Source: Alphaproteobacteria bacterium RIFCSPHIGHO2_02_FULL_46_13 (lineage in GTDB: Bacteria > Pseudomonadota > Alphaproteobacteria > Micavibrionales > Micavibrionaceae). From it: 64,000 bases of DNA. The notes under the pieces are model-generated. The model ran no database searches, was not told where the DNA came from, and saw only the letters and a program-made list of their open reading frames with translations. This document shows, one piece after another, positions 1 to 64,000 of the stretch (within the stretch, counting starts at the first letter, position 1; every line of letters begins with the position of its first letter). The translations under genes and the position numbers were made by a program. Location of the stretch: NCBI GenBank assembly GCA_001767915.1, contig MEMI01000027.1, positions 4,227-68,226 of the forward strand, in the 5' to 3' direction.

Positions 1-615
1 ACAAGGTCTGGTGGAGCAGGTACATCTAAAGAAACCAGCACTGTAGATGTTGCCCAAATTTTAACAGTTTCCAATTCATATCGAACAACCGTTCAAAGAA
101 TGATGGTCGGTCAAGGGATGGATGGTGGTGATATTGTTGCAGTATCACCGTCGGCCTTCGGGGTTGTCTCTGCCCAATTGAATACACAAAATCTCTATCA
201 TCCGACTGGTGGTGCGATGCCGTATCCTATACCTCCGAAAAATTTGATGGATCCCGTTTATGATACAAACGTATGGTCAGTTAATTCGGAGAATGAAGTT
301 AAAAATGTCGGAGCCACAACCGCCATACCTGACATAGATCATGTTGAACTCATTGCCTTTTTACCAGGTTTGAAAAAATCAGTGTGTGAGGCGATTAATG
401 AAAAATTGGGAATTACAGGTGGGATGCCAGTCAGTTATGCCGATGTTACGATGAATGCCAGTTCTGATCCCCCTACATATATGGAGAATGGTGGCGCGGG
501 AGTTATCGGAGGAACAGCCAGTGACAGCCAATTGACAGGAAAGTTAGAGGGATGTTTCCAAGTAAATGGTACTTCGGATTGGTATGCGTTCTATGCCGTG
601 CTTGTCGGTCGATAA
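1..615 (+). CDS. pilin-like secreted protein family, paralog A (5' end cut by window edge)
   Basis: Frame 1 is open from base 1 (TRSGGAGTSKETSTVDVAQ...) into listed ORF 100..615. It aligns along its length with ORFs 4866..5618 and 13126..13926. Shared motifs: QRM, [LV][YF]HPxGG, [VF]C[ED]x[IL][ND]xKL[GA]I, GKxxGC[FY], aromatic C-terminus. Confidence 0.6.
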   Translation, partial: TRSGGAGTSKETSTVDVAQILTVSNSYRTTVQRMMVGQGMDGGDIVAVSPSAFGVVSAQLNTQNLYHPTGGAMPYPIPPKNLMDPVYDTNVWSVNSENEVKNVGATTAIPDIDHVELIAFLPGLKKSVCEAINEKLGITGGMPVSYADVTMNASSDPPTYMENGGAGVIGGTASDSQLTGKLEGCFQVNGTSDWYAFYAVLVGR

Positions 616-623
616 GAGGAACG

Positions 624-1130
624 TCATTTCCGGTAAGTTGGAATAAATCCACATAATTGGGGGCAATATAAATTAAGCGGGGAGGCTTGGTTGCCGGATT
701 GGTTGATTGTTATATGCCCTAAATGGATATTACTTTGCAGATCCCAATGTGCCGTGCTTCCGTCTTTGAAATGGAATTGACCCGAGATATGACAGGGGGA
801 CGTCTCTGCCAGTTTTGCATGAGCATCACTCGCGGTCACAAGATTGGCAGTTTGAAAGAATTTTATAATATCTGGTTCTGTAAGGGCAAGGAAGTCTGCG
901 CAATCTTTCGGATTATAATAGAGATCGTTTTTATCTTCCACACGGTCAAGAATTTTAACTTTCGTGACCTCTGCTAACTTAAAGGGACAAAGTGCGGGTT
1001 CGAATTCTTCTTCCTCCTGTGACGGAGGAACGCAGTTTGAAATAGTGATCTCTTCATTTCCACCTGCCTGTGCGGACTGATAAGTCAGTTCGCACAGGGC
1101 AAGTATGAATAACAGATAAGATCTTTTCAT
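624..1130 (-). CDS. secreted hypothetical protein
   Basis: 168-aa ORF with N-terminal signal peptide MKRSYLLFILALCELTYQSAQA/GG and several Cys. No domain recognised. Confidence 0.6.
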   Translation of the reverse strand: MKRSYLLFILALCELTYQSAQAGGNEEITISNCVPPSQEEEEFEPALCPFKLAEVTKVKILDRVEDKNDLYYNPKDCADFLALTEPDIIKFFQTANLVTASDAHAKLAETSPCHISGQFHFKDGSTAHWDLQSNIHLGHITINQSGNQASPLNLYCPQLCGFIPTYRK

Positions 1131-1136
1131 TTCATT

Positions 1137-3476
1137 TTACTGTCCGAATTTATGCGGGCTGTCTGCGCCGAACACTTGTGCGCCGACAGTTGAGACAGCG
1201 GTCACGTTGACAATACCACGGGTGGTTGCGGCGTTGGTGACGATTTGGGCTGTGTGGCGCATACCCAGAAGGATCGGGCCGATGGGGATACAGTCGGAGA
1301 GGACTTTGACCGCGTTATAGGTGATGTTTGCGGCATCCACATTCGGCATCACCAACAGGTTGGCAGAGCCTTTGAGGGTGGAATTCGGCATAATCATCTT
1401 ACGGATTTCTTCGGACAAGGCCGCGTCTGCGTGCATTTCGCCGTCGATTTCCAGATCAGGTGCGCGGGTTTTAATGTCAAAATACGCATCGCGCATTTTA
1501 AACGCACTCTCGCCACGGTGTGATCCGAAATTGGAGTGGGAAATCAATGCAACTTTCGGAACGATCCCGAATTTGCGCATTTCTTCTGCCGCCAGCAAGG
1601 TCATTTCAGAAATTTGCGCGGCGGTTGGATCAGGGTTCACATGGGTGTCACAAATAAAGATCGGCCCGCGTGTCGGGTGGAGGAGGCATGGCATGGCTGC
1701 CGCGGCTTCAACACCTGCGCGCAAACCAATCACATCGGTGACGGTCATCAAATGGTCACGGTAGGCACCAATGACGCCACAGATCAGGCCGTCGGCCTCA
1801 CCCTTGGCAACCAAGAGTGAACCGATAACGGTGGTATCAGTCCGCACAATGGTTTTCGCGTGGTCTGGGGTCACGCCATTGCGTTCCATGATTTTGTGAT
1901 AGCTCTGCCAATAATCGGTATAGCGTTTATCGGATTCAGGATCGACCAGTTCGAAATCTTTGTCGATTTCCATGCGGAGGCGCATGCGTTTCAAACGTGT
2001 TTCAACAACATGGCGGCGACCGATCAAAATTGGTTTTGCCAATTGCTCATCGACCACGGTTTGCACTGCACGCATCACGCGTTCTTCTTCACCTTCGCAA
2101 TAGACAATCTTTTTCGGATTATCGCGTGCCTTGGCAAACATCGGGCGCATCACCACGTCAGAGCGGTAGAAGAATTGAGTGAGTTTCGCGCGGTATGCAT
2201 CCCAGTCGGTAATCGGGCGGGTTGCAACACCTGTTGCCATCGCGGATTTTGCAACCGCAATCGGCAGTTCGAAAATCAAACGTGGGTCGAATGGTTTCGG
2301 GATCATATAGTTTGGCCCGAATTCTAAATTCTCATCACCATAAATGGCGGCCACTTCGGCGGTGACTTCTTTGCGTGCCAGATCGGCAATCGCGCGGACA
2401 CAGGCCATTTTCATTTCTTCGTTAATCGCCGTTGCACCAACATCCAATGCCCCACGGAAAATGTATGGGAAGCACAAGACGTTATTCACTTGGTTCGAGA
2501 AGTCAGAGCGACCGGTGCAGACGATGGCATCCGGTTTTACCTTAAGCGCTTCGTCAGGCATGATTTCAGGTGTTGGGTTGGCGAGCGCCATGATGAGAGG
2601 AGCATCCGCCATATCGGCAACCATTTCTGGTTTCAATGCGCCAGCGGCAGAGAGCCCCAAGAAAATATTCGCGCCTTTAATCGCGTCCGCCAATGTGCGG
2701 GCGGATGTTTCAACGGCGTAGACTTCCTTCTCAGGATCCATGCCTTCGTTACGGCCTTTATAGACAACGCCCGTGCGGTCACAGACGATAATATTTTCTT
2801 TCGGAAGGCCAAGTTGTACCAGCATATTGAGGCAAGCAATCGCCGCTGCGCCAGCACCTGATGCCACAAGTTTCACATCTTTGAATTCACGACCCGTGAT
2901 TTTCAACCAGTTGAGAATAGCCGCGCCAGAAATAATCGCTGTTCCGTGTTGGTCATCATGGAACACAGGGATTTTCATGCGTTCACGGAGGGTGCGTTCA
3001 ATTTCGAAACATTCAGGGGATTTAATATCCTCAAGGTTGATCCCGCCGAAAGAGGGTTCGAGCGAGGCGATAATTTCGATTAATTTTGCAGGGTCGGTTT
3101 CGTCAATTTCAATGTCAATGGAATCAATGTTGGCGAATTTTTTAAAGAGAACTGATTTCCCTTCCATCACTGGTTTCGATGCCAGTGCACCAATCGCGCC
3201 GAGACCCAGAACAGCCGTCCCGTTGGTAATGACCGCAACCACGTTTCCGCGGGAGGTATAGTCGAGGGCTTTTAAAGGGTCTTTTTCAATCTCTTCACAT
3301 GCAAATGCCACTCCCGGGGAATAGGCCAGCGATAAATCGCGTTGGGTCATCATCGGCTTGGTCGGGACAATCGCAATCTTACCCGGGCGAGGGTACATAT
3401 GGTATTCAAGTGCAGCTTCGCGCAAATTGTCTTTAGGTTTTTCGTCATGTGGAGGTTTGGTGGTCACGATATGCAT
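1137..3476 (-). CDS. maeB: NADP-dependent malic enzyme (malic enzyme domain fused to phosphate-acetyltransferase-like domain)
   Basis: 779-aa ORF. N-terminal malic-enzyme/NAD(P)-binding region (VITNGTAVLGLGAIGALASKPVMEGK, GAGAAAIA) plus a ~330-aa C-terminal PTA-like domain, the typical MaeB architecture. Many antisense shadow ORFs. Confidence 0.95.
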   Translation of the reverse strand: MHIVTTKPPHDEKPKDNLREAALEYHMYPRPGKIAIVPTKPMMTQRDLSLAYSPGVAFACEEIEKDPLKALDYTSRGNVVAVITNGTAVLGLGAIGALASKPVMEGKSVLFKKFANIDSIDIEIDETDPAKLIEIIASLEPSFGGINLEDIKSPECFEIERTLRERMKIPVFHDDQHGTAIISGAAILNWLKITGREFKDVKLVASGAGAAAIACLNMLVQLGLPKENIIVCDRTGVVYKGRNEGMDPEKEVYAVETSARTLADAIKGANIFLGLSAAGALKPEMVADMADAPLIMALANPTPEIMPDEALKVKPDAIVCTGRSDFSNQVNNVLCFPYIFRGALDVGATAINEEMKMACVRAIADLARKEVTAEVAAIYGDENLEFGPNYMIPKPFDPRLIFELPIAVAKSAMATGVATRPITDWDAYRAKLTQFFYRSDVVMRPMFAKARDNPKKIVYCEGEEERVMRAVQTVVDEQLAKPILIGRRHVVETRLKRMRLRMEIDKDFELVDPESDKRYTDYWQSYHKIMERNGVTPDHAKTIVRTDTTVIGSLLVAKGEADGLICGVIGAYRDHLMTVTDVIGLRAGVEAAAAMPCLLHPTRGPIFICDTHVNPDPTAAQISEMTLLAAEEMRKFGIVPKVALISHSNFGSHRGESAFKMRDAYFDIKTRAPDLEIDGEMHADAALSEEIRKMIMPNSTLKGSANLLVMPNVDAANITYNAVKVLSDCIPIGPILLGMRHTAQIVTNAATTRGIVNVTAVSTVGAQVFGADSPHKFGQ

Positions 3477-3611
3477 TCCTTGAAAGATTCGGTCATTTAA
3501 TTGAATGCGCCTAAATGACCAGAGAAATAACAGTTTTTCAAGGGGTTATTGTGATGTTGTGCAGCAAATAATATGCGATATGTAAGGGGAATTTAAAAGA
3601 TTAAGAGCAGA

Positions 3612-3696
3612 TGGTGCGGCCAAGAATACTCGAACTTCCATGGGTTGCCCCACAACGACCTCAACGTTGCGCGTCTACCAGTTTCGCCATGGCCGC
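3612..3696 (-). tRNA. tRNA-Leu (anticodon GAG)
   Basis: Reverse complement is GCGGCCATGGCGAAACTGGTAGACGCGCAACGTTGAGGTCGTTGTGGGGCAACCCATGGAAGTTCGAGTATTCTTGGCCGCACCA. It has a 7-bp acceptor stem, long variable arm, anticodon loop TTGAGGT and encoded CCA. The T-stem has an unusual G53:A61 mismatch and a G:U pair. Confidence 0.78.
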
Positions 3697-3780
3697 ACTC
3701 TTTAGATTACTGCTTAAAAACGAGGTGAGAGGTGATTATCAGATTGAAACAAGCTATGCAAGTATAAATTAATACTTATT

Positions 3781-4179
3781 TCAAAGAGGGCCATCGTCCA
3801 AGACGGTAATAATAGGTAAAAGCCCTTGATTATTCAGGTCTGTTAATCTTTGAAACTCTTTCGCAGTTTCATAATTTAAGGCGATTTCATGGCAATATTG
3901 CAGAATTGCCATCCGATCGTTGATCGTAAGCAAATGGTCAACAACAGGGCTTTGCCTTGCCATGGATGTTTTATTTAAAAGAAGCTTATCGGGCTGTGTT
4001 TCACCATTGAGTGAGAATTCAATCAAAAAAGCAGTGCCTTCGGTGACACCTTGCAGGCTCACGATATTAAAAACCTGTCCGTTGCTTAAAGGTAGATCCA
4101 TAGCGGGGGTAATGTTTGTAATTTGATCACCATTTGCGGCGCTTGAAAAAGATTTTATATGTGTTGTTTTAGCTGTCAT
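3781..4179 (-). CDS. hypothetical protein
   Basis: ORF 3781..4230. The internal ATG at 4179 is preceded by GGGAG with a 6-nt spacer, so I take it as the start (MTAKTTHIKS...). No domain recognised. Confidence 0.5.
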   Translation of the reverse strand: MTAKTTHIKSFSSAANGDQITNITPAMDLPLSNGQVFNIVSLQGVTEGTAFLIEFSLNGETQPDKLLLNKTSMARQSPVVDHLLTINDRMAILQYCHEIALNYETAKEFQRLTDLNNQGLLPIITVLDDGPL

Positions 4180-4288
4180 TTTTGACTCCCTATTTTCTAT
4201 ATAAATATAGGGAATTCCAAATTCTAGCAATGGATTATCTATTCAAAATAGCCTTGATGCTGCCTTTGACACCATATAAAGGTAGTTT

Positions 4289-4912
4289 ATGCAATTTATC
4301 ACCCAACCCACCCCTGTTGATTACGAAACCGCCGTTTCCGAGATGGAGCGGCGAGTGGCGGGGATTCGGGATGGGACGATGGACGAGGCGGTTTGGTTGT
4401 TGGAGCATCCGCCGCTTTATACGGCGGGGACATCTGCCAAGGCGGCAGACCTTTTGAATCCGCGTTTTCCGGTGTTTCAGACGGGACGGGGCGGGGAATA
4501 TACCTATCATGGCCCCGGGCAACGCGTGGCTTATGTCATGCTTGACCTAAAAAAACGCCAAAGTGAGCCGGATATTAAAAAATATGTCTGGCAGTTAGAA
4601 GAATGGGTCATTCAAACCCTTGCCGAAATCGGGATTAAGGGCGAGCGTCGGGACGGGCGGGTTGGGATTTGGGTGGTTCAGGGAAACACCGAAAATAAAA
4701 TCGCTGCCGTCGGTGTGCGGGTGCGGCATTGGGTCACCTATCATGGCCTCTCGATTAATGTAAATCCTGACCTATCTCATTTCTCGGGCATTGTGCCATG
4801 CGGAATTAAAGAATTCGGGGTTACGAAGATGACTGATCTGTGTTCAGATATAACCATGGAAAAAATTGATTCCATTTTATGTTCCAAATTTGGGGGCGTT
4901 TTTGAAAAATAG
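4289..4912 (+). CDS. lipB: octanoyltransferase (lipoate-protein ligase B)
   Basis: 207-aa ORF with LipB hallmarks: [36 protein letters not shown]. Confidence 0.93.
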
Positions 4913-5618
4913 TTCTGGCAATATCCTGTTTCTGATTTTAATTGCAGTGGCATTATTTGCGACGCTTGGTTATGCCGTGACTCAATCCATGCGCAGTGGG
5001 GGGAATAACACCACACAAGAAACATCAACCATCAATGCGGCAGTTTTGAGCCAGTATACAGCCTCGCTTCGCTCAGCCATTCAGCGCATGACCACGGATA
5101 ACCATGATATAAGAACTCTTGAGTTTAACAGGACTGAAGATTTTGCAACTTTGACATCGCCGGACGTAGGAGTTTTTCATCCGTCTGGCGGAGCCGTCAT
5201 TTATCAAAACGCCCCATTTGCCTTGCTGGATACCCAAAGTGGCAACTCCACAGGAAAATGGGTTTTCACCATGAATTTCGAGGTAAAAGACATTGGCACT
5301 GACAGCGCGAGCAGTCTGGATGGAAATGACTTAATCGCCTTTATGGTTGGGGTTCGGAAAGAGGTTTGCGAACAGTTGGATAAAAAACTGGCGATCCCAA
5401 CCAACCCAATTCCTAAAATCACCAGTCTGACTTATTCAAGCGATATGATCACCAATATCAACACCTATGACATGGATAATAATTATGTTTCTCCGACATC
5501 TGAATCTGTGATTGGCGCTGGGGCGGACGATGCGGCATTGGCAGGGAAATCCGAAGGGTGTTATTATGAGGCAACGGACAATACTTACGTTTATTACGGT
5601 GTTATTTCCGAGCGTTAA
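4866..5618 (+). CDS. pilin-like secreted protein family, paralog B
   Basis: 250-aa ORF with an N-terminal hydrophobic helix ([20 protein letters not shown]). It shares family motifs with 1..615 and 13126..13926. The ATG start overlaps lipB by 47 nt; an in-frame TTG at 4890 is an alternative. Confidence 0.7.
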
Positions 5619-6462
5619 ATTTGCCAATTGAAGCCATGAGTTTTTCTAAATCGGTTGCAAGGCGGTTGAAATTTTTATTTTTCTCGCCTGTTACTTCATC
5701 CTGAAATAATGCGCGGTTGATTTCCATTTGCAAACTATGTCGTCCCCATGCGGGTTGTCCGTAACGGTTGATAATTTCTGCGCCTTTATAAAGCTGGTTG
5801 ATGACCACGCGGTAGCCCATGTCTTTGAGGGTCTCAACAATATGCGTTCTAAATTCAATGCCGCAACTGCGCCCGTCCAGATCCCCCAGAATAAAATCAG
5901 GTTGTAATTGCGGGAAGCTGTTCGCCACAACGTTCGACGGCATGGAATGGCAATTCAGATGATAGATCATGCCGAATTGTTCAAAAAGTGCGTTCGAGAA
6001 ATGCCCCAATAAAGTGTGATAAGCGGTGTAATAGTTGGTAATCCTTAACCGTGTTTCATCATGGGTGAGGGAGCGGGAATAAATCGGTTCCCCCGCACGG
6101 ATTAAACGCATCAGGACACCATGTCCGTGAACGGAGCGCCCTTTATCGGATGTTCCGTCAAGCCATGGTGTATCAAACAGTAATTGGTCGATATCGTCTG
6201 CCGTACGGTTGGTATCGACATAAGTGCGGGGGAAATTGGCTTTCACCACCACTCCGCCGATAGCGGTGGTCGGGGTGGTGAATAATTCATCCAGAAAGCG
6301 CTCTTCACATAATTCAAGGGCGTGTTTGGGGCAGGAAAAGCCGAAATTATCGGGGTATATTCTGCCGCTATGGGGCAGATCAACCAACACGGGGGCGGCT
6401 ATGCCATTGTTGCCAATGGTATATTCACAAATATTCGGGTCGGATGATGGCGGGATTTTCAT
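5602..6462 (-). CDS. N-formylglutamate amidohydrolase family protein
   Basis: 286-aa ORF resembling the FGase/HutG family (LVDLPHSGR, NCHSMPS). It overlaps the 3' end of 4866..5618 by 17 nt in convergent orientation. Confidence 0.8.
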   Translation of the reverse strand: MKIPPSSDPNICEYTIGNNGIAAPVLVDLPHSGRIYPDNFGFSCPKHALELCEERFLDELFTTPTTAIGGVVVKANFPRTYVDTNRTADDIDQLLFDTPWLDGTSDKGRSVHGHGVLMRLIRAGEPIYSRSLTHDETRLRITNYYTAYHTLLGHFSNALFEQFGMIYHLNCHSMPSNVVANSFPQLQPDFILGDLDGRSCGIEFRTHIVETLKDMGYRVVINQLYKGAEIINRYGQPAWGRHSLQMEINRALFQDEVTGEKNKNFNRLATDLEKLMASIGKFNARK

Positions 6463-6533
6463 TGTGGTAACTTGTTTCTCTTGATTATTTTATATAAGGT
6501 GCAGAACAATATTACATTACAGGAATTCAAGTT

Positions 6534-7814
6534 ATGCACGATATAAAAGCCCTTCGCGATAATCCAGCCGCTTTTGACGCCAATTGGGCGCGCCGTGGGT
6601 TGCCTCCGCAAACCCCCGCTATTTTAGAACTCGACGAAAAACTTCGTAAGTTGCAAACTGAGCTGCAAACTGCACAATCCCGCCGTAACGAAGCATCCAA
6701 GGAAATCGGTGCGGTGAAGTCGAAGGGTGGTGATGCGGCTGAATTAATGGCCGAAGTTGCCAATCTGAAAGACCGTATGGCGATTTTGGAAGAGCAAGAG
6801 CGCGAAGTTGCCGAAAAACTGAACGAAATTCTATCCGCTTTGCCAAACATGATTGCGGGTGATGTGCCGGACGGGGCAGATGAAAATGATAATGTCGAAA
6901 TCCGCACCTTCGGCACACCTAAAAACCCGAATACCGAAGTGCCTGACCATGTGGCGATTGGGGAAGCTTTGGGATTGATGGATTTCGAGGGCGCAGCGAA
7001 AGTTGCGGGGGCGAGATTTTCTGTTAACAAAGGCGGTATCGCGAAACTGCACCGCGCGCTGGGTCAATTGATGCTCGATACCCATACGATGGAGCATGGC
7101 TATACCGAGATTGATCCGCCTTTATTGGTGAGTACCGATGTGATGTATGGCACGACCCAACTCCCGAAATTTCGTGATGACCAGTTCGAGACAACGGACG
7201 GTCGGTGGTTGATTCCAACGGCAGAAGTTGTGTTGACCAACCTTGTGCGCGACGAAATTCTGGAAGGGTTGGAAACACCTATCCGCATGACTGCCATGAC
7301 TCCGTCCTTCAGGAAAGAGGCGGGTTCTGCGGGGAAAGACACACGCGGTATTATTCGCCAGCACCAATTTTATAAAGTCGAAATGGTGAGCATTACCCGT
7401 CCAGAGGATTCAGAGGCCGAACATCTCAGGATGCTCAACTGCGCCGAAAATATTTTGAAAAAACTGGAACTGCCGTTCCGTACCATTGTGCTATGTTCGG
7501 GCGATATGGGGTTTGCATCGCGCAAAACATACGACATCGAAGTATGGATTCCGTCCCAACAAAAATTCCGCGAAATTTCAAGCTGTTCAAACTGCGGCGA
7601 TATTCAATCCCGCCGTATGAAAGCCCGTTTCAAACGCGCTGGGGCAAAGGATACCGAATTCGTTCATACCTTGAACGGTTCCGGCCTCGCAGTTGGTCGG
7701 ACATTGGTGGCGGTCATGGAAAATTATTATGATCCTGCTGATGGCGGCATCTTCGTCCCTAAAGCTTTGCTCCCTTACATGGGTGGCGTGACGAAGATTG
7801 TGAAGGCGGCCTAA
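6534..7814 (+). CDS. serS: seryl-tRNA synthetase
   Basis: 426-aa ORF with an N-terminal coiled-coil arm and a class II core ([38 protein letters not shown]). Confidence 0.97.
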
Positions 7815-8590
7815 TGCCACTTTATACCTTGAAACCAATGTCTGAGGCTCGGGTATTGATCGTCAATGATGACGGGATTGATGCGCGGGGGATTAAGGCT
7901 TTGGAAGAGGTGGCGCTGGGCATCTTTGCCGATGTGACGGTTGTCGCGCCGCTCCATGAGCATTCGGGTATGGGGCATGCCATATCGTATAAAAAGAATT
8001 TCAAAATTCATAAACGGGACGACACGCATTATGCTGTCGAAGGTACGCCCGCCGATTGCACCATTGTTGGGCTTAATCTGGTGATGAAAGATAATCCGCC
8101 TGATATTGTTCTTTCTGGTATCAATCATGGTGATAATGCGGGCAATGCCATTTTATATTCGGGGACTTTTGGTGGTGCGTTAGAGGCGGGGTTGGCAGGT
8201 ATTCCAGCCATATCATTCAGCCAGTTGCGCCAGCCGGATGGTCACACGGATTTTACCATTGCCAAAAAATATTTGCCGCAGGTATTGGGCTTTTTGCAAG
8301 TTGCGCCATGGCCAGATCATGTGGTGATGAATGTCAATTTTCCACCTGTTGACAACCACATTCATCATCATCCGCATCATGTGCCATCTAAATCCCATCA
8401 TCTTGTTGATGGGGTCGATGTCGAAGAGCAAGATCAGGGTGCGCAGCAATTAAGGCTGCGCCTTAAAAACAAAATTTTTGAAACGGGTCACGAACATGAT
8501 TTAAGCGTTCTCTCCCGCGGCGGCGTCACCATCACCCCCGTTACCACCAACTGGACATGTCACGAGACGTTGAAACTATGGACAACCTAA
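7814..8590 (+). CDS. surE: 5'/3'-nucleotidase SurE
   Basis: 258-aa ORF with the SurE N-terminus (VLIVNDDGIDARGI, GTPADC, SGINHG.N, YSGT). It contains an unusual His-rich insert, DNHIHHHPHHVPSKSHH. Confidence 0.9.
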   Translation: MPLYTLKPMSEARVLIVNDDGIDARGIKALEEVALGIFADVTVVAPLHEHSGMGHAISYKKNFKIHKRDDTHYAVEGTPADCTIVGLNLVMKDNPPDIVLSGINHGDNAGNAILYSGTFGGALEAGLAGIPAISFSQLRQPDGHTDFTIAKKYLPQVLGFLQVAPWPDHVVMNVNFPPVDNHIHHHPHHVPSKSHHLVDGVDVEEQDQGAQQLRLRLKNKIFETGHEHDLSVLSRGGVTITPVTTNWTCHETLKLWTT

Positions 8591-10362
8591 ACAAAAAACC
8601 AAAAACCAAATCGGCCTATTCCATCATGGTGCCTTTGGTGAAGCGATATATGAAGCCTTATGTGGGGCAGCTTTGTCTTGCGATGTTATTTATGTTGGTG
8701 GCGGCGGGGGCAACGGCTTTGTTTGCCAAGTTGTTACAGCCTGTGTTGGATAAGGCGATGATTGGGGTTCAGAATGATCCGGCCTCTGTGCATGTCATTC
8801 TTCCTTTGGGGGCAATGATTTTTCTGTCTTTTGCGGTGCGTGGAATTGCAACCTATTTACAATCCATCAAAATGAATAAGATCAGTCAATCAATTGTGGC
8901 TGATATTCAAAAGGATGTGTTTTCACATTTTATGACGCTCGATTTAAAATTCTTTCATAAATATCCAAGTGGTGAATTAGTGTCGCGCGTCACCAACGAT
9001 GTGAACGTGATGCGTAGCGCGGTTGTGGATTCCCTGACGGGGGTGGGGAGCAATGTTCTGACCCTTGTATTCTTATTGGTTGTGATGGTGATGCAGGATT
9101 GGCGTTTATCACTGATCGCCCTCACTATATTTCCATTGGCATCAGGCCTTGTTGCGTATCTGGGGCGCAGGTTGCGTAAAGTGTCAAAATCCATTCAGGG
9201 CGAGACTGCAAACCTCATGGGTGTGTTAGGCCAAATTTTCCAAGGCATTCGCCAAGTCCAAGCATACGGCATGGAAGAGCGCGAAAAAGAACGCGCGGGC
9301 AATGCTGTTCTGTCTGTGCGTCATTTAAACATTAAAGCGGCGCGGATCAGCAATCTGTCGACACCGATCAATGAAACTTTGGTCGGTGCGGTGGTGTTTG
9401 GTGTGATTGTTTATGGCGGGTATCGTATTGCCGAAGGGCAACTGACCCCCGGGGGATTAATGTCCTTCATCGCGGCCTTTGCATTGGCGTATGAACCGAT
9501 GAAGAAATTGGCGAAACTCAATAGCTCTCTTCAACTGGGCTTGGGGGCGGCGGAACGTGTGCAGGATATGATGTCCCAGCAGGCTGGCATCACTGATAAA
9601 GCGGACGCAAAGGAATTAGATTCAACCATTCCGAATATTCGTCTGCAGAATGTTGAATTTTCTTATGACGGTACGGATGAGACAAAAGCATTGAACAATG
9701 TGTCATTGGATATTGCCGCGGGGAAAGTCACGGCTCTGGTCGGGGCGTCGGGGTCGGGTAAGACAACTATTCTCTCGCTCCTTCTGCGGTTTTATGACCC
9801 GCAATCGGGGACGGTGACGATTGATGGAACGGATATTCGTGACCTGAGTATCTCCAGTTTACGTCGTCATATTGCTCTTGTCTCACAGGATATTACGATT
9901 TTCGATGATACGGTTGCGGGCAATATTGCCTATGGCCTTCCGAACGCCACACCTGAACAAATCCGCGATGCTGCGCGCGCCGCCGCCGCCGAAGATTTTA
10001 TTTTAAAAATGCCGAATGGGTTTGATACCGAAGTCGGTGAAAACGGCGTGCGACTTTCAGGCGGGCAACGTCAACGTATATCCCTTGCTCGTGCCATCCT
10101 CCGTGATGCCCCGATTTTATTTCTGGATGAGGCCACATCCGCACTCGACAACGAATCCGAACGCATCATTCAACAGACATTAGACACCCTTCAAAAAGGC
10201 CGCACAACCTTGGTCATCGCACACCGCCTCTCCACCATCCAACATGCCGATAAAATCATCGTGATGGATAAGGGGCAGGTGGTTGAAGAAGGAACCCATG
10301 CTGACCTCTTACCAAAAGGCGGCGCCTACACCCGCATGCATAATGCGGCAGTTGTGGGGTAG
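8557..10362 (+). CDS. ABC transporter permease/ATP-binding protein (MsbA-like exporter)
   Basis: 601-aa ORF with a 6-TM exporter domain, Walker A GASGSGKTT, signature LSGGQRQR and Walker B ILFLDEATSALD. The start could instead be the ATG at 8578. Confidence 0.9.
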   Translation: MSRDVETMDNLNKKPKTKSAYSIMVPLVKRYMKPYVGQLCLAMLFMLVAAGATALFAKLLQPVLDKAMIGVQNDPASVHVILPLGAMIFLSFAVRGIATYLQSIKMNKISQSIVADIQKDVFSHFMTLDLKFFHKYPSGELVSRVTNDVNVMRSAVVDSLTGVGSNVLTLVFLLVVMVMQDWRLSLIALTIFPLASGLVAYLGRRLRKVSKSIQGETANLMGVLGQIFQGIRQVQAYGMEEREKERAGNAVLSVRHLNIKAARISNLSTPINETLVGAVVFGVIVYGGYRIAEGQLTPGGLMSFIAAFALAYEPMKKLAKLNSSLQLGLGAAERVQDMMSQQAGITDKADAKELDSTIPNIRLQNVEFSYDGTDETKALNNVSLDIAAGKVTALVGASGSGKTTILSLLLRFYDPQSGTVTIDGTDIRDLSISSLRRHIALVSQDITIFDDTVAGNIAYGLPNATPEQIRDAARAAAAEDFILKMPNGFDTEVGENGVRLSGGQRQRISLARAILRDAPILFLDEATSALDNESERIIQQTLDTLQKGRTTLVIAHRLSTIQHADKIIVMDKGQVVEEGTHADLLPKGGAYTRMHNAAVVG

Positions 10363-10368
10363 GGTAGG

Positions 10369-11193
10369 ATGAAATCCTTCATACTCAAAACTTTTCTATT
10401 ATGTGTCGGAGTATATTTTGTTTTATTGATCCTGATATTTTTCGGTCAACGCTCTCTCATGTATTTTCCGCAGCCCGCATTGTCAGCAGAGGTTGCTAAA
10501 TCAATTTTACCAAAGGCACAGATGGTCAATGTCGTCACCGCCGATGGTACGCATTTGCAGGCCTATTTTATACCCCCGAAAGATGCCAAGAAGCCTATTA
10601 TTCTGGCGTTTCATGGCAACGGGGCATTGGGGTTATATTTAGCCCCTAACTTTGCGGAAGCGGTGGAAAAGGGGTATGGCCTGTTGCTGGCAGAATATCG
10701 TGGATATAGTAGCAACGAAGGTAGTCCAACCGAAGCGGGGTTATATCAGGACGCCGATGCGTATCTGGCATATTTGAAATCACAATACCCGAATACAAAC
10801 ATCATTGCCTATGGACAGTCATTGGGGAGTGGGGTGGCTGTTGATCTTGTTGCCAGAAACCCTCAATCATTCATTGGTCTGGTTTTAGAAGTCCCTTTTG
10901 ATTCCGCAGTGAATGTTGCGGATAAACATTACCCATATATCTTATTTAAAAAACGGATCATGCGTGACCAATATCTGTCAGATAAAAAAATCAGCTCAAT
11001 TGCCATTCCCAAATTATTTTTGCTGGCTGGCCAAGATGAAGTCGTAGGGCTGAATAGTGGTTTAAACCTGTTTGAAACCGCCATCCCCCCTAAATCAGTC
11101 AAAGTATATGATGAGGCAGGTCATATGAATGTTTTTCAATATGGGGCTGGAAAGGATTTAATGGGTTTTCTGGAAGGGTTTGATAAGCGGTAA
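10369..11193 (+). CDS. alpha/beta hydrolase with N-terminal membrane anchor
   Basis: 274-aa ORF with an N-terminal TM helix, nucleophile elbow GQSLGSG and a C-terminal His (GHMN). Confidence 0.85.
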   Translation: MKSFILKTFLLCVGVYFVLLILIFFGQRSLMYFPQPALSAEVAKSILPKAQMVNVVTADGTHLQAYFIPPKDAKKPIILAFHGNGALGLYLAPNFAEAVEKGYGLLLAEYRGYSSNEGSPTEAGLYQDADAYLAYLKSQYPNTNIIAYGQSLGSGVAVDLVARNPQSFIGLVLEVPFDSAVNVADKHYPYILFKKRIMRDQYLSDKKISSIAIPKLFLLAGQDEVVGLNSGLNLFETAIPPKSVKVYDEAGHMNVFQYGAGKDLMGFLEGFDKR

Positions 11194-11203
11194 ATCAATA
11201 AAT

Positions 11204-11230
11204 AAAAACCCCGCTTCGGCGGGTTTTTTT
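11204..11230 (+). terminator. rho-independent terminator
   Basis: aaaaaccccgc-ttcg-gcggg hairpin followed by a run of 7 T, immediately after the hydrolase stop codon. Confidence 0.7.
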
Positions 11231-11267
11231 ATGGGCGAATTTGGGATGTGGGTGATTTGAGTTTAAA

Positions 11268-11342
11268 TGGCTCCCTGAGCAGGATTCGAACCTGCGACCA
11301 ATCGATTAACAGTCGATTGCTCTACCGCTGAGCTATCAGGGA
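11268..11342 (-). tRNA. tRNA-Asn (GTT)
   Basis: Reverse complement is TCCCTGATAGCTCAGCGGTAGAGCAATCGACTGTTAATCGATTGGTCGCAGGTTCGAATCCTGCTCAGGGAGCCA. Canonical cloverleaf, anticodon loop CTGTTAA. Confidence 0.95.
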
Positions 11343-11488
11343 ACGTATTTAACGCGGTGGTTCGCTTTTCTATTTTTTATCGGGTGGTTTGTCAACCGAC
11401 TTTTTTAAAAAACTTACCTTTATTCTATATCTACTTCTATTTCCCTCACCCAACCCTCTCCCGAGGGGAGAGGGCTTAGGAGGAAGAC

Positions 11489-11562
11489 TGGAGGCACGAG
11501 CCGGAATCGAACCGGCGTGCAAGCTTTTGCAGAGCTCTGCCTAACCACTCGGCCATCGCGCC
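11489..11562 (-). tRNA. tRNA-Cys (GCA)
   Basis: Reverse complement is GGCGCGATGGCCGAGTGGTTAGGCAGAGCTCTGCAAAAGCTTGCACGCCGGTTCGATTCCGGCTCGTGCCTCCA. Anticodon loop CTGCAAA, T-loop TTCGATT. Confidence 0.93.
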
Positions 11563-11666
11563 ATCCAGTGTGTGGGGGATTTAGCATTTTTCTCCATGGA
11601 AATCTAGTGAAAATTCCTGTAAAGCTATTTTCTGGTTAAAATTCCCAATTTGAGGATACTGAACAC

Positions 11667-12338
11667 ATGACCCATCAAGATTTTGAAAAAGCCCGCGAGA
11701 ATATGGTTTTGTCGCAATTACAGCCGTCCGGCATCGTGTCGGAGCGTGTGATGGCGGCCTATCAGGCTGTTCCGCGTGAAATGTTCGTGCCGAACGCCCT
11801 GCGCGGTGTGAGTTATCTGGATGATGATATCCAGTTGGGCGGCGGACGCGTGGTCATGGAGCCATTGTTGCATGCGTTAATGGTGCAGGATGCGGATTTA
11901 CGGGACGGAGACAACTGCCTTGATATCGGTGGTGCAACGGGCTATTCCGCTGCGATTCTGGCGCAATTGACAGGTCATGTTGTGGCATTGGAGCAAGAAG
12001 AAAAATTGTTACAGGATGCAAGCAACCATTGGAAAACATTGGCTCTGTCCGACAAAATCAATGCCATCGTCGGCGAGCATGTCGGCGGATATATGGCGGG
12101 TGAGCCATATAAAGCCATTTTTATCAACGGCGCAGTGGCCAGCATTTCAAACGTCTTATTGTCCCAGTTGGCGGAGGACGGTGTTTTATATGCTGTTTTA
12201 ATGCCTGAGGACGCTTTGATCGGGAAGGTGGTTGCTGTGCGTCGTGATGAGCATGGGCATATCAGCCAAACAATTCTGGGCGAGGGGGTGACTTCGTACG
12301 TTCCCGGCTTTGGCCCTAAAAACAGCTTTACTTTCTAA
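11667..12338 (+). CDS. pcm: protein-L-isoaspartate O-methyltransferase
   Basis: 223-aa ORF with a SAM-binding motif (CLDIGGATGYSAAILA) and PIMT-like N-terminus (VPREMFVP). Confidence 0.88.
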   Translation: MTHQDFEKARENMVLSQLQPSGIVSERVMAAYQAVPREMFVPNALRGVSYLDDDIQLGGGRVVMEPLLHALMVQDADLRDGDNCLDIGGATGYSAAILAQLTGHVVALEQEEKLLQDASNHWKTLALSDKINAIVGEHVGGYMAGEPYKAIFINGAVASISNVLLSQLAEDGVLYAVLMPEDALIGKVVAVRRDEHGHISQTILGEGVTSYVPGFGPKNSFTF

Positions 12339-12483
12339 AACTTAACTATATTTTGGAAAATAGAGGCTAAAAATACGAAAATGGGTGTGGATAGACACCC
12401 CCCACCCATTAAATCGTGCTTTGACAATATGTTAGCATTCGGACAAACTGCACTGTCTGAAGACTTTTAAGGAAACCATTTGA

Positions 12484-13113
12484 ATGTCCGGCAATAAACC
12501 TGAGCAGGAACCTTCGATAGAAGAAATTCTCGCATCCATCCGTCAAATCATTTCGGATGATGATGACGCACGTCCTGTCGGAGACATCGAACTTCCTGCC
12601 GATGAAAAATTCGATATCCCAACTTATCAACCTGAAGCCCCGAAAGAAGAACCGAAGCGCGAATCTTTTGCCGAAGTTCTGGAACTCACAAACGAAGTCG
12701 GCGGCGACGAAAAGGTTTTTGATCTATCAGACGATAAATTTGATATTCCACTTTCAGAACCAATCGTTGAGAAAGATACCTCGCGCGATTCTGATCTTGA
12801 TATATCTTTTAAAGAAGAACCTACGCGTAAGGGAATGGATATGTCTGGTGGACAAACTGATATTGATGCATTGTTTTCTGCGCCCGCTGCCGAGGCAACA
12901 ACCGAGGCTTTCTCTCGCCTTTTAGGAAATATTCCGGTTGAGCGTGAAGAAAATAAACGTCTCTACGCCGATGGTCGTATTACATTAGAAGACATCACCA
13001 AAGATTTATTGCGTCCGATGTTGCGTCAGTGGGTTGATGATCATCTGCCGTCTATGGTCGAACGCTTGGTCGAGAAAGAGCTCGAGAAACTCGCGCGCCA
13101 AGCTAGGGATTAG
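12484..13113 (+). CDS. popZ: DUF2497 / PopZ-like pole-organizing protein
   Basis: 209-aa ORF. It has the hallmark N-terminus EPSIEEILASIRQIISDDDD, an acidic Pro/Glu-rich linker and a conserved C-terminus (LEDITKDLLRPMLRQWVDDHLPSMVERLVEKELEKL). Confidence 0.8.
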   Translation: MSGNKPEQEPSIEEILASIRQIISDDDDARPVGDIELPADEKFDIPTYQPEAPKEEPKRESFAEVLELTNEVGGDEKVFDLSDDKFDIPLSEPIVEKDTSRDSDLDISFKEEPTRKGMDMSGGQTDIDALFSAPAAEATTEAFSRLLGNIPVEREENKRLYADGRITLEDITKDLLRPMLRQWVDDHLPSMVERLVEKELEKLARQARD

Positions 13114-13125
13114 TTCCTTAGAATA

Positions 13126-13926
13126 ATGAATGTTTTCCAGAGAAAAAATCCTCCCAAAGTAAATAATGGGTTTTCGCTTGCCAAATCGGATCAGTTTGGA
13201 GGCGTTTTACTTCTTATCCTTATTGCTGTTGCTCTTTTTGCTGCTCTTACTTATGCAATAACAAGTAGCTCAAGAGGAGGGGGGAACGATCAAGCCAAAA
13301 GCGATGAAATGCAAGCGGCTTATGGTGAAATTCTGAATGTCGTGGCGGGAATGCGCGGAGCCTTTCAAAGAATGGCAATATCTGGTGTCGACATGGATGA
13401 TGGTATTAATGCCAGATATCCTTATAATTTGGCAGTAACAACAAGCGCAGGATATTTCTTCGATAACTCAAAATGCCCAACTGCGGGAACAGACAATAGT
13501 TGCAAACTCTATCACCCTCAGGGGGGGAGTTTAAGTTTCTACAATTTTTTAAAACTGCATCCTAATTTGGGGGATACTCCTGATAATCCGTCTGCCAATT
13601 TTCTCGGCAAAGGTTGGTGGGGGGATGTCGGGGGATCTTATGATCCCGGTGGAACTGCTTCTTATGATTATATTTACAGCATTAGGGTGAAGAAGCCATT
13701 CTGTGATTTCATCAATAAAAAATTAGGGATTTCTTCTGTCGATGCGACTGCCGCGAGCGGGATTGGTTTTCAATATCAATTGAGCGGGAGTGGGGGATCG
13801 GGAAGTGTGGCCGGTCTTGCCGGACAGTATCATGCCCCTCATCTGAAGGGTAAGGATATGGGGTGTTTTAAAACTACTGCTGATGGTGGAAAATACTTTT
13901 TTATAGCTTTAATTTATCTGAGATGA
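13126..13926 (+). CDS. pilin-like secreted protein family, paralog C
   Basis: 266-aa ORF. The hydrophobic helix [21 protein letters not shown] is nearly identical to that of paralog B. It also has LYHPQGGS, FCDFINKKLGI, GKDMGCF and C-terminal FFIALIYLR. Confidence 0.7.
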   Translation: MNVFQRKNPPKVNNGFSLAKSDQFGGVLLLILIAVALFAALTYAITSSSRGGGNDQAKSDEMQAAYGEILNVVAGMRGAFQRMAISGVDMDDGINARYPYNLAVTTSAGYFFDNSKCPTAGTDNSCKLYHPQGGSLSFYNFLKLHPNLGDTPDNPSANFLGKGWWGDVGGSYDPGGTASYDYIYSIRVKKPFCDFINKKLGISSVDATAASGIGFQYQLSGSGGSGSVAGLAGQYHAPHLKGKDMGCFKTTADGGKYFFIALIYLR

Positions 13927-14786
13927 TTTATCTGTTAAAGGGTTTGTTCTTGAAAAAATTTTTGAAATATTTGTTTTTTGTCTTCCTTTTTTTGGGAACA
14001 TTGGTCGGGCTGTATGCTTGCCTGATTGAGCCATTCCGACTTGTCGTGACGGATTACACGGTGAAAACATCCAAATGGAATTCGGACAAACCCCTTAAAA
14101 TTATTCTTCTGACCGATCTTCATTCCATTTCCCCGTGGATGACACCAAGCCATACGCAGGACATTGTCGATAAAGCCAATTCGCTTGACCCGGATGTGAT
14201 TTTATTGCTTGGGGATTATGTGGGTGATACGCCTTTCGGCAAGCAGATCAATCCAGATGAAGGTGTGGCACCTTTGAAAAATCTAAAGTCAAAATGCGGG
14301 ACATTTGCCGTTCTTGGAAATCATGATTTCTTCGGCCCTTTAGGCTGGCCACAAGCTCTCAAAAGAACAGGGATTCCTGTGCTGAGAAATGCCGCTAAAA
14401 AAATTGATTGTGATGGGCAATCTTTCTGGGTGGCGGGGTTGGATGAATTATGGTGGGGACATTCGGACATCACAAAAACACTTGCCCAAGTGAAAGACAA
14501 AAATTCTGTGATTTTGGCGATGCATAACCCTGACTCATATCCCCTGACCCCTGAAAGTGTTGCTTTAAGCGTTGCTGGGCATACGCATGGCGGGCAGATC
14601 AGATTTCCGTTTATCGGATCGGTGCCAGCAGTTGTTCCGTCAAAATATGGATCACGATATGATCGTGGTCATTTTATAGAAGATGGCAAGGATTTGGTTG
14701 TCTCAAGCGGGCTGGGGATGACGGGTATTCCTTTGAGATTTCTATGTCCCCCCGAGATTACGGTTGTAACCTTGTCCCGCGAATGA
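13923..14786 (+). CDS. metallophosphoesterase (membrane anchored)
   Basis: 287-aa ORF with calcineurin-like motifs DLH, GDYV, GNHD and GHTHGG, plus an N-terminal TM helix. Confidence 0.88.
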   Translation: MIYLLKGLFLKKFLKYLFFVFLFLGTLVGLYACLIEPFRLVVTDYTVKTSKWNSDKPLKIILLTDLHSISPWMTPSHTQDIVDKANSLDPDVILLLGDYVGDTPFGKQINPDEGVAPLKNLKSKCGTFAVLGNHDFFGPLGWPQALKRTGIPVLRNAAKKIDCDGQSFWVAGLDELWWGHSDITKTLAQVKDKNSVILAMHNPDSYPLTPESVALSVAGHTHGGQIRFPFIGSVPAVVPSKYGSRYDRGHFIEDGKDLVVSSGLGMTGIPLRFLCPPEITVVTLSRE

Positions 14787-15593
14787 GTGACATTTTCTTC
14801 CTCTGAATTCAGCGAGATCAATATCGCGGATGATATTGCAAATTGTTGCTCTGGATGTGTCGCACCGTGTATAAAAACGGCTGGCTGCAAGGGCTTTCTT
14901 TTCCTCGGCGGTCATTTGTTTATAGACCGCCTCAAACGCGGCTTGCATCCCGCGCCGTGCATCTTCAGTATAGCGTGTGTCTTCGGCAAGGATGTGTGTT
15001 GTGCGTTCAAGTATGAAATCGACTTGGTCGCCGAGTTTGTCTTCTCTCATCTGTCTGAACAGAATCAGGCATATATCACTCATGCTGTTTGAAAGGGCAT
15101 GGGCAAGATGTGTGCCCTCGTCAACATGGAGTGGGGGAAGAGAAATATTCGAGTGTCGCGGTTCGGCGCATTTGAGAAGCTCGGTGACAACATTTAAAGC
15201 GTGCCCGTATCGCATCATACCAATCTTATCCTCACGCTGGCGCAGGATGCCATAGGCGTGAATACGCACACTCAACCCGATCAAATCAGACAGTTCATCA
15301 TAGGCATGACGATTATGGCGCGAGACGCCTTCGCAGAGGGAGCAAAATGTAGGTAGGGAATGGCTGACGCACTGCGTGAATAATCCAAGATTGGTATTGA
15401 TCTCGTCAGGGAGTTTTTTGGCAAGGGTATGGACATCGACCAAAGTGGCCTGCCAGCCACGCATTGTTTCCACAAAGGATTTAACCATTTTGCCAACATG
15501 GCTGCCGGTAACATATTTATCTAATGGGGTTGGGGCGGGGGCTTTTGCGACTGCGGCAGTCCCAAAAGGCCCTTTGGCGGCACATTTACGCAT
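14742..15593 (-). CDS. hypothetical protein
   Basis: 283-aa ORF with no recognised domain. It overlaps 13923..14786 by 45 nt in convergent orientation. Confidence 0.5.
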   Translation of the reverse strand: MRKCAAKGPFGTAAVAKAPAPTPLDKYVTGSHVGKMVKSFVETMRGWQATLVDVHTLAKKLPDEINTNLGLFTQCVSHSLPTFCSLCEGVSRHNRHAYDELSDLIGLSVRIHAYGILRQREDKIGMMRYGHALNVVTELLKCAEPRHSNISLPPLHVDEGTHLAHALSNSMSDICLILFRQMREDKLGDQVDFILERTTHILAEDTRYTEDARRGMQAAFEAVYKQMTAEEKKALAASRFYTRCDTSRATICNIIRDIDLAEFRGRKCHSFAGQGYNRNLGGT

Positions 15594-15723
15594 AAATTTA
15601 TAAACTCCCTGTATGTTTTTTTAAAAGTTATTGTGAAAAAAACCTTATGTCAACGCCCTAAAACTTGCTCTCCACAGTATATAACGCTATGAAAGAGAAG
15701 GATTTTTAAACTAGGAAGAAATA

Positions 15724-18381
15724 ATGCTCGATAAGACTTTTGACCACTCCATCATTGAAAAGCACCATTACCAAAAATGGGAAGATTCAGGACTGTTTGC
15801 CGCTCACCCGAAAAGTGATGCCAAAGGGTACTGCATCATGATGCCTCCGCCAAATGTGACGGGGACGTTGCATATGGGGCATGCGTTTACCATGACGCTT
15901 CAGGACGTATTGATCCGTTATCACCGTATGCGCCAGCAAGATGCGTTGTGGATGCCGGGGACAGACCACGCAGGGATCGCAACCCAGATGGTTGTCGAAC
16001 GTCAATTGGCGGCAGATGGCAATAACATGACTCGCCGCGATATGGGGCGTGAGGCGTTTCTTGAAAAAGTTTGGCAGTGGAAAGAATATTCGGGCGGAAC
16101 AATTACGTCACAATTGCGTCGCCTCGGCACCACACCTGATTGGGAACGTGAACGCTTTACCATGGATGAAGGTCTGTCCAATGCTGTCCGCAAAGTGTTT
16201 ATTGATCTGTATAAAGAAGGTTTGATTTACAAAGATAAACGTCTGGTCAACTGGGACCCGAAATTACAAACCGCAGTTTCAGACCTCGAAGTCGAACACC
16301 GCGAAATCAAAGGCAAGATGTACACTGTCCGTTATCCGTTGGAAGATGGCAGCGGGTCGATTAGCATTGCAACGACACGTCCTGAAACAATCCTTGCCGA
16401 CGGTGCGATTGCCGTTCACCCTGATGATGAACGCTATACCGACCTCGTTGGTAAATTTGCGGTTGTGCCTGTTTGTAACCGTATCATTCCGATTGTGGCT
16501 GATGAGTACGTTAAATCTGATTTCGGGTCGGGTGCGGTTAAGATTACCGCCGCTCACGACTTTAACGACTTTGAAGTTTACAAACGTCATAAGGATAAAG
16601 GCATTCCGCTCATCAACCTGATGACCGCAGACGGGCACATGAACGAGAATTGCCCCAAAGATTATCAAGGTCTTGATCGTTTCGATGCGCGTAAGAAAAT
16701 CATCGGTGATCTCGAAGAACTGGAATATCTGGAAAAAGTTGTCGATCACGTTCACCAAGTGCCATATGGCGACCGTTCTGGTGTGCCGATTGAACCTTAC
16801 TTGACTGACCAATGGTATTGTAATGCCAGCGTTTTGGCGAAGCCTGCGTTGGAAGCCGTTCGTTCGGGCAAGACAGAGTTTGTTCCGAAGAACTGGGAAA
16901 ATACATTCTTTGATTGGCTCGAGAATATTCAACCATGGTGCATTTCGCGTCAATTGTGGTGGGGGCATCAAATCCCTGCGTGGTATGACGAAGACGGTAC
17001 GGTCTATGTCGCCGACAACGAAGCCGAGGCACAGGCGCAAGCAGGTGCAGGGGTTAAATTGAAACGGGATGAGGACGTGTTGGATACATGGTTCTCCTCT
17101 GCGCTCTGGCCGTTCTCGACACTTGGTTGGCCGAATAAAACACCTGAGTTGGATAAATATTATCCGGGTGATGTGTTGGTCACTGGCTTTGACATTATTT
17201 TCTTCTGGGTTGCGCGGATGATGATGATGGGTATTCATTTCATGGGCGAAGTACCGTTCAAGAAAGTATATATCCACGCATTGGTGCGCGATGCCAAAGG
17301 GCAAAAAATGTCCAAATCAAAAGGCAACGTCATCGACCCGTTAGAGATCATTGAAAAATACGGCGCAGACGCGCTTCGTTTCTGTATGACCGCTATGGCG
17401 GCACAGGGCAGGGACGTCAAACTGTCCGAAGAACGGATTGAAGGGTACAGAAATTTCGCAACCAAATTGTGGAACGCCACACGTTATTGCGAAATGAATG
17501 GCTGTAACCCGAATTTCGATTTCACGCCGGACCAAGCAACCGAAACCGTCAATAAATGGATCATCGGTGAATTGCTCAATACTAAAAAAGGCATTGAACA
17601 ACATCTGGAAGATTTCCGTTTCAATGATGCCGCCAATACGATTTATCAATTTGTATGGGGAACTTTCTGTGACTGGTATCTGGAATTCACCAAACCATTG
17701 CTCGGTGAAGGGAATACCAATGATGCCCTGAAACAGGAAACACGCGATACAATCGGTTGGGTGCTGGATCAAATTCTGGTCTTGCTCAACCCGTTTATGC
17801 CGTTCATTACCGAAGAATTGTATGAAAGCATTGCGGTGCGTCCGAAAGATGCATTGTTGATGGGGCAAAAATGGCCTGACTATGCGCCAGAGCTTTATCA
17901 AGCCTCATCAGCCGATGAAATCAATTGGTTGATCCGCACGGTCACGGAAATTCGTTCTGTCCGCTCAGACATGAATGTTCCTGCCGCCGCAAAAGTCCGC
18001 ATGTTGGTTAAAGATGCGTCAGAGGTTACTGTTGCGCGCCTTAAAACCTATGACGAGATTTTGCGTCGTATGGCACGTTTGGAATCGGTGACGATTTCAA
18101 ATGACGTTCCGAAAGGATCTATTCAAACGGTGGTTGATGAAGCAACACTTGTTCTGCCGATCGCTGAAATTATCGATCTGGATAAGGAACGTGAACGCCT
18201 GAACAAAGAAATCGGTAAGCTCGCGGCCAATATTGAGAAGATTGACCAAAAACTGGCCGATGAAAAATTCGTGGCTAATGCTCCGGCAGAAATCATCGCG
18301 GAACAAAAATCCCGCCGTGCCGAAAACGAAGCCATGATGACTAAATTTTCAACTGCGCTGAAACAGTTGAGTGCGGCGTAA
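15724..18381 (+). CDS. valS: valyl-tRNA synthetase
   Basis: 885-aa ORF with the HIGH-type motif (TLHMGHAF), KMSKS, an editing domain and a C-terminal coiled coil. Confidence 0.97.
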   Translation: MLDKTFDHSIIEKHHYQKWEDSGLFAAHPKSDAKGYCIMMPPPNVTGTLHMGHAFTMTLQDVLIRYHRMRQQDALWMPGTDHAGIATQMVVERQLAADGNNMTRRDMGREAFLEKVWQWKEYSGGTITSQLRRLGTTPDWERERFTMDEGLSNAVRKVFIDLYKEGLIYKDKRLVNWDPKLQTAVSDLEVEHREIKGKMYTVRYPLEDGSGSISIATTRPETILADGAIAVHPDDERYTDLVGKFAVVPVCNRIIPIVADEYVKSDFGSGAVKITAAHDFNDFEVYKRHKDKGIPLINLMTADGHMNENCPKDYQGLDRFDARKKIIGDLEELEYLEKVVDHVHQVPYGDRSGVPIEPYLTDQWYCNASVLAKPALEAVRSGKTEFVPKNWENTFFDWLENIQPWCISRQLWWGHQIPAWYDEDGTVYVADNEAEAQAQAGAGVKLKRDEDVLDTWFSSALWPFSTLGWPNKTPELDKYYPGDVLVTGFDIIFFWVARMMMMGIHFMGEVPFKKVYIHALVRDAKGQKMSKSKGNVIDPLEIIEKYGADALRFCMTAMAAQGRDVKLSEERIEGYRNFATKLWNATRYCEMNGCNPNFDFTPDQATETVNKWIIGELLNTKKGIEQHLEDFRFNDAANTIYQFVWGTFCDWYLEFTKPLLGEGNTNDALKQETRDTIGWVLDQILVLLNPFMPFITEELYESIAVRPKDALLMGQKWPDYAPELYQASSADEINWLIRTVTEIRSVRSDMNVPAAAKVRMLVKDASEVTVARLKTYDEILRRMARLESVTISNDVPKGSIQTVVDEATLVLPIAEIIDLDKERERLNKEIGKLAANIEKIDQKLADEKFVANAPAEIIAEQKSRRAENEAMMTKFSTALKQLSAA

Positions 18382-18396
18382 GACAAGGGGATTGAT

Positions 18397-18816
18397 GTGG
18401 GGCAAAAAATTTACATCAATCTTCCTGTTACGGATTTAGAAGTCTCAAAGGCTTTTTATGCGCAACTCGGCTATGGCTTTAATCCGCTTTATACCAATGA
18501 TGTGGCAGCGTGCATGGTTGTATCAGATGACATTCATGTGATGTTGTTGACCAAGCCATTCTTCGCCACATTTACGCAGAAGGAAATTGCCGATACTCAA
18601 AAATCGGCGCAGGTCATGCTTTGCCTTGGCAAGGATAACCGCGAAGAAGTTGATATGCTGGTTGATAAAGCAATTGCCGCAGGGGCGAAAATCGAACGCC
18701 CCATCAACGATCATGGTTTTATGTACGAGCGAAGCTTTAATGACCCTGATGGAAATATCTGGGAAATTATGTGGCTGGACGAAGACGCTTATAAGACTTT
18801 AAAATCTAAATCCTAA
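18397..18816 (+). CDS. VOC/glyoxalase-family protein
   Basis: 139-aa ORF with a GTG start and a typical glyoxalase-fold small protein pattern (INLPVTDLEVSKAFY, DPDGNIWE). Confidence 0.82.
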   Translation: MGQKIYINLPVTDLEVSKAFYAQLGYGFNPLYTNDVAACMVVSDDIHVMLLTKPFFATFTQKEIADTQKSAQVMLCLGKDNREEVDMLVDKAIAAGAKIERPINDHGFMYERSFNDPDGNIWEIMWLDEDAYKTLKSKS

Positions 18817-19499
18817 ACCTCTATCGTTTCACCAATTTCTGGTAATAATAACGTCTTTCCTGTTTCGTCGAAAAGTTGGCGCGTTTTGGCGATGTCGATT
18901 TTGATGGGGGCGAAGGTGTTGTAATGCAAACCAATGATGGTGTGCGTGCCGACGAGTTCCGCGCAACGGACGGCATCGCGGGCGCCCATGGTGAAATTGT
19001 CGCCGATGGGGAGTAATGCGAATTCGATTTCTTCTGTTTCGCCGATCAATTTCATGTCGTAGGTGAGCGCGGTGTCGCCTGAATAATAAAAGCTGGTGCG
19101 GCTACCTGTCGGTGTCACAACAAACCCGCCCGGGTTGCCGCCATAGCGACCATCGGGCATGGAGGAGGAGTGGACGGCGTTGACGTATTTAACCTTACCA
19201 AAGTCAAAGGCGAACGCTCCGCCCAAATTCATGCCGTGGCCATTTTCAATTCCTTTTTCTTTGAACCATGAGATGATTTCATAGTTGGAAATCAATTTTG
19301 CACCTGTGCGTTTGGCTATCGCCTCGACATCCAGAATGTGATCTTCATGCCCGTGGGAGATCAGGATAAAATCAGCCTGAATGGTTGAAATATCAATGTG
19401 TTCTGCGGCGGGGTTTCCGGTGATAAAAGGGTCGAACAGGAGGTTGATCCCGCCAACATCTACGGAAAAGCAGGAATGTCCATAATAAGTGACTTTCAT
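18813..19499 (-). CDS. metal-dependent hydrolase (UPF0173, metallo-beta-lactamase fold)
   Basis: 228-aa ORF with an HxHxDH motif (SHGHEDH). Confidence 0.88.
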   Translation of the reverse strand: MKVTYYGHSCFSVDVGGINLLFDPFITGNPAAEHIDISTIQADFILISHGHEDHILDVEAIAKRTGAKLISNYEIISWFKEKGIENGHGMNLGGAFAFDFGKVKYVNAVHSSSMPDGRYGGNPGGFVVTPTGSRTSFYYSGDTALTYDMKLIGETEEIEFALLPIGDNFTMGARDAVRCAELVGTHTIIGLHYNTFAPIKIDIAKTRQLFDETGKTLLLPEIGETIEV

Positions 19500-19590
19500 T
19501 TTTATTCGCCCTTTCTTTTAAATATGGTAGCTCTAGATAATAGATGCTTACTTAAAACTGTCCAGCTTTTTACAAAGGAAATTATACATC

Positions 19591-20214
19591 ATGAAGTTAT
19601 ATTATACATCAGGTGCATGCTCATTTGCCGTTCACGCGCTGTTGAATGAATGTGGTGCAGAATACGAAACCCAACGCGTGGAAATGAGCGCGGGCGATAA
19701 CAAGAAACCTGAATTTTTGAAACTCAATTCACGCGGACAAGTTCCTGTTCTGGTGGATGGTGATACCGTCCTTCGCGAAGGGGCTGCCATTCTGATGTAT
19801 GTTGCAGACAAATTCAAATCGCCGATGATCCCGCAATCCGGTGCAGAACGCCAAGCGGCTTTGGAATGGATGATGTTCTGTAATTCAACATTACACCCAG
19901 CTTACAGTGCTTGTTTCTTCATCGCCCGTCAGACAATTGACGCCAGTGCAAAAGAAGCAATCATGAATGCCGCCGCCGCTCGCGTTCAGATGTTGTGGGA
20001 TGATGTGGAACTTCAACTTGGCAAAACAGCTTATATCGCTGGAGCAAATATCACTGTTGCGGATTTGATGTTATGCACGATGGCAAATTGGTTGTCGGCA
20101 ACACAGCCTAAATTCGGCCCGAAAACAATTGCACTGATTAAAAAGGTGACAGCTCGTCCAGCATTCCAAGCGGCGTTGGCTACGGAAGAAGTCACTTACA
20201 AAGCTGCTGCTTAA
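19591..20214 (+). CDS. glutathione S-transferase
   Basis: 207-aa ORF with a thioredoxin-like N-domain (KLYYTSGACS, GQVPVL) and a helical C-domain. Confidence 0.88.
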   Translation: MKLYYTSGACSFAVHALLNECGAEYETQRVEMSAGDNKKPEFLKLNSRGQVPVLVDGDTVLREGAAILMYVADKFKSPMIPQSGAERQAALEWMMFCNSTLHPAYSACFFIARQTIDASAKEAIMNAAAARVQMLWDDVELQLGKTAYIAGANITVADLMLCTMANWLSATQPKFGPKTIALIKKVTARPAFQAALATEEVTYKAAA

Positions 20215-20219
20215 TTAAA

Positions 20220-20708
20220 TTAAGATGCTCTGCCAAAATCACGACGTATGTCGTAGGCGGCAGGGTTGTCGCGCATCACCATTCCAGCCCAGATCATAAA
20301 GGCCATCATTTCGTCCAAGGTCTGGGTTGGTTTTTTGAGTGTTTTCACAGGCATGCGTGATGCAAATTTATTGGCCTGAACAGCTGCGATCCTTGCGGAT
20401 ACTGCGCCGTCATCTTTTAATTCCAACAAACGTGTTTCAATGGCTGAACGAAGGCTGTCATGAACGTCCCATGCCACTTCGGTCATCGGGTCTTGTGCGC
20501 CTTTTTCAACCAATAATTTTCCAAGAGATTCTTTGGCCGCACAATATTGTTTATAAAGAGAGGCCAGAACAGAGTCGAGCGAAGCGTAGAGGGAGATTAA
20601 CTCCCATTGCTTTGATTCAGGAATCGAGTTCATTTCTTCCGGATGTGTATATTCCAGACGAGAGATCATCGCGTTCATGAGTTCAGAGAGTGAGGCTTCC
20701 TGTGACAT
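20220..20708 (-). CDS. hypothetical protein
   Basis: 162-aa ORF that looks helical. No domain recognised. Confidence 0.55.
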   Translation of the reverse strand: MSQEASLSELMNAMISRLEYTHPEEMNSIPESKQWELISLYASLDSVLASLYKQYCAAKESLGKLLVEKGAQDPMTEVAWDVHDSLRSAIETRLLELKDDGAVSARIAAVQANKFASRMPVKTLKKPTQTLDEMMAFMIWAGMVMRDNPAAYDIRRDFGRAS

Positions 20709-20802
20709 TTTTTTGTTCTACCTAGTTTCTATACAATACATACTGTAAATATATGAAAAACTGGTTAATGTGAGGGAATCCGCGGCTTAGGCCGGATTTA
20801 AA

Positions 20803-20833
20803 AATCGCCGCCCTTTTGGAAAAGGCGGCGATT
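20803..20833 (-). terminator. probable terminator of gapR
   Basis: 10-bp GC-rich inverted repeat aatcgccgcc/ggcggcgatt. On the minus strand it runs into ATTTTTAAA. It lies 29 nt downstream of the gapR stop. Confidence 0.6.
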
Positions 20834-20861
20834 CGTATAATTTTCAGTCCGGATAGCGGTC

Positions 20862-21140
20862 TTATTCAAGGCCGATAGCGGCTTTATAAAGTTCCAGCAA
20901 TTCTTCTTCTTCGCGACGTTTTTCAACTTCCATTTTGCGAAGTTTCAGGATTTTACGCATGGTTTTGACGTCAAACCCGACACCTTTGGCTTCGGCATAA
21001 ATATCCTTAATATCATCGGCCAAGCCTTTTTTTTCTTCTTCAAGGCGTTCAACACGGTCAAGGAAACTTTTGAGGCGTTTGCCAGCAACACCACCAACAT
21101 CAATTGTGTCGTCATCTTTTTCTACAGCAGAAGGCATCAT
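20862..21140 (-). CDS. gapR: DUF2312 / GapR nucleoid-associated protein
   Basis: 92-aa ORF: LKSFLDRVERLEEEKKGLADDIKDIYAEAKGVGFDVKTMRKILKLRKM matches the alphaproteobacterial GapR/UPF0335 pattern. Confidence 0.85.
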   Translation of the reverse strand: MMPSAVEKDDDTIDVGGVAGKRLKSFLDRVERLEEEKKGLADDIKDIYAEAKGVGFDVKTMRKILKLRKMEVEKRREEEELLELYKAAIGLE

Positions 21141-21213
21141 TTACTCCGTGGTTTTTTAAAATAATGGCACACCCTAACCAATGGGCAGGGGGTGCGCAAG
21201 TCATTAATTATAA

Positions 21214-21927
21214 CTATCTTTTTGCGTTGGAAGAGACTGACCAGCGTTCAACAACAAGGCCGACATCATTATTGCTTTTAGGGGCAACACGACCGATCTG
21301 GATTTGAACGAGCAGGCTTTGGCTCTGTGTGGTCACTGATTTATCAACGGTTTCCATGTCCATATTATAAAAAGAGGTCATCAATGGAATTTGAACAAGC
21401 CAATGGTAAGTGTCAGAGATCGCACCATCCTTAATAACCGTGCCTTCTTCGCTGGAAACGGCTTGGAGCCTTAAAGAGTTGCTGGAAAGAATTGCAACCA
21501 TATTCGTTTTTTGAAGATAGTCCTGATACTCCTGTAACGCATAGGGCGTGAAGGAAGGGGATATTTTCTTGAAATCATTTTCATATGTTTTGACATTAAT
21601 TGTCATCGCTTGCGACACGATTTCTGTTGCCCATTCGATAATTTGTTTTTCGCTGCGGTGGGGCTTTGACAAATTGTTGGCATCTTCGACAACTGCGCCG
21701 TTTGACCCGTAAATACCCATCAGTTTGTTTTGTGAGTTGCCAGTGTTGGCATCCGGTGTGGTTGGAAACGGGGCTTGTAGAGTGACTTCAGGGGGAGGGC
21801 CTTTTTGCTCTTCCTTTTTTCCACCAAACAATTTATCCAAAAAACCTTCTGAATGGGCTGAAGGGGATACTACAAAAGCAGTTATTGCGACTGTCGCAAT
21901 AACCGACATTGATATTCTTTTTATCAT
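21214..21927 (-). CDS. secreted hypothetical protein (possible DotI/IcmL-like fold)
   Basis: 237-aa ORF with a signal peptide (...VVSPSAHS/EG). The C-terminal ~150 aa (QIIEWATEIV..., FTPYALQEYQDYL, HWLVQIPL) recalls DotI/IcmL-type domains from memory only. Confidence 0.6.
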   Translation of the reverse strand: MIKRISMSVIATVAITAFVVSPSAHSEGFLDKLFGGKKEEQKGPPPEVTLQAPFPTTPDANTGNSQNKLMGIYGSNGAVVEDANNLSKPHRSEKQIIEWATEIVSQAMTINVKTYENDFKKISPSFTPYALQEYQDYLQKTNMVAILSSNSLRLQAVSSEEGTVIKDGAISDTYHWLVQIPLMTSFYNMDMETVDKSVTTQSQSLLVQIQIGRVAPKSNNDVGLVVERWSVSSNAKR

Positions 21928-22550
21928 TTTCTTTGGTTGGCCTGTCTGAAGAGGTTCGGTACGATCTTTTTGATTGTACCAATTGTACGGCCAAATTCCA
22001 TTACATTTTCTAATCGTCTGTCTAAAAAAGCTTGGGTAATTATATTTTCCTCTGATTCATCGCCGATCCAGACCATATTCGTGCCCATTAAAATGGATGA
22101 TAACAGGGCGCGTTTTGTCTGGCGGTTATAATCCGTTGCCGTATCTCCCGCCCAGTTCCAGATGCAGTCAGATGTGCGCCACAAGACGCGCTGTCCCTGA
22201 ATAACATGGGATGGAATGGTCCAGAATGCCATGGCGGCCTTCACTGCACCCTTGTTATTTTCCAGAATTTCGTTGCGGGAGAGGATAGCTAAGCGGACTT
22301 TATCCTTGCTGCGAAGAGTATCTGTAGGAAGCTTTGCCAATTTTTCCATCATTTTGCGGTCGGCATAATCTGAAAAATGCGCGACAACATCAACAATCCC
22401 GTTCGGGAAAATGCCGGATTTCATTTCATCCTGCGCTTTGCATTCCGCAGCCGCTTTTTCAACAATACCCCATGTCCAGCCGGAGTCTTCAACATGTGGA
22501 AGGGTCGCCAATAAAATCTGGTCACGCAGTGTTGTTATCTGGTCTTTCAT
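21924..22550 (-). CDS. COQ9-family (rpsU-divergently transcribed) ubiquinone biosynthesis accessory protein
   Basis: ORF 21924..22583. The ATG at 22550 is preceded by AAGGAG at 6 nt. RDQILLATLPHVEDSGWTW is typical of the family. Confidence 0.78.
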   Translation of the reverse strand: MKDQITTLRDQILLATLPHVEDSGWTWGIVEKAAAECKAQDEMKSGIFPNGIVDVVAHFSDYADRKMMEKLAKLPTDTLRSKDKVRLAILSRNEILENNKGAVKAAMAFWTIPSHVIQGQRVLWRTSDCIWNWAGDTATDYNRQTKRALLSSILMGTNMVWIGDESEENIITQAFLDRRLENVMEFGRTIGTIKKIVPNLFRQANQRK

Positions 22551-22650
22551 GAAATCTCCTTGAGGTTGATAAAACTGTATCAAAAAAGCTTAGGTTTTGA
22601 AAAGAAATCGTTATACTGCACTGCACGGGATCGAAAGTGGTAAAATTTTT

Positions 22651-24012
22651 ATGGTCAAAGACAAAGAAACAAAACCAAAAGCAGATAAAGGTAAACTGAC
22701 GCAACGCGTAAAACGTTACGGTCAGGTTTCAACCGCTATGGCGGGACTGGCCACTAAGGTCGCGGGGGAGAAAGTCTTCGGCGCTAAAATCGACCGTGAA
22801 AAACATGCGGCTGATCTGCTCATGCGGCTCGGGAATTTAAAGGGGCCGTTGATGAAAGTCGGTCAAATTCTGGCAACCATCCCCGAAGCCTTACCTCCCG
22901 AATATGCCGAAGCGTTCCAGCAGTTACAATCGAATGCCCCCCCCATGGGGTGGGCTTTTGTTCGCCGCCGGATGCGGGCGGAACTCGGGGCGGATTGGGA
23001 ATCAAAATTCAAATCATTCGGGCATGAAGCCGCCGCCGCCGCAAGTTTAGGGCAGGTGCATAAAGCCACTTTACCGGATGGGCGTGAAGTTGCCTGTAAA
23101 TTGCAATATCCCGATATGGTGTCGGCCATCTCGGCTGACCTCTCTCAATTGAAAATGATGTTCTCTCTCTACGAGTCATTTGATAAATCCATCATCACTA
23201 AAAATATCCATGATGAACTGAAAGACCGCCTCTACGAAGAACTGGACTACACGCTGGAGGCCAAGCGCACAGCATTGTACGGAGAGCTGTTAAAGGACGA
23301 GGAGATGGTGAGTGTTGCCTCCGTCGTGCCCGAGCTTTCAACCGCGCGCTTGCTCACCTCCACATGGATGGACGGCGCAAAAATCATGTCGTTCAGGGAC
23401 GAAAAGGTTGCCGACCGAAATACCATCGCTATGAATATGTTCCGCGCATGGTATGTGCCGCTTTATTATTACGGCATCATTCATGGTGACCCGCATATGG
23501 GGAATTATTCTGTGCGCAAAGATTTGGGGATCAACTTGCTCGACTTCGGATGCGTGCGCGTTTTCCGCGGGGAATTTGTTGAAGGCGTTATCAATCTTTA
23601 TCGCTCCATCCGTGATGATGACATTGACCTTGCGGTACATGCATTTGATACATGGGGCTTTAAAAATCTGAACAAAGAACAAATCGAAACATTGCTGATT
23701 TGGGCGCGGTTTTTATATGGTCCGCTTTTAGATGACAAAAAACGCGTGATCGGGCAAACCAGCCAAGGTGTCTATGGTCGCGAAACCGCCCGCAAAGTGC
23801 ATGAACGTTTAAAAGAAGTCGGCGGCGGCATTACCATCCCGCGCGAATTTGTCTTCATGGACCGTGCGGCCTTGGGGTTGGGGTCTGTCTTTATCCATCT
23901 GCAAGCCGAAATCAATTGGCACAGGTTATTCGAAGATATGATCGCCGATTTTGACGTCAACGCCTTGAAAAACCGCCAAAAAACCGTTCTGGATCAATTC
24001 GGCCTCATATAA
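22651..24012 (+). CDS. ABC1/UbiB-family atypical kinase
   Basis: ORF 22597..24012 opens with TTG; the first ATG is at 22651. It has ABC1 kinase motifs (KVGQILATIPE, AAASLGQVHKA, HGDPHMGN). Confidence 0.85.
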   Translation: MVKDKETKPKADKGKLTQRVKRYGQVSTAMAGLATKVAGEKVFGAKIDREKHAADLLMRLGNLKGPLMKVGQILATIPEALPPEYAEAFQQLQSNAPPMGWAFVRRRMRAELGADWESKFKSFGHEAAAAASLGQVHKATLPDGREVACKLQYPDMVSAISADLSQLKMMFSLYESFDKSIITKNIHDELKDRLYEELDYTLEAKRTALYGELLKDEEMVSVASVVPELSTARLLTSTWMDGAKIMSFRDEKVADRNTIAMNMFRAWYVPLYYYGIIHGDPHMGNYSVRKDLGINLLDFGCVRVFRGEFVEGVINLYRSIRDDDIDLAVHAFDTWGFKNLNKEQIETLLIWARFLYGPLLDDKKRVIGQTSQGVYGRETARKVHERLKEVGGGITIPREFVFMDRAALGLGSVFIHLQAEINWHRLFEDMIADFDVNALKNRQKTVLDQFGLI

Positions 24013-24106
24013 TGGTTGACGCAGGGCAACATCTGAGTTATATCCCTCACACGCTCCAGTTACCTAAGAGTTACCAAGCATACAGCGATAGTCACTTCAT
24101 ATTGAT

Positions 24107-24186
<80 letters not shown>

Positions 24187-24199
24187 AAATCAATTAGTT

Positions 24200-24228
24200 A
24201 GCCGCTTTCGAGCGGCTTTAATTTTTTA
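24200..24228 (+). terminator. rho-independent terminator after tRNA-fMet
   Basis: agccgct-ttcg-agcggct hairpin followed by ttaatttttt. Confidence 0.65.
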
Positions 24229-24530
24229 TCAGGGCTACTCTGGGGATACCATTCGCACGAATAGGTAGTCTTGTATCTCAGCCGATAAATGCCCATCCCA
24301 CCCCTCCGCCGTACCCAAATCATCTCGGTGTAAACACGCATCTAGCCGAGCAACAAAATATCGAATTTTAAGATCAAATTGTTATTGTCGATATTTTTGT
24401 GCCGTATGTATTCTTCTATGTATATTTTTTGCAATAATGATTGTCATGCAGGGGATTCTCATTATCATGATTTTCTGTTAAAATAGAAAAAAGTTAAATA
24501 AAATCAAAATATTAACCCATCCAAGATGCC

Positions 24531-25340
24531 ATGAAGAAAATTGATGAAAAAATGCTAGAGAATGATATTAAGGCTATGCTGATTGAACATCTTCGGCATA
24601 AGCAGGTTATTTCTAGTAACTCGGTTCTGATAAATGAATTTAATATTGATGGTTTCACTAATCGCGCTGATCTTGTGATTGCAGAAGATGACGGCCTGTT
24701 TGCGTATGAAATTAAAAGTGAATCTGATACTCTTCAGCGCTTAGAAAAACAGGTCGAAAAATATTCCCAATTCTTCGACAAAGTGATAGTTGTCGCAGCT
24801 ACAAAACATATTCCTAATGTCCTTAGTATAGTTTCCTCTGACATAGCTGTTTGGGAAGTTACGCCGTCAGGTTTTAAGGTTCTGCAGAGAGGGCGTGCAA
24901 GCAAATCTCAAGAGAGGGAAAATCTTTTGAGAATATTGAATGTTAAAGAGCTTAAGAGGCTGGCTGTCAATTCTGGCCGCATACCAGATGCTATACGGAG
25001 AAGCTTTTTAGAGGCTGTTCTATCAGATATTTCATATGCCCAGCTTCGCAAAGCTGTAATAGAAGCTCTTCGGGAGAGGTATTATAATTCGTCTATGAGC
25101 TTTTGGCAGATTGCAAGTGATTGCGTTAAGCCTTGCCACATCACCGAATTAAGCCCTTATCTTGCCCAAAGAAGACGAATTAAGATGTTGGAGCAAGAAC
25201 AAAAGGCTTTCTGGGATCGCTGGCATGACGAAATAAAAAGAATGCCAGATGATCCAATGCTAATAGATTTATTGGGTCAAACTGAAGAATCTTTATTTGG
25301 TGAAATCCCCGATAGCGTAAGAGCTATACTTTCTAGGTAG
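24531..25340 (+). CDS. PD-(D/E)xK nuclease-fold protein (sce7726-like)
   Basis: 269-aa ORF. RADLVIAEDDGLFAYEIKSESD gives a D...ExK core after an N-terminal helix, followed by a helical C-terminal half. The family name is recalled from memory. Confidence 0.65.
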   Translation: MKKIDEKMLENDIKAMLIEHLRHKQVISSNSVLINEFNIDGFTNRADLVIAEDDGLFAYEIKSESDTLQRLEKQVEKYSQFFDKVIVVAATKHIPNVLSIVSSDIAVWEVTPSGFKVLQRGRASKSQERENLLRILNVKELKRLAVNSGRIPDAIRRSFLEAVLSDISYAQLRKAVIEALRERYYNSSMSFWQIASDCVKPCHITELSPYLAQRRRIKMLEQEQKAFWDRWHDEIKRMPDDPMLIDLLGQTEESLFGEIPDSVRAILSR

Positions 25341-25343
25341 ATT

Positions 25344-26465
25344 TTAGTCTACCCAATCATCATCCGTATCAATTTTTGTTCCGGTCGCCAAGTTGTAATG
25401 CAACTGACGGTGAAGATGTATATTAATACGCACAGCGGTAGCATGGCGAGCGTTAGTGATATGGTTCGTTTTTGATGCGGCTTCAATCTCTTTTGCCCCC
25501 CAAACGTCAAGACCACTTTCCCATGCGGGATCAGACACAAGAGCTTTCGCTGCCTTTCTAAAAGCTGCGTTTCTCTTTTTCTCGTCCTTTGTATCTTCCT
25601 TGCTTATTTTTTCCCTGGAAATTTTCCAAAAATCTTTAAGCGGATAATCAATTCTCGGCGATCCAGACCATCCGGAGTCGGTTGTTTCAGCTCTAACACT
25701 TCCTCTATCGCTGTAAATCATATCTGCAAGTGGACATAAAGAATCTACCATTTGATAAAATTGGCGCTCATATATTGGCTTGTCGGCGACCCCTTCAATC
25801 CCCGAGAATTCAGAAGGGAATGTTGTTGATGATACTATAAATGTGGCATTTGGAATTAACCTAACCATACCATTAACAAATCCTGATACAGATGCTGCGT
25901 AAGTCAATAAGTCTGCCTGCGCTCTTTGGCCACTTCTGCCGTAGTCTATAATGACATAAAGATCTTCAATTTCTTTTGCGGCCAATACTTGTAGGACTGT
26001 ATTCCAGACCTGAATATTATCTTCATTAAATCTAACTGCAATTCCTCTGTCTAACTCTAGGAAAGCATCTATTTGCGCGGCCAGCTGCGAAGGCTCTTCT
26101 AGCTGAAGACAAGGAATTACCTGCTCATGCTGCTCGACAAAGTCACACCAGTTTTTATAGCCTGATGCTGGGTTCTTTAAAGATATTAGTTGATGATGTA
26201 CGGGCTTCTTTTCATGATCGGGTAAGGTACTTTTTTCTGAATAGTAAACGCTGCAAATGTCTGCAATCCAGGGACGATTACCAAACGCCTTCTCAATTCT
26301 TTCTATTGACTTTGAGAGATTAAGGGCATTTTGCCATCCTCTTAGCATGATAATAGGTAAGAGGGCATCCTTATCTTTATTTGACAAATTTTCTAGCGCG
26401 GCCATTTCTGAAGGTCGCACTGCGATTAGTGGTAGGTAGCTATATGTTGAAATATCTACGAGCAA
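25344..26465 (-). CDS. beta-protein / sce7725-like protein
   Basis: 373-aa ORF. The N-terminus YLPLIAVRPSEMAALENLSNKDKDALLPII resembles the start of beta-protein (PF14350)-type families as I remember them. Alternating beta/alpha-like pattern. Confidence 0.6.
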   Translation of the reverse strand: MLVDISTYSYLPLIAVRPSEMAALENLSNKDKDALLPIIMLRGWQNALNLSKSIERIEKAFGNRPWIADICSVYYSEKSTLPDHEKKPVHHQLISLKNPASGYKNWCDFVEQHEQVIPCLQLEEPSQLAAQIDAFLELDRGIAVRFNEDNIQVWNTVLQVLAAKEIEDLYVIIDYGRSGQRAQADLLTYAASVSGFVNGMVRLIPNATFIVSSTTFPSEFSGIEGVADKPIYERQFYQMVDSLCPLADMIYSDRGSVRAETTDSGWSGSPRIDYPLKDFWKISREKISKEDTKDEKKRNAAFRKAAKALVSDPAWESGLDVWGAKEIEAASKTNHITNARHATAVRINIHLHRQLHYNLATGTKIDTDDDWVD

Positions 26466-26482
26466 ATTCTTATACCTTATGC

Positions 26483-26980
26483 TTATCTGCCAAGACGAAT
26501 GTTTAGGGCAGTGGTTGATACACCTAATTCAGTAGCAATTTTATCAACTCTTTCTTCAATATCATCATTCCTATACTGCTTTAATTTTTCTTCTATAATT
26601 TCCCAGGGCATTAAAATATCGGCGGCAAGTCTATTAGCTTCAGCCTCTCTTTTGTCTGTGAGCTGAGAGCGATAAAGCACATTATCTTGAATGCCACTAC
26701 CTATCTCACTCCTGTGCAGAAAATAATGCGCTAATTCATGAGCCAATGTAAATCTTTGCCTATTTTTGTGTTCATGTCTATTCACGCGAATGATAAAACC
26801 AGCATTAGCTTCTTCATCAGGCTTTATCTCACCAGAAATGCCGACAGGTAATGTTGCACTTTTGACGATCAGACCCAATTCCGCTCCTAATTCGCCAAGG
26901 CGCATAGGTTGCTCAAGCTGATACCTCTTTATCAGCTGTTTTGTAGTTTCATCTAATTGGTTCCATTCACGCGAAAACAT
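26483..26980 (-). CDS. ImmA/IrrE-family Zn metallopeptidase
   Basis: 165-aa ORF with HEXXH (FTLAHELAHYFLH) and a downstream EAEANRLAADILMP, the COG2856/Peptidase_M78 signature. Confidence 0.85.
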   Translation of the reverse strand: MFSREWNQLDETTKQLIKRYQLEQPMRLGELGAELGLIVKSATLPVGISGEIKPDEEANAGFIIRVNRHEHKNRQRFTLAHELAHYFLHRSEIGSGIQDNVLYRSQLTDKREAEANRLAADILMPWEIIEEKLKQYRNDDIEERVDKIATELGVSTTALNIRLGR

Positions 26981-26996
26981 ACAAAATTCCTAAACC

Positions 26997-27404
26997 TTAC
27001 GCATTGGTATCACCATTTTGTGGGCTAGATAAGCCAACATCCGGATAAACTAATCTCTCAACAGTATCTTTTAAGTATTCTCTCAGTTCTCCGCCTTCTT
27101 TGAGCTGACGTTTAACCTCTTCTTCAGCGCGTCGAGCGGCATTTGCTTTTATTTCCTGGTAGCCGAAAACAGCTAAAGCGCCGAGCACAACGCTGCCTAG
27201 TGCAAACATCACACCTAATACAGTGAGTAAGATGACAACTAAATCTGTGTATTCCATATCAATTTTTGCCTCTAAGCCCGATGACAGAGTGACTTTTGCA
27301 ACTTGAAAAACGCATATTATCGCTCCGACTAAAATCCCTAAACCAAAAATTCCAAATGCGGATGGCCATCGTATATCCACGATTTGGGGTTTTTCCTTCG
27401 CCAT
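26997..27404 (-). CDS. two-TM membrane protein with charged coiled C-terminal tail
   Basis: 135-aa ORF with hydrophobic segments AFGIFGLGILVGAIICVFQVA and LVVILLTVLGVMFALGSVVLGALAVFGY, then QEIKANAARRAEEEVKRQLKEGG. It lies 16 nt upstream of the peptidase gene. Confidence 0.65.
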   Translation of the reverse strand: MAKEKPQIVDIRWPSAFGIFGLGILVGAIICVFQVAKVTLSSGLEAKIDMEYTDLVVILLTVLGVMFALGSVVLGALAVFGYQEIKANAARRAEEEVKRQLKEGGELREYLKDTVERLVYPDVGLSSPQNGDTNA

Positions 27405-27623
27405 ATCAAACCTTCCATCTTTATCTTATATTAAGGGAGGAAATATATAAACAGAAAATCGATTAAATAGTATGTAATATCAATATGTTTCTGTGGTGCT
27501 TTTATCTCATAATTTAGCACATAAGTGTGATCATTTATTGTAATGGTTTGTATAACCGAGATTCTATGGGGGAGCGTTGTATTATAATATAGAAAATAAA
27601 AAACGAATTGTGTGTTATCGGGC

Positions 27624-27956
27624 TCACTCGTTTAGCTGAATACATCCGTATGTCCCAGGCACCCTCGATAAGGAAGGATCACCGTTATATTCCTGTGCAG
27701 CCTCTAGGCAGGTCTGTCGATCGTCAGCATAGCCGGTGAATATTGCCAGATAATCGTTGCCGTTTTTTACAAAGGCATAGTCAGGGGATGACCCCACACG
27801 ATTTTTTGATAGAAATTCTATCAATTCTTTGCTTGTGATAATTTTAGATTGCGAGGTTTGCGACATTAACGGTTTGACCCAAACGCTAACCATAACGATC
27901 ATAAAAATTATCGAAAAAATATGTACTGTGCTTTTAAAGATGCTTTCGATCTTCAT
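27624..27956 (-). CDS. small exported/membrane-anchored protein
   Basis: 110-aa ORF with an N-terminal hydrophobic segment (VHIFSIIFMIVMVSVWV). It lies 13 nt downstream of the lipoprotein gene. Confidence 0.55.
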   Translation of the reverse strand: MKIESIFKSTVHIFSIIFMIVMVSVWVKPLMSQTSQSKIITSKELIEFLSKNRVGSSPDYAFVKNGNDYLAIFTGYADDRQTCLEAAQEYNGDPSLSRVPGTYGCIQLNE

Positions 27957-27969
27957 GGTTATGCTCTTT

Positions 27970-28686
27970 TTAATACTGATAGCTTGAACAATTCATCACA
28001 TCTGCATCCCATCGGCATTGTGTATGAATAGGTTTGTTTACCTGTTGTTGATTATAAGAGTTTTGGTAGGCTTGCTGTTGCTGATTATAATTTTGGAATG
28101 TTGATCCCATCGCTTGCCACATGGCTGCCTCTGATTGTAGTTGCTGAAAATGCTGCTGATCTAGTTGACTAATTATTGCCCTCTGGTGGTCTTCCCATTT
28201 CTTAACAAGGTATTGAATTACATTTTCTAGACTGGAAGCTGCTTCTCCTCCTGTGATTTTTTCGTGTAAATATTTTGTGTAAATATTATTACGAAGATCA
28301 GTGGATTCTTGTGCGATAGGCGCAAATGACCTGACGTAGTAATCAGGGTTATTTTTTATTTTTTCTTGCCCTCGATCTCGACAGTTTCTTGAGGTTTCTA
28401 TCAATTGGGACATAACTTGCTTGTCGCTCATCCTTATATAATCTGGGTTGGCTTTTGTCTTTGTCGGATTATCGGATTTCGATACAAACAGTATCTTTTT
28501 CAATCTTGGTTGAGTATCCCAGACCGCATTATTACAAGTTTCGATTTCTGCGCCGATATTGCTTAATGTTGCTTCCATAGAATTATATGTTCTTTGCGCC
28601 GCTGTTGGTGCATTTGAGATTGAGGCGCATGAGCTGATAAGAAAACACAACATGGCCAAAGAAGAAACTCTTATGTATTTGATCAT
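27970..28686 (-). CDS. lipoprotein with Gln-rich C-terminus
   Basis: ORF 27970..28701. The ATG at 28686 has GGGAG 8 nt upstream. Lipobox LISSC; the C-terminal region is QQ-rich (QNYNQQQQAYQNSYNQQQ). Confidence 0.65.
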   Translation of the reverse strand: MIKYIRVSSLAMLCFLISSCASISNAPTAAQRTYNSMEATLSNIGAEIETCNNAVWDTQPRLKKILFVSKSDNPTKTKANPDYIRMSDKQVMSQLIETSRNCRDRGQEKIKNNPDYYVRSFAPIAQESTDLRNNIYTKYLHEKITGGEAASSLENVIQYLVKKWEDHQRAIISQLDQQHFQQLQSEAAMWQAMGSTFQNYNQQQQAYQNSYNQQQVNKPIHTQCRWDADVMNCSSYQY

Positions 28687-28700
28687 TATTAAATCTCCCA

Positions 28701-28734
28701 AAATAAAAAAGTCACCAGCAGGGCTTCTGGTGAC
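28701..28734 (-). terminator. intrinsic terminator immediately upstream of the lipoprotein RBS
   Basis: On the minus strand: GTCACCAG-AAGCCCTG-CTGGTGAC followed by TTTTTTATTTT, then GGGAG and the ATG. Confidence 0.7.
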
Positions 28735-28880
28735 TGGGAGTTTAGAAGTCGCTATAAGACGACCGCGACGGTCTTTAACCGTTAGGTCTGGACATACACC
28801 GTCGCCTCCCAGCCATAACTGAGAAGCGACGTGTTGACGGACACATCATCCGCTTATAGAGAGGTTCTAAAGCCCCAGAC
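28735..28880 (-). promoter_or_regulatory. GC-rich structured leader / candidate cis-regulatory RNA
   Basis: Nested complementary segments: 28736-28747 with 28866-28877, 28753-28759 with 28852-28858, and 28767-28773 with 28797-28803. In addition, 28806-28815 is complementary to 28731-28740, which overlaps the 5' arm of the terminator. Confidence 0.35.
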
Positions 28881-29047
28881 CAGCCCTGACTGATCTGCAA
28901 TCACTTTAGAACAATATGAATTTATAAGAAAGGCCTGATTTTCTTGTTTAAAACCGTTTTACGGTGCAGTTTGAACCTTCTTAGGGTGTGATATGTTTGG
29001 TTATATCCCAAAACGCCGCCATAAGAATTCTTTCTGAGATTTAAAAA

Positions 29048-29443
29048 TTACAGTATCATGCGCCGATACCAGCCTGGCAGATTGGGGTAATGTGCTTTCA
29101 AAAAGCTCATAATAATGGCTCTATCAGTCGGGGGCATATCCTCATAAAGTAACTTTTTGAGGCTTTCGATTTTGTCATGATATGCCTTACCGCTCCATCT
29201 GTATATGAACTCCTGTTTCCCATTTTTCGAGTTTATCAAGTGTCGGGGTTTGTAGGCACGTTCAATATGACCGCTTTTCACAAGTTGTAGTAGGGAAGAT
29301 GTTGGTTTGATGTCCCTGCCAAGTTCTACTTTTAGGTGCACTGTGATTGCCCGTGAAGAAAACCACTTTCGGGAATTCGCGGTTAGCAACAGCATGATTG
29401 ATCCTTTGACGGATAAAAGGCGTTTCTCATTTTGCTGGGTCAT
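29048..29443 (-). CDS. hypothetical protein (possible winged-helix DNA-binding)
   Basis: 131-aa ORF. The pattern SSRAITVHLKVELGRDIKPTSSLLQLVKSGHIERAYKP is wHTH-like, but this is a weak call. Confidence 0.55.
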   Translation of the reverse strand: MTQQNEKRLLSVKGSIMLLLTANSRKWFSSRAITVHLKVELGRDIKPTSSLLQLVKSGHIERAYKPRHLINSKNGKQEFIYRWSGKAYHDKIESLKKLLYEDMPPTDRAIIMSFLKAHYPNLPGWYRRMIL

Positions 29444-29516
29444 GGTTTGTCTTCCATATTAACTGGTTAGTACTTTCGCAAAAAGCGAAATTCTTCAGCG
29501 GAGTGTGAAGAAGCCA

Positions 29517-29630
29517 GAAGATGCCCAATAGTTTTTGAGCATCTTCGATATATTTGAGCTTCTTCGAAGGTGCTCAAAATAGGGAAGATGGCCACAGATT
29601 TGTGTTGGGCACATTTGGAGCATCTTTGAC
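29517..29630. repeat. iteron-like repeat cluster (candidate island replication origin)
   Basis: Copies: tttgagcatcttcga (29534-48), tttgagcttcttcga (29553-67), an inverted copy tcgaaggtgctcaaa (29564-78) and a degenerate copy tttggagcatctttga (29614-29). It also has gaagatgCCCA/gaagatgGCCA direct repeats and a tgcccaa/ttgggca inverted pair. Confidence 0.5.
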
Positions 29631-29635
29631 TACCT

Positions 29636-31534
29636 TTATTCATAGGAGCACATAGCCTCCAGCAGGTCTTCCTCCCCCACAGGTATAAAATCTGCATTGG
29701 AAGAAGAAGACTCCCACAACCAGCCGCCGCCGAATCCGATCTTCCGCGTTCTGATGCCTAACTCCTTTTGAGCACGCCGGATTGTGCTCCAGGAAAAACC
29801 CGCGTTTTCTGCTGAAGACTTAATCTCATTAACCGCAACCGGCCCTGAGCGTAGTTCTTCGCGCAAAAAATCACACGCTGCCATTCGCCCTGTATTTCGT
29901 GATTCTGGGTCACGCTCAGCCCGAGCCAGAATGTCCGCAGCCGTTCCAGAAATCGTATCCCCCCATTCGATGGAGGTTGCCTGAATATCACCTTCAATCT
30001 CTGTATTAGCCAGAGAAAACGTAAAGCCTCCTCCATCAAGCCCGAGGTTGCTTTTTACACGACAAAAGACACGCTCTCCTGTTTCTGCATCTCGAATGTT
30101 TGCGAAAGCAAGGCGAGCAACAGCACCAAAAGCTAGAGACCCTGTAAACCGATCCAAAGGTGCACGACCGCTTGTATTTTTGCTGAAGTGCGTTATGCCC
30201 CAAAGTGCTATTCCAAGTTCTTCAGCAAGATTGACCAAAGGTGCAAGCCCGCGACGGGTTTCAGAGTTTTTGTGACTGTCTCCGACGACCGCTTGCGTAA
30301 TTGGATCGACGATCAACAAAGCCGGACGCAATTTTCGGAGCGGTTCGATTAGCGCAAGAATGTCAGTTGCAGGATCAAAAGCCCTTTTGTGACCATCAGC
30401 TTTTACATCGCCGATGAAATGACAGTTTTGCCGATCAGCACCGGCAGCGATCAGTCGAGGTAAAAGCGTATCACGCACGCCATCTTCACCACTCCAAATC
30501 GCAATCGGTGCTTTTATCGCCCGCACTCCATCCGGCCATGTTCCACCAGCTGAAATAGTTGCGGCAAGTTTGAGTGCAACCGTTGTTTTAGCCGTACCAG
30601 CTGGCCCTCCATGCAAATGTAACTTGCCACGAGCAATGTATCCATCCCAAAGCCAGTTAATTTTTTCTGGAATAAGGCTCGCCGCAGAAATGAGATCAAT
30701 ATGCACTGAACTCCCGTTGTTTTCATCTGCGACAGCTCGTCTTGCTGACTCTATCGTTTGTATAATTTCAGTTTCATCGAAACCGGACGCGATCATGCCT
30801 GACAATATTGTGCGAATATCGTTTTCTGTACGTCCTTCCCGCAACAATTGGCATGCTGATGAGAAGGCTGTACTGTTGCGCGATCCCTCTTTGGCGTCTA
30901 AAGCCGCACTCAATGGCTGATGGTGAGGCTGAAAATCACCGCGTGTTTTTGCTTTATCTTTTTTGCGGGGAGGATCGTTTACAAGTCGTAATAAATCAGG
31001 AGGTGCTTCTGCAATCGTAGCTTTGGGATCAATCCATGAATAAATAGTGCCCGATAGGTGGCGGGAACCTGCGCTCACGACATAGCCGCCTTCAGCCTTA
31101 CAATCGACTTTCGGCAAAATTGGTCGTGATTTTATTGATGCACCTTCGGGGAGTTGAAAAAACATATGACGGCCGCGTCCTGTCCTGCACGTCAATGTTT
31201 CTGGCAAAATAGGGCAAGATTTTACCAGTGCTTCCTCACCCTCTAATCCGTCGATGTCAATGACGAAAACTTTAGACAGAGAACCTGTGGCAATCCCGAT
31301 ATTAAAATGTTCACGACTAGAGACTAACTCAATAAATCGACCAAGATCACATGTTGCGTCTTTCAATCCGTTTTGTGTTGCAGGATGTTTTCCCTGTCTG
31401 TTACAGGTTGATTTTCCGCATGTACAGTTTCCATCTTTTATGCCGTATAGTGGAAAAATATAAAACCCTCTAGCAAGCAACCCTTGTGCAGCATCACCAT
31501 GAGCCAATTCAAAATGAGAAATTGGATCAGACAT
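29636..31534 (-). CDS. bifunctional primase-polymerase (PrimPol) / RecA-like helicase (AAA_25/RepA-type) replication protein
   Basis: ORF 29636..31654. The ATG at 31534 overlaps the upstream stop codon (ATGTCTGA). The N-terminal PrimPol region has FPLYG...GKHP and VIDIDG. A Walker A (GPAGTAKTT) lies in the central domain, and the C-terminal tail is wHTH-like. Confidence 0.87.
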   Translation of the reverse strand: MSDPISHFELAHGDAAQGLLARGFYIFPLYGIKDGNCTCGKSTCNRQGKHPATQNGLKDATCDLGRFIELVSSREHFNIGIATGSLSKVFVIDIDGLEGEEALVKSCPILPETLTCRTGRGRHMFFQLPEGASIKSRPILPKVDCKAEGGYVVSAGSRHLSGTIYSWIDPKATIAEAPPDLLRLVNDPPRKKDKAKTRGDFQPHHQPLSAALDAKEGSRNSTAFSSACQLLREGRTENDIRTILSGMIASGFDETEIIQTIESARRAVADENNGSSVHIDLISAASLIPEKINWLWDGYIARGKLHLHGGPAGTAKTTVALKLAATISAGGTWPDGVRAIKAPIAIWSGEDGVRDTLLPRLIAAGADRQNCHFIGDVKADGHKRAFDPATDILALIEPLRKLRPALLIVDPITQAVVGDSHKNSETRRGLAPLVNLAEELGIALWGITHFSKNTSGRAPLDRFTGSLAFGAVARLAFANIRDAETGERVFCRVKSNLGLDGGGFTFSLANTEIEGDIQATSIEWGDTISGTAADILARAERDPESRNTGRMAACDFLREELRSGPVAVNEIKSSAENAGFSWSTIRRAQKELGIRTRKIGFGGGWLWESSSSNADFIPVGEEDLLEAMCSYE

Positions 31535-31904
31535 AGCGCATCCCTTCCTGTCCGATCCAAACGAAAAAAAGGCCATTCTTAGTTGGTGTTTGCGGAATTG
31601 TATTGGTGCAGATAATTTGACTACCGTCCGGCATGAGCGCGATAGGCATATCAAGTACTGCCATATACTGAAATTTTCTTCTATGAGCTACTGTCAGCAC
31701 CTCAGAGTAACATTCTTCAGTAAACTTCATAAACTCACGCCAGATGGCTTGAAATGCAGAAAGTCTATTTTTTTCATCAATGCGAATATGTTGGAAACCA
31801 ATATATTTCCGAATGTGCTTATGAATTTCTGTGCCGGATAGATGCTCAGGCTGAAGCAAAATGTTTTCTTTCAACTCGAACTGTTTTCTAGTATAGTATG
31901 ACAT
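31527..31904 (-). CDS. hypothetical protein
   Basis: 125-aa ORF, translationally coupled to the PrimPol-helicase gene through an 8-nt overlap. Confidence 0.6.
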   Translation of the reverse strand: MSYYTRKQFELKENILLQPEHLSGTEIHKHIRKYIGFQHIRIDEKNRLSAFQAIWREFMKFTEECYSEVLTVAHRRKFQYMAVLDMPIALMPDGSQIICTNTIPQTPTKNGLFFVWIGQEGMRYV

Positions 31905-31958
31905 AGCAAATATCTTTCTATGAGGTGTTGGCGCACCTCATTTTTCATTTGTTGAATA

Positions 31959-32150
31959 TTATTGAATTTGAAGGCGGCTTTCGACAAAAGTGAGTAAATC
32001 GCTTTCACGGTATTTGACCAAACGTCCTATTTTACAAAATGGTAGAGGGTATCTTTTGGTGCTTCTCCAAACTGATAATGTGCCCGGCTCTAGCCCCAAA
32101 AAATCTGCGGCTTCTTTTTCGCTATATAGCGTCTCTTTAATTCTGCTCAA
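31959..32150 (-). CDS. AlpA/excisionase-family HTH protein
   Basis: 63-aa ORF. EKEAADFLGLEPGTLSVWRSTKRYPLPFCKIGRLVKYRESDL matches the AlpA/Xis MerR-like HTH pattern. Confidence 0.8.
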   Translation of the reverse strand: MSRIKETLYSEKEAADFLGLEPGTLSVWRSTKRYPLPFCKIGRLVKYRESDLLTFVESRLQIQ

Positions 32151-32238
32151 TGCACACCTCCTGCATAACGGGTTATCTTCTTCCGTTTATACAGGTGAAT
32201 CTCAGTTAAAACAAATTAAGTTATTGATTTTAAATGAT

Positions 32239-32269
32239 AAAATAGAATGCGTAATATGCGTTCTATTTT
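32239..32269 (-). terminator. AT-rich hairpin overlapping the stop of the 255-aa gene (weak terminator candidate)
   Basis: aaaatagaa/ttctatttt 9-bp stem with a 13-nt loop. Confidence 0.35.
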
Positions 32270-33030
32270 TCTAGATTTTGTTTGAAATCCTTAAGTGCAT
32301 CCTTTGCAATTTTGACGTTCTGCATTTTAAATCCACATACTTTGCAGGATTCTTCATAAAGAAAAATATAAAGCCCGTTATCAGTTGAGGTGGGTTTCTT
32401 GTCGAAATATTTTATGTAAGTGCGGATGAGGTCTTGGGAAAATTTATAACGGGTATCTTGATTGCGAATATTCTTGCGACTTGTTGTGTTTTGGGTTTCT
32501 TCTACGAACGAAATTGCATCGTTTGATGCTTTTGTTGCCAAGGGGAGTAAGTTTTCAAAAAAATCAGCGATATTTTCCGCTTGATCGAAATTTAAAATCT
32601 CGTCTTCGCTATTTTTTTCGTTTAGATGTCTATAAATCGCGCTGATAAAATAACTTCTAAAAAAGGGGGTTATTTTAAAATCCTGCAATTTAGTCCTTAT
32701 TGGTGTGAGTTGTCTTAGGTTGCCGCCGCTAAGAAGTTGCATATTGTTTTTAGAGAACAACATGCGTGTCATTGCCTTTAACAGGGCCTTCTCAAATGAT
32801 TTAAGGCGGGTGTCATCTATGTCGAGTTTTCCTAAAATCCCATCCTTAATTTTCTTCCAAAAGTCGCTATTGGATTTCAGGAGCGTATATTCGGCCAATT
32901 TGCTTGGATCACCTGTTAGAACATAATCGTTGTAACCTTCAGGCCATGCAGTTTTCTTATGGGCTTGCAAACCTTCTGGTGTGAATTGTGCTTTATATTT
33001 TAAAACATAATCATCATCCATTGCGCCCAC
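32263..33030 (-). CDS. hypothetical protein
   Basis: 255-aa ORF. Its start overlaps the integrase stop by 17 nt. No domain recognised. Confidence 0.6.
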   Translation of the reverse strand: MGAMDDDYVLKYKAQFTPEGLQAHKKTAWPEGYNDYVLTGDPSKLAEYTLLKSNSDFWKKIKDGILGKLDIDDTRLKSFEKALLKAMTRMLFSKNNMQLLSGGNLRQLTPIRTKLQDFKITPFFRSYFISAIYRHLNEKNSEDEILNFDQAENIADFFENLLPLATKASNDAISFVEETQNTTSRKNIRNQDTRYKFSQDLIRTYIKYFDKKPTSTDNGLYIFLYEESCKVCGFKMQNVKIAKDALKDFKQNLEK

Positions 33031-34324
33031 CGTTTCCCGCGTTGCTGATTGCTGAACTTGCCAACTGGACGGACTCCCTCACAGGATCAAGATCGAGCCG
33101 CGCATAAACGGCGGTGGCTTGCTGGCTTTTGTGTCCGAGGGATTTTCCAATGACATATTGGTTTGCACCGGCAGCGGCCTGAAAACTGCCCAATGTACGG
33201 CGTAAGTCATGAATGCGAATATCCATTAATCCCGTTGGCAATTCAACTTTTTGCTTTTTAGCGAGGCTTTCAATCGCCGCATACAGAATGTGATCGTATT
33301 TGATGTTATTGGTCTGTTTAATTGCTTCACTGACCAGCGGGGCAATATGCTCGTGGGCTTGCCAGAACTTGATTGTGGCGTTAGTCAGGATGCGTTTCCA
33401 CGGCTTTTTAGGATCTGCAAGATGTCCGTCTGTCTTCTCGCTAGGGAATACCCATTTTTGGTTTGTCTTCTGTTGTCGACGTTTTAGAATGTCATCGGCT
33501 TCTTTGGATAGGGCGATGGTTAGAGAGTCTCCATTCTTTGTTTCAGGAATGCGCCATTCTAATTGTTGGAAGTCAATTTCAATCCAGCGCATAGATAATA
33601 CGTTTGATTTCCTTGCTCCAGTGTAAAGTGACATGAGGATGTAATCGCAAGCCGTCTCATTTTCTTCTTCGCTTAAGGCCTCAAAGAAGTAGGGGAGTTC
33701 GCTTGGTTTTAAAAAGCGGTCGCGTGACTTTTCCTTAAATTTCTTTATTCCTTGCGCTGGATTAGAGCCTTGCCAACCCCATTCAATCGCTTTGTTGTAA
33801 ATAGCGCGGATACGCTCCAAAAGCCTGTTTGCTTGATAGATGCCATTTTCAGTAGCAACCTTATCATGTTGCCGTTGTACTTCGTCGCGGCCTATAGAGG
33901 ACAGCTTGCGATTAAACCAATGTGGCAGGAATTTATTGATTTCCCGTTCATCATATTCCCATGATCGTTTATGCTTTTTGCTGTAACGCTCCATATAATC
34001 TTTGAACATATCACCAAAGGTAATTTCTGCCTTTATACGTTGTTTTTCAATATTTGGATTAGTCCCTTTTGAAATGAGGGCACTTACTTCCTCAGCCTTT
34101 ATTCTCGCATTCTCGATTGACCAGTCTTGCACGTCTCCGATGGTATAGCGGATGGGTCTACCGTTCATCTTGCGATAAACCTTATATGTTTTCTTGCCTG
34201 TGTCTGTGACTTCCAGTCGCAAAGCTTTTGTGCGTGTGTCTTGGTATTGGTTGCGATTACCACTTGCTGCAGCGGGAAGGGATTCGATGGTTTTCTTTGT
34301 AAAATTGAGTTGTTGAGTTGCCAT
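33014..34324 (-). CDS. int: tyrosine recombinase / P4-type integrase
   Basis: 436-aa ORF with a DUF4102-like arm-binding N-terminus and the catalytic residues HDLRRT...LGH...Y (IHDLRRTLGSF, LGHKSQQATAVYARL). Confidence 0.93.
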   Translation of the reverse strand: MATQQLNFTKKTIESLPAAASGNRNQYQDTRTKALRLEVTDTGKKTYKVYRKMNGRPIRYTIGDVQDWSIENARIKAEEVSALISKGTNPNIEKQRIKAEITFGDMFKDYMERYSKKHKRSWEYDEREINKFLPHWFNRKLSSIGRDEVQRQHDKVATENGIYQANRLLERIRAIYNKAIEWGWQGSNPAQGIKKFKEKSRDRFLKPSELPYFFEALSEEENETACDYILMSLYTGARKSNVLSMRWIEIDFQQLEWRIPETKNGDSLTIALSKEADDILKRRQQKTNQKWVFPSEKTDGHLADPKKPWKRILTNATIKFWQAHEHIAPLVSEAIKQTNNIKYDHILYAAIESLAKKQKVELPTGLMDIRIHDLRRTLGSFQAAAGANQYVIGKSLGHKSQQATAVYARLDLDPVRESVQLASSAISNAGNGGRNG

Positions 34325-34487
34325 TTTCGGGATACCTTGGGGCTACCATTTTTATCTATTTTCGTTATAAATGGTAAAGGTAAATTAAGTCAATGGCAAG
34401 TGAATTGTTGCTCTAAGTATATGTTTTATATATAAAAAACAAACCTCATATCTTTTTGTTAAGATTGGTAAAAATAATTGGCTCTGT

Positions 34488-34537
34488 GGCTCATAACCTG
34501 AAGGTCGTCAGTTCAAATCTGGCTCCCGCAACCAATA
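34488..34537 (+). repeat. attR: 50-bp direct repeat (displaced tRNA-fMet 3' part)
   Basis: Identical to 24137..24186. It lies 163 nt from the integrase start codon. Confidence 0.9.
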
Positions 34538-34755
34538 TTTTTTAATCAAATCAAAAGTTGTAAGATTTTTTAAGGGCGCTTTTCTGGCGCCTATAATTCT
34601 GTTGTCCACACACTGTTCGCAGAATTTTTAGGCCACTTTCCTCCAATCAACAATATCGTTAGACGGCCCAGATTAAAAATGTAGATTTAGGGATAATTAA
34701 AAGTGTCGAATACACGTGAAGACCTAGTTGGTTTTAGATGGAATATAGCAAATAA

Positions 34756-34971
34756 ATTACGCTGACATTATCACCTCCCTCAATATCGCAGAGTAATGCT
34801 TCCTATGGCCATTTTGTGTTTGAAAAGATGCTGGGGGGACTCTTTATCGAACATATGGAGGGCAATAAGGAAATCTTTGCTGAGGTCATGAATGATCCAG
34901 CCTTCCGTAATATGGCCGCAGGGGACCTTGTAAGGCAAATATATGGCAAAATTAGAGATGAGGGACTGTAA
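34756..34971 (+). pseudogene. C-terminal remnant of a type I restriction enzyme R subunit (HsdR)-like gene
   Basis: An open frame without a proper start ends ...FVFEKMLGGLFIEHMEGNKEIFAEVMNDPAFRNMAAGDLVRQIYGKIRDEGL*. From memory this resembles the conserved HsdR C-terminal tail (FIERM..NEEIF...MND..F). Confidence 0.4.
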
Positions 34972-35123
34972 TCATGAGCAAATTAGAAAAATATGCGGAA
35001 AAGATATTCTATAAAATTCATTGGTGATATTGTTATAAAATTGTAAATTTAAGTACCAATTTTATACTAGGCAGTCCTAATACTAATATGTCTAAAATGT
35101 ATCGATAAGTGAGCCTGTTTGTG

Positions 35124-35801
35124 ATGAGAATACTTTTAGTTGAAGACGATACGCAGGTTTGTGATTTTATCAAAAAAGGTCTTGTTGAGGCAGGGCATAT
35201 TATTGATATTAAATTCAATGGTAAGGACGGATTGAGTGCTGCGCAGAATAGATTCTATGACGTTATTATTTTGGATAGAATGTTGCCTCAACTGGATGGT
35301 ATTAGTATTATTCAAACACTTAGGGTTGATGGTAATTCAACCCCAATTATTATTTTGAGTGCGCTGGCGGATGTGGAAGACCGTGTTCTAGGGCTTAAAA
35401 GCGGGGGGGATGATTATCTTGTGAAACCTTTTGCATTCGCAGAACTTCTGGCACGTGTTGAGATATTAGGACGACGCAATACCTTAATAAATGACCAGCC
35501 ATCCAAACTTAAAGCGGGGCAACTTGAATTGGATTTAATCACAAGGCTCGTGTCGCGCGAGGGACGGCTGATTGAGTTACAGGCGAGGGAATTCAAGTTG
35601 CTTGAGTATATGTTGCGTCATAAAAATCAGGTGATTACGCGTGCGATGCTTTTGGAAAATGTATGGGACTACCATTTTGATCCGCAAACAAATGTAATTG
35701 ATGTGCATATTTCAAGATTAAGAAATAAGGTGGATAAAGATTTTGAAACCCAAGTTATAAGGACAGTACGTGGATCCGGTTACATTATTCAAGACGAATA
35801 A
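35124..35801 (+). CDS. OmpR-family response regulator
   Basis: MRILLVEDD, the receiver Asp in ILDRMLP, and a winged-helix output domain (RVHISRLRNKV...IRTVRGSGY). The ORF track opens at GTG 35109. Confidence 0.92.
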   Translation: MRILLVEDDTQVCDFIKKGLVEAGHIIDIKFNGKDGLSAAQNRFYDVIILDRMLPQLDGISIIQTLRVDGNSTPIIILSALADVEDRVLGLKSGGDDYLVKPFAFAELLARVEILGRRNTLINDQPSKLKAGQLELDLITRLVSREGRLIELQAREFKLLEYMLRHKNQVITRAMLLENVWDYHFDPQTNVIDVHISRLRNKVDKDFETQVIRTVRGSGYIIQDE

Positions 35802-37113
35802 GCGCGGTTATTTTAGAAGTTCCAGCTTCGTCATGGCGCTTTTGTTTACTGTCATATTAGGTCTGGCTTCAGGTATTCTTGGCTATTCTGGATATTACCT
35901 TAACCGAAATCATTTTATCCTCGGGATGGAAGAGATTTTGGATACAGAATATCATTATCTGAAAGGTGCTGAAAACCGTGGACAATTACAGGTTATATTA
36001 AATGAACAATTGCAGAATCCAAACCGCATTTATTTGCTGACGCGCGATAAAAATCTCTTTGTGGCTGGAAATATAACTTCTTATCCTGCGGAGGCACAGC
36101 AGCTTAAAGACGGCCTGATTTATTTCACCCAAGAGAATACAGAAAATATATACGCGGCAAAATCTTATGAATTAGGCAATCGGTTGACTATTCTCATTGG
36201 GTCAAATATGTCCGATCTTATCTATACAGAACGAGTTATTTTGTGGATGGGGGCAGCAACAATTTTATTAATGATGCTTGTTATTATTGTGAGTTACCTG
36301 ATTAGCACATTTGTTGTCAGTCGAACCAACCATATCGCCGAAACGGCCAGAACGATTATGGAGACGGGTGATCTCTCCCGCAGGATTATCATTGATTCAA
36401 GATGGGATGATTTAAGCAATATGGCCTTTGTTCTGAATAATCTTTTGGGACGTATTGAGGAGTTAATGTCGGGAATTCGGCGTGTTGCAGATAATATCGC
36501 ACATGATTTGCGTACCCCTTTGACACGTCTTCGTAATAACTTGGAAATATTGAATAAGAATGATCAGTATAATAGAGTTGAGACTCTCATAAATGATGCT
36601 GATCATATCCTATCGACTTTTCAGGCTGTCTTGCGGATTAGTAAAATTGAAAATGCTCCATCTAAAGAACATTTCAAAGGTTGTGATCTAAAAGAAATTT
36701 TAAATGATGTGATTGAATTATATGACCCATTGGCGATTGAAAAATCAATTCGCATCCAATCTGATATGGTGCCGTCAGCACCTTATTTCGGAGATGCGAA
36801 TCTGCTCTTCCAGATGTATGCCAATCTTTTGGACAACGCGCTCAAGTTCACGCCCGCAGGTGGCGATATTCAAATTTCGCTTGCCCAGAATGAGCAGCAG
36901 AAATATTTAACAGTCATTCAGGATAGTGGCATAGGTATCCCCGAGGAAGACCAGAAATATGTTTTTGATAGGTTCTATCGTGGAGAGAAAAGTCGTTCAT
37001 CAGAGGGAAATGGGCTTGGGCTTAGTCTGGTTCAGGCTGTTGTACAACTCCATAGCGGTCGGATTTCCTTGGAAAGCCATGAAAAAGGGCTTGGTGTTAT
37101 TATAACTCTCTGA
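35770..37113 (+). CDS. sensor histidine kinase (2 TM, HAMP, HisKA, HATPase_c)
   Basis: 447-aa ORF with H-box AHDLRTPL, N-box LLDNALKFT and G-boxes DSGIGI/GNGLGLS. The start may instead be the ATG at 35833. Confidence 0.9.
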   Translation: MDPVTLFKTNKRGYFRSSSFVMALLFTVILGLASGILGYSGYYLNRNHFILGMEEILDTEYHYLKGAENRGQLQVILNEQLQNPNRIYLLTRDKNLFVAGNITSYPAEAQQLKDGLIYFTQENTENIYAAKSYELGNRLTILIGSNMSDLIYTERVILWMGAATILLMMLVIIVSYLISTFVVSRTNHIAETARTIMETGDLSRRIIIDSRWDDLSNMAFVLNNLLGRIEELMSGIRRVADNIAHDLRTPLTRLRNNLEILNKNDQYNRVETLINDADHILSTFQAVLRISKIENAPSKEHFKGCDLKEILNDVIELYDPLAIEKSIRIQSDMVPSAPYFGDANLLFQMYANLLDNALKFTPAGGDIQISLAQNEQQKYLTVIQDSGIGIPEEDQKYVFDRFYRGEKSRSSEGNGLGLSLVQAVVQLHSGRISLESHEKGLGVIITL

Positions 37114-37195
37114 AGATTACAAATTTTTAATTATCCATATCGCTCTGTATGCCCTAAACTCTCTGTATCAGCATTTATAGGGTGGTAGAATAGTC

Positions 37196-38443
37196 ATGAA
37201 AATCGCGATCATTGGAACAGGTATATCTGGGCTGAGTGCTGCATACGCCCTCAATGCTGCCCATGATATTACAGTTTATGAACGTAATGCCTATGTCGGC
37301 GGGCATAGTCGTACCATTGATATTCAAATAGATGAAAAAAGCGTTCCGGTTGATACGGGATTTATTGTTTATAACGAGAGGAATTATCCGCTCCTTGTAA
37401 GGTTGTTTAAGCAATTAAATGTTCCAGTCATCAAAAGCGATATGTCTTTCGGAGTAAGTGTTGCCAAAGGATGGCTTGAGTACGGTAGTAAAAATATGTT
37501 GGCACAGCCGAGCAACATTTTCCGTCCAGCATTTTGGGGGATGATATTTGATATTATTCGTTTTAACCGTGTTGCTGATAGAAGTCCTGAATTATGCGAG
37601 GGGAAGTCTCTCGGGGAGTTTCTCGATCTTCTCAACATGGGGGCATGGTTTAAAACTTATTATCTTCAGGCAATGGGTGCCGCGATTTGGAGTTGCTCGG
37701 TCGAGACGATTTTATCTTTTCCTGCAAAATCATTTGTGACATTTTTTAAAAACCATGGGCTTTTGACTGTAAACGATCATCCTCAATGGTTTACCGTTGA
37801 TGGCGGGAGCAGGGAATATGTTGCGCGGCTGACAGAAAGCTTTAGAAATAAAATCAGATTCCTGACGCCTGTCGTGTCAGTAAAGCGTGTTGATGATAAG
37901 GTCATAGTCAAAGATATTTCGGGTCATGAAGAGCAGTATGATCAAGTTATATTTGCCTGTCATGCTGATGAAGCATTAAAAATGATTCAGGATGCGAGTA
38001 TCGAAGAAAAAGATATTTTAGGAGCGTTCGGATATCAGAGTAACCGTGTTGTTGTTCATTCTGATACAAGTTTTATGCCGCAACGTAAGGGGGCGTGGGC
38101 GAGTTGGGTTTATTTGTCTGATTCTACAATTGATAAGCAACCATCTGTGTCGCTCAGCTATTGGATGAATAATTTGCAAAATTTAAAGACCGATGTGCCG
38201 ATTATAGTGACGCTTAACCCTGCACGAGAGCCTTCAAAAAATGTCATCTATGATGATCATCATTTTATGCACCCTGTTTTTACCAATGAAACATACGCCG
38301 CGCAAAATAAAATTTCTGATATTCAGGGGGTTAATAAATATTGGTTTTGTGGCGCATACCAACGATATGGATTTCATGAGGACGGATTATTAAGTTCCGT
38401 CAAAATGGTTCAAAAAATGGGAATTGATGTGCCATGGGCGTGA
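37196..38443 (+). CDS. NAD(P)/FAD-dependent oxidoreductase (COG2907, amine-oxidase-like)
   Basis: 415-aa ORF with the dinucleotide motif IAIIGTGISGLSAAYAL. Confidence 0.87.
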   Translation: MKIAIIGTGISGLSAAYALNAAHDITVYERNAYVGGHSRTIDIQIDEKSVPVDTGFIVYNERNYPLLVRLFKQLNVPVIKSDMSFGVSVAKGWLEYGSKNMLAQPSNIFRPAFWGMIFDIIRFNRVADRSPELCEGKSLGEFLDLLNMGAWFKTYYLQAMGAAIWSCSVETILSFPAKSFVTFFKNHGLLTVNDHPQWFTVDGGSREYVARLTESFRNKIRFLTPVVSVKRVDDKVIVKDISGHEEQYDQVIFACHADEALKMIQDASIEEKDILGAFGYQSNRVVVHSDTSFMPQRKGAWASWVYLSDSTIDKQPSVSLSYWMNNLQNLKTDVPIIVTLNPAREPSKNVIYDDHHFMHPVFTNETYAAQNKISDIQGVNKYWFCGAYQRYGFHEDGLLSSVKMVQKMGIDVPWA

Positions 38444-39225
38444 TTTCTGATGTTAAAATTTTGAATGCACAGGTGATGCATCACAGATTAAAACCGAAGC
38501 AGAATAAATTTTTGTATTCTGTTTATTATTTGTCTTTGCCATTCATATCTCTGGATATACGCGGCGGTAATTGGCTTTTGGGCTTTAATCGTCCAAGCTT
38601 ATTTAGTTTTTATGCTAAGGATCACGGTGAGCGCGGGACCGTACTCAAAGACTGGGTGCTGGGGTTATTGGCAGAGGCGCGTATAGAAAATGCCGATATG
38701 AATGCTATCCGCCTGATAACCATGCCACGTATTTTGGGGTATGTATTTAATCCTGTCAGTTTCTGGATCGTTCCTGATGATGCTGGAAATATAATTGCAG
38801 TCATTTGTGAAGTTAACAACACATTTGGGGAGCGACATATCTATATTTGTACTCAAGCAGACGGTAATGTCATTTTGCCTTCTGATGTGCTTGTGGCTAA
38901 AAAAATATTCCATGTCTCTCCATTTCTTCAAAGAGAGGGCGAATATAAATTCAGATTTTCATACAAGGAAAATTTCTTTGCGGCTTTTATTGATTATATG
39001 GATGACCAATCAGAAGCAATGTTGTTGACCTCTGTGTCAGGCAAGATGAGGGATGCGAGCGCAAAGAATTTATTAGGTTCTTTCTTTCGTTACCCGTTTA
39101 TGACCTTAAAAGTGATTTCTTTAATTCATTGGCAGGCGCTCGTTATATTCTTAAAGGGCATTAAATATGTCCCCAAACCACTGCAAAGTTCTCAGAAACA
39201 TTCATTTATAAAAACACATTCATAA
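38434..39225 (+). CDS. DUF1365 family protein
   Basis: 263-aa ORF. The N-terminus VMHHRLKPKQNKFLYSVYYLSLP is typical of DUF1365. It overlaps the upstream gene by 10 nt. Confidence 0.83.
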   Translation: MGVISDVKILNAQVMHHRLKPKQNKFLYSVYYLSLPFISLDIRGGNWLLGFNRPSLFSFYAKDHGERGTVLKDWVLGLLAEARIENADMNAIRLITMPRILGYVFNPVSFWIVPDDAGNIIAVICEVNNTFGERHIYICTQADGNVILPSDVLVAKKIFHVSPFLQREGEYKFRFSYKENFFAAFIDYMDDQSEAMLLTSVSGKMRDASAKNLLGSFFRYPFMTLKVISLIHWQALVIFLKGIKYVPKPLQSSQKHSFIKTHS

Positions 39226-39240
39226 AAGAAGAGATAGAAT

Positions 39241-40407
39241 ATGCTGTTTAGAAAAACATCTGATAATTTCCTTAGAAAACTTGATGGTATTCGTGAAGGT
39301 TATTTGAATGTTGAGATGCCGAACGGGAAATTATACCAGTTTGGTCAGGATTCAGAAGGACGACCTGTTCAATTGGTTATCAAAGACTGGAGGGTCATCG
39401 AAAATCTGGTGACACGCGGGGATACTGGATTTGCTGAGGATTACCGTGCAGGAAAATGGGAGACTGATGACCTTACATCTCTTTTGACTATCGGTTTGCT
39501 GAATGAGAGGGCTGTTGATCAGATGATTTCAGGAAGTAAGTCCTTTCAATTTTTGTCAAAGCTTTCTTATCTGATGAAAAGAAATACTCTGGAGGGGAGT
39601 AAACGTAATATTCATGCCCATTATGATTTGGGAAATGATTTTTATTCTTTGTGGCTGGATAAAACGATGACTTACTCTGCGGCTATATTCAAAAATCAGA
39701 ATGAGAATTTGGAAGCGGCGCAGCTGAACAAATATGACCGTTTGATTGAACGATTTGAAAACCCTAATCCATCAGTCCTTGAAATTGGATGCGGGTGGGG
39801 CGGTTTTGCTGAGCGTTGTGCTGAACAATCTGAGGGCGCACATATCAGAGGTGTCACCATTTCCGATGAGCAGTTTGATTATTCTCGCAATAGGGTAGGG
39901 GATAAAGCACAAATCATTAGACAAGATTACAGGCTGTTGAAAGGTACATATGATCAGATTGTATCGATTGAGATGTTTGAGGCAGTTGGAGAAGAATATT
40001 GGTCAACCTACTTCAAAAAAGTGAAATCCTTGATGAAAGAAAAAGGATCTGCGCTTATTCAAACCATTACCATTGCCGATGACAAGTTCGAGTCATACCG
40101 CAAGGGGAGCGATGTTATTCGGAGTTTGATATTTCCCGGTGGAATGTTGCCGTCGCCGAAAGAATTTGAAAGATCGGCTAATCGTGACGGGTTGCGGATG
40201 ACGGATAAGTTTGAGTTCGGGATGGATTACGCCAGAACGCTTGAAATCTGGCTGGAAAATTTTGACAGTCAGTATGTCGAAGTTAAAAAATTGGGATTTG
40301 ATGAAGGGTTCATCAGATTGTGGCGATTTTATTTGGCGTCCTGTATCGCAGGATTTAAAACAGGGCGCATCAACGTGATGCAGGCAGAGTTACGTCATGC
40401 CAATTAA
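39241..40407 (+). CDS. cyclopropane-fatty-acyl-phospholipid synthase family methyltransferase
   Basis: 388-aa ORF with HYDLGNDFY and the SAM motif VLEIGCGWGGFA. Confidence 0.9.
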   Translation: MLFRKTSDNFLRKLDGIREGYLNVEMPNGKLYQFGQDSEGRPVQLVIKDWRVIENLVTRGDTGFAEDYRAGKWETDDLTSLLTIGLLNERAVDQMISGSKSFQFLSKLSYLMKRNTLEGSKRNIHAHYDLGNDFYSLWLDKTMTYSAAIFKNQNENLEAAQLNKYDRLIERFENPNPSVLEIGCGWGGFAERCAEQSEGAHIRGVTISDEQFDYSRNRVGDKAQIIRQDYRLLKGTYDQIVSIEMFEAVGEEYWSTYFKKVKSLMKEKGSALIQTITIADDKFESYRKGSDVIRSLIFPGGMLPSPKEFERSANRDGLRMTDKFEFGMDYARTLEIWLENFDSQYVEVKKLGFDEGFIRLWRFYLASCIAGFKTGRINVMQAELRHAN

Positions 40408-40936
40408 TTTTAAAAAGCATCTTCTTATTTTATGGATCGGAGTCACTATGTTTTTATCGGGTTGTAGCGCAAATGTTGCGGATTATAAGGATACTTCTCC
40501 TAATCTCAACATTCAGGAATATTTTTCAGGCCCAATCAGGGCATGGGGAATTGTTCAGGATAGGGGCGGAAAGGTCATTCAACGTGTTGATATAGATATG
40601 GTTGGAAAATGGAACGGGGATAACGGCACTTTGGACGAAACCTTAAAATATATGGATGGTCGTATTGAAAAACGGACATGGGTTTTGAAAAAAACTGCGC
40701 CCAATAAATTTGTGGGTACTGCAGAAGGGATTATCGGTCAGGCTATCGGTGAAAGTAACGGAATGGCCATTCGTTGGAATTATGTTATGACGATTCCTGT
40801 TGATGGGAAATCCTATGATGTCACCTTTGATGATTGGATGTTCATGATGGATAAGAATGTGATTGTTAATCGGTCATATATGAGTAAATTTGGATTCAAA
40901 GTGGCTGAAATATCTATCTTTATGCAGAAACAATAG
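40397..40936 (+). CDS. DUF3833 lipoprotein (lipocalin-like)
   Basis: 179-aa ORF with lipobox LSGC. YFSGPIRAWGIVQDRGGKV...W.GDNGTLDE is typical of DUF3833. Confidence 0.8.
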   Translation: MPINFKKHLLILWIGVTMFLSGCSANVADYKDTSPNLNIQEYFSGPIRAWGIVQDRGGKVIQRVDIDMVGKWNGDNGTLDETLKYMDGRIEKRTWVLKKTAPNKFVGTAEGIIGQAIGESNGMAIRWNYVMTIPVDGKSYDVTFDDWMFMMDKNVIVNRSYMSKFGFKVAEISIFMQKQ

Positions 40937-40939
40937 CAA

Positions 40940-41689
40940 ATGAATGATGGCGCTAAAAAAACGATTTGGGTGATCGGTGCTGGAAGCGGCATCGGCAGAG
41001 CTTTGGCAATTGCCCTTTCGCGTAAAGGTCATCAACTGATCTTGTCAGGGCGCGGAGTGGATAGGCTTGAGTTGCTAAAATCTGAATTTATTCAGGGGGC
41101 ATTGATCGTGCCTGTTGATGTGAGCAATACATCTAGTCTGTCGGAAGCCTATGCAGAGGCTAAATCTGTGATGGGCGTTATTGATAGCGTGATTTGTATG
41201 TCTGCGGATTATCAGCCGATGACAATTGATCATCTTGATCTAGGTCGATGCCAGACTATTTTGAATACTAACCTTATGGCTGCTTTTTCAATTCTACATA
41301 CTGTTGTTCCGGATATGAAATTACGTGGGCAAGGGCAGATTGTCTTCTGCGGAAGCGTCGCGGGATATAGGGGGCTCCCTAATGGTCAACCATATTCAGC
41401 GGCAAAGGCGGGGCTAATTAATCTTGCTGAAACGGCGCGTCTGGAATTGATCCCCTATGGAATTGATATCAAAATCATTAATCCGGGTTTTGTAAAAACC
41501 GAGATGACTGATAAAAATGATTTCCACATGCCGATGATGATCACTGCGGAGGTTGCTGCCGAGAGAATTGCGGCACAGCTGAGTAATCCCAATCAATTTG
41601 AAATCAGAACACACAAGATTTTTACAGTTTTAATGAAATTTATAAAATTTCTACCCAACCGCTTATATTTCAGATTATTGAGGAAGTAG
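40940..41689 (+). CDS. short-chain dehydrogenase/reductase
   Basis: 249-aa ORF with GAGSGIGRA and YSAAK motifs. Confidence 0.9.
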   Translation: MNDGAKKTIWVIGAGSGIGRALAIALSRKGHQLILSGRGVDRLELLKSEFIQGALIVPVDVSNTSSLSEAYAEAKSVMGVIDSVICMSADYQPMTIDHLDLGRCQTILNTNLMAAFSILHTVVPDMKLRGQGQIVFCGSVAGYRGLPNGQPYSAAKAGLINLAETARLELIPYGIDIKIINPGFVKTEMTDKNDFHMPMMITAEVAAERIAAQLSNPNQFEIRTHKIFTVLMKFIKFLPNRLYFRLLRK

Positions 41690-41690
41690 T

Positions 41691-42557
41691 ATGAAATATT
41701 CTGTTCGGTTTGTGCTTTTGATAAGTGTGGGGTTCATGATGGCAGGATGCACAAGTCTCAGTGTGTTTGTTGCCAATATTCCCACCTATTTCGATGATGT
41801 AAAAATTCATAAAGATATTATCTTTCAGTCTGAATATAATTTAGGTTTAGATGTATATGTTCCGTCATCAAAAACGCCTACAAAACCAAAGGCAATCGTC
41901 TTTTTTTATGGGGGAAGTTGGGAGAGTGGTGATAAATCTCAATATAAATTCTTGGGGTCTGCGCTGGCTAAGCAAGGTTATGTCGTTTTTATCCCGAATT
42001 ACAGGAAATATCCTGAGGTTAGGTTTCCCGCCTTTATGCTTGATGCAGCCGATGCGGTTAAATGGACTAGGGAACACGCCCATGAATATACTGGAAAGCC
42101 TGCGAATCTTGTGATCATGGGGCATTCTGCGGGTGCTAATATAGCGACATTGTTACTCACAGATAAATCATATCTGAAGAATGATTATAAAGGAATTTCT
42201 GCAGGTGTAGGGCTTTCTGGGGCGTATGATTTCACGCCGAATACGGAGCATTTAAAAGATATATTCGGCCCTCCTGAGAAATATCCATTGATGCGCCCCG
42301 CCCATTTTGTTGATGGAAGTGAGCCACCTATGTTCCTAGGGTATGGAATGAAAGATGATATTGTTGCCTATTTTAATTTTGAGCATATGAAGAATAAGCT
42401 CGCGGCAAAAAAAGTGTGTGTGGTCAGCCGTGAATATCCATCATTAGGGCATGTAGATACGATTGCCAAATTTTCGTGGGTCGGAGGTAAAAAATCGAAT
42501 GTTGTGACTGATGTTTTAGTTTTCCTAGAAAAGGGAGACCCATGTCACGAAAATTAA
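41691..42557 (+). CDS. alpha/beta hydrolase (esterase/lipase-like lipoprotein)
   Basis: 288-aa ORF with lipobox MAGC, an oxyanion motif YGGSW and a nucleophile elbow GHSAGA. Confidence 0.85.
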   Translation: MKYSVRFVLLISVGFMMAGCTSLSVFVANIPTYFDDVKIHKDIIFQSEYNLGLDVYVPSSKTPTKPKAIVFFYGGSWESGDKSQYKFLGSALAKQGYVVFIPNYRKYPEVRFPAFMLDAADAVKWTREHAHEYTGKPANLVIMGHSAGANIATLLLTDKSYLKNDYKGISAGVGLSGAYDFTPNTEHLKDIFGPPEKYPLMRPAHFVDGSEPPMFLGYGMKDDIVAYFNFEHMKNKLAAKKVCVVSREYPSLGHVDTIAKFSWVGGKKSNVVTDVLVFLEKGDPCHEN

Positions 42558-44074
42558 TATTGATTTTGGGCGATCAGTTATCGGAAGATATATCCTCTCT
42601 GTCAGATTTTGATAAAGATCATGATGTCGTTTTAATATGTGAGGTCTGGGATGAGGCAACCTATGTGCCTCATCACAAGAAGAAAATCGCCTTTATTTTC
42701 TCGGCTATGCGCCATTTCGCAGAAAGGCTGAAAGAAAAGGGGTTTCATGTTTCGTATGTGAAACTTGAAGATGCAGATAACTCGGGATCATTCACAGGAG
42801 AAGTCCAGAGGGCGATCCAGAATTATCATCCTGATAAAATCGTTGTGACATTTCCGGGAGAATATCGCGTTCTGCAAGATATAAAGAAATGGCATGACAT
42901 CTTTAATCTTCCTGTTGATATAAGGGAGGATAGTCGCTTTTTATGCACGCCGGATGAATTCAGAGCATGGGCGGAAAATAAAAAATCTCTCAGGATGGAG
43001 TTTTTTTATCGTGAAATGCGCCGTAAATACAATGTTTTATTAAATGATGAGAAACCTGTCGGAGGTCAATGGAATTACGATTCAGAAAATCGAAAATTTC
43101 CGTCCGCTGAAACACTCTTTATACCAAAACCATATATGGTGCAGCCCGATCATATTACGAATGAAGTGATTGAACTTGTGGAAAGCCGATTCCCAGGGTA
43201 TTTCGGAGATATTCAGCCGTTTTATTTTGCCGTAACACGGGAAGATGCTCTGCACGTCCTTGATAAATTTATTGTCGAACGATTGAATAAATTCGGAGAT
43301 TATCAAGATGCCATGGTTCAGGGGCAACCATGGATGTATCATTCGCATATCAGCTTCTATTTGAATTGTGGATTGCTAAACCCTTTAGAGGTTGTTCAAA
43401 GAGCCGAGAAAGCTTACATAGAAGGCAAGGCTCCCTTAAATGCGGTGGAAGGATTTATTCGTCAGATTATAGGGTGGCGTGAATATGTTCGTGGTGTTTA
43501 TTGGCTCAATATGCCTGAATATTCAGACCATAATTTTCTGGACGCACGCCGTAAATTGCCTGCTCTCTACTGGGGCGCCCCCACAAAAATGAATTGTCTT
43601 AAGCAATGCGTTAAAGAGACAAAAGAAAATGCGTATGCTCATCATATTCAAAGATTGATGGTGCTGGGGAATTTTGCGTTGATAGCGGGTATTGATCCGA
43701 AAGAGGTCAATGAATGGTTTTTAATTGTTTATGCAGATGCATATGAATGGGTTGAGCTTCCGAATGTTACAGGAATGATTTTATTTGCGGATGGCGGATA
43801 TTTAGGAAGTAAGCCTTATGCTTCAACAGGGGCATATATTAACAAGATGTCTGATTATTGTGATGGCTGTTCCTATTCCGTGACCACTAAAACGGGCGAT
43901 AAAGCCTGTCCATTTAATTATCTCTATTGGGATTTTATGATGCGGAATGAGGGTAAATTAAAAGGAAATCCACGATTAGGGTTCACTTATAAGAACTTAT
44001 CTGCAATGCCAGATATACAAAAAGAAACTATAAGATCGGACGCGAATAAATTTTTGGACTGTATAGATGATTAA
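42542..44074 (+). CDS. FeS-type cryptochrome/(6-4) photolyase family protein (CryB/PhrB-like, COG3046)
   Basis: 510-aa ORF with the deoxyribodipyrimidine photolyase-related architecture. A Cys cluster (CLKQC upstream, then CDGCSY-x12-CPFN) fits a 4Fe-4S site. Confidence 0.88.
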   Translation: MSRKLILILGDQLSEDISSLSDFDKDHDVVLICEVWDEATYVPHHKKKIAFIFSAMRHFAERLKEKGFHVSYVKLEDADNSGSFTGEVQRAIQNYHPDKIVVTFPGEYRVLQDIKKWHDIFNLPVDIREDSRFLCTPDEFRAWAENKKSLRMEFFYREMRRKYNVLLNDEKPVGGQWNYDSENRKFPSAETLFIPKPYMVQPDHITNEVIELVESRFPGYFGDIQPFYFAVTREDALHVLDKFIVERLNKFGDYQDAMVQGQPWMYHSHISFYLNCGLLNPLEVVQRAEKAYIEGKAPLNAVEGFIRQIIGWREYVRGVYWLNMPEYSDHNFLDARRKLPALYWGAPTKMNCLKQCVKETKENAYAHHIQRLMVLGNFALIAGIDPKEVNEWFLIVYADAYEWVELPNVTGMILFADGGYLGSKPYASTGAYINKMSDYCDGCSYSVTTKTGDKACPFNYLYWDFMMRNEGKLKGNPRLGFTYKNLSAMPDIQKETIRSDANKFLDCIDD

Positions 44075-44201
44075 AAAATCAGACCTACCTACGAAAATTT
44101 GTATTGTTTGTAACAGGCCATTTGCTTGGCGTAAAAAGTGGAGGGCAGTATGGAACGATGTTAAATATTGTTCTGATAAATGCCGAGGAAACTCTAAATG
44201 A
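44067..44201 (+). CDS. DUF2256 small zinc-ribbon protein
   Basis: 44-aa ORF absent from the track: MIKKSDLPTKICIVCNRPFAWRKKWRAVWNDVKYCSDKCRGNSK. It has a CxxC...CxxxC pattern. Its ATG overlaps the 3' end of the photolyase-family gene. Confidence 0.75.
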   Translation: MIKKSDLPTKICIVCNRPFAWRKKWRAVWNDVKYCSDKCRGNSK

Positions 44202-44205
44202 GACA

Positions 44206-44427
44206 TCAGATACATAATCCATATTTTAATTTCTTTGAATGTTTGAGTGGGCGGCCTGATACGCGTTTACGCCACATGCGAAAGCTGGAAGGCTTCATGT
44301 TATCTCTCATAACTTTGATAACTTCAGATTCTTTTAGGCCTGTAATTTCAAATATGGCCTCGAATGAAACTTCATCGTCCCATGCCATTTCAATAATTTC
44401 GCTGATGCTGAGTGTGATTGTTTCCAT
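44206..44427 (-). CDS. TIGR03643 (DUF2805) family protein
   Basis: ORF 44206..44502. The conserved core IIEMAWDDEVSFEAIFEITGLKESEVIKVMRDNMKPSSFRMWRKRVSGR begins just after the internal Met at 44427. Confidence 0.75.
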   Translation of the reverse strand: METITLSISEIIEMAWDDEVSFEAIFEITGLKESEVIKVMRDNMKPSSFRMWRKRVSGRPLKHSKKLKYGLCI

Positions 44428-44536
44428 GTAAAAAAAATAGCAGAATAACAGGCTGATTTTCATTAAATCTTTGTAATAAATATAATCTTGAATTATTTTC
44501 ACTACTTCAATTTCGAAAAATTAAGAGGTGTCGTTT

Positions 44537-45472
44537 CTATCCTATTAAAATCGATGGATTGGAGTGGATATGTACGCCTGAGTTTTCGAGGCAATAGGCG
44601 AGAATAGCTTTTTGGACGTGGAGGCGGTTTTCCGCTTCGTCGTAAATGACTGAGGCGGGGGTGTTTAAAACTTCGTCCGTGACTTCCTCTCCACGGTGGA
44701 TCGGCATGCAATGCATAAAGATGGCGTGTGGCTTGGCAAGTGCCATTAATTCCGGTGTCACGCGGTAGGGAAGAAATGTTTCAATTGATTTGCCTTCCTG
44801 CCCCATGGAGACCCATGTATCGGTAATAATCACATCGGCGTCTTTTGCGGCCAGTTGCGCGTCACTGCCCATGGTGATTTGAGGATTGTTTTTAAATAGA
44901 TCTGCGGATGGTTGTAAGTCCTGAGGGATGGCCAGCGAGAGTTCGTAACCGAATTTTGGGGCGGCCTGAACAAAGGTTTTGGCGACGTTATTATAATCAC
45001 CAAACCACGCCAGTTTTTTGCCCTCAACCGACCCTAATTTTTCCTCAATCGTCATGATGTCGGCCATGATTTGACACGGATGAGAATCGTTGGTCAGGGC
45101 ATTGATAATTGGGATAGAGGAATGGCTTGCCAGTTCTTCGACCAGTTTATGATCGCTGATCCGGATCATCACGGCGTCCACAAATCTGGACAGGACTTTG
45201 GCGGTGTCTTCGACACTTTCTGACCCGCCGAGTTGCATTTCATCTTTGGTCATTACAATGGTGTGACCACCCAATTGTTTCATGGCGATTTCAAACGACA
45301 ATCTTGTCCGTGTTGACCGTTTGTCGAAAATCATCGCAAGCGATAGCCCCTCAAGAATTTGGGGCGGGGTGAATTTATTTTTTTTCAGTTGATGCGAGTG
45401 CTTCAAAATATCTTGAAGGGTCTCAGCTGGAATGCTGTTGATATTGATGAAGTGCCTGATGGTGTTGGTCAT
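44537..45472 (-). CDS. argF: ornithine carbamoyltransferase
   Basis: 311-aa ORF with STRTR, HPCQ, DTWVSMG and HCMP motifs. Confidence 0.94.
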   Translation of the reverse strand: MTNTIRHFININSIPAETLQDILKHSHQLKKNKFTPPQILEGLSLAMIFDKRSTRTRLSFEIAMKQLGGHTIVMTKDEMQLGGSESVEDTAKVLSRFVDAVMIRISDHKLVEELASHSSIPIINALTNDSHPCQIMADIMTIEEKLGSVEGKKLAWFGDYNNVAKTFVQAAPKFGYELSLAIPQDLQPSADLFKNNPQITMGSDAQLAAKDADVIITDTWVSMGQEGKSIETFLPYRVTPELMALAKPHAIFMHCMPIHRGEEVTDEVLNTPASVIYDEAENRLHVQKAILAYCLENSGVHIHSNPSILIG

Positions 45473-45705
45473 GGGATTAAAACTCTCTGCTAGGGTAAAA
45501 TGATGTCTGGAAGTTTGGCAGAGAAAAACCTGCCGTATCTATTGTGTGATAGAGCTTCGACGTCGCAGTGAAAGGTGGGAATGACTTAACATACGCTAAG
45601 GCTATCTTTTCAAATAAAAATTGTCAAGTTTTTGGAACAGCAGGCGGAACTATTCATGTGGTGACGAGTTGGTAAGTCACATTTTTAAACAAACCAAGGA
45701 AAATC

Positions 45706-45852
45706 ATGATGAATTCATCACTCATAATAACACTCATTGCCATGGTCGCGGCAACGTTATCGCTTTCAGCGTGCAATACGATTGAAGGCGCAGGACAAGA
45801 TATTCAGAAAGGTGGGCAATCAATTGAAAAAGCAGCAGATACAAGTCGATAG
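45706..45852 (+). CDS. entericidin A/B-family small lipoprotein
   Basis: 48-aa ORF absent from the track: MMNSSLIITLIAMVAATLSLSACNTIEGAGQDIQKGGQSIEKAADTSR. It has lipobox LSAC and the NT.EG.G.D motif. AAGGA lies 6 nt upstream. Confidence 0.75.
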   Translation: MMNSSLIITLIAMVAATLSLSACNTIEGAGQDIQKGGQSIEKAADTSR

Positions 45853-45860
45853 ATTTATCT

Positions 45861-46457
45861 TTAAGGATAAAGTGCGCACGCGGTCCACATACCCCGATCA
45901 TTTTTTTGGTAGAGTGTACGTTGGTGTAGACGATGTTCCGCCTCTTGCCAGAATTCAATAGAGGTTGGAATGAGTCTGTATCCGCCCCAATGCGAAGGGC
46001 GGGGGGGATTGTCCCCGAATTGTTTTTCCTTGGCGGCAACGCGGTCAATTAATGTTTGACGGTTGTCGAGAGGTTGAGATTGGAGGGACGCCCATGCGCC
46101 GATACGATTTCCGAGTGGTCGTGATGCGTAATATGCATCCGACTCTGTATCAGATACGCGTTCAATATCGCCGCGAACGCGAATTTGGCGTTTAAGTGTT
46201 TTCCAATGGAAGTTAAGAGCGGCCTTTGGATGAACGGCAAGTTCTTGTCCTTTTTGACTAGTGGTATTTGTGAAGAAGCAAAAACCGCGTTCGTCAATTA
46301 TGCGGATAAGAACAACACGGGCATCCGGATAGCCATTCGCATCGACCGTTGCAAGGCAAGCGGCGTCCGGATCGGTGGGCTCGGTTTTTTGGGCATCATT
46401 CATCCAGATATGAAAAAGGGAGAGGGGGAATACTGTCTCTGAAATAAGGTCTGTCAT
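45861..46457 (-). CDS. pdxH: pyridoxamine 5'-phosphate oxidase
   Basis: 198-aa ORF with a PNPOx fold, IEFWQ....RLHQR and a C-terminal YP. Confidence 0.93.
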   Translation of the reverse strand: MTDLISETVFPLSLFHIWMNDAQKTEPTDPDAACLATVDANGYPDARVVLIRIIDERGFCFFTNTTSQKGQELAVHPKAALNFHWKTLKRQIRVRGDIERVSDTESDAYYASRPLGNRIGAWASLQSQPLDNRQTLIDRVAAKEKQFGDNPPRPSHWGGYRLIPTSIEFWQEAEHRLHQRTLYQKNDRGMWTACALYP

Positions 46458-46582
46458 ATGATTACCTATGAATATAAAAAATATAAAAACAAGTTTTTTT
46501 ATGGGGGTTTTATCTATAGTATAGCGTTATCAGTACGGGCTTTGAATTTAAAGCTTATTTTTTAAAAAAGGAAATTAGGACG

Positions 46583-47086
46583 ATGAAAACAAAAATTTTA
46601 GCAATGCTCGCGATTTCAACGATGGCTTTGACAGCATGTCAACAAGGCGTAGGTGTCGGTTCTGGAAGCACATCAGGCATGGGCAATAAGCAAATGATCG
46701 GTGGCGCATCTGGTGCCGTTCTTGGTGGCTTGCTCGGCTCCCAAGTTGGTAAAGGGAGTGGTCAATTGGTTGGCGTTGGTGTCGGTGCTTTGCTTGGTAC
46801 TTTCTTGGGTAGCGAGATTGGTGCATCATTAGACAAAGCTGACTTGGCTTATGCACAGCAAGCTGCAAACCGTGCGTATACTGCGCCAGTTGGTCAAGCC
46901 ATTAGCTGGAACAACCCTGACTCGGGTAACTCTGGTACAATTACCCCAACTCGTGAAGGTGTGTCTAACACAACCGGACGCGTTTGCCGTGAATACACAC
47001 AAACAATTTATGTCGCTGGAAAACAACAAACTGCAGTCGGTCAGGCATGTAAAAATGCTGACGGTACTTGGGCAGTTATGAACTAA
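46583..47086 (+). CDS. 17-kDa surface antigen family lipoprotein (glycine-zipper plus C-terminal antigen domain)
   Basis: 167-aa ORF with lipobox LTAC. The glycine zipper GGASGAVLGGLLGSQVGKGSGQLVGVGVGALLG and the C-terminal CREYTQT...GKQQ...G.AC...DG.W closely resemble the Rickettsia 17-kDa antigen. Confidence 0.88.
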   Translation: MKTKILAMLAISTMALTACQQGVGVGSGSTSGMGNKQMIGGASGAVLGGLLGSQVGKGSGQLVGVGVGALLGTFLGSEIGASLDKADLAYAQQAANRAYTAPVGQAISWNNPDSGNSGTITPTREGVSNTTGRVCREYTQTIYVAGKQQTAVGQACKNADGTWAVMN

Positions 47087-47110
47087 TTTTCATGATATAA
47101 TGATAATCCA

Positions 47111-47142
47111 AAAGGCCGATCAGAAATCGGCCTTTTTCTTTT
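47111..47142. terminator. bidirectional rho-independent terminator
   Basis: aaaggccgat-cagaa-atcggccttt hairpin flanked by A/T runs, between convergent genes. Confidence 0.75.
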
Positions 47143-48693
47143 CTAATCATCCGATTCGAAACTGAAACCTTCGGCTTCCGCGGGCTTTAAGTTCATGGCT
47201 TGAGGTTGTTCTCGATTAGGTCTTTTGGCTGCGTATTCCATATCCGATAAAAATTTATTTTGATCTACTTTCTTCAACGGAATATTTGTCATTGGTTGCT
47301 GTACTTGAGAGGACGCATCGAAGCTACCTGTATAGTGCGGATCAGAAATTGTAATATTGATCGAGTCTGACATATGTCTTGAATCTGGTTGCTGGGAAAC
47401 CCATTTGAGCAAGTCATTTATTTGAGCGGGGGTGTCTTGTCGTCGCATGTCAACGATATATTGTCCCACTTGCATCAGTAACGCCCAATTGGATTGGGAA
47501 TGGGCAGATAGAAATTCAAGGCGTGCTGCTTGCAAGGGGGGGATGCCACGATCTTTTGCCCCCATATAGGCCTTTGCGGCAGCGTGTAATGCATTGGCAC
47601 ACCATCCTGAAATTTTTCCTTTGAGGAGGGCTTCATTCTGGTTATTAGCTACGCGCAAGAGGGGAAGGTGACTTTCGGCTTCCATCACATGATACATGAT
47701 CATTTCGAAAGTTTCTTCGCAAGCGCGGTCATGACGGATTTTATTAATTTCTTCAGCTAAAAATGGATTATATCCGGCAGGCAGGTGAGACTCTTCAGTC
47801 GACGAAAGATTAGTCAGTTCTGCCAACATATGACCGATAGCTTTGACAAAGGGGTTGGTGGATGTATTGATGGCGGCGCCTAAAATCTGGCTGGGCGTAA
47901 AGCCGCTCCACGCCATGGTTTGACAGGAATGTGAAAATTGAGCCCATGACTGAAGATTGTCATTGTCGAAGCAGTCGGCAATTTGCCCTGCCAACTGATA
48001 TTGAGCCAGGAGCGGTGCTGGGCTTCGTGTTGTAACGGTTGATGAAATTTGCTTTTCAATCGTGTATTTAATAACATCCAATGCAATCGGAAAGGCATAT
48101 TCTTCGGGGGCAAAATTTACTTGGGGAGTTAGTGTGTCCAAACTGCGTTGTTGCGCGAGCATGATAGGGGCATCATATTGCCCTTCACGTAATAATTGCA
48201 GAATACTATAAATATCCGATTTTAGATTCAGGCGGCATGCCGCCAATGGCGTTGTGCGGTGGAAAAAAACATTCCCATTGATATTCATTGGTTTTTTCAA
48301 ATGGTTGGCATAGGTCTCCAAAAAGATCGACATCTGAAAATGAATGGCCTGAATAGCGTGATATAATTCTTTATAAAGAGAAACATCAACCGAGATAAAA
48401 GCAAGTGTTCTAGGGCGTGTTTTAAAACTAAATGCGATATTTTCTTGCCCTTCAGATAGCCCCAAAAAGGATGTGCCTTCGGCATTCGATGATGCCCACG
48501 CCCTTAAGACCTGAAAGGCCTCGTTAGAAGCTGGATGCCCATTCAGTTTCCCTAATACGGAGGATACCGCATCTTGTTTCTTATCTGGCGTAGTAATAAG
48601 GAAGTGTAAATTGAGGGCAGGGAAGATTGTGCGAATATTCTCAGAAATATTCGCACAGGCATTTTTCAGATTAATGATCTCGTTGGCATTCAT
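47143..48693 (-). CDS. large hypothetical protein (orphan)
   Basis: 516-aa uninterrupted ORF with no TM segment, signal peptide or recognisable domain. Confidence 0.65.
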   Translation of the reverse strand: MNANEIINLKNACANISENIRTIFPALNLHFLITTPDKKQDAVSSVLGKLNGHPASNEAFQVLRAWASSNAEGTSFLGLSEGQENIAFSFKTRPRTLAFISVDVSLYKELYHAIQAIHFQMSIFLETYANHLKKPMNINGNVFFHRTTPLAACRLNLKSDIYSILQLLREGQYDAPIMLAQQRSLDTLTPQVNFAPEEYAFPIALDVIKYTIEKQISSTVTTRSPAPLLAQYQLAGQIADCFDNDNLQSWAQFSHSCQTMAWSGFTPSQILGAAINTSTNPFVKAIGHMLAELTNLSSTEESHLPAGYNPFLAEEINKIRHDRACEETFEMIMYHVMEAESHLPLLRVANNQNEALLKGKISGWCANALHAAAKAYMGAKDRGIPPLQAARLEFLSAHSQSNWALLMQVGQYIVDMRRQDTPAQINDLLKWVSQQPDSRHMSDSINITISDPHYTGSFDASSQVQQPMTNIPLKKVDQNKFLSDMEYAAKRPNREQPQAMNLKPAEAEGFSFESDD

Positions 48694-48715
48694 AGATTAT
48701 CCTTCGACTGGGAAA

Positions 48716-48757
48716 TTTTACCACCCAGAGATTAACTTTTACCACCCAGAGATTAAC
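48716..48757. repeat. perfect 21-bp tandem direct repeat x2
   Basis: ttttaccacccagagattaac occurs twice, starting 23 nt upstream of the ATG of 47143..48693. Confidence 0.9.
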
Positions 48758-48823
48758 AGAGTATATAATTTATGGATTATATTACCGTCTATTTTACGCT
48801 TTCATCTGGACGTTTTGGCATAT

Positions 48824-48857
48824 ATATGTAGGATACTCTTATATGTAGGATACTCTC
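48824..48857. repeat. 17-bp tandem direct repeat x2 (16/17 identical)
   Basis: atatgtaggatactctt followed by atatgtaggatactctc. The second copy also forms atgtag-N8-ctacat dyad symmetry. It lies about 60 nt upstream of fabI. Confidence 0.85.
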
Positions 48858-48915
48858 TACATACATAATTTTAATATACATAATAATTTGTTTAAAGGAT
48901 TTAAAAGGTTTCTCT

Positions 48916-49788
48916 ATGACTAGCACGACACATTCCGCTCCAATTTCAAATTTGATGGCTGGCAAAAAAGGTTTGATTATGGGCGTTGCCAATGATCGTT
49001 CTATCGCATGGGGAATTGCAAAAACCGCCCATGCCCATGGCGCAGAATTAGCTTTCACTTATCAAGGTGAAGCACTCGAAAAACGCGTGCGCCCATTGGC
49101 CGAAGAAATCGGATCTCAAATCGTTCTGCCTTGCGATGTCACAGACGAAGCAAGTGTTAAAGCAACCTTTGCAGAACTCGAAGCAAAATGGGGCAAGCTG
49201 GACTTCGTTGTTCACGCCATTGCATTCTCTGATAAAGCAGAGCTGGATGGTTTGTATCTGAATACAACACGCGCCAACTTTTTAAAGACAATGGATATTT
49301 CCGTTTACTCCTTCACATCGGTTGCACAATACGCCGTGCCATTGATGAACGAAGGTGGTTCATTGCTGACTCTCACATATTACGGCGCGGAACGCGTCAT
49401 GCCACATTACAACGTCATGGGCGTTGCGAAAGCCGCGTTGGAGGCATCTGTGCGCTATCTTGCAACCGACCTCGGCGGTCAAGGTATTCGCGTGAATGCG
49501 ATCTCGGCGGGGCCGATCAAAACATTGGCGGCGTCTGGGATTGGCGATTTCCGTTATATCCTGAAATGGAATGAATTAAACTCTCCGCTCAAACGTAACG
49601 TCACCATTGATGATGTTGGTAATTCCGGTTTGTATTTGCTCTCTGACCTTGGCGCGGGCGTCACTGGTGAAGTCCTTCACGTTGATGCGGGTTACCACAC
49701 TGTTGGTATGGTCTCGATTGAGAGTGCCGCAGAGACAGCAGAACTTCTCAACAGTATCGCGCCTAAAAAGGATGAAGCTGCCGCATGA
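48916..49788 (+). CDS. fabI: enoyl-[acyl-carrier-protein] reductase (NADH)
   Basis: 290-aa ORF with GKKGLIMGVANDRSIAWGIAK, a Y-x6-K catalytic pair region (HYNVMGVAKAALE) and ISAGPIKT. Confidence 0.93.
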   Translation: MTSTTHSAPISNLMAGKKGLIMGVANDRSIAWGIAKTAHAHGAELAFTYQGEALEKRVRPLAEEIGSQIVLPCDVTDEASVKATFAELEAKWGKLDFVVHAIAFSDKAELDGLYLNTTRANFLKTMDISVYSFTSVAQYAVPLMNEGGSLLTLTYYGAERVMPHYNVMGVAKAALEASVRYLATDLGGQGIRVNAISAGPIKTLAASGIGDFRYILKWNELNSPLKRNVTIDDVGNSGLYLLSDLGAGVTGEVLHVDAGYHTVGMVSIESAAETAELLNSIAPKKDEAAA

Positions 49789-50246
49789 TCTGGTTCAAAC
49801 CCTACACGATAGAAATGCTCGAAGGCCTACGGAATGCCAATATGGGGCAGCATGTGGGGTTTGAATTTACGGAGGTCGGTGACGATTTCCTGCGCGGTAA
49901 ACTCCCCGTTGATTATCGGACAACACAACCGTTCGGCATTTTGCATGGCGGGGCAAATTGTGTCCTCTCCGAAACATTGGGCAGCGTCGCCGCATGGATG
50001 ACCATCGACTCGAATCTTTATCGTGCAGTCGGTTTGGAAATTAACTGTAACCATATCCGCGCTGTGACCGAAGGCAATGTCATCGGTACCTGTACTCCAC
50101 TCCATGTTGGTCGCCGTACCCAAGTCTGGCAAACCGATATCACCGAGGAAGCTACAGGCAAGCGTGTTGCTCTCTCCAGATTGACAATCGCCATCATCGA
50201 CCAAGGCACATTATCCACCCAAAAACATCATATTCATTTGCAGTAA
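49785..50246 (+). CDS. PaaI/hotdog-fold thioesterase
   Basis: 153-aa [20 protein letters not shown] is typical of the TIGR00369/PaaI family. 4-nt overlap with fabI. Confidence 0.85.
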
Positions 50247-50260
50247 ATTTAAGGCGTATC

Positions 50261-51346
50261 ATGTCAGGTAATCGTTTCGGGACTTTATTCCAATATCAAA
50301 CATGGGGTGAGAGCCACGGGCCAGCGATAGGCGTGGTTGTGGATGGGGTGCCGCCGCGTATTCCATTGTCCGAAGATGATATTCAGGTATTTCTGGATAA
50401 GCGGAAACCGGGGCAATCAAAATTCACAACACAGCGCAATGAAGAGGATAAAGTAAAAATCCTCTCCGGTGTATTCGAAGGTCAAACAACGGGTACGCCC
50501 ATTTCGTTGATGATTGAAAACACTGATCAAAAATCAAAAGATTACGGTGACATCAAAGATAAATTCCGCCCCGGTCATGCCGACTTCACCTATGACGCCA
50601 AATACGGCATCCGCGATTACCGCGGGGGCGGGCGGTCTTCGGCGCGGGAGACAGCATCACGCGTTGCGGCGGGAGCAATTGCCCGCAAAATTTTGATGGA
50701 ACAACTCGGCACAGACATTTTTATCAAGGCCGCTGTTGTCCAGATGGGCAACCGTCATGTCAACCGCGACAAATGGAATTGGCAGGATGTTGATAGTAAT
50801 CCGTTCTTTGTTCCTGATGCATCGGTCGTTCCTGATTGGGAAGAATATTTAAATGGACTTCGCAAAGATGGCTCAAGCATTGGTGCGGTTGTCGAATGTG
50901 TGGCATCCGGTTTTCCTGCGGGTCTTGGTGCTCCTGTCTATGATAAACTGGACGCAGATCTCGCAAAGGCCATGATGTCGATTAATGCCGTCAAAGGGTT
51001 CGAGATCGGTGACGGATTTAAAACCGTTGAATATGGCGGTCAGCAAAATGCCGATGCCATTCGGATAGGCGAAGAGGGCAAGCCAGTGTTCCAGTCAAAC
51101 CATGCAGGCGGTATTCTGGGCGGTATTTCAACGGGGCAGGATATTGTTGTCCGCGTCGCTTTTAAACCGACTAGCTCTATTTTAACGTCAGTTCCAACTA
51201 TTGATAAATTCGGGAACGAGACAGATATTATTACCAAAGGCCGCCACGACCCCTGTGTGGGGCTTCGCGGAACATCTGTGGTCGAAGCGATGATGGCCTG
51301 TGTGCTGTGTGACCATTGGTTGCGTCACAAAGCGCAATGCCTGTAA
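50261..51346 (+). CDS. aroC: chorismate synthase
   Basis: 361-aa ORF with GESHG, RPGHAD and [10 protein letters not shown] motifs. Confidence 0.96.
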
Positions 51347-51368
51347 TTTTTTAAAAGAGGAACATATA

Positions 51369-53294
51369 ATGTCCAATCAAAGTTGGCTTCGTGGTCGTAC
51401 TGTGGTTTATAACGCATCAACCCAAACTATCCCTGTGAAACAAGAAAACCTGAAATCCAAAACATCATGGTTTGATTTTTTCAAATCCATTTTTTGTTTT
51501 GCATGGAAAACAATCAAAGGGTTTGCCCTTTTTATCGGTTTACTATTCCTCTTCCTGATTGCGATGGGCATTTGGGGCGCATCGAAGGGGCAGAAATCTG
51601 CGCCAGCAACTTTACCCAATTCTATGGTGCTGACCTTAAAACTTGATGGCGAAATTCCTGAAACTTCGGGGACGACACAAGTTCTCTCTCTGCTACAAAT
51701 GGACAAAGCACCTTTGACATTGGATGATATTGTCAACTCAATCGACCGCGCCGCAAAAGATGACCGTGTGAAGGTCTTGGCGGTGAAGGCATCGGGCGGC
51801 GGGTATAATTTAACACAGTTACAATCTATTCGTGATGCAGTATTGCGGTTTAAGGCCGCGGGCAAAAAGTCTGTGATCTTTTCTGAATCATACGGCGAAG
51901 GCGGATATGGTTTGGGCATTTATTATCTGGCCACGGCCTTTGATGAAATCTGGATGCAACCTGTCGGCAATGTGGCGATTGGCGGCGTTAATATGCAGAT
52001 ACCATTTTTCAAAGACATCATGGCCGATTACGGCGTGAAGGCGCAATTTTTCCAACGCAAAGAATATAAAAACGCCATGGAACATTTGACATCCAATCAG
52101 ATGAGCGCCGCTAGCAGGGAAGAAATGCAATCCATCGTGAATGATCTGGCAGGGCAGTTGGTTGACCCGATCAAGACGTCGCGGAAACAAGTCTCGCAGA
52201 CATTTGATGCGTTGCTGGATAAAGGTTACCTGACTGACAGCGTGGCATTGGAAACAGGGATCATCGACAAATTAAATTACGAAGATGTGATGTTCGACGC
52301 CATTCAGAAAAAATTCGTTGGCGCGCAAAATATAACCTTGGAAAGATATGCGGCTAATTATAAACGCAAGGTTTTTGAATCCTCCATGATGTCAAAAAAC
52401 AAAGGTACAACCATTGCCGTGATCCCGATTGAAGGAATGATTATCAGCGGTTCTGCCAAATCATCTCCGTTCGGGATGAATGATAAAATGGCGGGTGCAG
52501 ATGACATCGTCGCGGCGATTGAAGATGCCGCAATGGATAGTTCTGTCCGCGCAATTGTGTTGCGTATCAACAGCCCGGGCGGAAGTCCAACCGCGTCTGA
52601 AACCATTCACCGCGCCGTTGTCTGGGCAAAAACCACTAAGAAGAAACCGATTATTGTATCCATGGGCGGCCTTGCCGCATCTGGCGGATATTGGGTTGCG
52701 ACACCTGCTGACCGTATTTATGCGATGGATTCAACCCTGACCGGATCAATCGGTGTTGTGGGTGGAAAGCTGAACCTTCAAGCTATGTGGGATAAATTCC
52801 ATGTGCGGTGGGAAACTATCAACTATGGTGAAAATTCCGGTATGCTGTCTTTCAATACTCCGTTTTCTCCAACCGAGCAGGCGCAGTTTGAAGAGTCCCT
52901 TGATAACATCTATGACTATTTCATCAAACGCGTGGCCGATGGTCGCCACATGACGCCTGAACAAGTCGAGAAGATTGCCAAAGGTCGCGCCTATACAGGA
53001 CGCCAAGCGATCAAATTAGGCTTGGTCGATGAAATCGGGGGCATGGACAAAGTCCTTGATGATCTTGCAAAAGCCAACAAGGAAAAATCCCGCGACAATT
53101 TAAATCTTGTTTATCTCCCGCAGACAAATGACCCGATGGAATTGTTTATGTTGATGCTGTCCGAAAAAATCGGCATGTCCCCCGTGCTTGAAAAAGTTGG
53201 GACGGCGCTTGCGCCGTTTATGGCGATGGATAAGCTAAATGCGGGCGGTGCGGTTTATGATCAGTCTCTGGTTGTGGGAAAAATGCAGAATTAA
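51369..53294 (+). CDS. sppA: signal peptide peptidase SppA, 67K type
   Basis: ORF 51300..53294 overlaps aroC, so I place the start at ATG 51369. It has an N-terminal TM segment and two S49 peptidase repeats (the second with GGLAASGGYWVA). Confidence 0.9.
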   Translation: MSNQSWLRGRTVVYNASTQTIPVKQENLKSKTSWFDFFKSIFCFAWKTIKGFALFIGLLFLFLIAMGIWGASKGQKSAPATLPNSMVLTLKLDGEIPETSGTTQVLSLLQMDKAPLTLDDIVNSIDRAAKDDRVKVLAVKASGGGYNLTQLQSIRDAVLRFKAAGKKSVIFSESYGEGGYGLGIYYLATAFDEIWMQPVGNVAIGGVNMQIPFFKDIMADYGVKAQFFQRKEYKNAMEHLTSNQMSAASREEMQSIVNDLAGQLVDPIKTSRKQVSQTFDALLDKGYLTDSVALETGIIDKLNYEDVMFDAIQKKFVGAQNITLERYAANYKRKVFESSMMSKNKGTTIAVIPIEGMIISGSAKSSPFGMNDKMAGADDIVAAIEDAAMDSSVRAIVLRINSPGGSPTASETIHRAVVWAKTTKKKPIIVSMGGLAASGGYWVATPADRIYAMDSTLTGSIGVVGGKLNLQAMWDKFHVRWETINYGENSGMLSFNTPFSPTEQAQFEESLDNIYDYFIKRVADGRHMTPEQVEKIAKGRAYTGRQAIKLGLVDEIGGMDKVLDDLAKANKEKSRDNLNLVYLPQTNDPMELFMLMLSEKIGMSPVLEKVGTALAPFMAMDKLNAGGAVYDQSLVVGKMQN

Positions 53295-53471
53295 CCAATT
53301 GATTTAATTGTATTTTTTCAGCATCTATAAGTTCGTTTTCAGGTTTTTATTATTTCGCTGATTTAAAAATCTAAACGTACGCCCGTATCCGCAAAGAAGG
53401 CGCGGATCAAGGAAGGGGCGTTGAGCCTGAGATTATTTTAGGAAACTATACCTAATTTGTCAAGCCGACTC

Positions 53472-54941
53472 TTATTGGGACAATAATTGCAACTGGGTGT
53501 CCGATGGTTGAGTAGGGTAATATTTAAAATATCTCATGTTCCCATGGAGTTGATTGACCCCAAAACGGCTTTGTCCGATTTTGAATGAAGTGATACTCGG
53601 GGCAGTTCCTGATGTGTCACTCGTGATAGCAGCGCCATTTCTGGATATTTTGAAACTGTTCGCTTTATAACTTGTGACGCAAGTGTCGATGTTACCAATG
53701 GAAGCACTTTGTAATATGGAGGCTTGTGTCGATCCCGCATTCACAACATCAAACCTAGCACTTATGGGAGAGGCTGTTTTATATAGAGACATGTAATTGC
53801 TGTTATCTGTCACAATATCATAAACATATGTGTTAAATGTCGGGTTATTGGTGGATGTTTTGGTCTGCATCAATCCGTTTGTATTTGAGAACCAAGTCCC
53901 TGTAGGGATTTGAAAGTTATCAAGAGCTCGGTTATTTGTTCCTGTTGTCGTTGGGATGTAAGACGAGGGCGTTTGGCCAATTTCAAGTTGTGCGCCCCAA
54001 GCATATGCGCCGCTTGTGCCATCCCCTGCATAAGATGAAACGCCTCCGTTTATAAGTGCGAAAGCGATTGTTTCGGAAGTGCTTGAGCTTATGAATTTGA
54101 CAGCGAGCCGATACCAGCCACTATTAATTTGTTGTATGGAGGCTGTGTCTGTGCCGCCTGATACAGCTGTCCCGCTTCCGGTAAGGGTAAAAATACTTGA
54201 TCCGCCTGATGATCTGAATCTCACCTGTGTACGCTCTGCCGCTTTTGCATAGATGCTGGCGGTATAAACGGTGGCATTTGTCACTGTTATCGCTTGGGAA
54301 ACTTCCTTATCTCCCGTTCCGGCATTTTCAACCAGTTTTTCGGCAACAGCAGTACCAGTCGGAGCAGTTGTTATATTGGCGGTTATGGTTCCGTTTGATA
54401 CAACCCATGGAGACAGGTTTATATCTGCAGATCGTAATGCGTAATTGACCGTATAGCCTTCTAATAATAGCCCCTTGGGTTGAAGTGTCGTAGGGTCATA
54501 TTCAAATCTTGGTGTTCCGACAGTTCCTGTCTGGATATTTCCTGAACTATTATAAAATGTTCCAGATCCCCCTGTGAATGTCCCGCTCACAGCGGAGAGA
54601 AATGTTGGAAACGTATCATATACAACGCCATTGACGCTATATCTGCCGTCGGCATCGTAAACAAAGTCCATGGAGAGAGACGGGTAATTGACTTTTACCC
54701 CTGTTGTATTGGGGGCGGTAAATGTCGCGGGGGAGAGATCGTTGCCAACTAAATCTTTTATTGTACCGCCATTCAAATCAATGGATGTGGATGAAATCGT
54801 TATGCCGTCCAGATCAACATCCCCAACGGTTGGGGAATAGGTGAAGGTAAGTGACGCTGTTCCTGTACCAGATGTATAAGTCGCGTATCTTGTATTGCCA
54901 TCAACATTCAGGACAATGCGTGGTGTCCCTGTAATATTCAC
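53472..54941 (-). CDS. surface protein with Ig-like N-terminal domain and phage tail-fibre/head-spike-like lectin domain
   Basis: 489-aa ORF from a GTG. The N-terminal pattern is A.Y.SG.GT.SLTF.Y...GD.D.DGI...LNGGTI.D..GN. The central part has W....G.......AP.G...A....E.......Y..S.YAKA......R........GWYR....F, ending GAQLE.G...SSYIPT. The frame stays open 35 codons further upstream, to 55046, and that extension encodes a signal peptide. Confidence 0.7.
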   Translation of the reverse strand: MNITGTPRIVLNVDGNTRYATYTSGTGTASLTFTYSPTVGDVDLDGITISSTSIDLNGGTIKDLVGNDLSPATFTAPNTTGVKVNYPSLSMDFVYDADGRYSVNGVVYDTFPTFLSAVSGTFTGGSGTFYNSSGNIQTGTVGTPRFEYDPTTLQPKGLLLEGYTVNYALRSADINLSPWVVSNGTITANITTAPTGTAVAEKLVENAGTGDKEVSQAITVTNATVYTASIYAKAAERTQVRFRSSGGSSIFTLTGSGTAVSGGTDTASIQQINSGWYRLAVKFISSSTSETIAFALINGGVSSYAGDGTSGAYAWGAQLEIGQTPSSYIPTTTGTNNRALDNFQIPTGTWFSNTNGLMQTKTSTNNPTFNTYVYDIVTDNSNYMSLYKTASPISARFDVVNAGSTQASILQSASIGNIDTCVTSYKANSFKISRNGAAITSDTSGTAPSITSFKIGQSRFGVNQLHGNMRYFKYYPTQPSDTQLQLLSQ

Positions 54942-55050
54942 GGGTTTTGATGTGGTGACAGTAAATGGAATATTAAGTGCCGCCCACGCGGAAAATGGGT
55001 AGCAGATTAATGTGATAAAAATGATTGTTTTTAGAAAGACAAGAATCTAT

Positions 55051-55914
55051 TTACCCTCTGGCAGCCTTCGCCATCGTCCTTGCTTCGTCTTGCATTTCTG
55101 CGAAAGCGACTTTGGCGATTTTTTCGACATCGGTTGCGGCGTCGCAGTTGGGTGAGCGGGTGAGGAGAGGGGTTTGGTGGCGGATTGTGTCTTTTACTTT
55201 TGGATCGTGGCGCACGAGGCCAGCCAATGGTGGGGAGAGGCGCAAGAAATTCTCGCACGCTTTCAGAAGGGTTTTGTAAGTTTTTTCGCCTTCGGTTGTG
55301 CTGCTCGCTTGGTTGACCACGATGGATACATTTTTGGACATTCCTGCCGCCGCACCCAATTTGATGAAGGCATAGGCGTCAGTCAAAGAGGTTGGCTCAT
55401 CCGTTGTGACCAGCAATGTGCGGGTTGCGCAAGCTGAGAACATACGAACAGTGCGGTCAACACCCGCACCAAGGTCGATGACAATGGCGTCATACGATTC
55501 AGAGAGTTCGATCAATTGGTCACGGAGCATCGCCAAGCGTTGGCTTGGTAGTGCGGACAAAGATGCCTGACCAGAACGACCCGCGATAATATCAAAACCG
55601 CCATCTTCATAACGCTGAACAACTTTATCGAGGGACAGGCGTCCACGGATCACGTCATTCAAATCACGTTTCGGCATCAGACCCAATTGAACGTCAACGT
55701 TCGCGAGCCCCAAGTCGCCATCAAACAGGCAAACTTTTTTGCCCATTTTGGTCAGGGCTTGAGCCAAGGTGACAGAGAAGAATGTTTTTCCAACACCACC
55801 TTTGCCAGATGCAACCGCCAGAATGTTTTTACCGCGAGGGAAGGACGGATTAATCGGTATATCCCCTGAAACATCTGAGTTGGTGTATTTTGTATCTGTT
55901 GCCATGATCGTCAT
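55051..55914 (-). CDS. flhG: MinD/ParA-family ATPase FlhG (flagellar number/placement regulator)
   Basis: 287-aa ORF with a deviant Walker A (ASGKGGVGKT). Its start overlaps the flhF stop (ATGA). Confidence 0.83.
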   Translation of the reverse strand: MTIMATDTKYTNSDVSGDIPINPSFPRGKNILAVASGKGGVGKTFFSVTLAQALTKMGKKVCLFDGDLGLANVDVQLGLMPKRDLNDVIRGRLSLDKVVQRYEDGGFDIIAGRSGQASLSALPSQRLAMLRDQLIELSESYDAIVIDLGAGVDRTVRMFSACATRTLLVTTDEPTSLTDAYAFIKLGAAAGMSKNVSIVVNQASSTTEGEKTYKTLLKACENFLRLSPPLAGLVRHDPKVKDTIRHQTPLLTRSPNCDAATDVEKIAKVAFAEMQDEARTMAKAARG

Positions 55915-57002
55915 CCTGTCGATTTTTTGCGTGAAGATTGTAGTGTTGGTTTACGAAGTGAGTCTGTCGTGGTGCTTGCCGATTTCGGGAAGAAATATCC
56001 AGCAAGGGTACGAGGGGTTAATGGGGTTAGACCGTCTGCAACACTGGCTGTCGCACTGGCATCGGCAAAAGCCAATCCGCCATGTTGTGCGGCAGAGAGC
56101 AGGCCGCCCAAGCGGCGGGCAATATCAAGGCGTGTCGCCACAAAGCGGCGGACACCAAGGGCAGAGAAAATACGCGCCATCTCACCCGACTCGTCAGCAT
56201 CGCCCGCGGCGGCCAACGTCAAAATCGGTTCGATATCACCGGAGGCGGCGAGGGAGGCCAAGGCACGCATATCAGATGTTTTAAACGGGTTAAAACCAGG
56301 GGTGTCGATGAGGATTTGGTCGGCACCACGAACGTCAGCCAAAATTTGGGTCAAGTCAGCTGCACCCTTGGCGGTTTTTAAATCAATTTTCAAAAGTTTG
56401 GTAAAGGATTGAAGCTGTTCAACCCCGCCCGCGCGGATAGTATCGGTGGTAATCACGGCGACCTTTAACCCGTTCATCACCCCTTGGGCGGCGAGTTTGG
56501 CAACGGTCAAAGTTTTTCCAGCCCCCGGTGCGCCGACAAACATCATGGCTTTTTTATAAGCCTGTGTCGGGAGCGGGGTGAAATTATAAAGAGTATCAAG
56601 GGCGGCAACAAAAGCGATATTCGGCTCGTCCAAATCGGACATCGCGGCGCAATTAACGATTTGATCGAGAATATCTTCGGGGGCACCATGTTTTAAGAGG
56701 GTGTCGATAATGGCTTCGGTCAGGGATGATTCATCTTCTTGTTCATCATCATATTGTAACCAGTCATCGCGTTGAGCGGGGGCGTTATCACGGCTGATTT
56801 CAAAGGCGATATCGCGTGCGTTTTTAGTGTCGCCGCTTTTGGGGGCTACATGGAATCTGTCGTCAATAGCCGCGGTAACTCGAACGGCTTTTCCACCATT
56901 CTCCTCACGAGTTGCAACGATAATTGCATCCTCACCGAGACTTTCCCGCACCATTTGCATTGCTTCGGTCATTGTCTTTGCATAAAACGACTTGAGTCGC
57001 AT
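55911..57002 (-). CDS. flhF: flagellar biosynthesis GTPase FlhF (SRP-type)
   Basis: B-domain N-terminus MRLKSFYAKTMTEAMQMVRESLGEDAIIV, G1 GAPGAGKT, DTPG and TRLD motifs. The track ORF opens at TTG 57017; ATG 57002 is more likely. Confidence 0.85.
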   Translation of the reverse strand: MRLKSFYAKTMTEAMQMVRESLGEDAIIVATREENGGKAVRVTAAIDDRFHVAPKSGDTKNARDIAFEISRDNAPAQRDDWLQYDDEQEDESSLTEAIIDTLLKHGAPEDILDQIVNCAAMSDLDEPNIAFVAALDTLYNFTPLPTQAYKKAMMFVGAPGAGKTLTVAKLAAQGVMNGLKVAVITTDTIRAGGVEQLQSFTKLLKIDLKTAKGAADLTQILADVRGADQILIDTPGFNPFKTSDMRALASLAASGDIEPILTLAAAGDADESGEMARIFSALGVRRFVATRLDIARRLGGLLSAAQHGGLAFADASATASVADGLTPLTPRTLAGYFFPKSASTTTDSLRKPTLQSSRKKSTG

Positions 57003-57161
57003 TGGAAGAAGTTCCAAAAGTTGATTACAAAAAATAGGTCATCAGAAATGAATCTCTGACCTCACCAATGTACAAGAAGTGTGTAGATTCGACTATAGAA
57101 AAGTTAACCAAAGGTTAAAATCTATTAACCTGTTGCCAAATAGACTCACATCTTTGTTTTT

Positions 57162-58049
57162 TTAGGCTGTCAGGCCAAATTGCGGACTATTCGCCGCAAC
57201 GTCTGCTGTCGGTTTCTTTTCCCAAGGCAGAGGTTCGTTGTCCTTTTTGAAAACAACAGATTTAGGTTTTGTCTCAGGTGACGCCGCCGCCGAAAATGAC
57301 TCTGTTGGCTTCACATCGGTTTGAATGCCAGATGATGCGGTCGATTTAAAATTGTTTGCGCCAGTCACTTCGGCGGCAATACGGTCGACCATATCCAACT
57401 GATAGGGAAGCTTTGTTGCTTGGTTGTCAATATCTGTGAATGCCTTCTGGATGTTGGTGTCCTCTTTACTTCTTTTTGTTTCATTGCCTTGGGCATCAAC
57501 TGCGTAAGTAATATTATAGGCCTGAGCGGAATCGATCAGGTCGTCATTCACTTTTGCGGGGGTTGTCGAGGCTAATCCGCCTTTGTCCATCACGCATCGA
57601 TTATCCGCGTCCAAATAGGCAACTTCGCCATTTTCGTCTAAAATAGGGGTGTATGTCTCTCCGTCACGACCAATATATGAATCGTCGGCGGTGTAGTGAG
57701 GCGGCACAAATATATCTTCGTCATAATATGACCAGTCATCGCTGTCGTCATAGGTTGAATAAAAATAATAGTCTTGGGTGATCATGCGCTCTGCGTCACT
57801 GACATCGCCATAGCCGTCTTCTTCATTTCTACGACGTTGTTTTTCATCATCGTTTTCGAACTTGTGAACAATTGAAAACTCTTCGTTGTTATAAAGGCTT
57901 CCACCATTATTATCGATATCAGGGTTGAAGGCGGTTATGTCTTTTTCAACTCTTTTAATGGGATCTTGTTGTTTGGAGCCGCTAAAGCCCATCTGGGAAT
58001 AGAGGGGGGCTGCCTTTGTGCTAGCATTATGATGTGTCTTTATCGCCAT
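57162..58049 (-). CDS. hypothetical protein, tandem paralog 2
   Basis: 295-aa ORF. Its C-terminal ~190 aa align with 58158..59072 (YTPILDE.G.VAY, VNDDLID..QAYNITY.VDAQGNETKRS, KLPYQLDMVDRI.AEV, PLPW.KK). Confidence 0.65.
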   Translation of the reverse strand: MAIKTHHNASTKAAPLYSQMGFSGSKQQDPIKRVEKDITAFNPDIDNNGGSLYNNEEFSIVHKFENDDEKQRRRNEEDGYGDVSDAERMITQDYYFYSTYDDSDDWSYYDEDIFVPPHYTADDSYIGRDGETYTPILDENGEVAYLDADNRCVMDKGGLASTTPAKVNDDLIDSAQAYNITYAVDAQGNETKRSKEDTNIQKAFTDIDNQATKLPYQLDMVDRIAAEVTGANNFKSTASSGIQTDVKPTESFSAAASPETKPKSVVFKKDNEPLPWEKKPTADVAANSPQFGLTA

Positions 58050-58103
58050 TGATCCCTCCTTAACAAGACAAATTTACAGAATAATGTTAAAGGATTGGTT
58101 AAG

Positions 58104-58125
58104 AATAGCCGTAGAAACGGCTATT
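58104..58125 (-). terminator. hairpin between the tandem paralogs (weak terminator candidate)
   Basis: aatagccgt-agaa-acggctatt, a 9-bp stem with a poor U-tract. Confidence 0.35.
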
Positions 58126-58157
58126 TTACAAAGAGATATGTGGGGGGTGGGTAAAAG

Positions 58158-59072
58158 TTAGAAGCTTGGTTCAAGCGTAGGGGCGGTTGCCGCGACTGTT
58201 TTCTTATCCCAAGGGAGTGGTTCGCGTGCTTTGAACATGATCGATTTTGTCGCGGCCGGAGCGGCATCAGTTGCGGTAACGGCGCTTGTAAACGGCTCGG
58301 CTGGCTTCGCATCGGTTTTGATGCCGGATGGGGCAGCAGATTTAAACGTGGTCGCGCCGGAAACTTCAGCGGTAATGCGATCAACCATATCTAATTGATA
58401 AGGGAGTTTTGTATATTGGTTGTCCATGCGGGTCATGGCCAATTGGAAGTTGGCGTCCTCAGCACTTCTTTTGGTTTCATTGCCCTGTGCATCCACTTTG
58501 TAAGTGATGTTATATGCTTGGGATTTATCAATAAGGTCATCATTGACCATTGGCGGGGGGGTCGCGGACAGTCCGCCTTTATTCATCACGCAGGATGCGC
58601 CTGTGTCAAAATAAGCGACTTTGCCGGATTCATCCAGAATAGGTGTATAATTTTTTCCGTCACTTCCGGCGAATTTTATGCCAGCCGTATAGTCGGGTGG
58701 TACAATAATCTTATAGCTGGATTGCTCAACACTCAGGTAAGGATCGGGTGTCGGGTAGTAAATGCTGTTAATGGCCAGAGCAACTGCCTCATGAAGTTCA
58801 AGATTGGTAAGGCCGCCATTTTCTTGACGTTCAGCTTCTTGTTTCTCTTCCTCGGTTTCGTATTTATCGACAATTCTATGGGTGCGGATGCGTAAAACAT
58901 CTTTTGGTCTGATGTCTGGATTGATATCCAAGTCCTGTTCTTCTTGAACAGGGTCATTCGCCGCAAAGGCTTGGAGTGAGGAGCGTATGTAAGGCGCTGC
59001 ATCGACCGCAGTCAAAAGTGCTGACGGTGATGTCATTTGTCTTGATTGAGCTTTGATAGCTGCGAGACCCAT
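58158..59072 (-). CDS. hypothetical protein, tandem paralog 1
   Basis: 304-aa ORF, paralogous to 57162..58049. Confidence 0.65.
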   Translation of the reverse strand: MGLAAIKAQSRQMTSPSALLTAVDAAPYIRSSLQAFAANDPVQEEQDLDINPDIRPKDVLRIRTHRIVDKYETEEEKQEAERQENGGLTNLELHEAVALAINSIYYPTPDPYLSVEQSSYKIIVPPDYTAGIKFAGSDGKNYTPILDESGKVAYFDTGASCVMNKGGLSATPPPMVNDDLIDKSQAYNITYKVDAQGNETKRSAEDANFQLAMTRMDNQYTKLPYQLDMVDRITAEVSGATTFKSAAPSGIKTDAKPAEPFTSAVTATDAAPAATKSIMFKAREPLPWDKKTVAATAPTLEPSF

Positions 59073-59309
59073 TATTTCCTCTGTTACACACTTGTTTTTT
59101 ATCGTTAATTTTACAGATATGGCTTCATATTATCATAATTTATTGCCCGATCCTAGAAAATTATGCCTGTTTTCCCGCCATACAATAGAATTTTTATGGG
59201 TTTTTAGCGATTATTCGAGGGGCTAAGCCTTTTCATTTCACTTGAGGAATGGTACTTAAAGCAAGGGCGTATCAGCCCCCATCCGAATCACTTAACTGGA
59301 GATAGTTTT

Positions 59310-60515
59310 ATGAATATCCATGAATATCAGGCCAAAGAACTGCTGGCGAAATATGGCGTTGCCGTTCCTAAGGGAATTCCTGCAATGAGTGTTGCCGAGG
59401 CTGTGGCCGCGGTCGACCAACTTCCTGGTCCTCTTTATGTTGTTAAATCACAAATTCATGCTGGTGGGCGTGGCGCTGGGAAATTCACTAATAACCCAAC
59501 CGGTAAGGGCGGCGTTCGTCTTTGCAAAACCAAAGAAGAAGTTCAAGCTGCGGCAGAAGCCATGATGAACCAAACTCTGGTCACCATTCAAACTGGGCCA
59601 GAAGGCAAAGTTGTTCAACGTTTGTATGTGACTGACGGTGTGGACATTAAAAAAGAATATTACTGTTCTGTTGTTCTTGACCGCGATTCATCCCGCGTGA
59701 CCTTCATGGTATCCACCGAAGGCGGTATGGATATCGAAGAAGTCGCCGAAAAACACCCAGAGAAAATTTTCAAAGCGGCGATTGACCCAGCATCAGGAAT
59801 GTTCCCGTTCCATGCGCGCAAATTGGCGTATGGTCTTGGTTTAGAAGGCGATGCGGTTAAATCTGCAACCAAATTCTTTATGTCACTTTATAAAGCGTTT
59901 GTTGAACTTGATTGTTCAATTGTCGAGATTAACCCATTGATTGTTACAGATAAAAACGAAGTTGTGGCGCTCGATGCCAAAATGAATTTCGATGATAACG
60001 CCATGTTCCGTCAACCATCTGTCGTTGCGATGCGTGACGAATCCGAAGAAGACGAAAACGAACGCCAAGCGAAAGACTGGGAATTATCCTATGTTCGTAT
60101 GGACGGCAATATCGGCTGTATGGTCAATGGCGCTGGGTTGGCTATGGCAACCATGGACATCATTAAACATTACGGCATGGAGCCTGCAAACTTCCTTGAC
60201 GTGGGTGGTGGTGCAACGACTGAACGCGTGACCGCGGCCTTCAAAATCATTCTGTCCGACCCGAAAGTCAAAGGTGTTCTCGTCAACATCTTCGGCGGTA
60301 TCATGAAATGTGACATCATTGCAAACGGCGTTATCGCCGCCGCAAAAGAAGTTGCGTTGTCTGTTCCGCTCGTCGTGCGTCTCGAGGGTACAAACGTGCA
60401 ATTGGGTAAAGACATCCTGAATAATTCAGGCTTGCCAATTATCGCCGCCGACAACCTCGACGATGCCGCTCGCAAAATCGTGGAAGCAACTCAAAAAGCT
60501 CTGAAAGCTGCTTAA
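59310..60515 (+). CDS. sucC: succinyl-CoA synthetase beta subunit
   Basis: 401-aa ORF with [12 protein letters not shown] and an ATP-grasp domain plus ligase-CoA domain ([15 protein letters not shown]). Confidence 0.97.
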
Positions 60516-60527
60516 TCCCTTTCTGTC

Positions 60528-60550
60528 ATCCCCCGACCAGTTCGGGGGAT
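60528..60550 (+). other. 9-bp GC-rich stem-loop after sucC (no U-tract)
   Basis: atcccccga-ccagt-tcgggggat, 13 nt after the sucC stop and directly before the RBS of the mini-ORF. Confidence 0.5.
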
Positions 60551-60564
60551 ATTGAGGTATAGAC

Positions 60565-60735
60565 GTGAGTGAAGAGAATGTAGATAAATCTGACCCTTTG
60601 TTTTTAGAGGGTTATAAGGCGTCTGAGAAAGGCGGTTCTGTTGGCGATTGTCCATATAGACCGCTGGACGGCGCTGATGCTGAAAAGTGGATTTTAGGCT
60701 TTTTAGAAGCCGAAGAAAAACCTCGGCGTAAATAA
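60565..60735 (+). CDS. Rmf/CrpP-like small protein
   Basis: 56-aa ORF absent from the track, with a GTG start and GAGG 7 nt upstream: VSEENVDKSDPLFLEGYKASEKGGSVGDCPYRPLDGADAEKWILGFLEAEEKPRRK. It matches the GY.A...G.....CPY.........W..G[WF].EA pattern of ribosome modulation factor-like proteins. Confidence 0.6.
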   Translation: MSEENVDKSDPLFLEGYKASEKGGSVGDCPYRPLDGADAEKWILGFLEAEEKPRRK

Positions 60736-60772
60736 AGAATTAGTTACGTATAAATTTTGAAAGGACTAAATA

Positions 60773-61648
60773 ATGTCAGTACTTGTAAATAAAAATACCA
60801 AAGTGATCTGCCAAGGTTTTACCGGCGCGCAGGGGACTTTCCACTCTGAGCAAGCGATTGCTTATGGAACAAAAATGGTTGGTGGTGTGACTCCTGGTAA
60901 GGGCGGCACAAAACATTTGAACCTTCCCGTGTTTGACACTGTGAAGCAAGCGGTTCAAGAAACTGGTGCTGATGCATCTGTGATTTATGTTCCGCCAGCT
61001 TTTGCAGCGGACGCAATTCTTGAAGCAATTGATGCGGAAATTGCGTTAGCCGTTTGTATTACCGAAGGAATTCCTGTTTTGGATATGGTCAAAGTGAAGC
61101 GTGCTTTGTCCGGTTCTAAAACACGCCTCATCGGCCCAAACTGCCCAGGTGTGATTACACCAGGTGAATGCAAAATCGGGATTATGCCTGGTCACATTCA
61201 CAAACGCGGTAAAGTCGGGATTGTCTCCCGCTCTGGGACTTTGACTTATGAAGCTGTTCACCAAACAACGGCGGCTGGTCTTGGTCAGTCAACCTGTATC
61301 GGTATCGGTGGCGACCCTGTGAACGGTACAAACTTTATTGATGCACTTGATATGTTCCTGAATGACGATGAAACCGAAGCCATCATCATGATCGGTGAGA
61401 TCGGTGGATCTGCAGAGGTTGACGGTGTTAACTTCTACAAAAACCACGCGAAGAAAAAACCGATTGCCGGTTTCATTGCGGGTGCGACTGCGCCTAAAGG
61501 AAAACGCATGGGGCATGCCGGTGCGATTATCTCCGGCGGTAACGACACAGCCGAGGTGAAAATCGCCGCAATGAAAGCCGCAGGCTTTATCGTTGCTGAA
61601 ACACCTGCTCACTTGGGTGAAGCAATGCTTCGGGCGATTGCTGCTTAA
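60773..61648 (+). CDS. sucD: succinyl-CoA synthetase alpha subunit
   Basis: 291-aa ORF with [19 protein letters not shown] and the phosphohistidine loop GHAGAI. Confidence 0.97.
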
Positions 61649-61665
61649 TCATTGAAAATATTCAG

Positions 61666-61695
61666 AAAAACGGGGGCGTATGCCCCCGTTTTTTT
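61666..61695 (+). terminator. rho-independent terminator of sucCD
   Basis: aaaaacgggggc-gtat-gcccccgttttttt. Confidence 0.85.
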
Positions 61696-61750
61696 ATGCA
61701 TTAAACATTTTTTATGGAGATCGGGTTTATACTATTCCCGTGGAGTGAAA

Positions 61751-62599
61751 ATGGTTCAAAAGTCTTTATTAGAAGCAATCGAGTATTTTCAAGGCGTAAA
61801 TTCCGCAGCAGGCAAGGTGGATGTTTACGCGTTGGGGGATGAAGCCACCGCCAACATGGCGGGGGATATAGATGAACGATTTACTGTTTTACAACTGGCA
61901 CTTATCGGACATTTGTTAGAAACGGTTCGAACGGCAAACGATAATATCTCGCTCGGTTTGGAAATTAATCGCTTGATGTGGTTTCACGGAATGGGGATGT
62001 GTCCCGATAAAGAATTCTGGCGGGAAAAATACAAAGTGCATGGAGCCTCCATGCGTTTCGGGTTTGATTGCGCAACGGCGGGTATTAATCTGGCCATAGA
62101 GCGTATTAACATGGAAGTTGAAGATTTGAATACGGGTGCGACGCCCGCAAAGGCTGAATGGGTCAGCGCCATAGAAGAAACTATCCAAAAATTTAATACT
62201 GAACGTACCCGTTTGGGGCAATTGACAACGGCTTATGCTGAGATCAATGGAAAAATTGAGCGTCGTGAGCCACATTATCCAGAAAGTCAAAGGCCTAATG
62301 TGACGGGGATCGATTTAAAGCAAGCATTCTTGGCTATTCATCACGAGATGGGAGCAAAGAGTGCGGAAGATGCCGCCAAGGCAAATCTTGCCGTTGCGCA
62401 AACACTTCTTACGCGCAGGAGTTTTATCGAACAGCGCGCCATCCCGAACCATTTCCCTGAGGATGCTGCGCAGCTTCTTAAAAATGTCTCCAAAATGCGA
62501 GATAACATAACAGCGTCATTGGAGCGTGCCGCTGTCTGGCTGGATGTTCAGGCAATTAACGAGGGATATAATTTTCCGAATAGTTCAAATCCGTCATAG
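61751..62599 (+). CDS. hypothetical protein
   Basis: ORF 61652..62599. The upstream part contains the sucD terminator, so I place the start at ATG 61751 (GGAG 5 nt upstream). 282 aa, helical, no domain recognised. Confidence 0.62.
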   Translation: MVQKSLLEAIEYFQGVNSAAGKVDVYALGDEATANMAGDIDERFTVLQLALIGHLLETVRTANDNISLGLEINRLMWFHGMGMCPDKEFWREKYKVHGASMRFGFDCATAGINLAIERINMEVEDLNTGATPAKAEWVSAIEETIQKFNTERTRLGQLTTAYAEINGKIERREPHYPESQRPNVTGIDLKQAFLAIHHEMGAKSAEDAAKANLAVAQTLLTRRSFIEQRAIPNHFPEDAAQLLKNVSKMRDNITASLERAAVWLDVQAINEGYNFPNSSNPS

Positions 62600-62746
62600 T
62601 TATTCTTTCTTATCCAAGTGGGTGCTTGTGGGAGTTGTTCGGAAAATAATTGCGGGATAACCATTATTCTTCCTGATCTCATCCCCGCAAATTGCCAAAA
62701 TATGGGCGTGCGGGGATGTTTTATGCTCAGAAAAGTTTGTATGAAT

Positions 62747-63625
62747 TTAAGGTGTATACCCTCGGAATACTCGAGGTGCTGCAAACTCATCCACTGTCGG
62801 CTGTTGAATTTGATCGCGTCTTCTTTGCGCTCCTGATTCCATTTGCTCTAACAGGCTTGGGCCTTCTTGTTGAGTTTGTTCACGTCTTCTTGTTGCCCCT
62901 GATTCCATTTGCTCTAACAGACTTGGGCCTTCCTGTTGTTGACGTAGAGCGCTCATTCTTACCATGTTTGCTTTCAGTTCATTCTCTGAAATGGCTCCAT
63001 GTCGTGTTCCATCTGCTTCCACATAAGTCCCAGATCCGCCAGCTCTTGGGATGGTTAGGGAAGCGCCATCATCAAATCTATAGACCATTGTTGTTGGATC
63101 GCTTTTGCTATATGAAACACTCGTAATCGGCATTTCCATTTCTGGACTTTTTATTCCTTGCGCATCTGTTACCTGTAATGAAAATCTTGAGACGCCATCG
63201 TCGGTGGTTCTCATGCGTATACTCGCGCTGACACCATTTTGTGTGTTTGTGATTTCAAAATTATCATTGATTCTAGGGTCTTGGGAGGCTTGATATCCCG
63301 ACCCAGTCGCGACCCTATGTGTATCAGTAAGGTCGATATCACTTTTGATTCCTGGGCTTTTAACTTCTTTTAGTTCAACTGTCTGGCCGTTTGCATCTGT
63401 ATATTTCAGAGGCACTTGCTTTACAAAGCTGGTTGTTTGGGTGATTGAACTGCCATCTTCTGCAAAATAACTATTGGGGCCGCTACGCTGGGTGGCTGTT
63501 GCTCCAAGTGGCATAGGTTTGCCGCCATTTACTCTCATTTGAACAGGGGTTACCTGATCTTTATCGAATTCAATTTCGATATCTTTATCGCCCGCTTTAT
63601 AATTTCTCTTTAATGGTTTCGTCAT
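62747..63625 (-). CDS. hypothetical protein with C-terminal 22-aa tandem repeat
   Basis: 292-aa ORF. The C-terminus repeats QQEGPSLLEQMESGA.RRR.Q.QQ. Confidence 0.62.
   Translation of the reverse strand: MTKPLKRNYKAGDKDIEIEFDKDQVTPVQMRVNGGKPMPLGATATQRSGPNSYFAEDGSSITQTTSFVKQVPLKYTDANGQTVELKEVKSPGIKSDIDLTDTHRVATGSGYQASQDPRINDNFEITNTQNGVSASIRMRTTDDGVSRFSLQVTDAQGIKSPEMEMPITSVSYSKSDPTTMVYRFDDGASLTIPRAGGSGTYVEADGTRHGAISENELKANMVRMSALRQQQEGPSLLEQMESGATRRREQTQQEGPSLLEQMESGAQRRRDQIQQPTVDEFAAPRVFRGYTP
62832..62940. repeat. 66-bp tandem repeat (about 1.6 copies) inside CDS 62747..63625
   Basis: cctgattccatttgctctaacag[g/a]cttgggccttc[t/c]tgttg recurs with a 66-bp period (62832 and 62898). Confidence 0.85.
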
Positions 63626-63885
63626 AATGATCCGCCCTCTAAAATAATTGCCTTATAAAATTCTAAAAAGACTTTTTGTCGTAATTGTAACAATGCTATA
63701 ATATTATGGAATAATTAAGTTATGGTAAAAATATAAATAATATTTACGGTTGTGCTTTTTGTTTAATTTTTTTGAGGTTTGTTCGGTAAAAGCCTGGGAT
63801 GAAGTTATTTTTATCGCTTGTCTGTTTTCATAAAATCAAATATATCTTTTTATAATGAGGTTAAGAGTTCAGGCAAAGCCATATT

Positions 63886-64000
63886 ATGATTATATTTCAA
63901 GAATATCGTATCCAACAATTAAAGTCTCAATTTTCTAAAGCGAGCAAAGGTTTGCCGTATGAGGATATGGGGGAAGAGGGGTTATTGAATCAGATATCTC
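63886..64000 (+). CDS. possible 5' end of a CDS running off the window
   Basis: The open frame from ATG 63886 (MIIFQEYRIQQLKSQFSKASKGLPYEDMGEEG...) continues to the window end. No further support. Confidence 0.25.
   Translation, partial: MIIFQEYRIQQLKSQFSKASKGLPYEDMGEEGLLNQIS

Follow-up and report, generated by a model that had tools for sequence, protein, structure and literature searches.

We propose that a cassette at the attL end of a tRNA-Met integrative element, whose cargo it forms in an uncultured alphaproteobacterium, belongs to the Gop-beta-cII family of anti-phage systems, known from phages and satellites, as a four-gene form (rough probability 0.6), in which a Gop-like effector, a Beta restraint, a peptidase switch and a cII accessory protein would work together. 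Its most likely function is abortive-infection defence, for which we infer a mechanism based on a protease-gated membrane toxin; defence of this type had already been suggested in a first-pass annotation of the 64,000-nucleotide stretch of DNA analysed here (the window), and by analogy with validated relatives it seems the most plausible reading. The same annotation supposed that the locus may not match a described type and cited gop-beta-cII of P4 as background only. It was overlooked that the locus belongs to this very family, as indicated by the PADLOC matches of Beta and cII, by the P4 gene order and by the convergent cII. Since we are dealing with a four-gene version of the known P4 Gop-beta-cII system with an extra zinc protease, we regard the locus as an undescribed subtype and not as a new kind of defence. 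What is new is narrower, a widespread four-gene subtype with the gene of a minimal M78 peptidase placed after the Gop-like gene and before beta.

The four genes (Table 1), all annotated in the database as 'hypothetical protein', have the lengths and spacing that had been claimed for them, with gaps of 16 nt and 17 nt within the minus-strand operon and of 3 nt between beta and the convergent cII; RBS-like motifs, as read from the sequence, precede all four starts. The quoted motifs are likewise present: the peptidase carries HELAHYFLH and EAEANRLAADILMP, the 269-aa protein RADLVI...YEIKS and the 373-aa protein YLPLIAVRPSEMAALENL. The ORFs are real genes and not chance occurrences, since the set recurs together in more than 30 other loci, which also bears out the idea of a tight four-gene module.

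Table 1. Features of the cassette and of its carrier island (positions in the window).
Feature	Position	Strand	Remark
Gop-like small membrane protein, 135 aa	26997..27404	-	first gene of the operon; ORF call, RBS GGAAGG upstream
Minimal M78 (ImmA/IrrE/CapP-like) zinc metallopeptidase, 165 aa	26483..26980	-	PF06114
Beta-family protein, 373 aa	25344..26465	-	PF14350, PADLOC beta
cII / sce7726-family protein, 269 aa	24531..25340	+	PADLOC cll, sce7726_fam; convergent with beta
Mobile four-gene cassette, limits	24446..27458	.	DNA homology
attL, 50-bp direct repeat	24137..24186	+	overlaps 3' end of tRNA-Met 24107-24183
attR, identical second 50-bp repeat	34488..34537	+	perfect direct repeat
Integrase	33014-34324	-	Arm-DNA-bind_3 + Phage_int_M + Phage_integrase (P4-type architecture)
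Prim-Pol/AAA_25 replicase	29636-31654	-	within island

Across Alpha- and Gammaproteobacteria, all four genes are kept together. In 29/30 sampled genomes, from Vibrio, Pseudomonas, Alteromonas, Acinetobacter, Brevundimonas and other genera, they stand in the order membrane protein, peptidase, Beta and converging cII. The peptidase lies directly upstream of Beta in 30/30 loci, preceded in 30/30 by a membrane protein that shows the same pattern of TM2 and tail (found by tblastn in 9), these counts applying to the Beta clade caught by the scan motif, with P4-type Beta excluded; cII is convergent in 29 of the 30. The same four-gene arrangement is present on one Neorhizobium plasmid and on two viral contigs of IMG/VR. 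Judging from the sampled top representatives, most of the family seems to belong to the peptidase-bearing clade. A peptidase-Beta fusion (P0015) was seen once, on a single contig that is short and has A-runs where the two parts meet; it could be an artefact of the assembly.

At the sequence level, Beta and cII are shown to be direct homologues of the P4 proteins. The 373-aa protein matches PF14350 over the whole profile (5e-53, positions 1-342 of 342), in line with the Beta identity originally assigned to it, as well as the PADLOC beta model (1.2e-46), and aligns with P4 Beta over 99% of its length at 28% identity (tblastn). The sce7725-like label that had been added found no support, as the NCBIfam scan of this protein returned no family at E<=0.1. 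The window's Beta falls in a clade separate from P4 Beta (TAVRINIHL..., tail DTDEDWxD), and its C-terminus is an invariant disordered acidic tail, ...DTDDDWVD-COOH. The AF2 model of Beta (pLDDT 88.7, pTM 0.89) retrieved TIM barrels only with Foldseek, at low TM-scores, and the invariant polar residues are located at its strand ends; we therefore predict a TIM-barrel-like, though divergent, fold in which a polar pocket is conserved, which suggests that Beta is not a simple antitoxin.

The 269-aa protein matches PADLOC cll (1.1e-51) and NCBIfam sce7726_fam (7.9e-41; score 140 versus a cut-off of 70 bits), has the precomputed Pfam call PF26915 Phage_P4_cII, and shares about 32-35% identity with P4 cII. 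Based on the AF2 model (pLDDT 85), in which a helical C-terminal domain follows the N-terminal nuclease fold, its N-terminus is a PD-(D/E)xK fold of alpha-beta-beta-beta-alpha-beta topology (H10-23, E32-39, E44-52, E55-62, H71-81, E84-90) with E36, D47 and E60-x-K62 in the core, and the protein is a predicted nuclease. Residues E36, R45, D47, E60, K62, D66, R70 and Q74 do not vary among 22 sequences, and the credible Foldseek matches are all PD-(D/E)xK proteins, the best being SPO1766 (3dnx, 5.7e-5), SfsA-DNA, AF1548, Bax1 and YaeQ. Both the sce7726 likeness and the nuclease core noted at first were thus correct.

The layout of P4 is closely similar, with gop (133 aa) directly upstream of beta (651-1718) and a convergent cII (1746-2540, minus strand): in both cases a small 2-TM gene and beta are followed by a cII gene almost abutting beta. 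In the window's 135-aa protein, two TM helices, the second of them followed by an '...FGY' motif, precede a charged cytoplasmic helix and a C-terminal tail that is acidic. This protein gave no Pfam, PADLOC or PHROG match, and sequence homology to P4 Gop was not detectable (BLASTP E 0.19; hhalign probability 0.2%); P4 Gop itself scores 4.8e-70 against the PADLOC gop model, which misses the window's protein. This model is narrow, since the Gop-like protein of phage Pmp11 fails it too. Yet the window protein, P4 Gop and Pmp11 Gop are of nearly the same size (135, 133 and 131 aa), and each has two N-terminal hydrophobic helices and then a charged tail, the P4 and Pmp11 proteins being 2-TM proteins with coiled-coil tails. 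As P4 Gop is a 133-aa, 2-TM protein with a charged tail encoded upstream of beta, we consider the 135-aa protein its counterpart by position and architecture; it thus occupies the position of Gop, and not that of an HTH regulator as had been supposed. Given the lack of sequence homology to P4 Gop, its toxicity is assumed by analogy.

Gop-beta-cII protects against lambda and P1, and P4 Gop is toxic without Beta, so that Gop and Beta behave like a toxin-antitoxin pair (Rousset et al. 2022, PMC9122126, where Ghisotti et al. 1990 is cited as the earlier source on P4 gop-beta-cII). Cell death by gop-beta-cII is triggered by expression of the phage gene orf184 (bioRxiv 10.1101/2023.04.06.535777). 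Neutralisation of Gop by Beta and phage protection are known from the P4 and E. coli versions only. The window's cassette would share this abortive-infection or TA-like behaviour, and like that of P4 it rides as cargo on a mobile element that has a P4-type integrase, but it is located at the att end opposite the integrase, and its carrier is no recognisable P4-like satellite.

The truly extra element relative to the three genes of P4 Gop-beta-cII is the peptidase, which is missing from P4, Pmp11 and 14 P4-type IMG/VR loci. Its assignment to the ImmA/IrrE peptidases holds (PF06114, 3.3e-21), and it looks catalytically intact, the residues H80-E81-x-x-H84 and E111 being invariant among 26 orthologues. 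No other protein of the cassette is as well conserved (mean column identity 58%, versus 25% for the membrane-protein family). PADLOC matched it to capP (2.2e-30, profile positions 3-150 of 242 only) and more weakly to RmrA and PD-Lambda-2_B, and the nearest solved structures are CapP (7t5t, 1.9e-5; aligned to residues 79-175 of the 291-aa chain) and IrrE (3dte, 1.4e-4). The CapP/CapH, IrrE/DdrO and ImmA/ImmR switches share the M78 catalytic domain (HExxH...E) and are, like the window's cassette, associated with immune or mobile-element operons; the usual substrate of their peptidases is an HTH repressor, and the usual cue ssDNA. With CapP and IrrE as best profile and structure matches, and a CI-like repressor adjoining the P4-type cassettes of phages, the peptidase could be a transcriptional switch of this kind, cleaving a repressor whose gene lies elsewhere, in the island or in the host, and inducing the cassette or island after DNA damage. 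We find this hardly probable. The C-terminal GAF sensor domain of CapP and IrrE, which forms the ssDNA-binding groove, is absent from the window's peptidase, which stops at residue 165, and there is no cysteine in its translation, hence no CapP-type cysteine-switch loop. CapH, DdrO and ImmR are encoded next to their peptidases, whereas no HTH domain, partner or family match was found in the cassette or adjacent island ORFs, in agreement with the first description of a peptidase without an HTH partner, and the cassette is transferred without one. Protease-repressor switches lie divergently upstream of an effector operon, whereas this peptidase is embedded in one, and in every kind of surrounding element its gene follows the membrane gene and precedes beta. 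Rosmer (RmrT/RmrA) and the other Xre-COG2856 three-component TA systems also belong to defence or TA contexts, and the window's peptidase matches many RmrA models (1e-10 to 1e-6), but RmrA has about 380 aa and fuses an HTH to the peptidase, and the window's locus has no HTH, no RmrT-like partner and other neighbours.

The pairing of such a peptidase with Beta is already known from PD-lambda-2, a validated system in which an M78 peptidase is paired with a Beta-like protein required for defence (Vassallo et al. 2022, PMC9519451). Its TA-like, abortive-infection phenotype resembles the presumed behaviour of the window's cassette. However, its peptidase is fused to an Xre HTH and its partner toxin/antitoxin is HigB-like, a component A that the cassette lacks and for which the seven neighbouring proteins in the window gave no PADLOC or Pfam match; conversely, PD-lambda-2 lacks a 2-TM protein and no cII is described for it, while the window has both. 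PD-Lambda-2_C matches Beta at 1.7e-6 and 3.8e-6, far more weakly than the P4-type beta model does, and judging from these profiles the two are of the same superfamily but of different subfamilies. The toxic component of PD-lambda-2 is the peptidase-containing protein itself (PD-lambda-2B, HTH and M78 peptidase, toxic when overexpressed alone; PMC9519451), which suggests a different wiring. By this precedent, or that of the Lit protease, the window's peptidase might itself be the toxic effector, cleaving an essential host or phage protein once activated, with Beta and/or the membrane protein restraining or localising it; the absence of a cognate HTH substrate and the high conservation of the peptidase, to be expected if the enzyme had a fixed target in the cell, would fit. 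We consider this unlikely, as the PD-Lambda-2_B match is weak (2.9e-10) and confined to the peptidase domain (profile positions 288-369 of 402), the toxic component of the peptidase-less P4 system is Gop, and P4-type loci work without a peptidase, which therefore looks like an add-on regulator and not a core effector.

In the reading that we favour, a Gop-beta-cII system with a peptidase switch, the Gop-like membrane protein would be the cell-killing effector, as P4 Gop is toxic. Beta would restrain it and serve as a sensing or regulatory subunit, since P4 Beta neutralises Gop and the Beta-like PD-lambda-2C is needed for defence. The peptidase would act as the switch between the two: upon a phage cue it may cut a protein of the cassette, either Beta or the Gop-like protein, the latter in its cytoplasmic tail, and this cleavage would unleash membrane damage and abort the infection. 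The putative nuclease cII would be a DNA-directed accessory, be it as cue generator, sensor or second effector.

The cassette adjoins attL, as claimed, in an element of 10.35 kb bounded by perfect repeats. Judged by its genes, the carrier is not recognisable as a P4-like satellite: the island shares with P4 only the type of integrase and carries a Prim-Pol/AAA_25 replicase in place of the alpha primase, and neither the latter nor Psu/Sid/Delta/Epsilon capsid-hijack genes nor cos were found in it, its remaining ORFs having no Pfam or PHROG match. By DNA homology, the cassette moves alone, as a 3-kb unit: over 3017 bp it shares 87% identity with Logan contigs L036/L037, and the similarity stops at 24446 and 27458. 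The genes flanking this transferred copy differ from those in the window and include Fic, T5orf172, helicase, HEPN-like and MmeI-type genes. More generally, the loci are carried by integrative elements, plasmids and prophages. The defence-island signal was modest, with about 7/124 flanking ORFs around 30 loci matching PADLOC models. Together with the resemblance of Gop and Beta to a toxin-antitoxin pair, such carriers and flanks would be consistent with a cassette that is mainly an addiction module, stabilising its mobile element and having no dedicated anti-phage role. This seems quite improbable to us, given that relatives confer measured phage protection and are triggered by a phage gene, that the 87%-identical copy sits among restriction, HEPN and Fic genes, and that four conserved genes, one of them with a nuclease fold, exceed the usual needs of plasmid addiction.

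More speculatively, and with considerable doubt, the minimal M78 peptidase and Beta might form a conserved two-part sensor-protease core common to this cassette and PD-lambda-2. Beta, as an enzyme or ligand-binding subunit, would then replace in trans the GAF domain of CapP and IrrE, and the protease would have as its post-translational target not a repressor but a protein of the cassette, for instance the Gop-like protein, in its cytoplasmic tail, or Beta, in its invariant acidic-aromatic tail; the four-gene form would be predominant and could even be ancestral, and the three-gene system of P4 a reduced derivative.

Both Gop-beta-cII and PD-lambda-2 have been validated by experiment as anti-phage systems, and this locus ties them together. 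It reveals a large, taxonomically broad clade in which Beta and cII are always accompanied by a peptidase of the ImmA/IrrE type that has lost its usual sensor domain and repressor substrate. This four-gene subtype is likely to escape detection wherever a match to the narrow P4 gop model is demanded. The clade gives a testable handle on the function of Beta, and offers a way to study an M78 protease that is wired into an effector pathway and not into a transcriptional switch.

The cassette comprises genes for a Gop-like membrane protein, an M78 (ImmA/IrrE/CapP-like) zinc peptidase and Beta, and a convergent gene for cII. The four open reading frames, the 16-, 17- and 3-nt gaps between them and all the motifs quoted in the first-pass annotation were recovered from the sequence, and inspection revealed an RBS-like motif before each of the four starts. 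Scanning the cassette for promoters and terminators returned no more sites than in shuffled sequence. The cassette proteins are deposited as 'hypothetical protein' (Alphaproteobacteria MAG RIFCSPHIGHO2_12_FULL_45_9). The proposed adjacency to attL also held, the cassette lying 260 bp inside the repeat-bounded end of an integrative element that is flanked on the host side by COQ9 and UbiB-like genes. Genes for capsid hijack or packaging were not found in this 10.35-kb element.

Coordinates of the cassette genes and of the element carrying them (positions in the window)
Feature	Position	Strand	Size	Remarks
cII gene	24531-25340	+	269 aa	
Beta gene	25344-26465	-	373 aa	
M78 peptidase gene	26483-26980	-	165 aa	
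Gop-like membrane protein gene	26997-27404	-	135 aa	
Integrative element	24137-34537		10.35 kb	complete; bounded by perfect 50-bp direct repeats at tRNA-Met
Repeat copy 1	24137-24186			overlaps 3' end of tRNA-Met (24107-24183)
Repeat copy 2	34488-34537			perfect match to copy 1
P4-type integrase of element	33014-34324			
Prim-Pol/PriCT/AAA_25 replicase of element	29636-31654			
Element ORF	29048-29443			no matches
Element ORF	31527-31904			no matches
Element ORF	32263-33030			no matches

Between the cassette and the element's replication genes are two further ORFs (27624-28701): one codes for 110 aa with a hydrophobic segment at the N-terminus, the other for a Q/N-rich product of 243 aa whose N-terminus is lipoprotein-like. 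Searches of Pfam, NCBIfam, PADLOC and PHROG matched neither, and both fall outside the 87%-identical cassette stretch common with the Logan contig L036. Just past attR, a two-component system (35109-37113) precedes an extended series of ORFs that share one strand. The region 35000-45000 has a lower GC content (0.38-0.42) than the rest of the window and a strongly positive GC skew (up to 0.27).

Three of the four cassette genes correspond to the named, experimentally validated gop-beta-cII system of satellite phage P4, as Beta and cII are homologous to the P4 proteins and the 135-aa protein matches Gop in position and architecture. The 373-aa protein is a full-length Beta (PF14350, 5e-53; PADLOC 'beta', 1.2e-46), and aligns with P4 Beta at 28% identity across 99% of its length; a relationship to sce7725, which had also been suggested, is unsupported, as no NCBIfam family matched. 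The 269-aa protein, likened earlier to the sce7726 family, indeed matches it (NCBIfam sce7726_fam, 7.9e-41) and is P4 cII (PADLOC 'cll', 1.1e-51; precomputed PF26915 Phage_P4_cII). The cassette belongs to the Gop-beta-cII family as a four-gene subtype and is not a new kind of system: the four-gene locus recognized in the first-pass annotation stands, its possible status as an undescribed type does not. We found no description of a peptidase-containing subtype in the literature searched, most subscription journals lying outside it.

The assignment of the 135-aa protein as the counterpart of Gop is by position and architecture only. In the annotated P4 genome, gop (133 aa) precedes beta (355 aa), which converges with cII (264 aa), and P4 Gop consists of two hydrophobic N-terminal helices followed by a coiled, charged tail; Pasteurella phage Pmp11 carries the same trio. 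The 135-aa protein has no match in Pfam, NCBIfam, PADLOC or PHROG. Comparisons with P4 Gop by sequence were negative (BLASTP E 0.19; narrow PADLOC gop model without a match at the window locus), and a profile of 18 membrane proteins compared with Gop by hhalign reached a probability of 0.2%, so homology is not demonstrable; the PADLOC gop model also fails on the Gop-like protein of Pmp11. The lack of an endolysin and the identity of the partner genes (Beta and cII) led us to discard a holin or lysis-cassette reading of the two-TM gene. PanE, which a preprint mentions as a '2TM-beta family protein', is an unrelated, CBASS-type effector.

Co-occurrence of the four genes elsewhere, absence of which would have counted against the proposed defence module, was examined by scanning a Beta alignment against one genome per GTDB species, which yielded 33 loci, 30 of them with enough upstream sequence. 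In 30/30 loci Beta has an M78 peptidase (42-60% identical) as its immediate upstream neighbour, and the peptidase is in turn preceded by a membrane protein; a convergent cII homologue follows Beta in 29/30 (it is lost in L030). The scan motif (TAVR[IV]N[IL]H...) leaves out P4-type Beta, so these counts cover the window's clade only. The quartet is found in Vibrio, Photobacterium, Pseudomonas, Alteromonas, Shewanella, Acinetobacter, Marinobacter, Brevundimonas, Micavibrio and Rhodospirillaceae, among others, as well as in two IMG/VR contigs and on a Neorhizobium plasmid (L039), where the peptidase gene (2971-3471) is unannotated and absent from the PLSDB gene table. On that plasmid the quartet is immediately preceded by a reverse-transcriptase gene (RVT_1, 953-2200); its downstream side holds an integrase and a TA pair of Phd type. 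The membrane proteins of the 30 loci (127-258 aa) have a first hydrophobic segment and a very hydrophobic TM2 ending in '...FGY', then a charged helix and an acidic tail; the alphaproteobacterial ones are short like that of the window, and the gammaproteobacterial ones carry a periplasmic coiled-coil insert of ~80 aa.

Two Logan contigs (L036, L037) carry a copy of the cassette with 87% DNA identity. The identity is confined to window positions 24446-27458 and the neighbours differ, hence the cassette is a discrete mobile unit. In L036 (4687-16408) the copy is flanked by a Fic/DOC gene on one side and by T5orf172/MUG113, a 691-aa helicase-like protein, a 218-aa HEPN-like protein and an MmeI-type enzyme on the other; the setting in these contigs looks like a defence island. 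Around the 30 loci, the 124 flanking ORFs searched with Pfam and PADLOC were heterogeneous (3 integrases, 2 phage GPA proteins, ~7 defence-model matches), a signal too weak to claim defence-island enrichment without a background, and neighbourhood support for a defence role is modest. In another locus (L040, 383-2008) a single 541-aa ORF joins the peptidase to Beta. The fusion may be genuine or the product of an indel error; its sole source is a 4.6-kb contig whose junction has A-rich runs (gataaaaagaaaaaagga ... gtaaaaaaatat), so we set it aside as 'Rosetta stone' evidence and keep it as a weak hint.

The best conserved of the cassette proteins is the peptidase, whose first-pass assignment was borne out (PF06114, 3.3e-21; PADLOC capP, 2.2e-30; weaker matches to RmrA and PD-Lambda-2_B). 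The HExxH residues H80, E81 and H84 as well as E111 are invariant in 26 orthologues, and the nearest solved structures are CapP (7t5t) and IrrE (3dte). In these proteins the peptidase domain is combined with an HTH in the middle and a GAF domain at the C-terminus, ssDNA is bound in a groove between domains, and a neighbouring HTH repressor serves as substrate; CapP also carries a cysteine-switch loop (bioRxiv 10.64898/2026.05.16.725639). In contrast, the window peptidase ends before the GAF domain (covering capP profile positions 3-150 of 242), has no cysteine at all, and has no HTH partner in the cassette or adjoining it. By these defining features it is not a CapP/ImmA-type regulator, and must therefore be controlled and targeted differently; that it cleaves a repressor encoded elsewhere seems very unlikely to us. 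A peptidase-Beta partnership does exist elsewhere, though with other partners: the validated PD-lambda-2 system consists of a HigB-like protein (A), an Xre-HTH protein with an M78 peptidase (B) and a Beta-like protein (C), of which C is required for defence and B alone is toxic (PMC9519451). With that precedent, the peptidase might itself be the toxic effector here, which we consider unlikely.

Comparing Beta and cII with PDB sequences by sequence-profile search gave nothing meaningful, and fold comparison was therefore needed. The AF2 model of Beta is confident (pLDDT 88.7, pTM 0.89), with alternating beta and alpha elements. The only PDB structures that Foldseek retrieved are TIM barrels (Kce 2y7d, triose-phosphate isomerases, GH2 barrels), and their TM-scores are low (0.33-0.5); from BFVD it retrieved a Gordonia phage protein that is uncharacterised (TM 0.65) and more TIM barrels. 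The invariant or near-invariant polar residues (D69, Q121, R145, D174, S212, D253, R271/D273) would, on a one-dimensional assignment, map to the ends of successive strands, where the active sites of TIM barrels are located. Such a fold and such residues make Beta look more like an enzyme, or a protein that binds a ligand, than like a passive antitoxin. The cII model (pLDDT 85) shows an alpha-beta-beta-beta-alpha-beta core, and every credible structural match to it is a PD-(D/E)xK protein (3dnx at 5.7e-5, SfsA-DNA, AF1548, Bax1, YaeQ); invariant in the cII alignment are E36, R45, D47, E60-x-K62, D66, R70 and Q74. Residues from about 125 to 269 are modelled as helical, and the counterpart of this region in the Pmp11 homologue contains a SAP DNA-binding motif.

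Every Beta in L001-L056, our comparison loci, ends in a short, disordered acidic-aromatic tail (25344-25370 in the window), which reads D-T-[DE]-[ED]-[DE]-W-x-D (DTDEDWxD) in the window clade and ...DEEDFDDFDF or DEEDYDDLI in P4-type phage loci. As the P4-type proteins also have it, the tail is not peptidase-specific, an idea we rejected; their version resembles the SSB C-terminal tip. The acidic tails of Beta and of the Gop-like proteins may be docking or bait peptides. Beta forms a family of modest size (447 representatives at 50% identity among 1.84 billion proteins), and the window-type C-terminus on most of the top 150 representatives suggests that the peptidase-linked clade may be the larger one.

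In E. coli, gop-beta-cII protects against lambda and P1, and Gop is toxic without Beta (PMC9122126), while expression of phage orf184 makes the system kill cells (bioRxiv 10.1101/2023.04.06.535777). By analogy with P4 we infer a mechanism in which the membrane protein would be the killing effector, Beta its restraint or sensor, and cII a DNA-directed accessory. The peptidase would act as a post-translational switch, cleaving a cassette component on a phage cue; we propose this role because it is clade-specific, always lies between the membrane gene and beta, and is without its family's sensor domain and substrate. That the cassette is chiefly an addiction module appears highly improbable to us.

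With a broader motif, viral contigs yielded 14 P4-type Beta loci without the peptidase (L043-L056; IMG/VR, temperate-phage). Where flanks are complete, a two-TM Gop-like gene, beta and cII lie directly downstream of a CI-like repressor gene, a place that recalls the position of lambda rexAB; in the Pmp11 annotation such a gene is likewise immediately upstream of the trio. On the Sinorhizobium fredii plasmid pSfreNXT3b (L038, 1689-5203), a distant Beta (23% identity) has a convergent sce7726-family gene, and unrelated proteins of 159 and 341 aa (no Pfam match) replace the Gop-like protein and the peptidase. As this locus keeps the pair with other upstream genes, the invariant core is Beta plus cII, with variable partners upstream.
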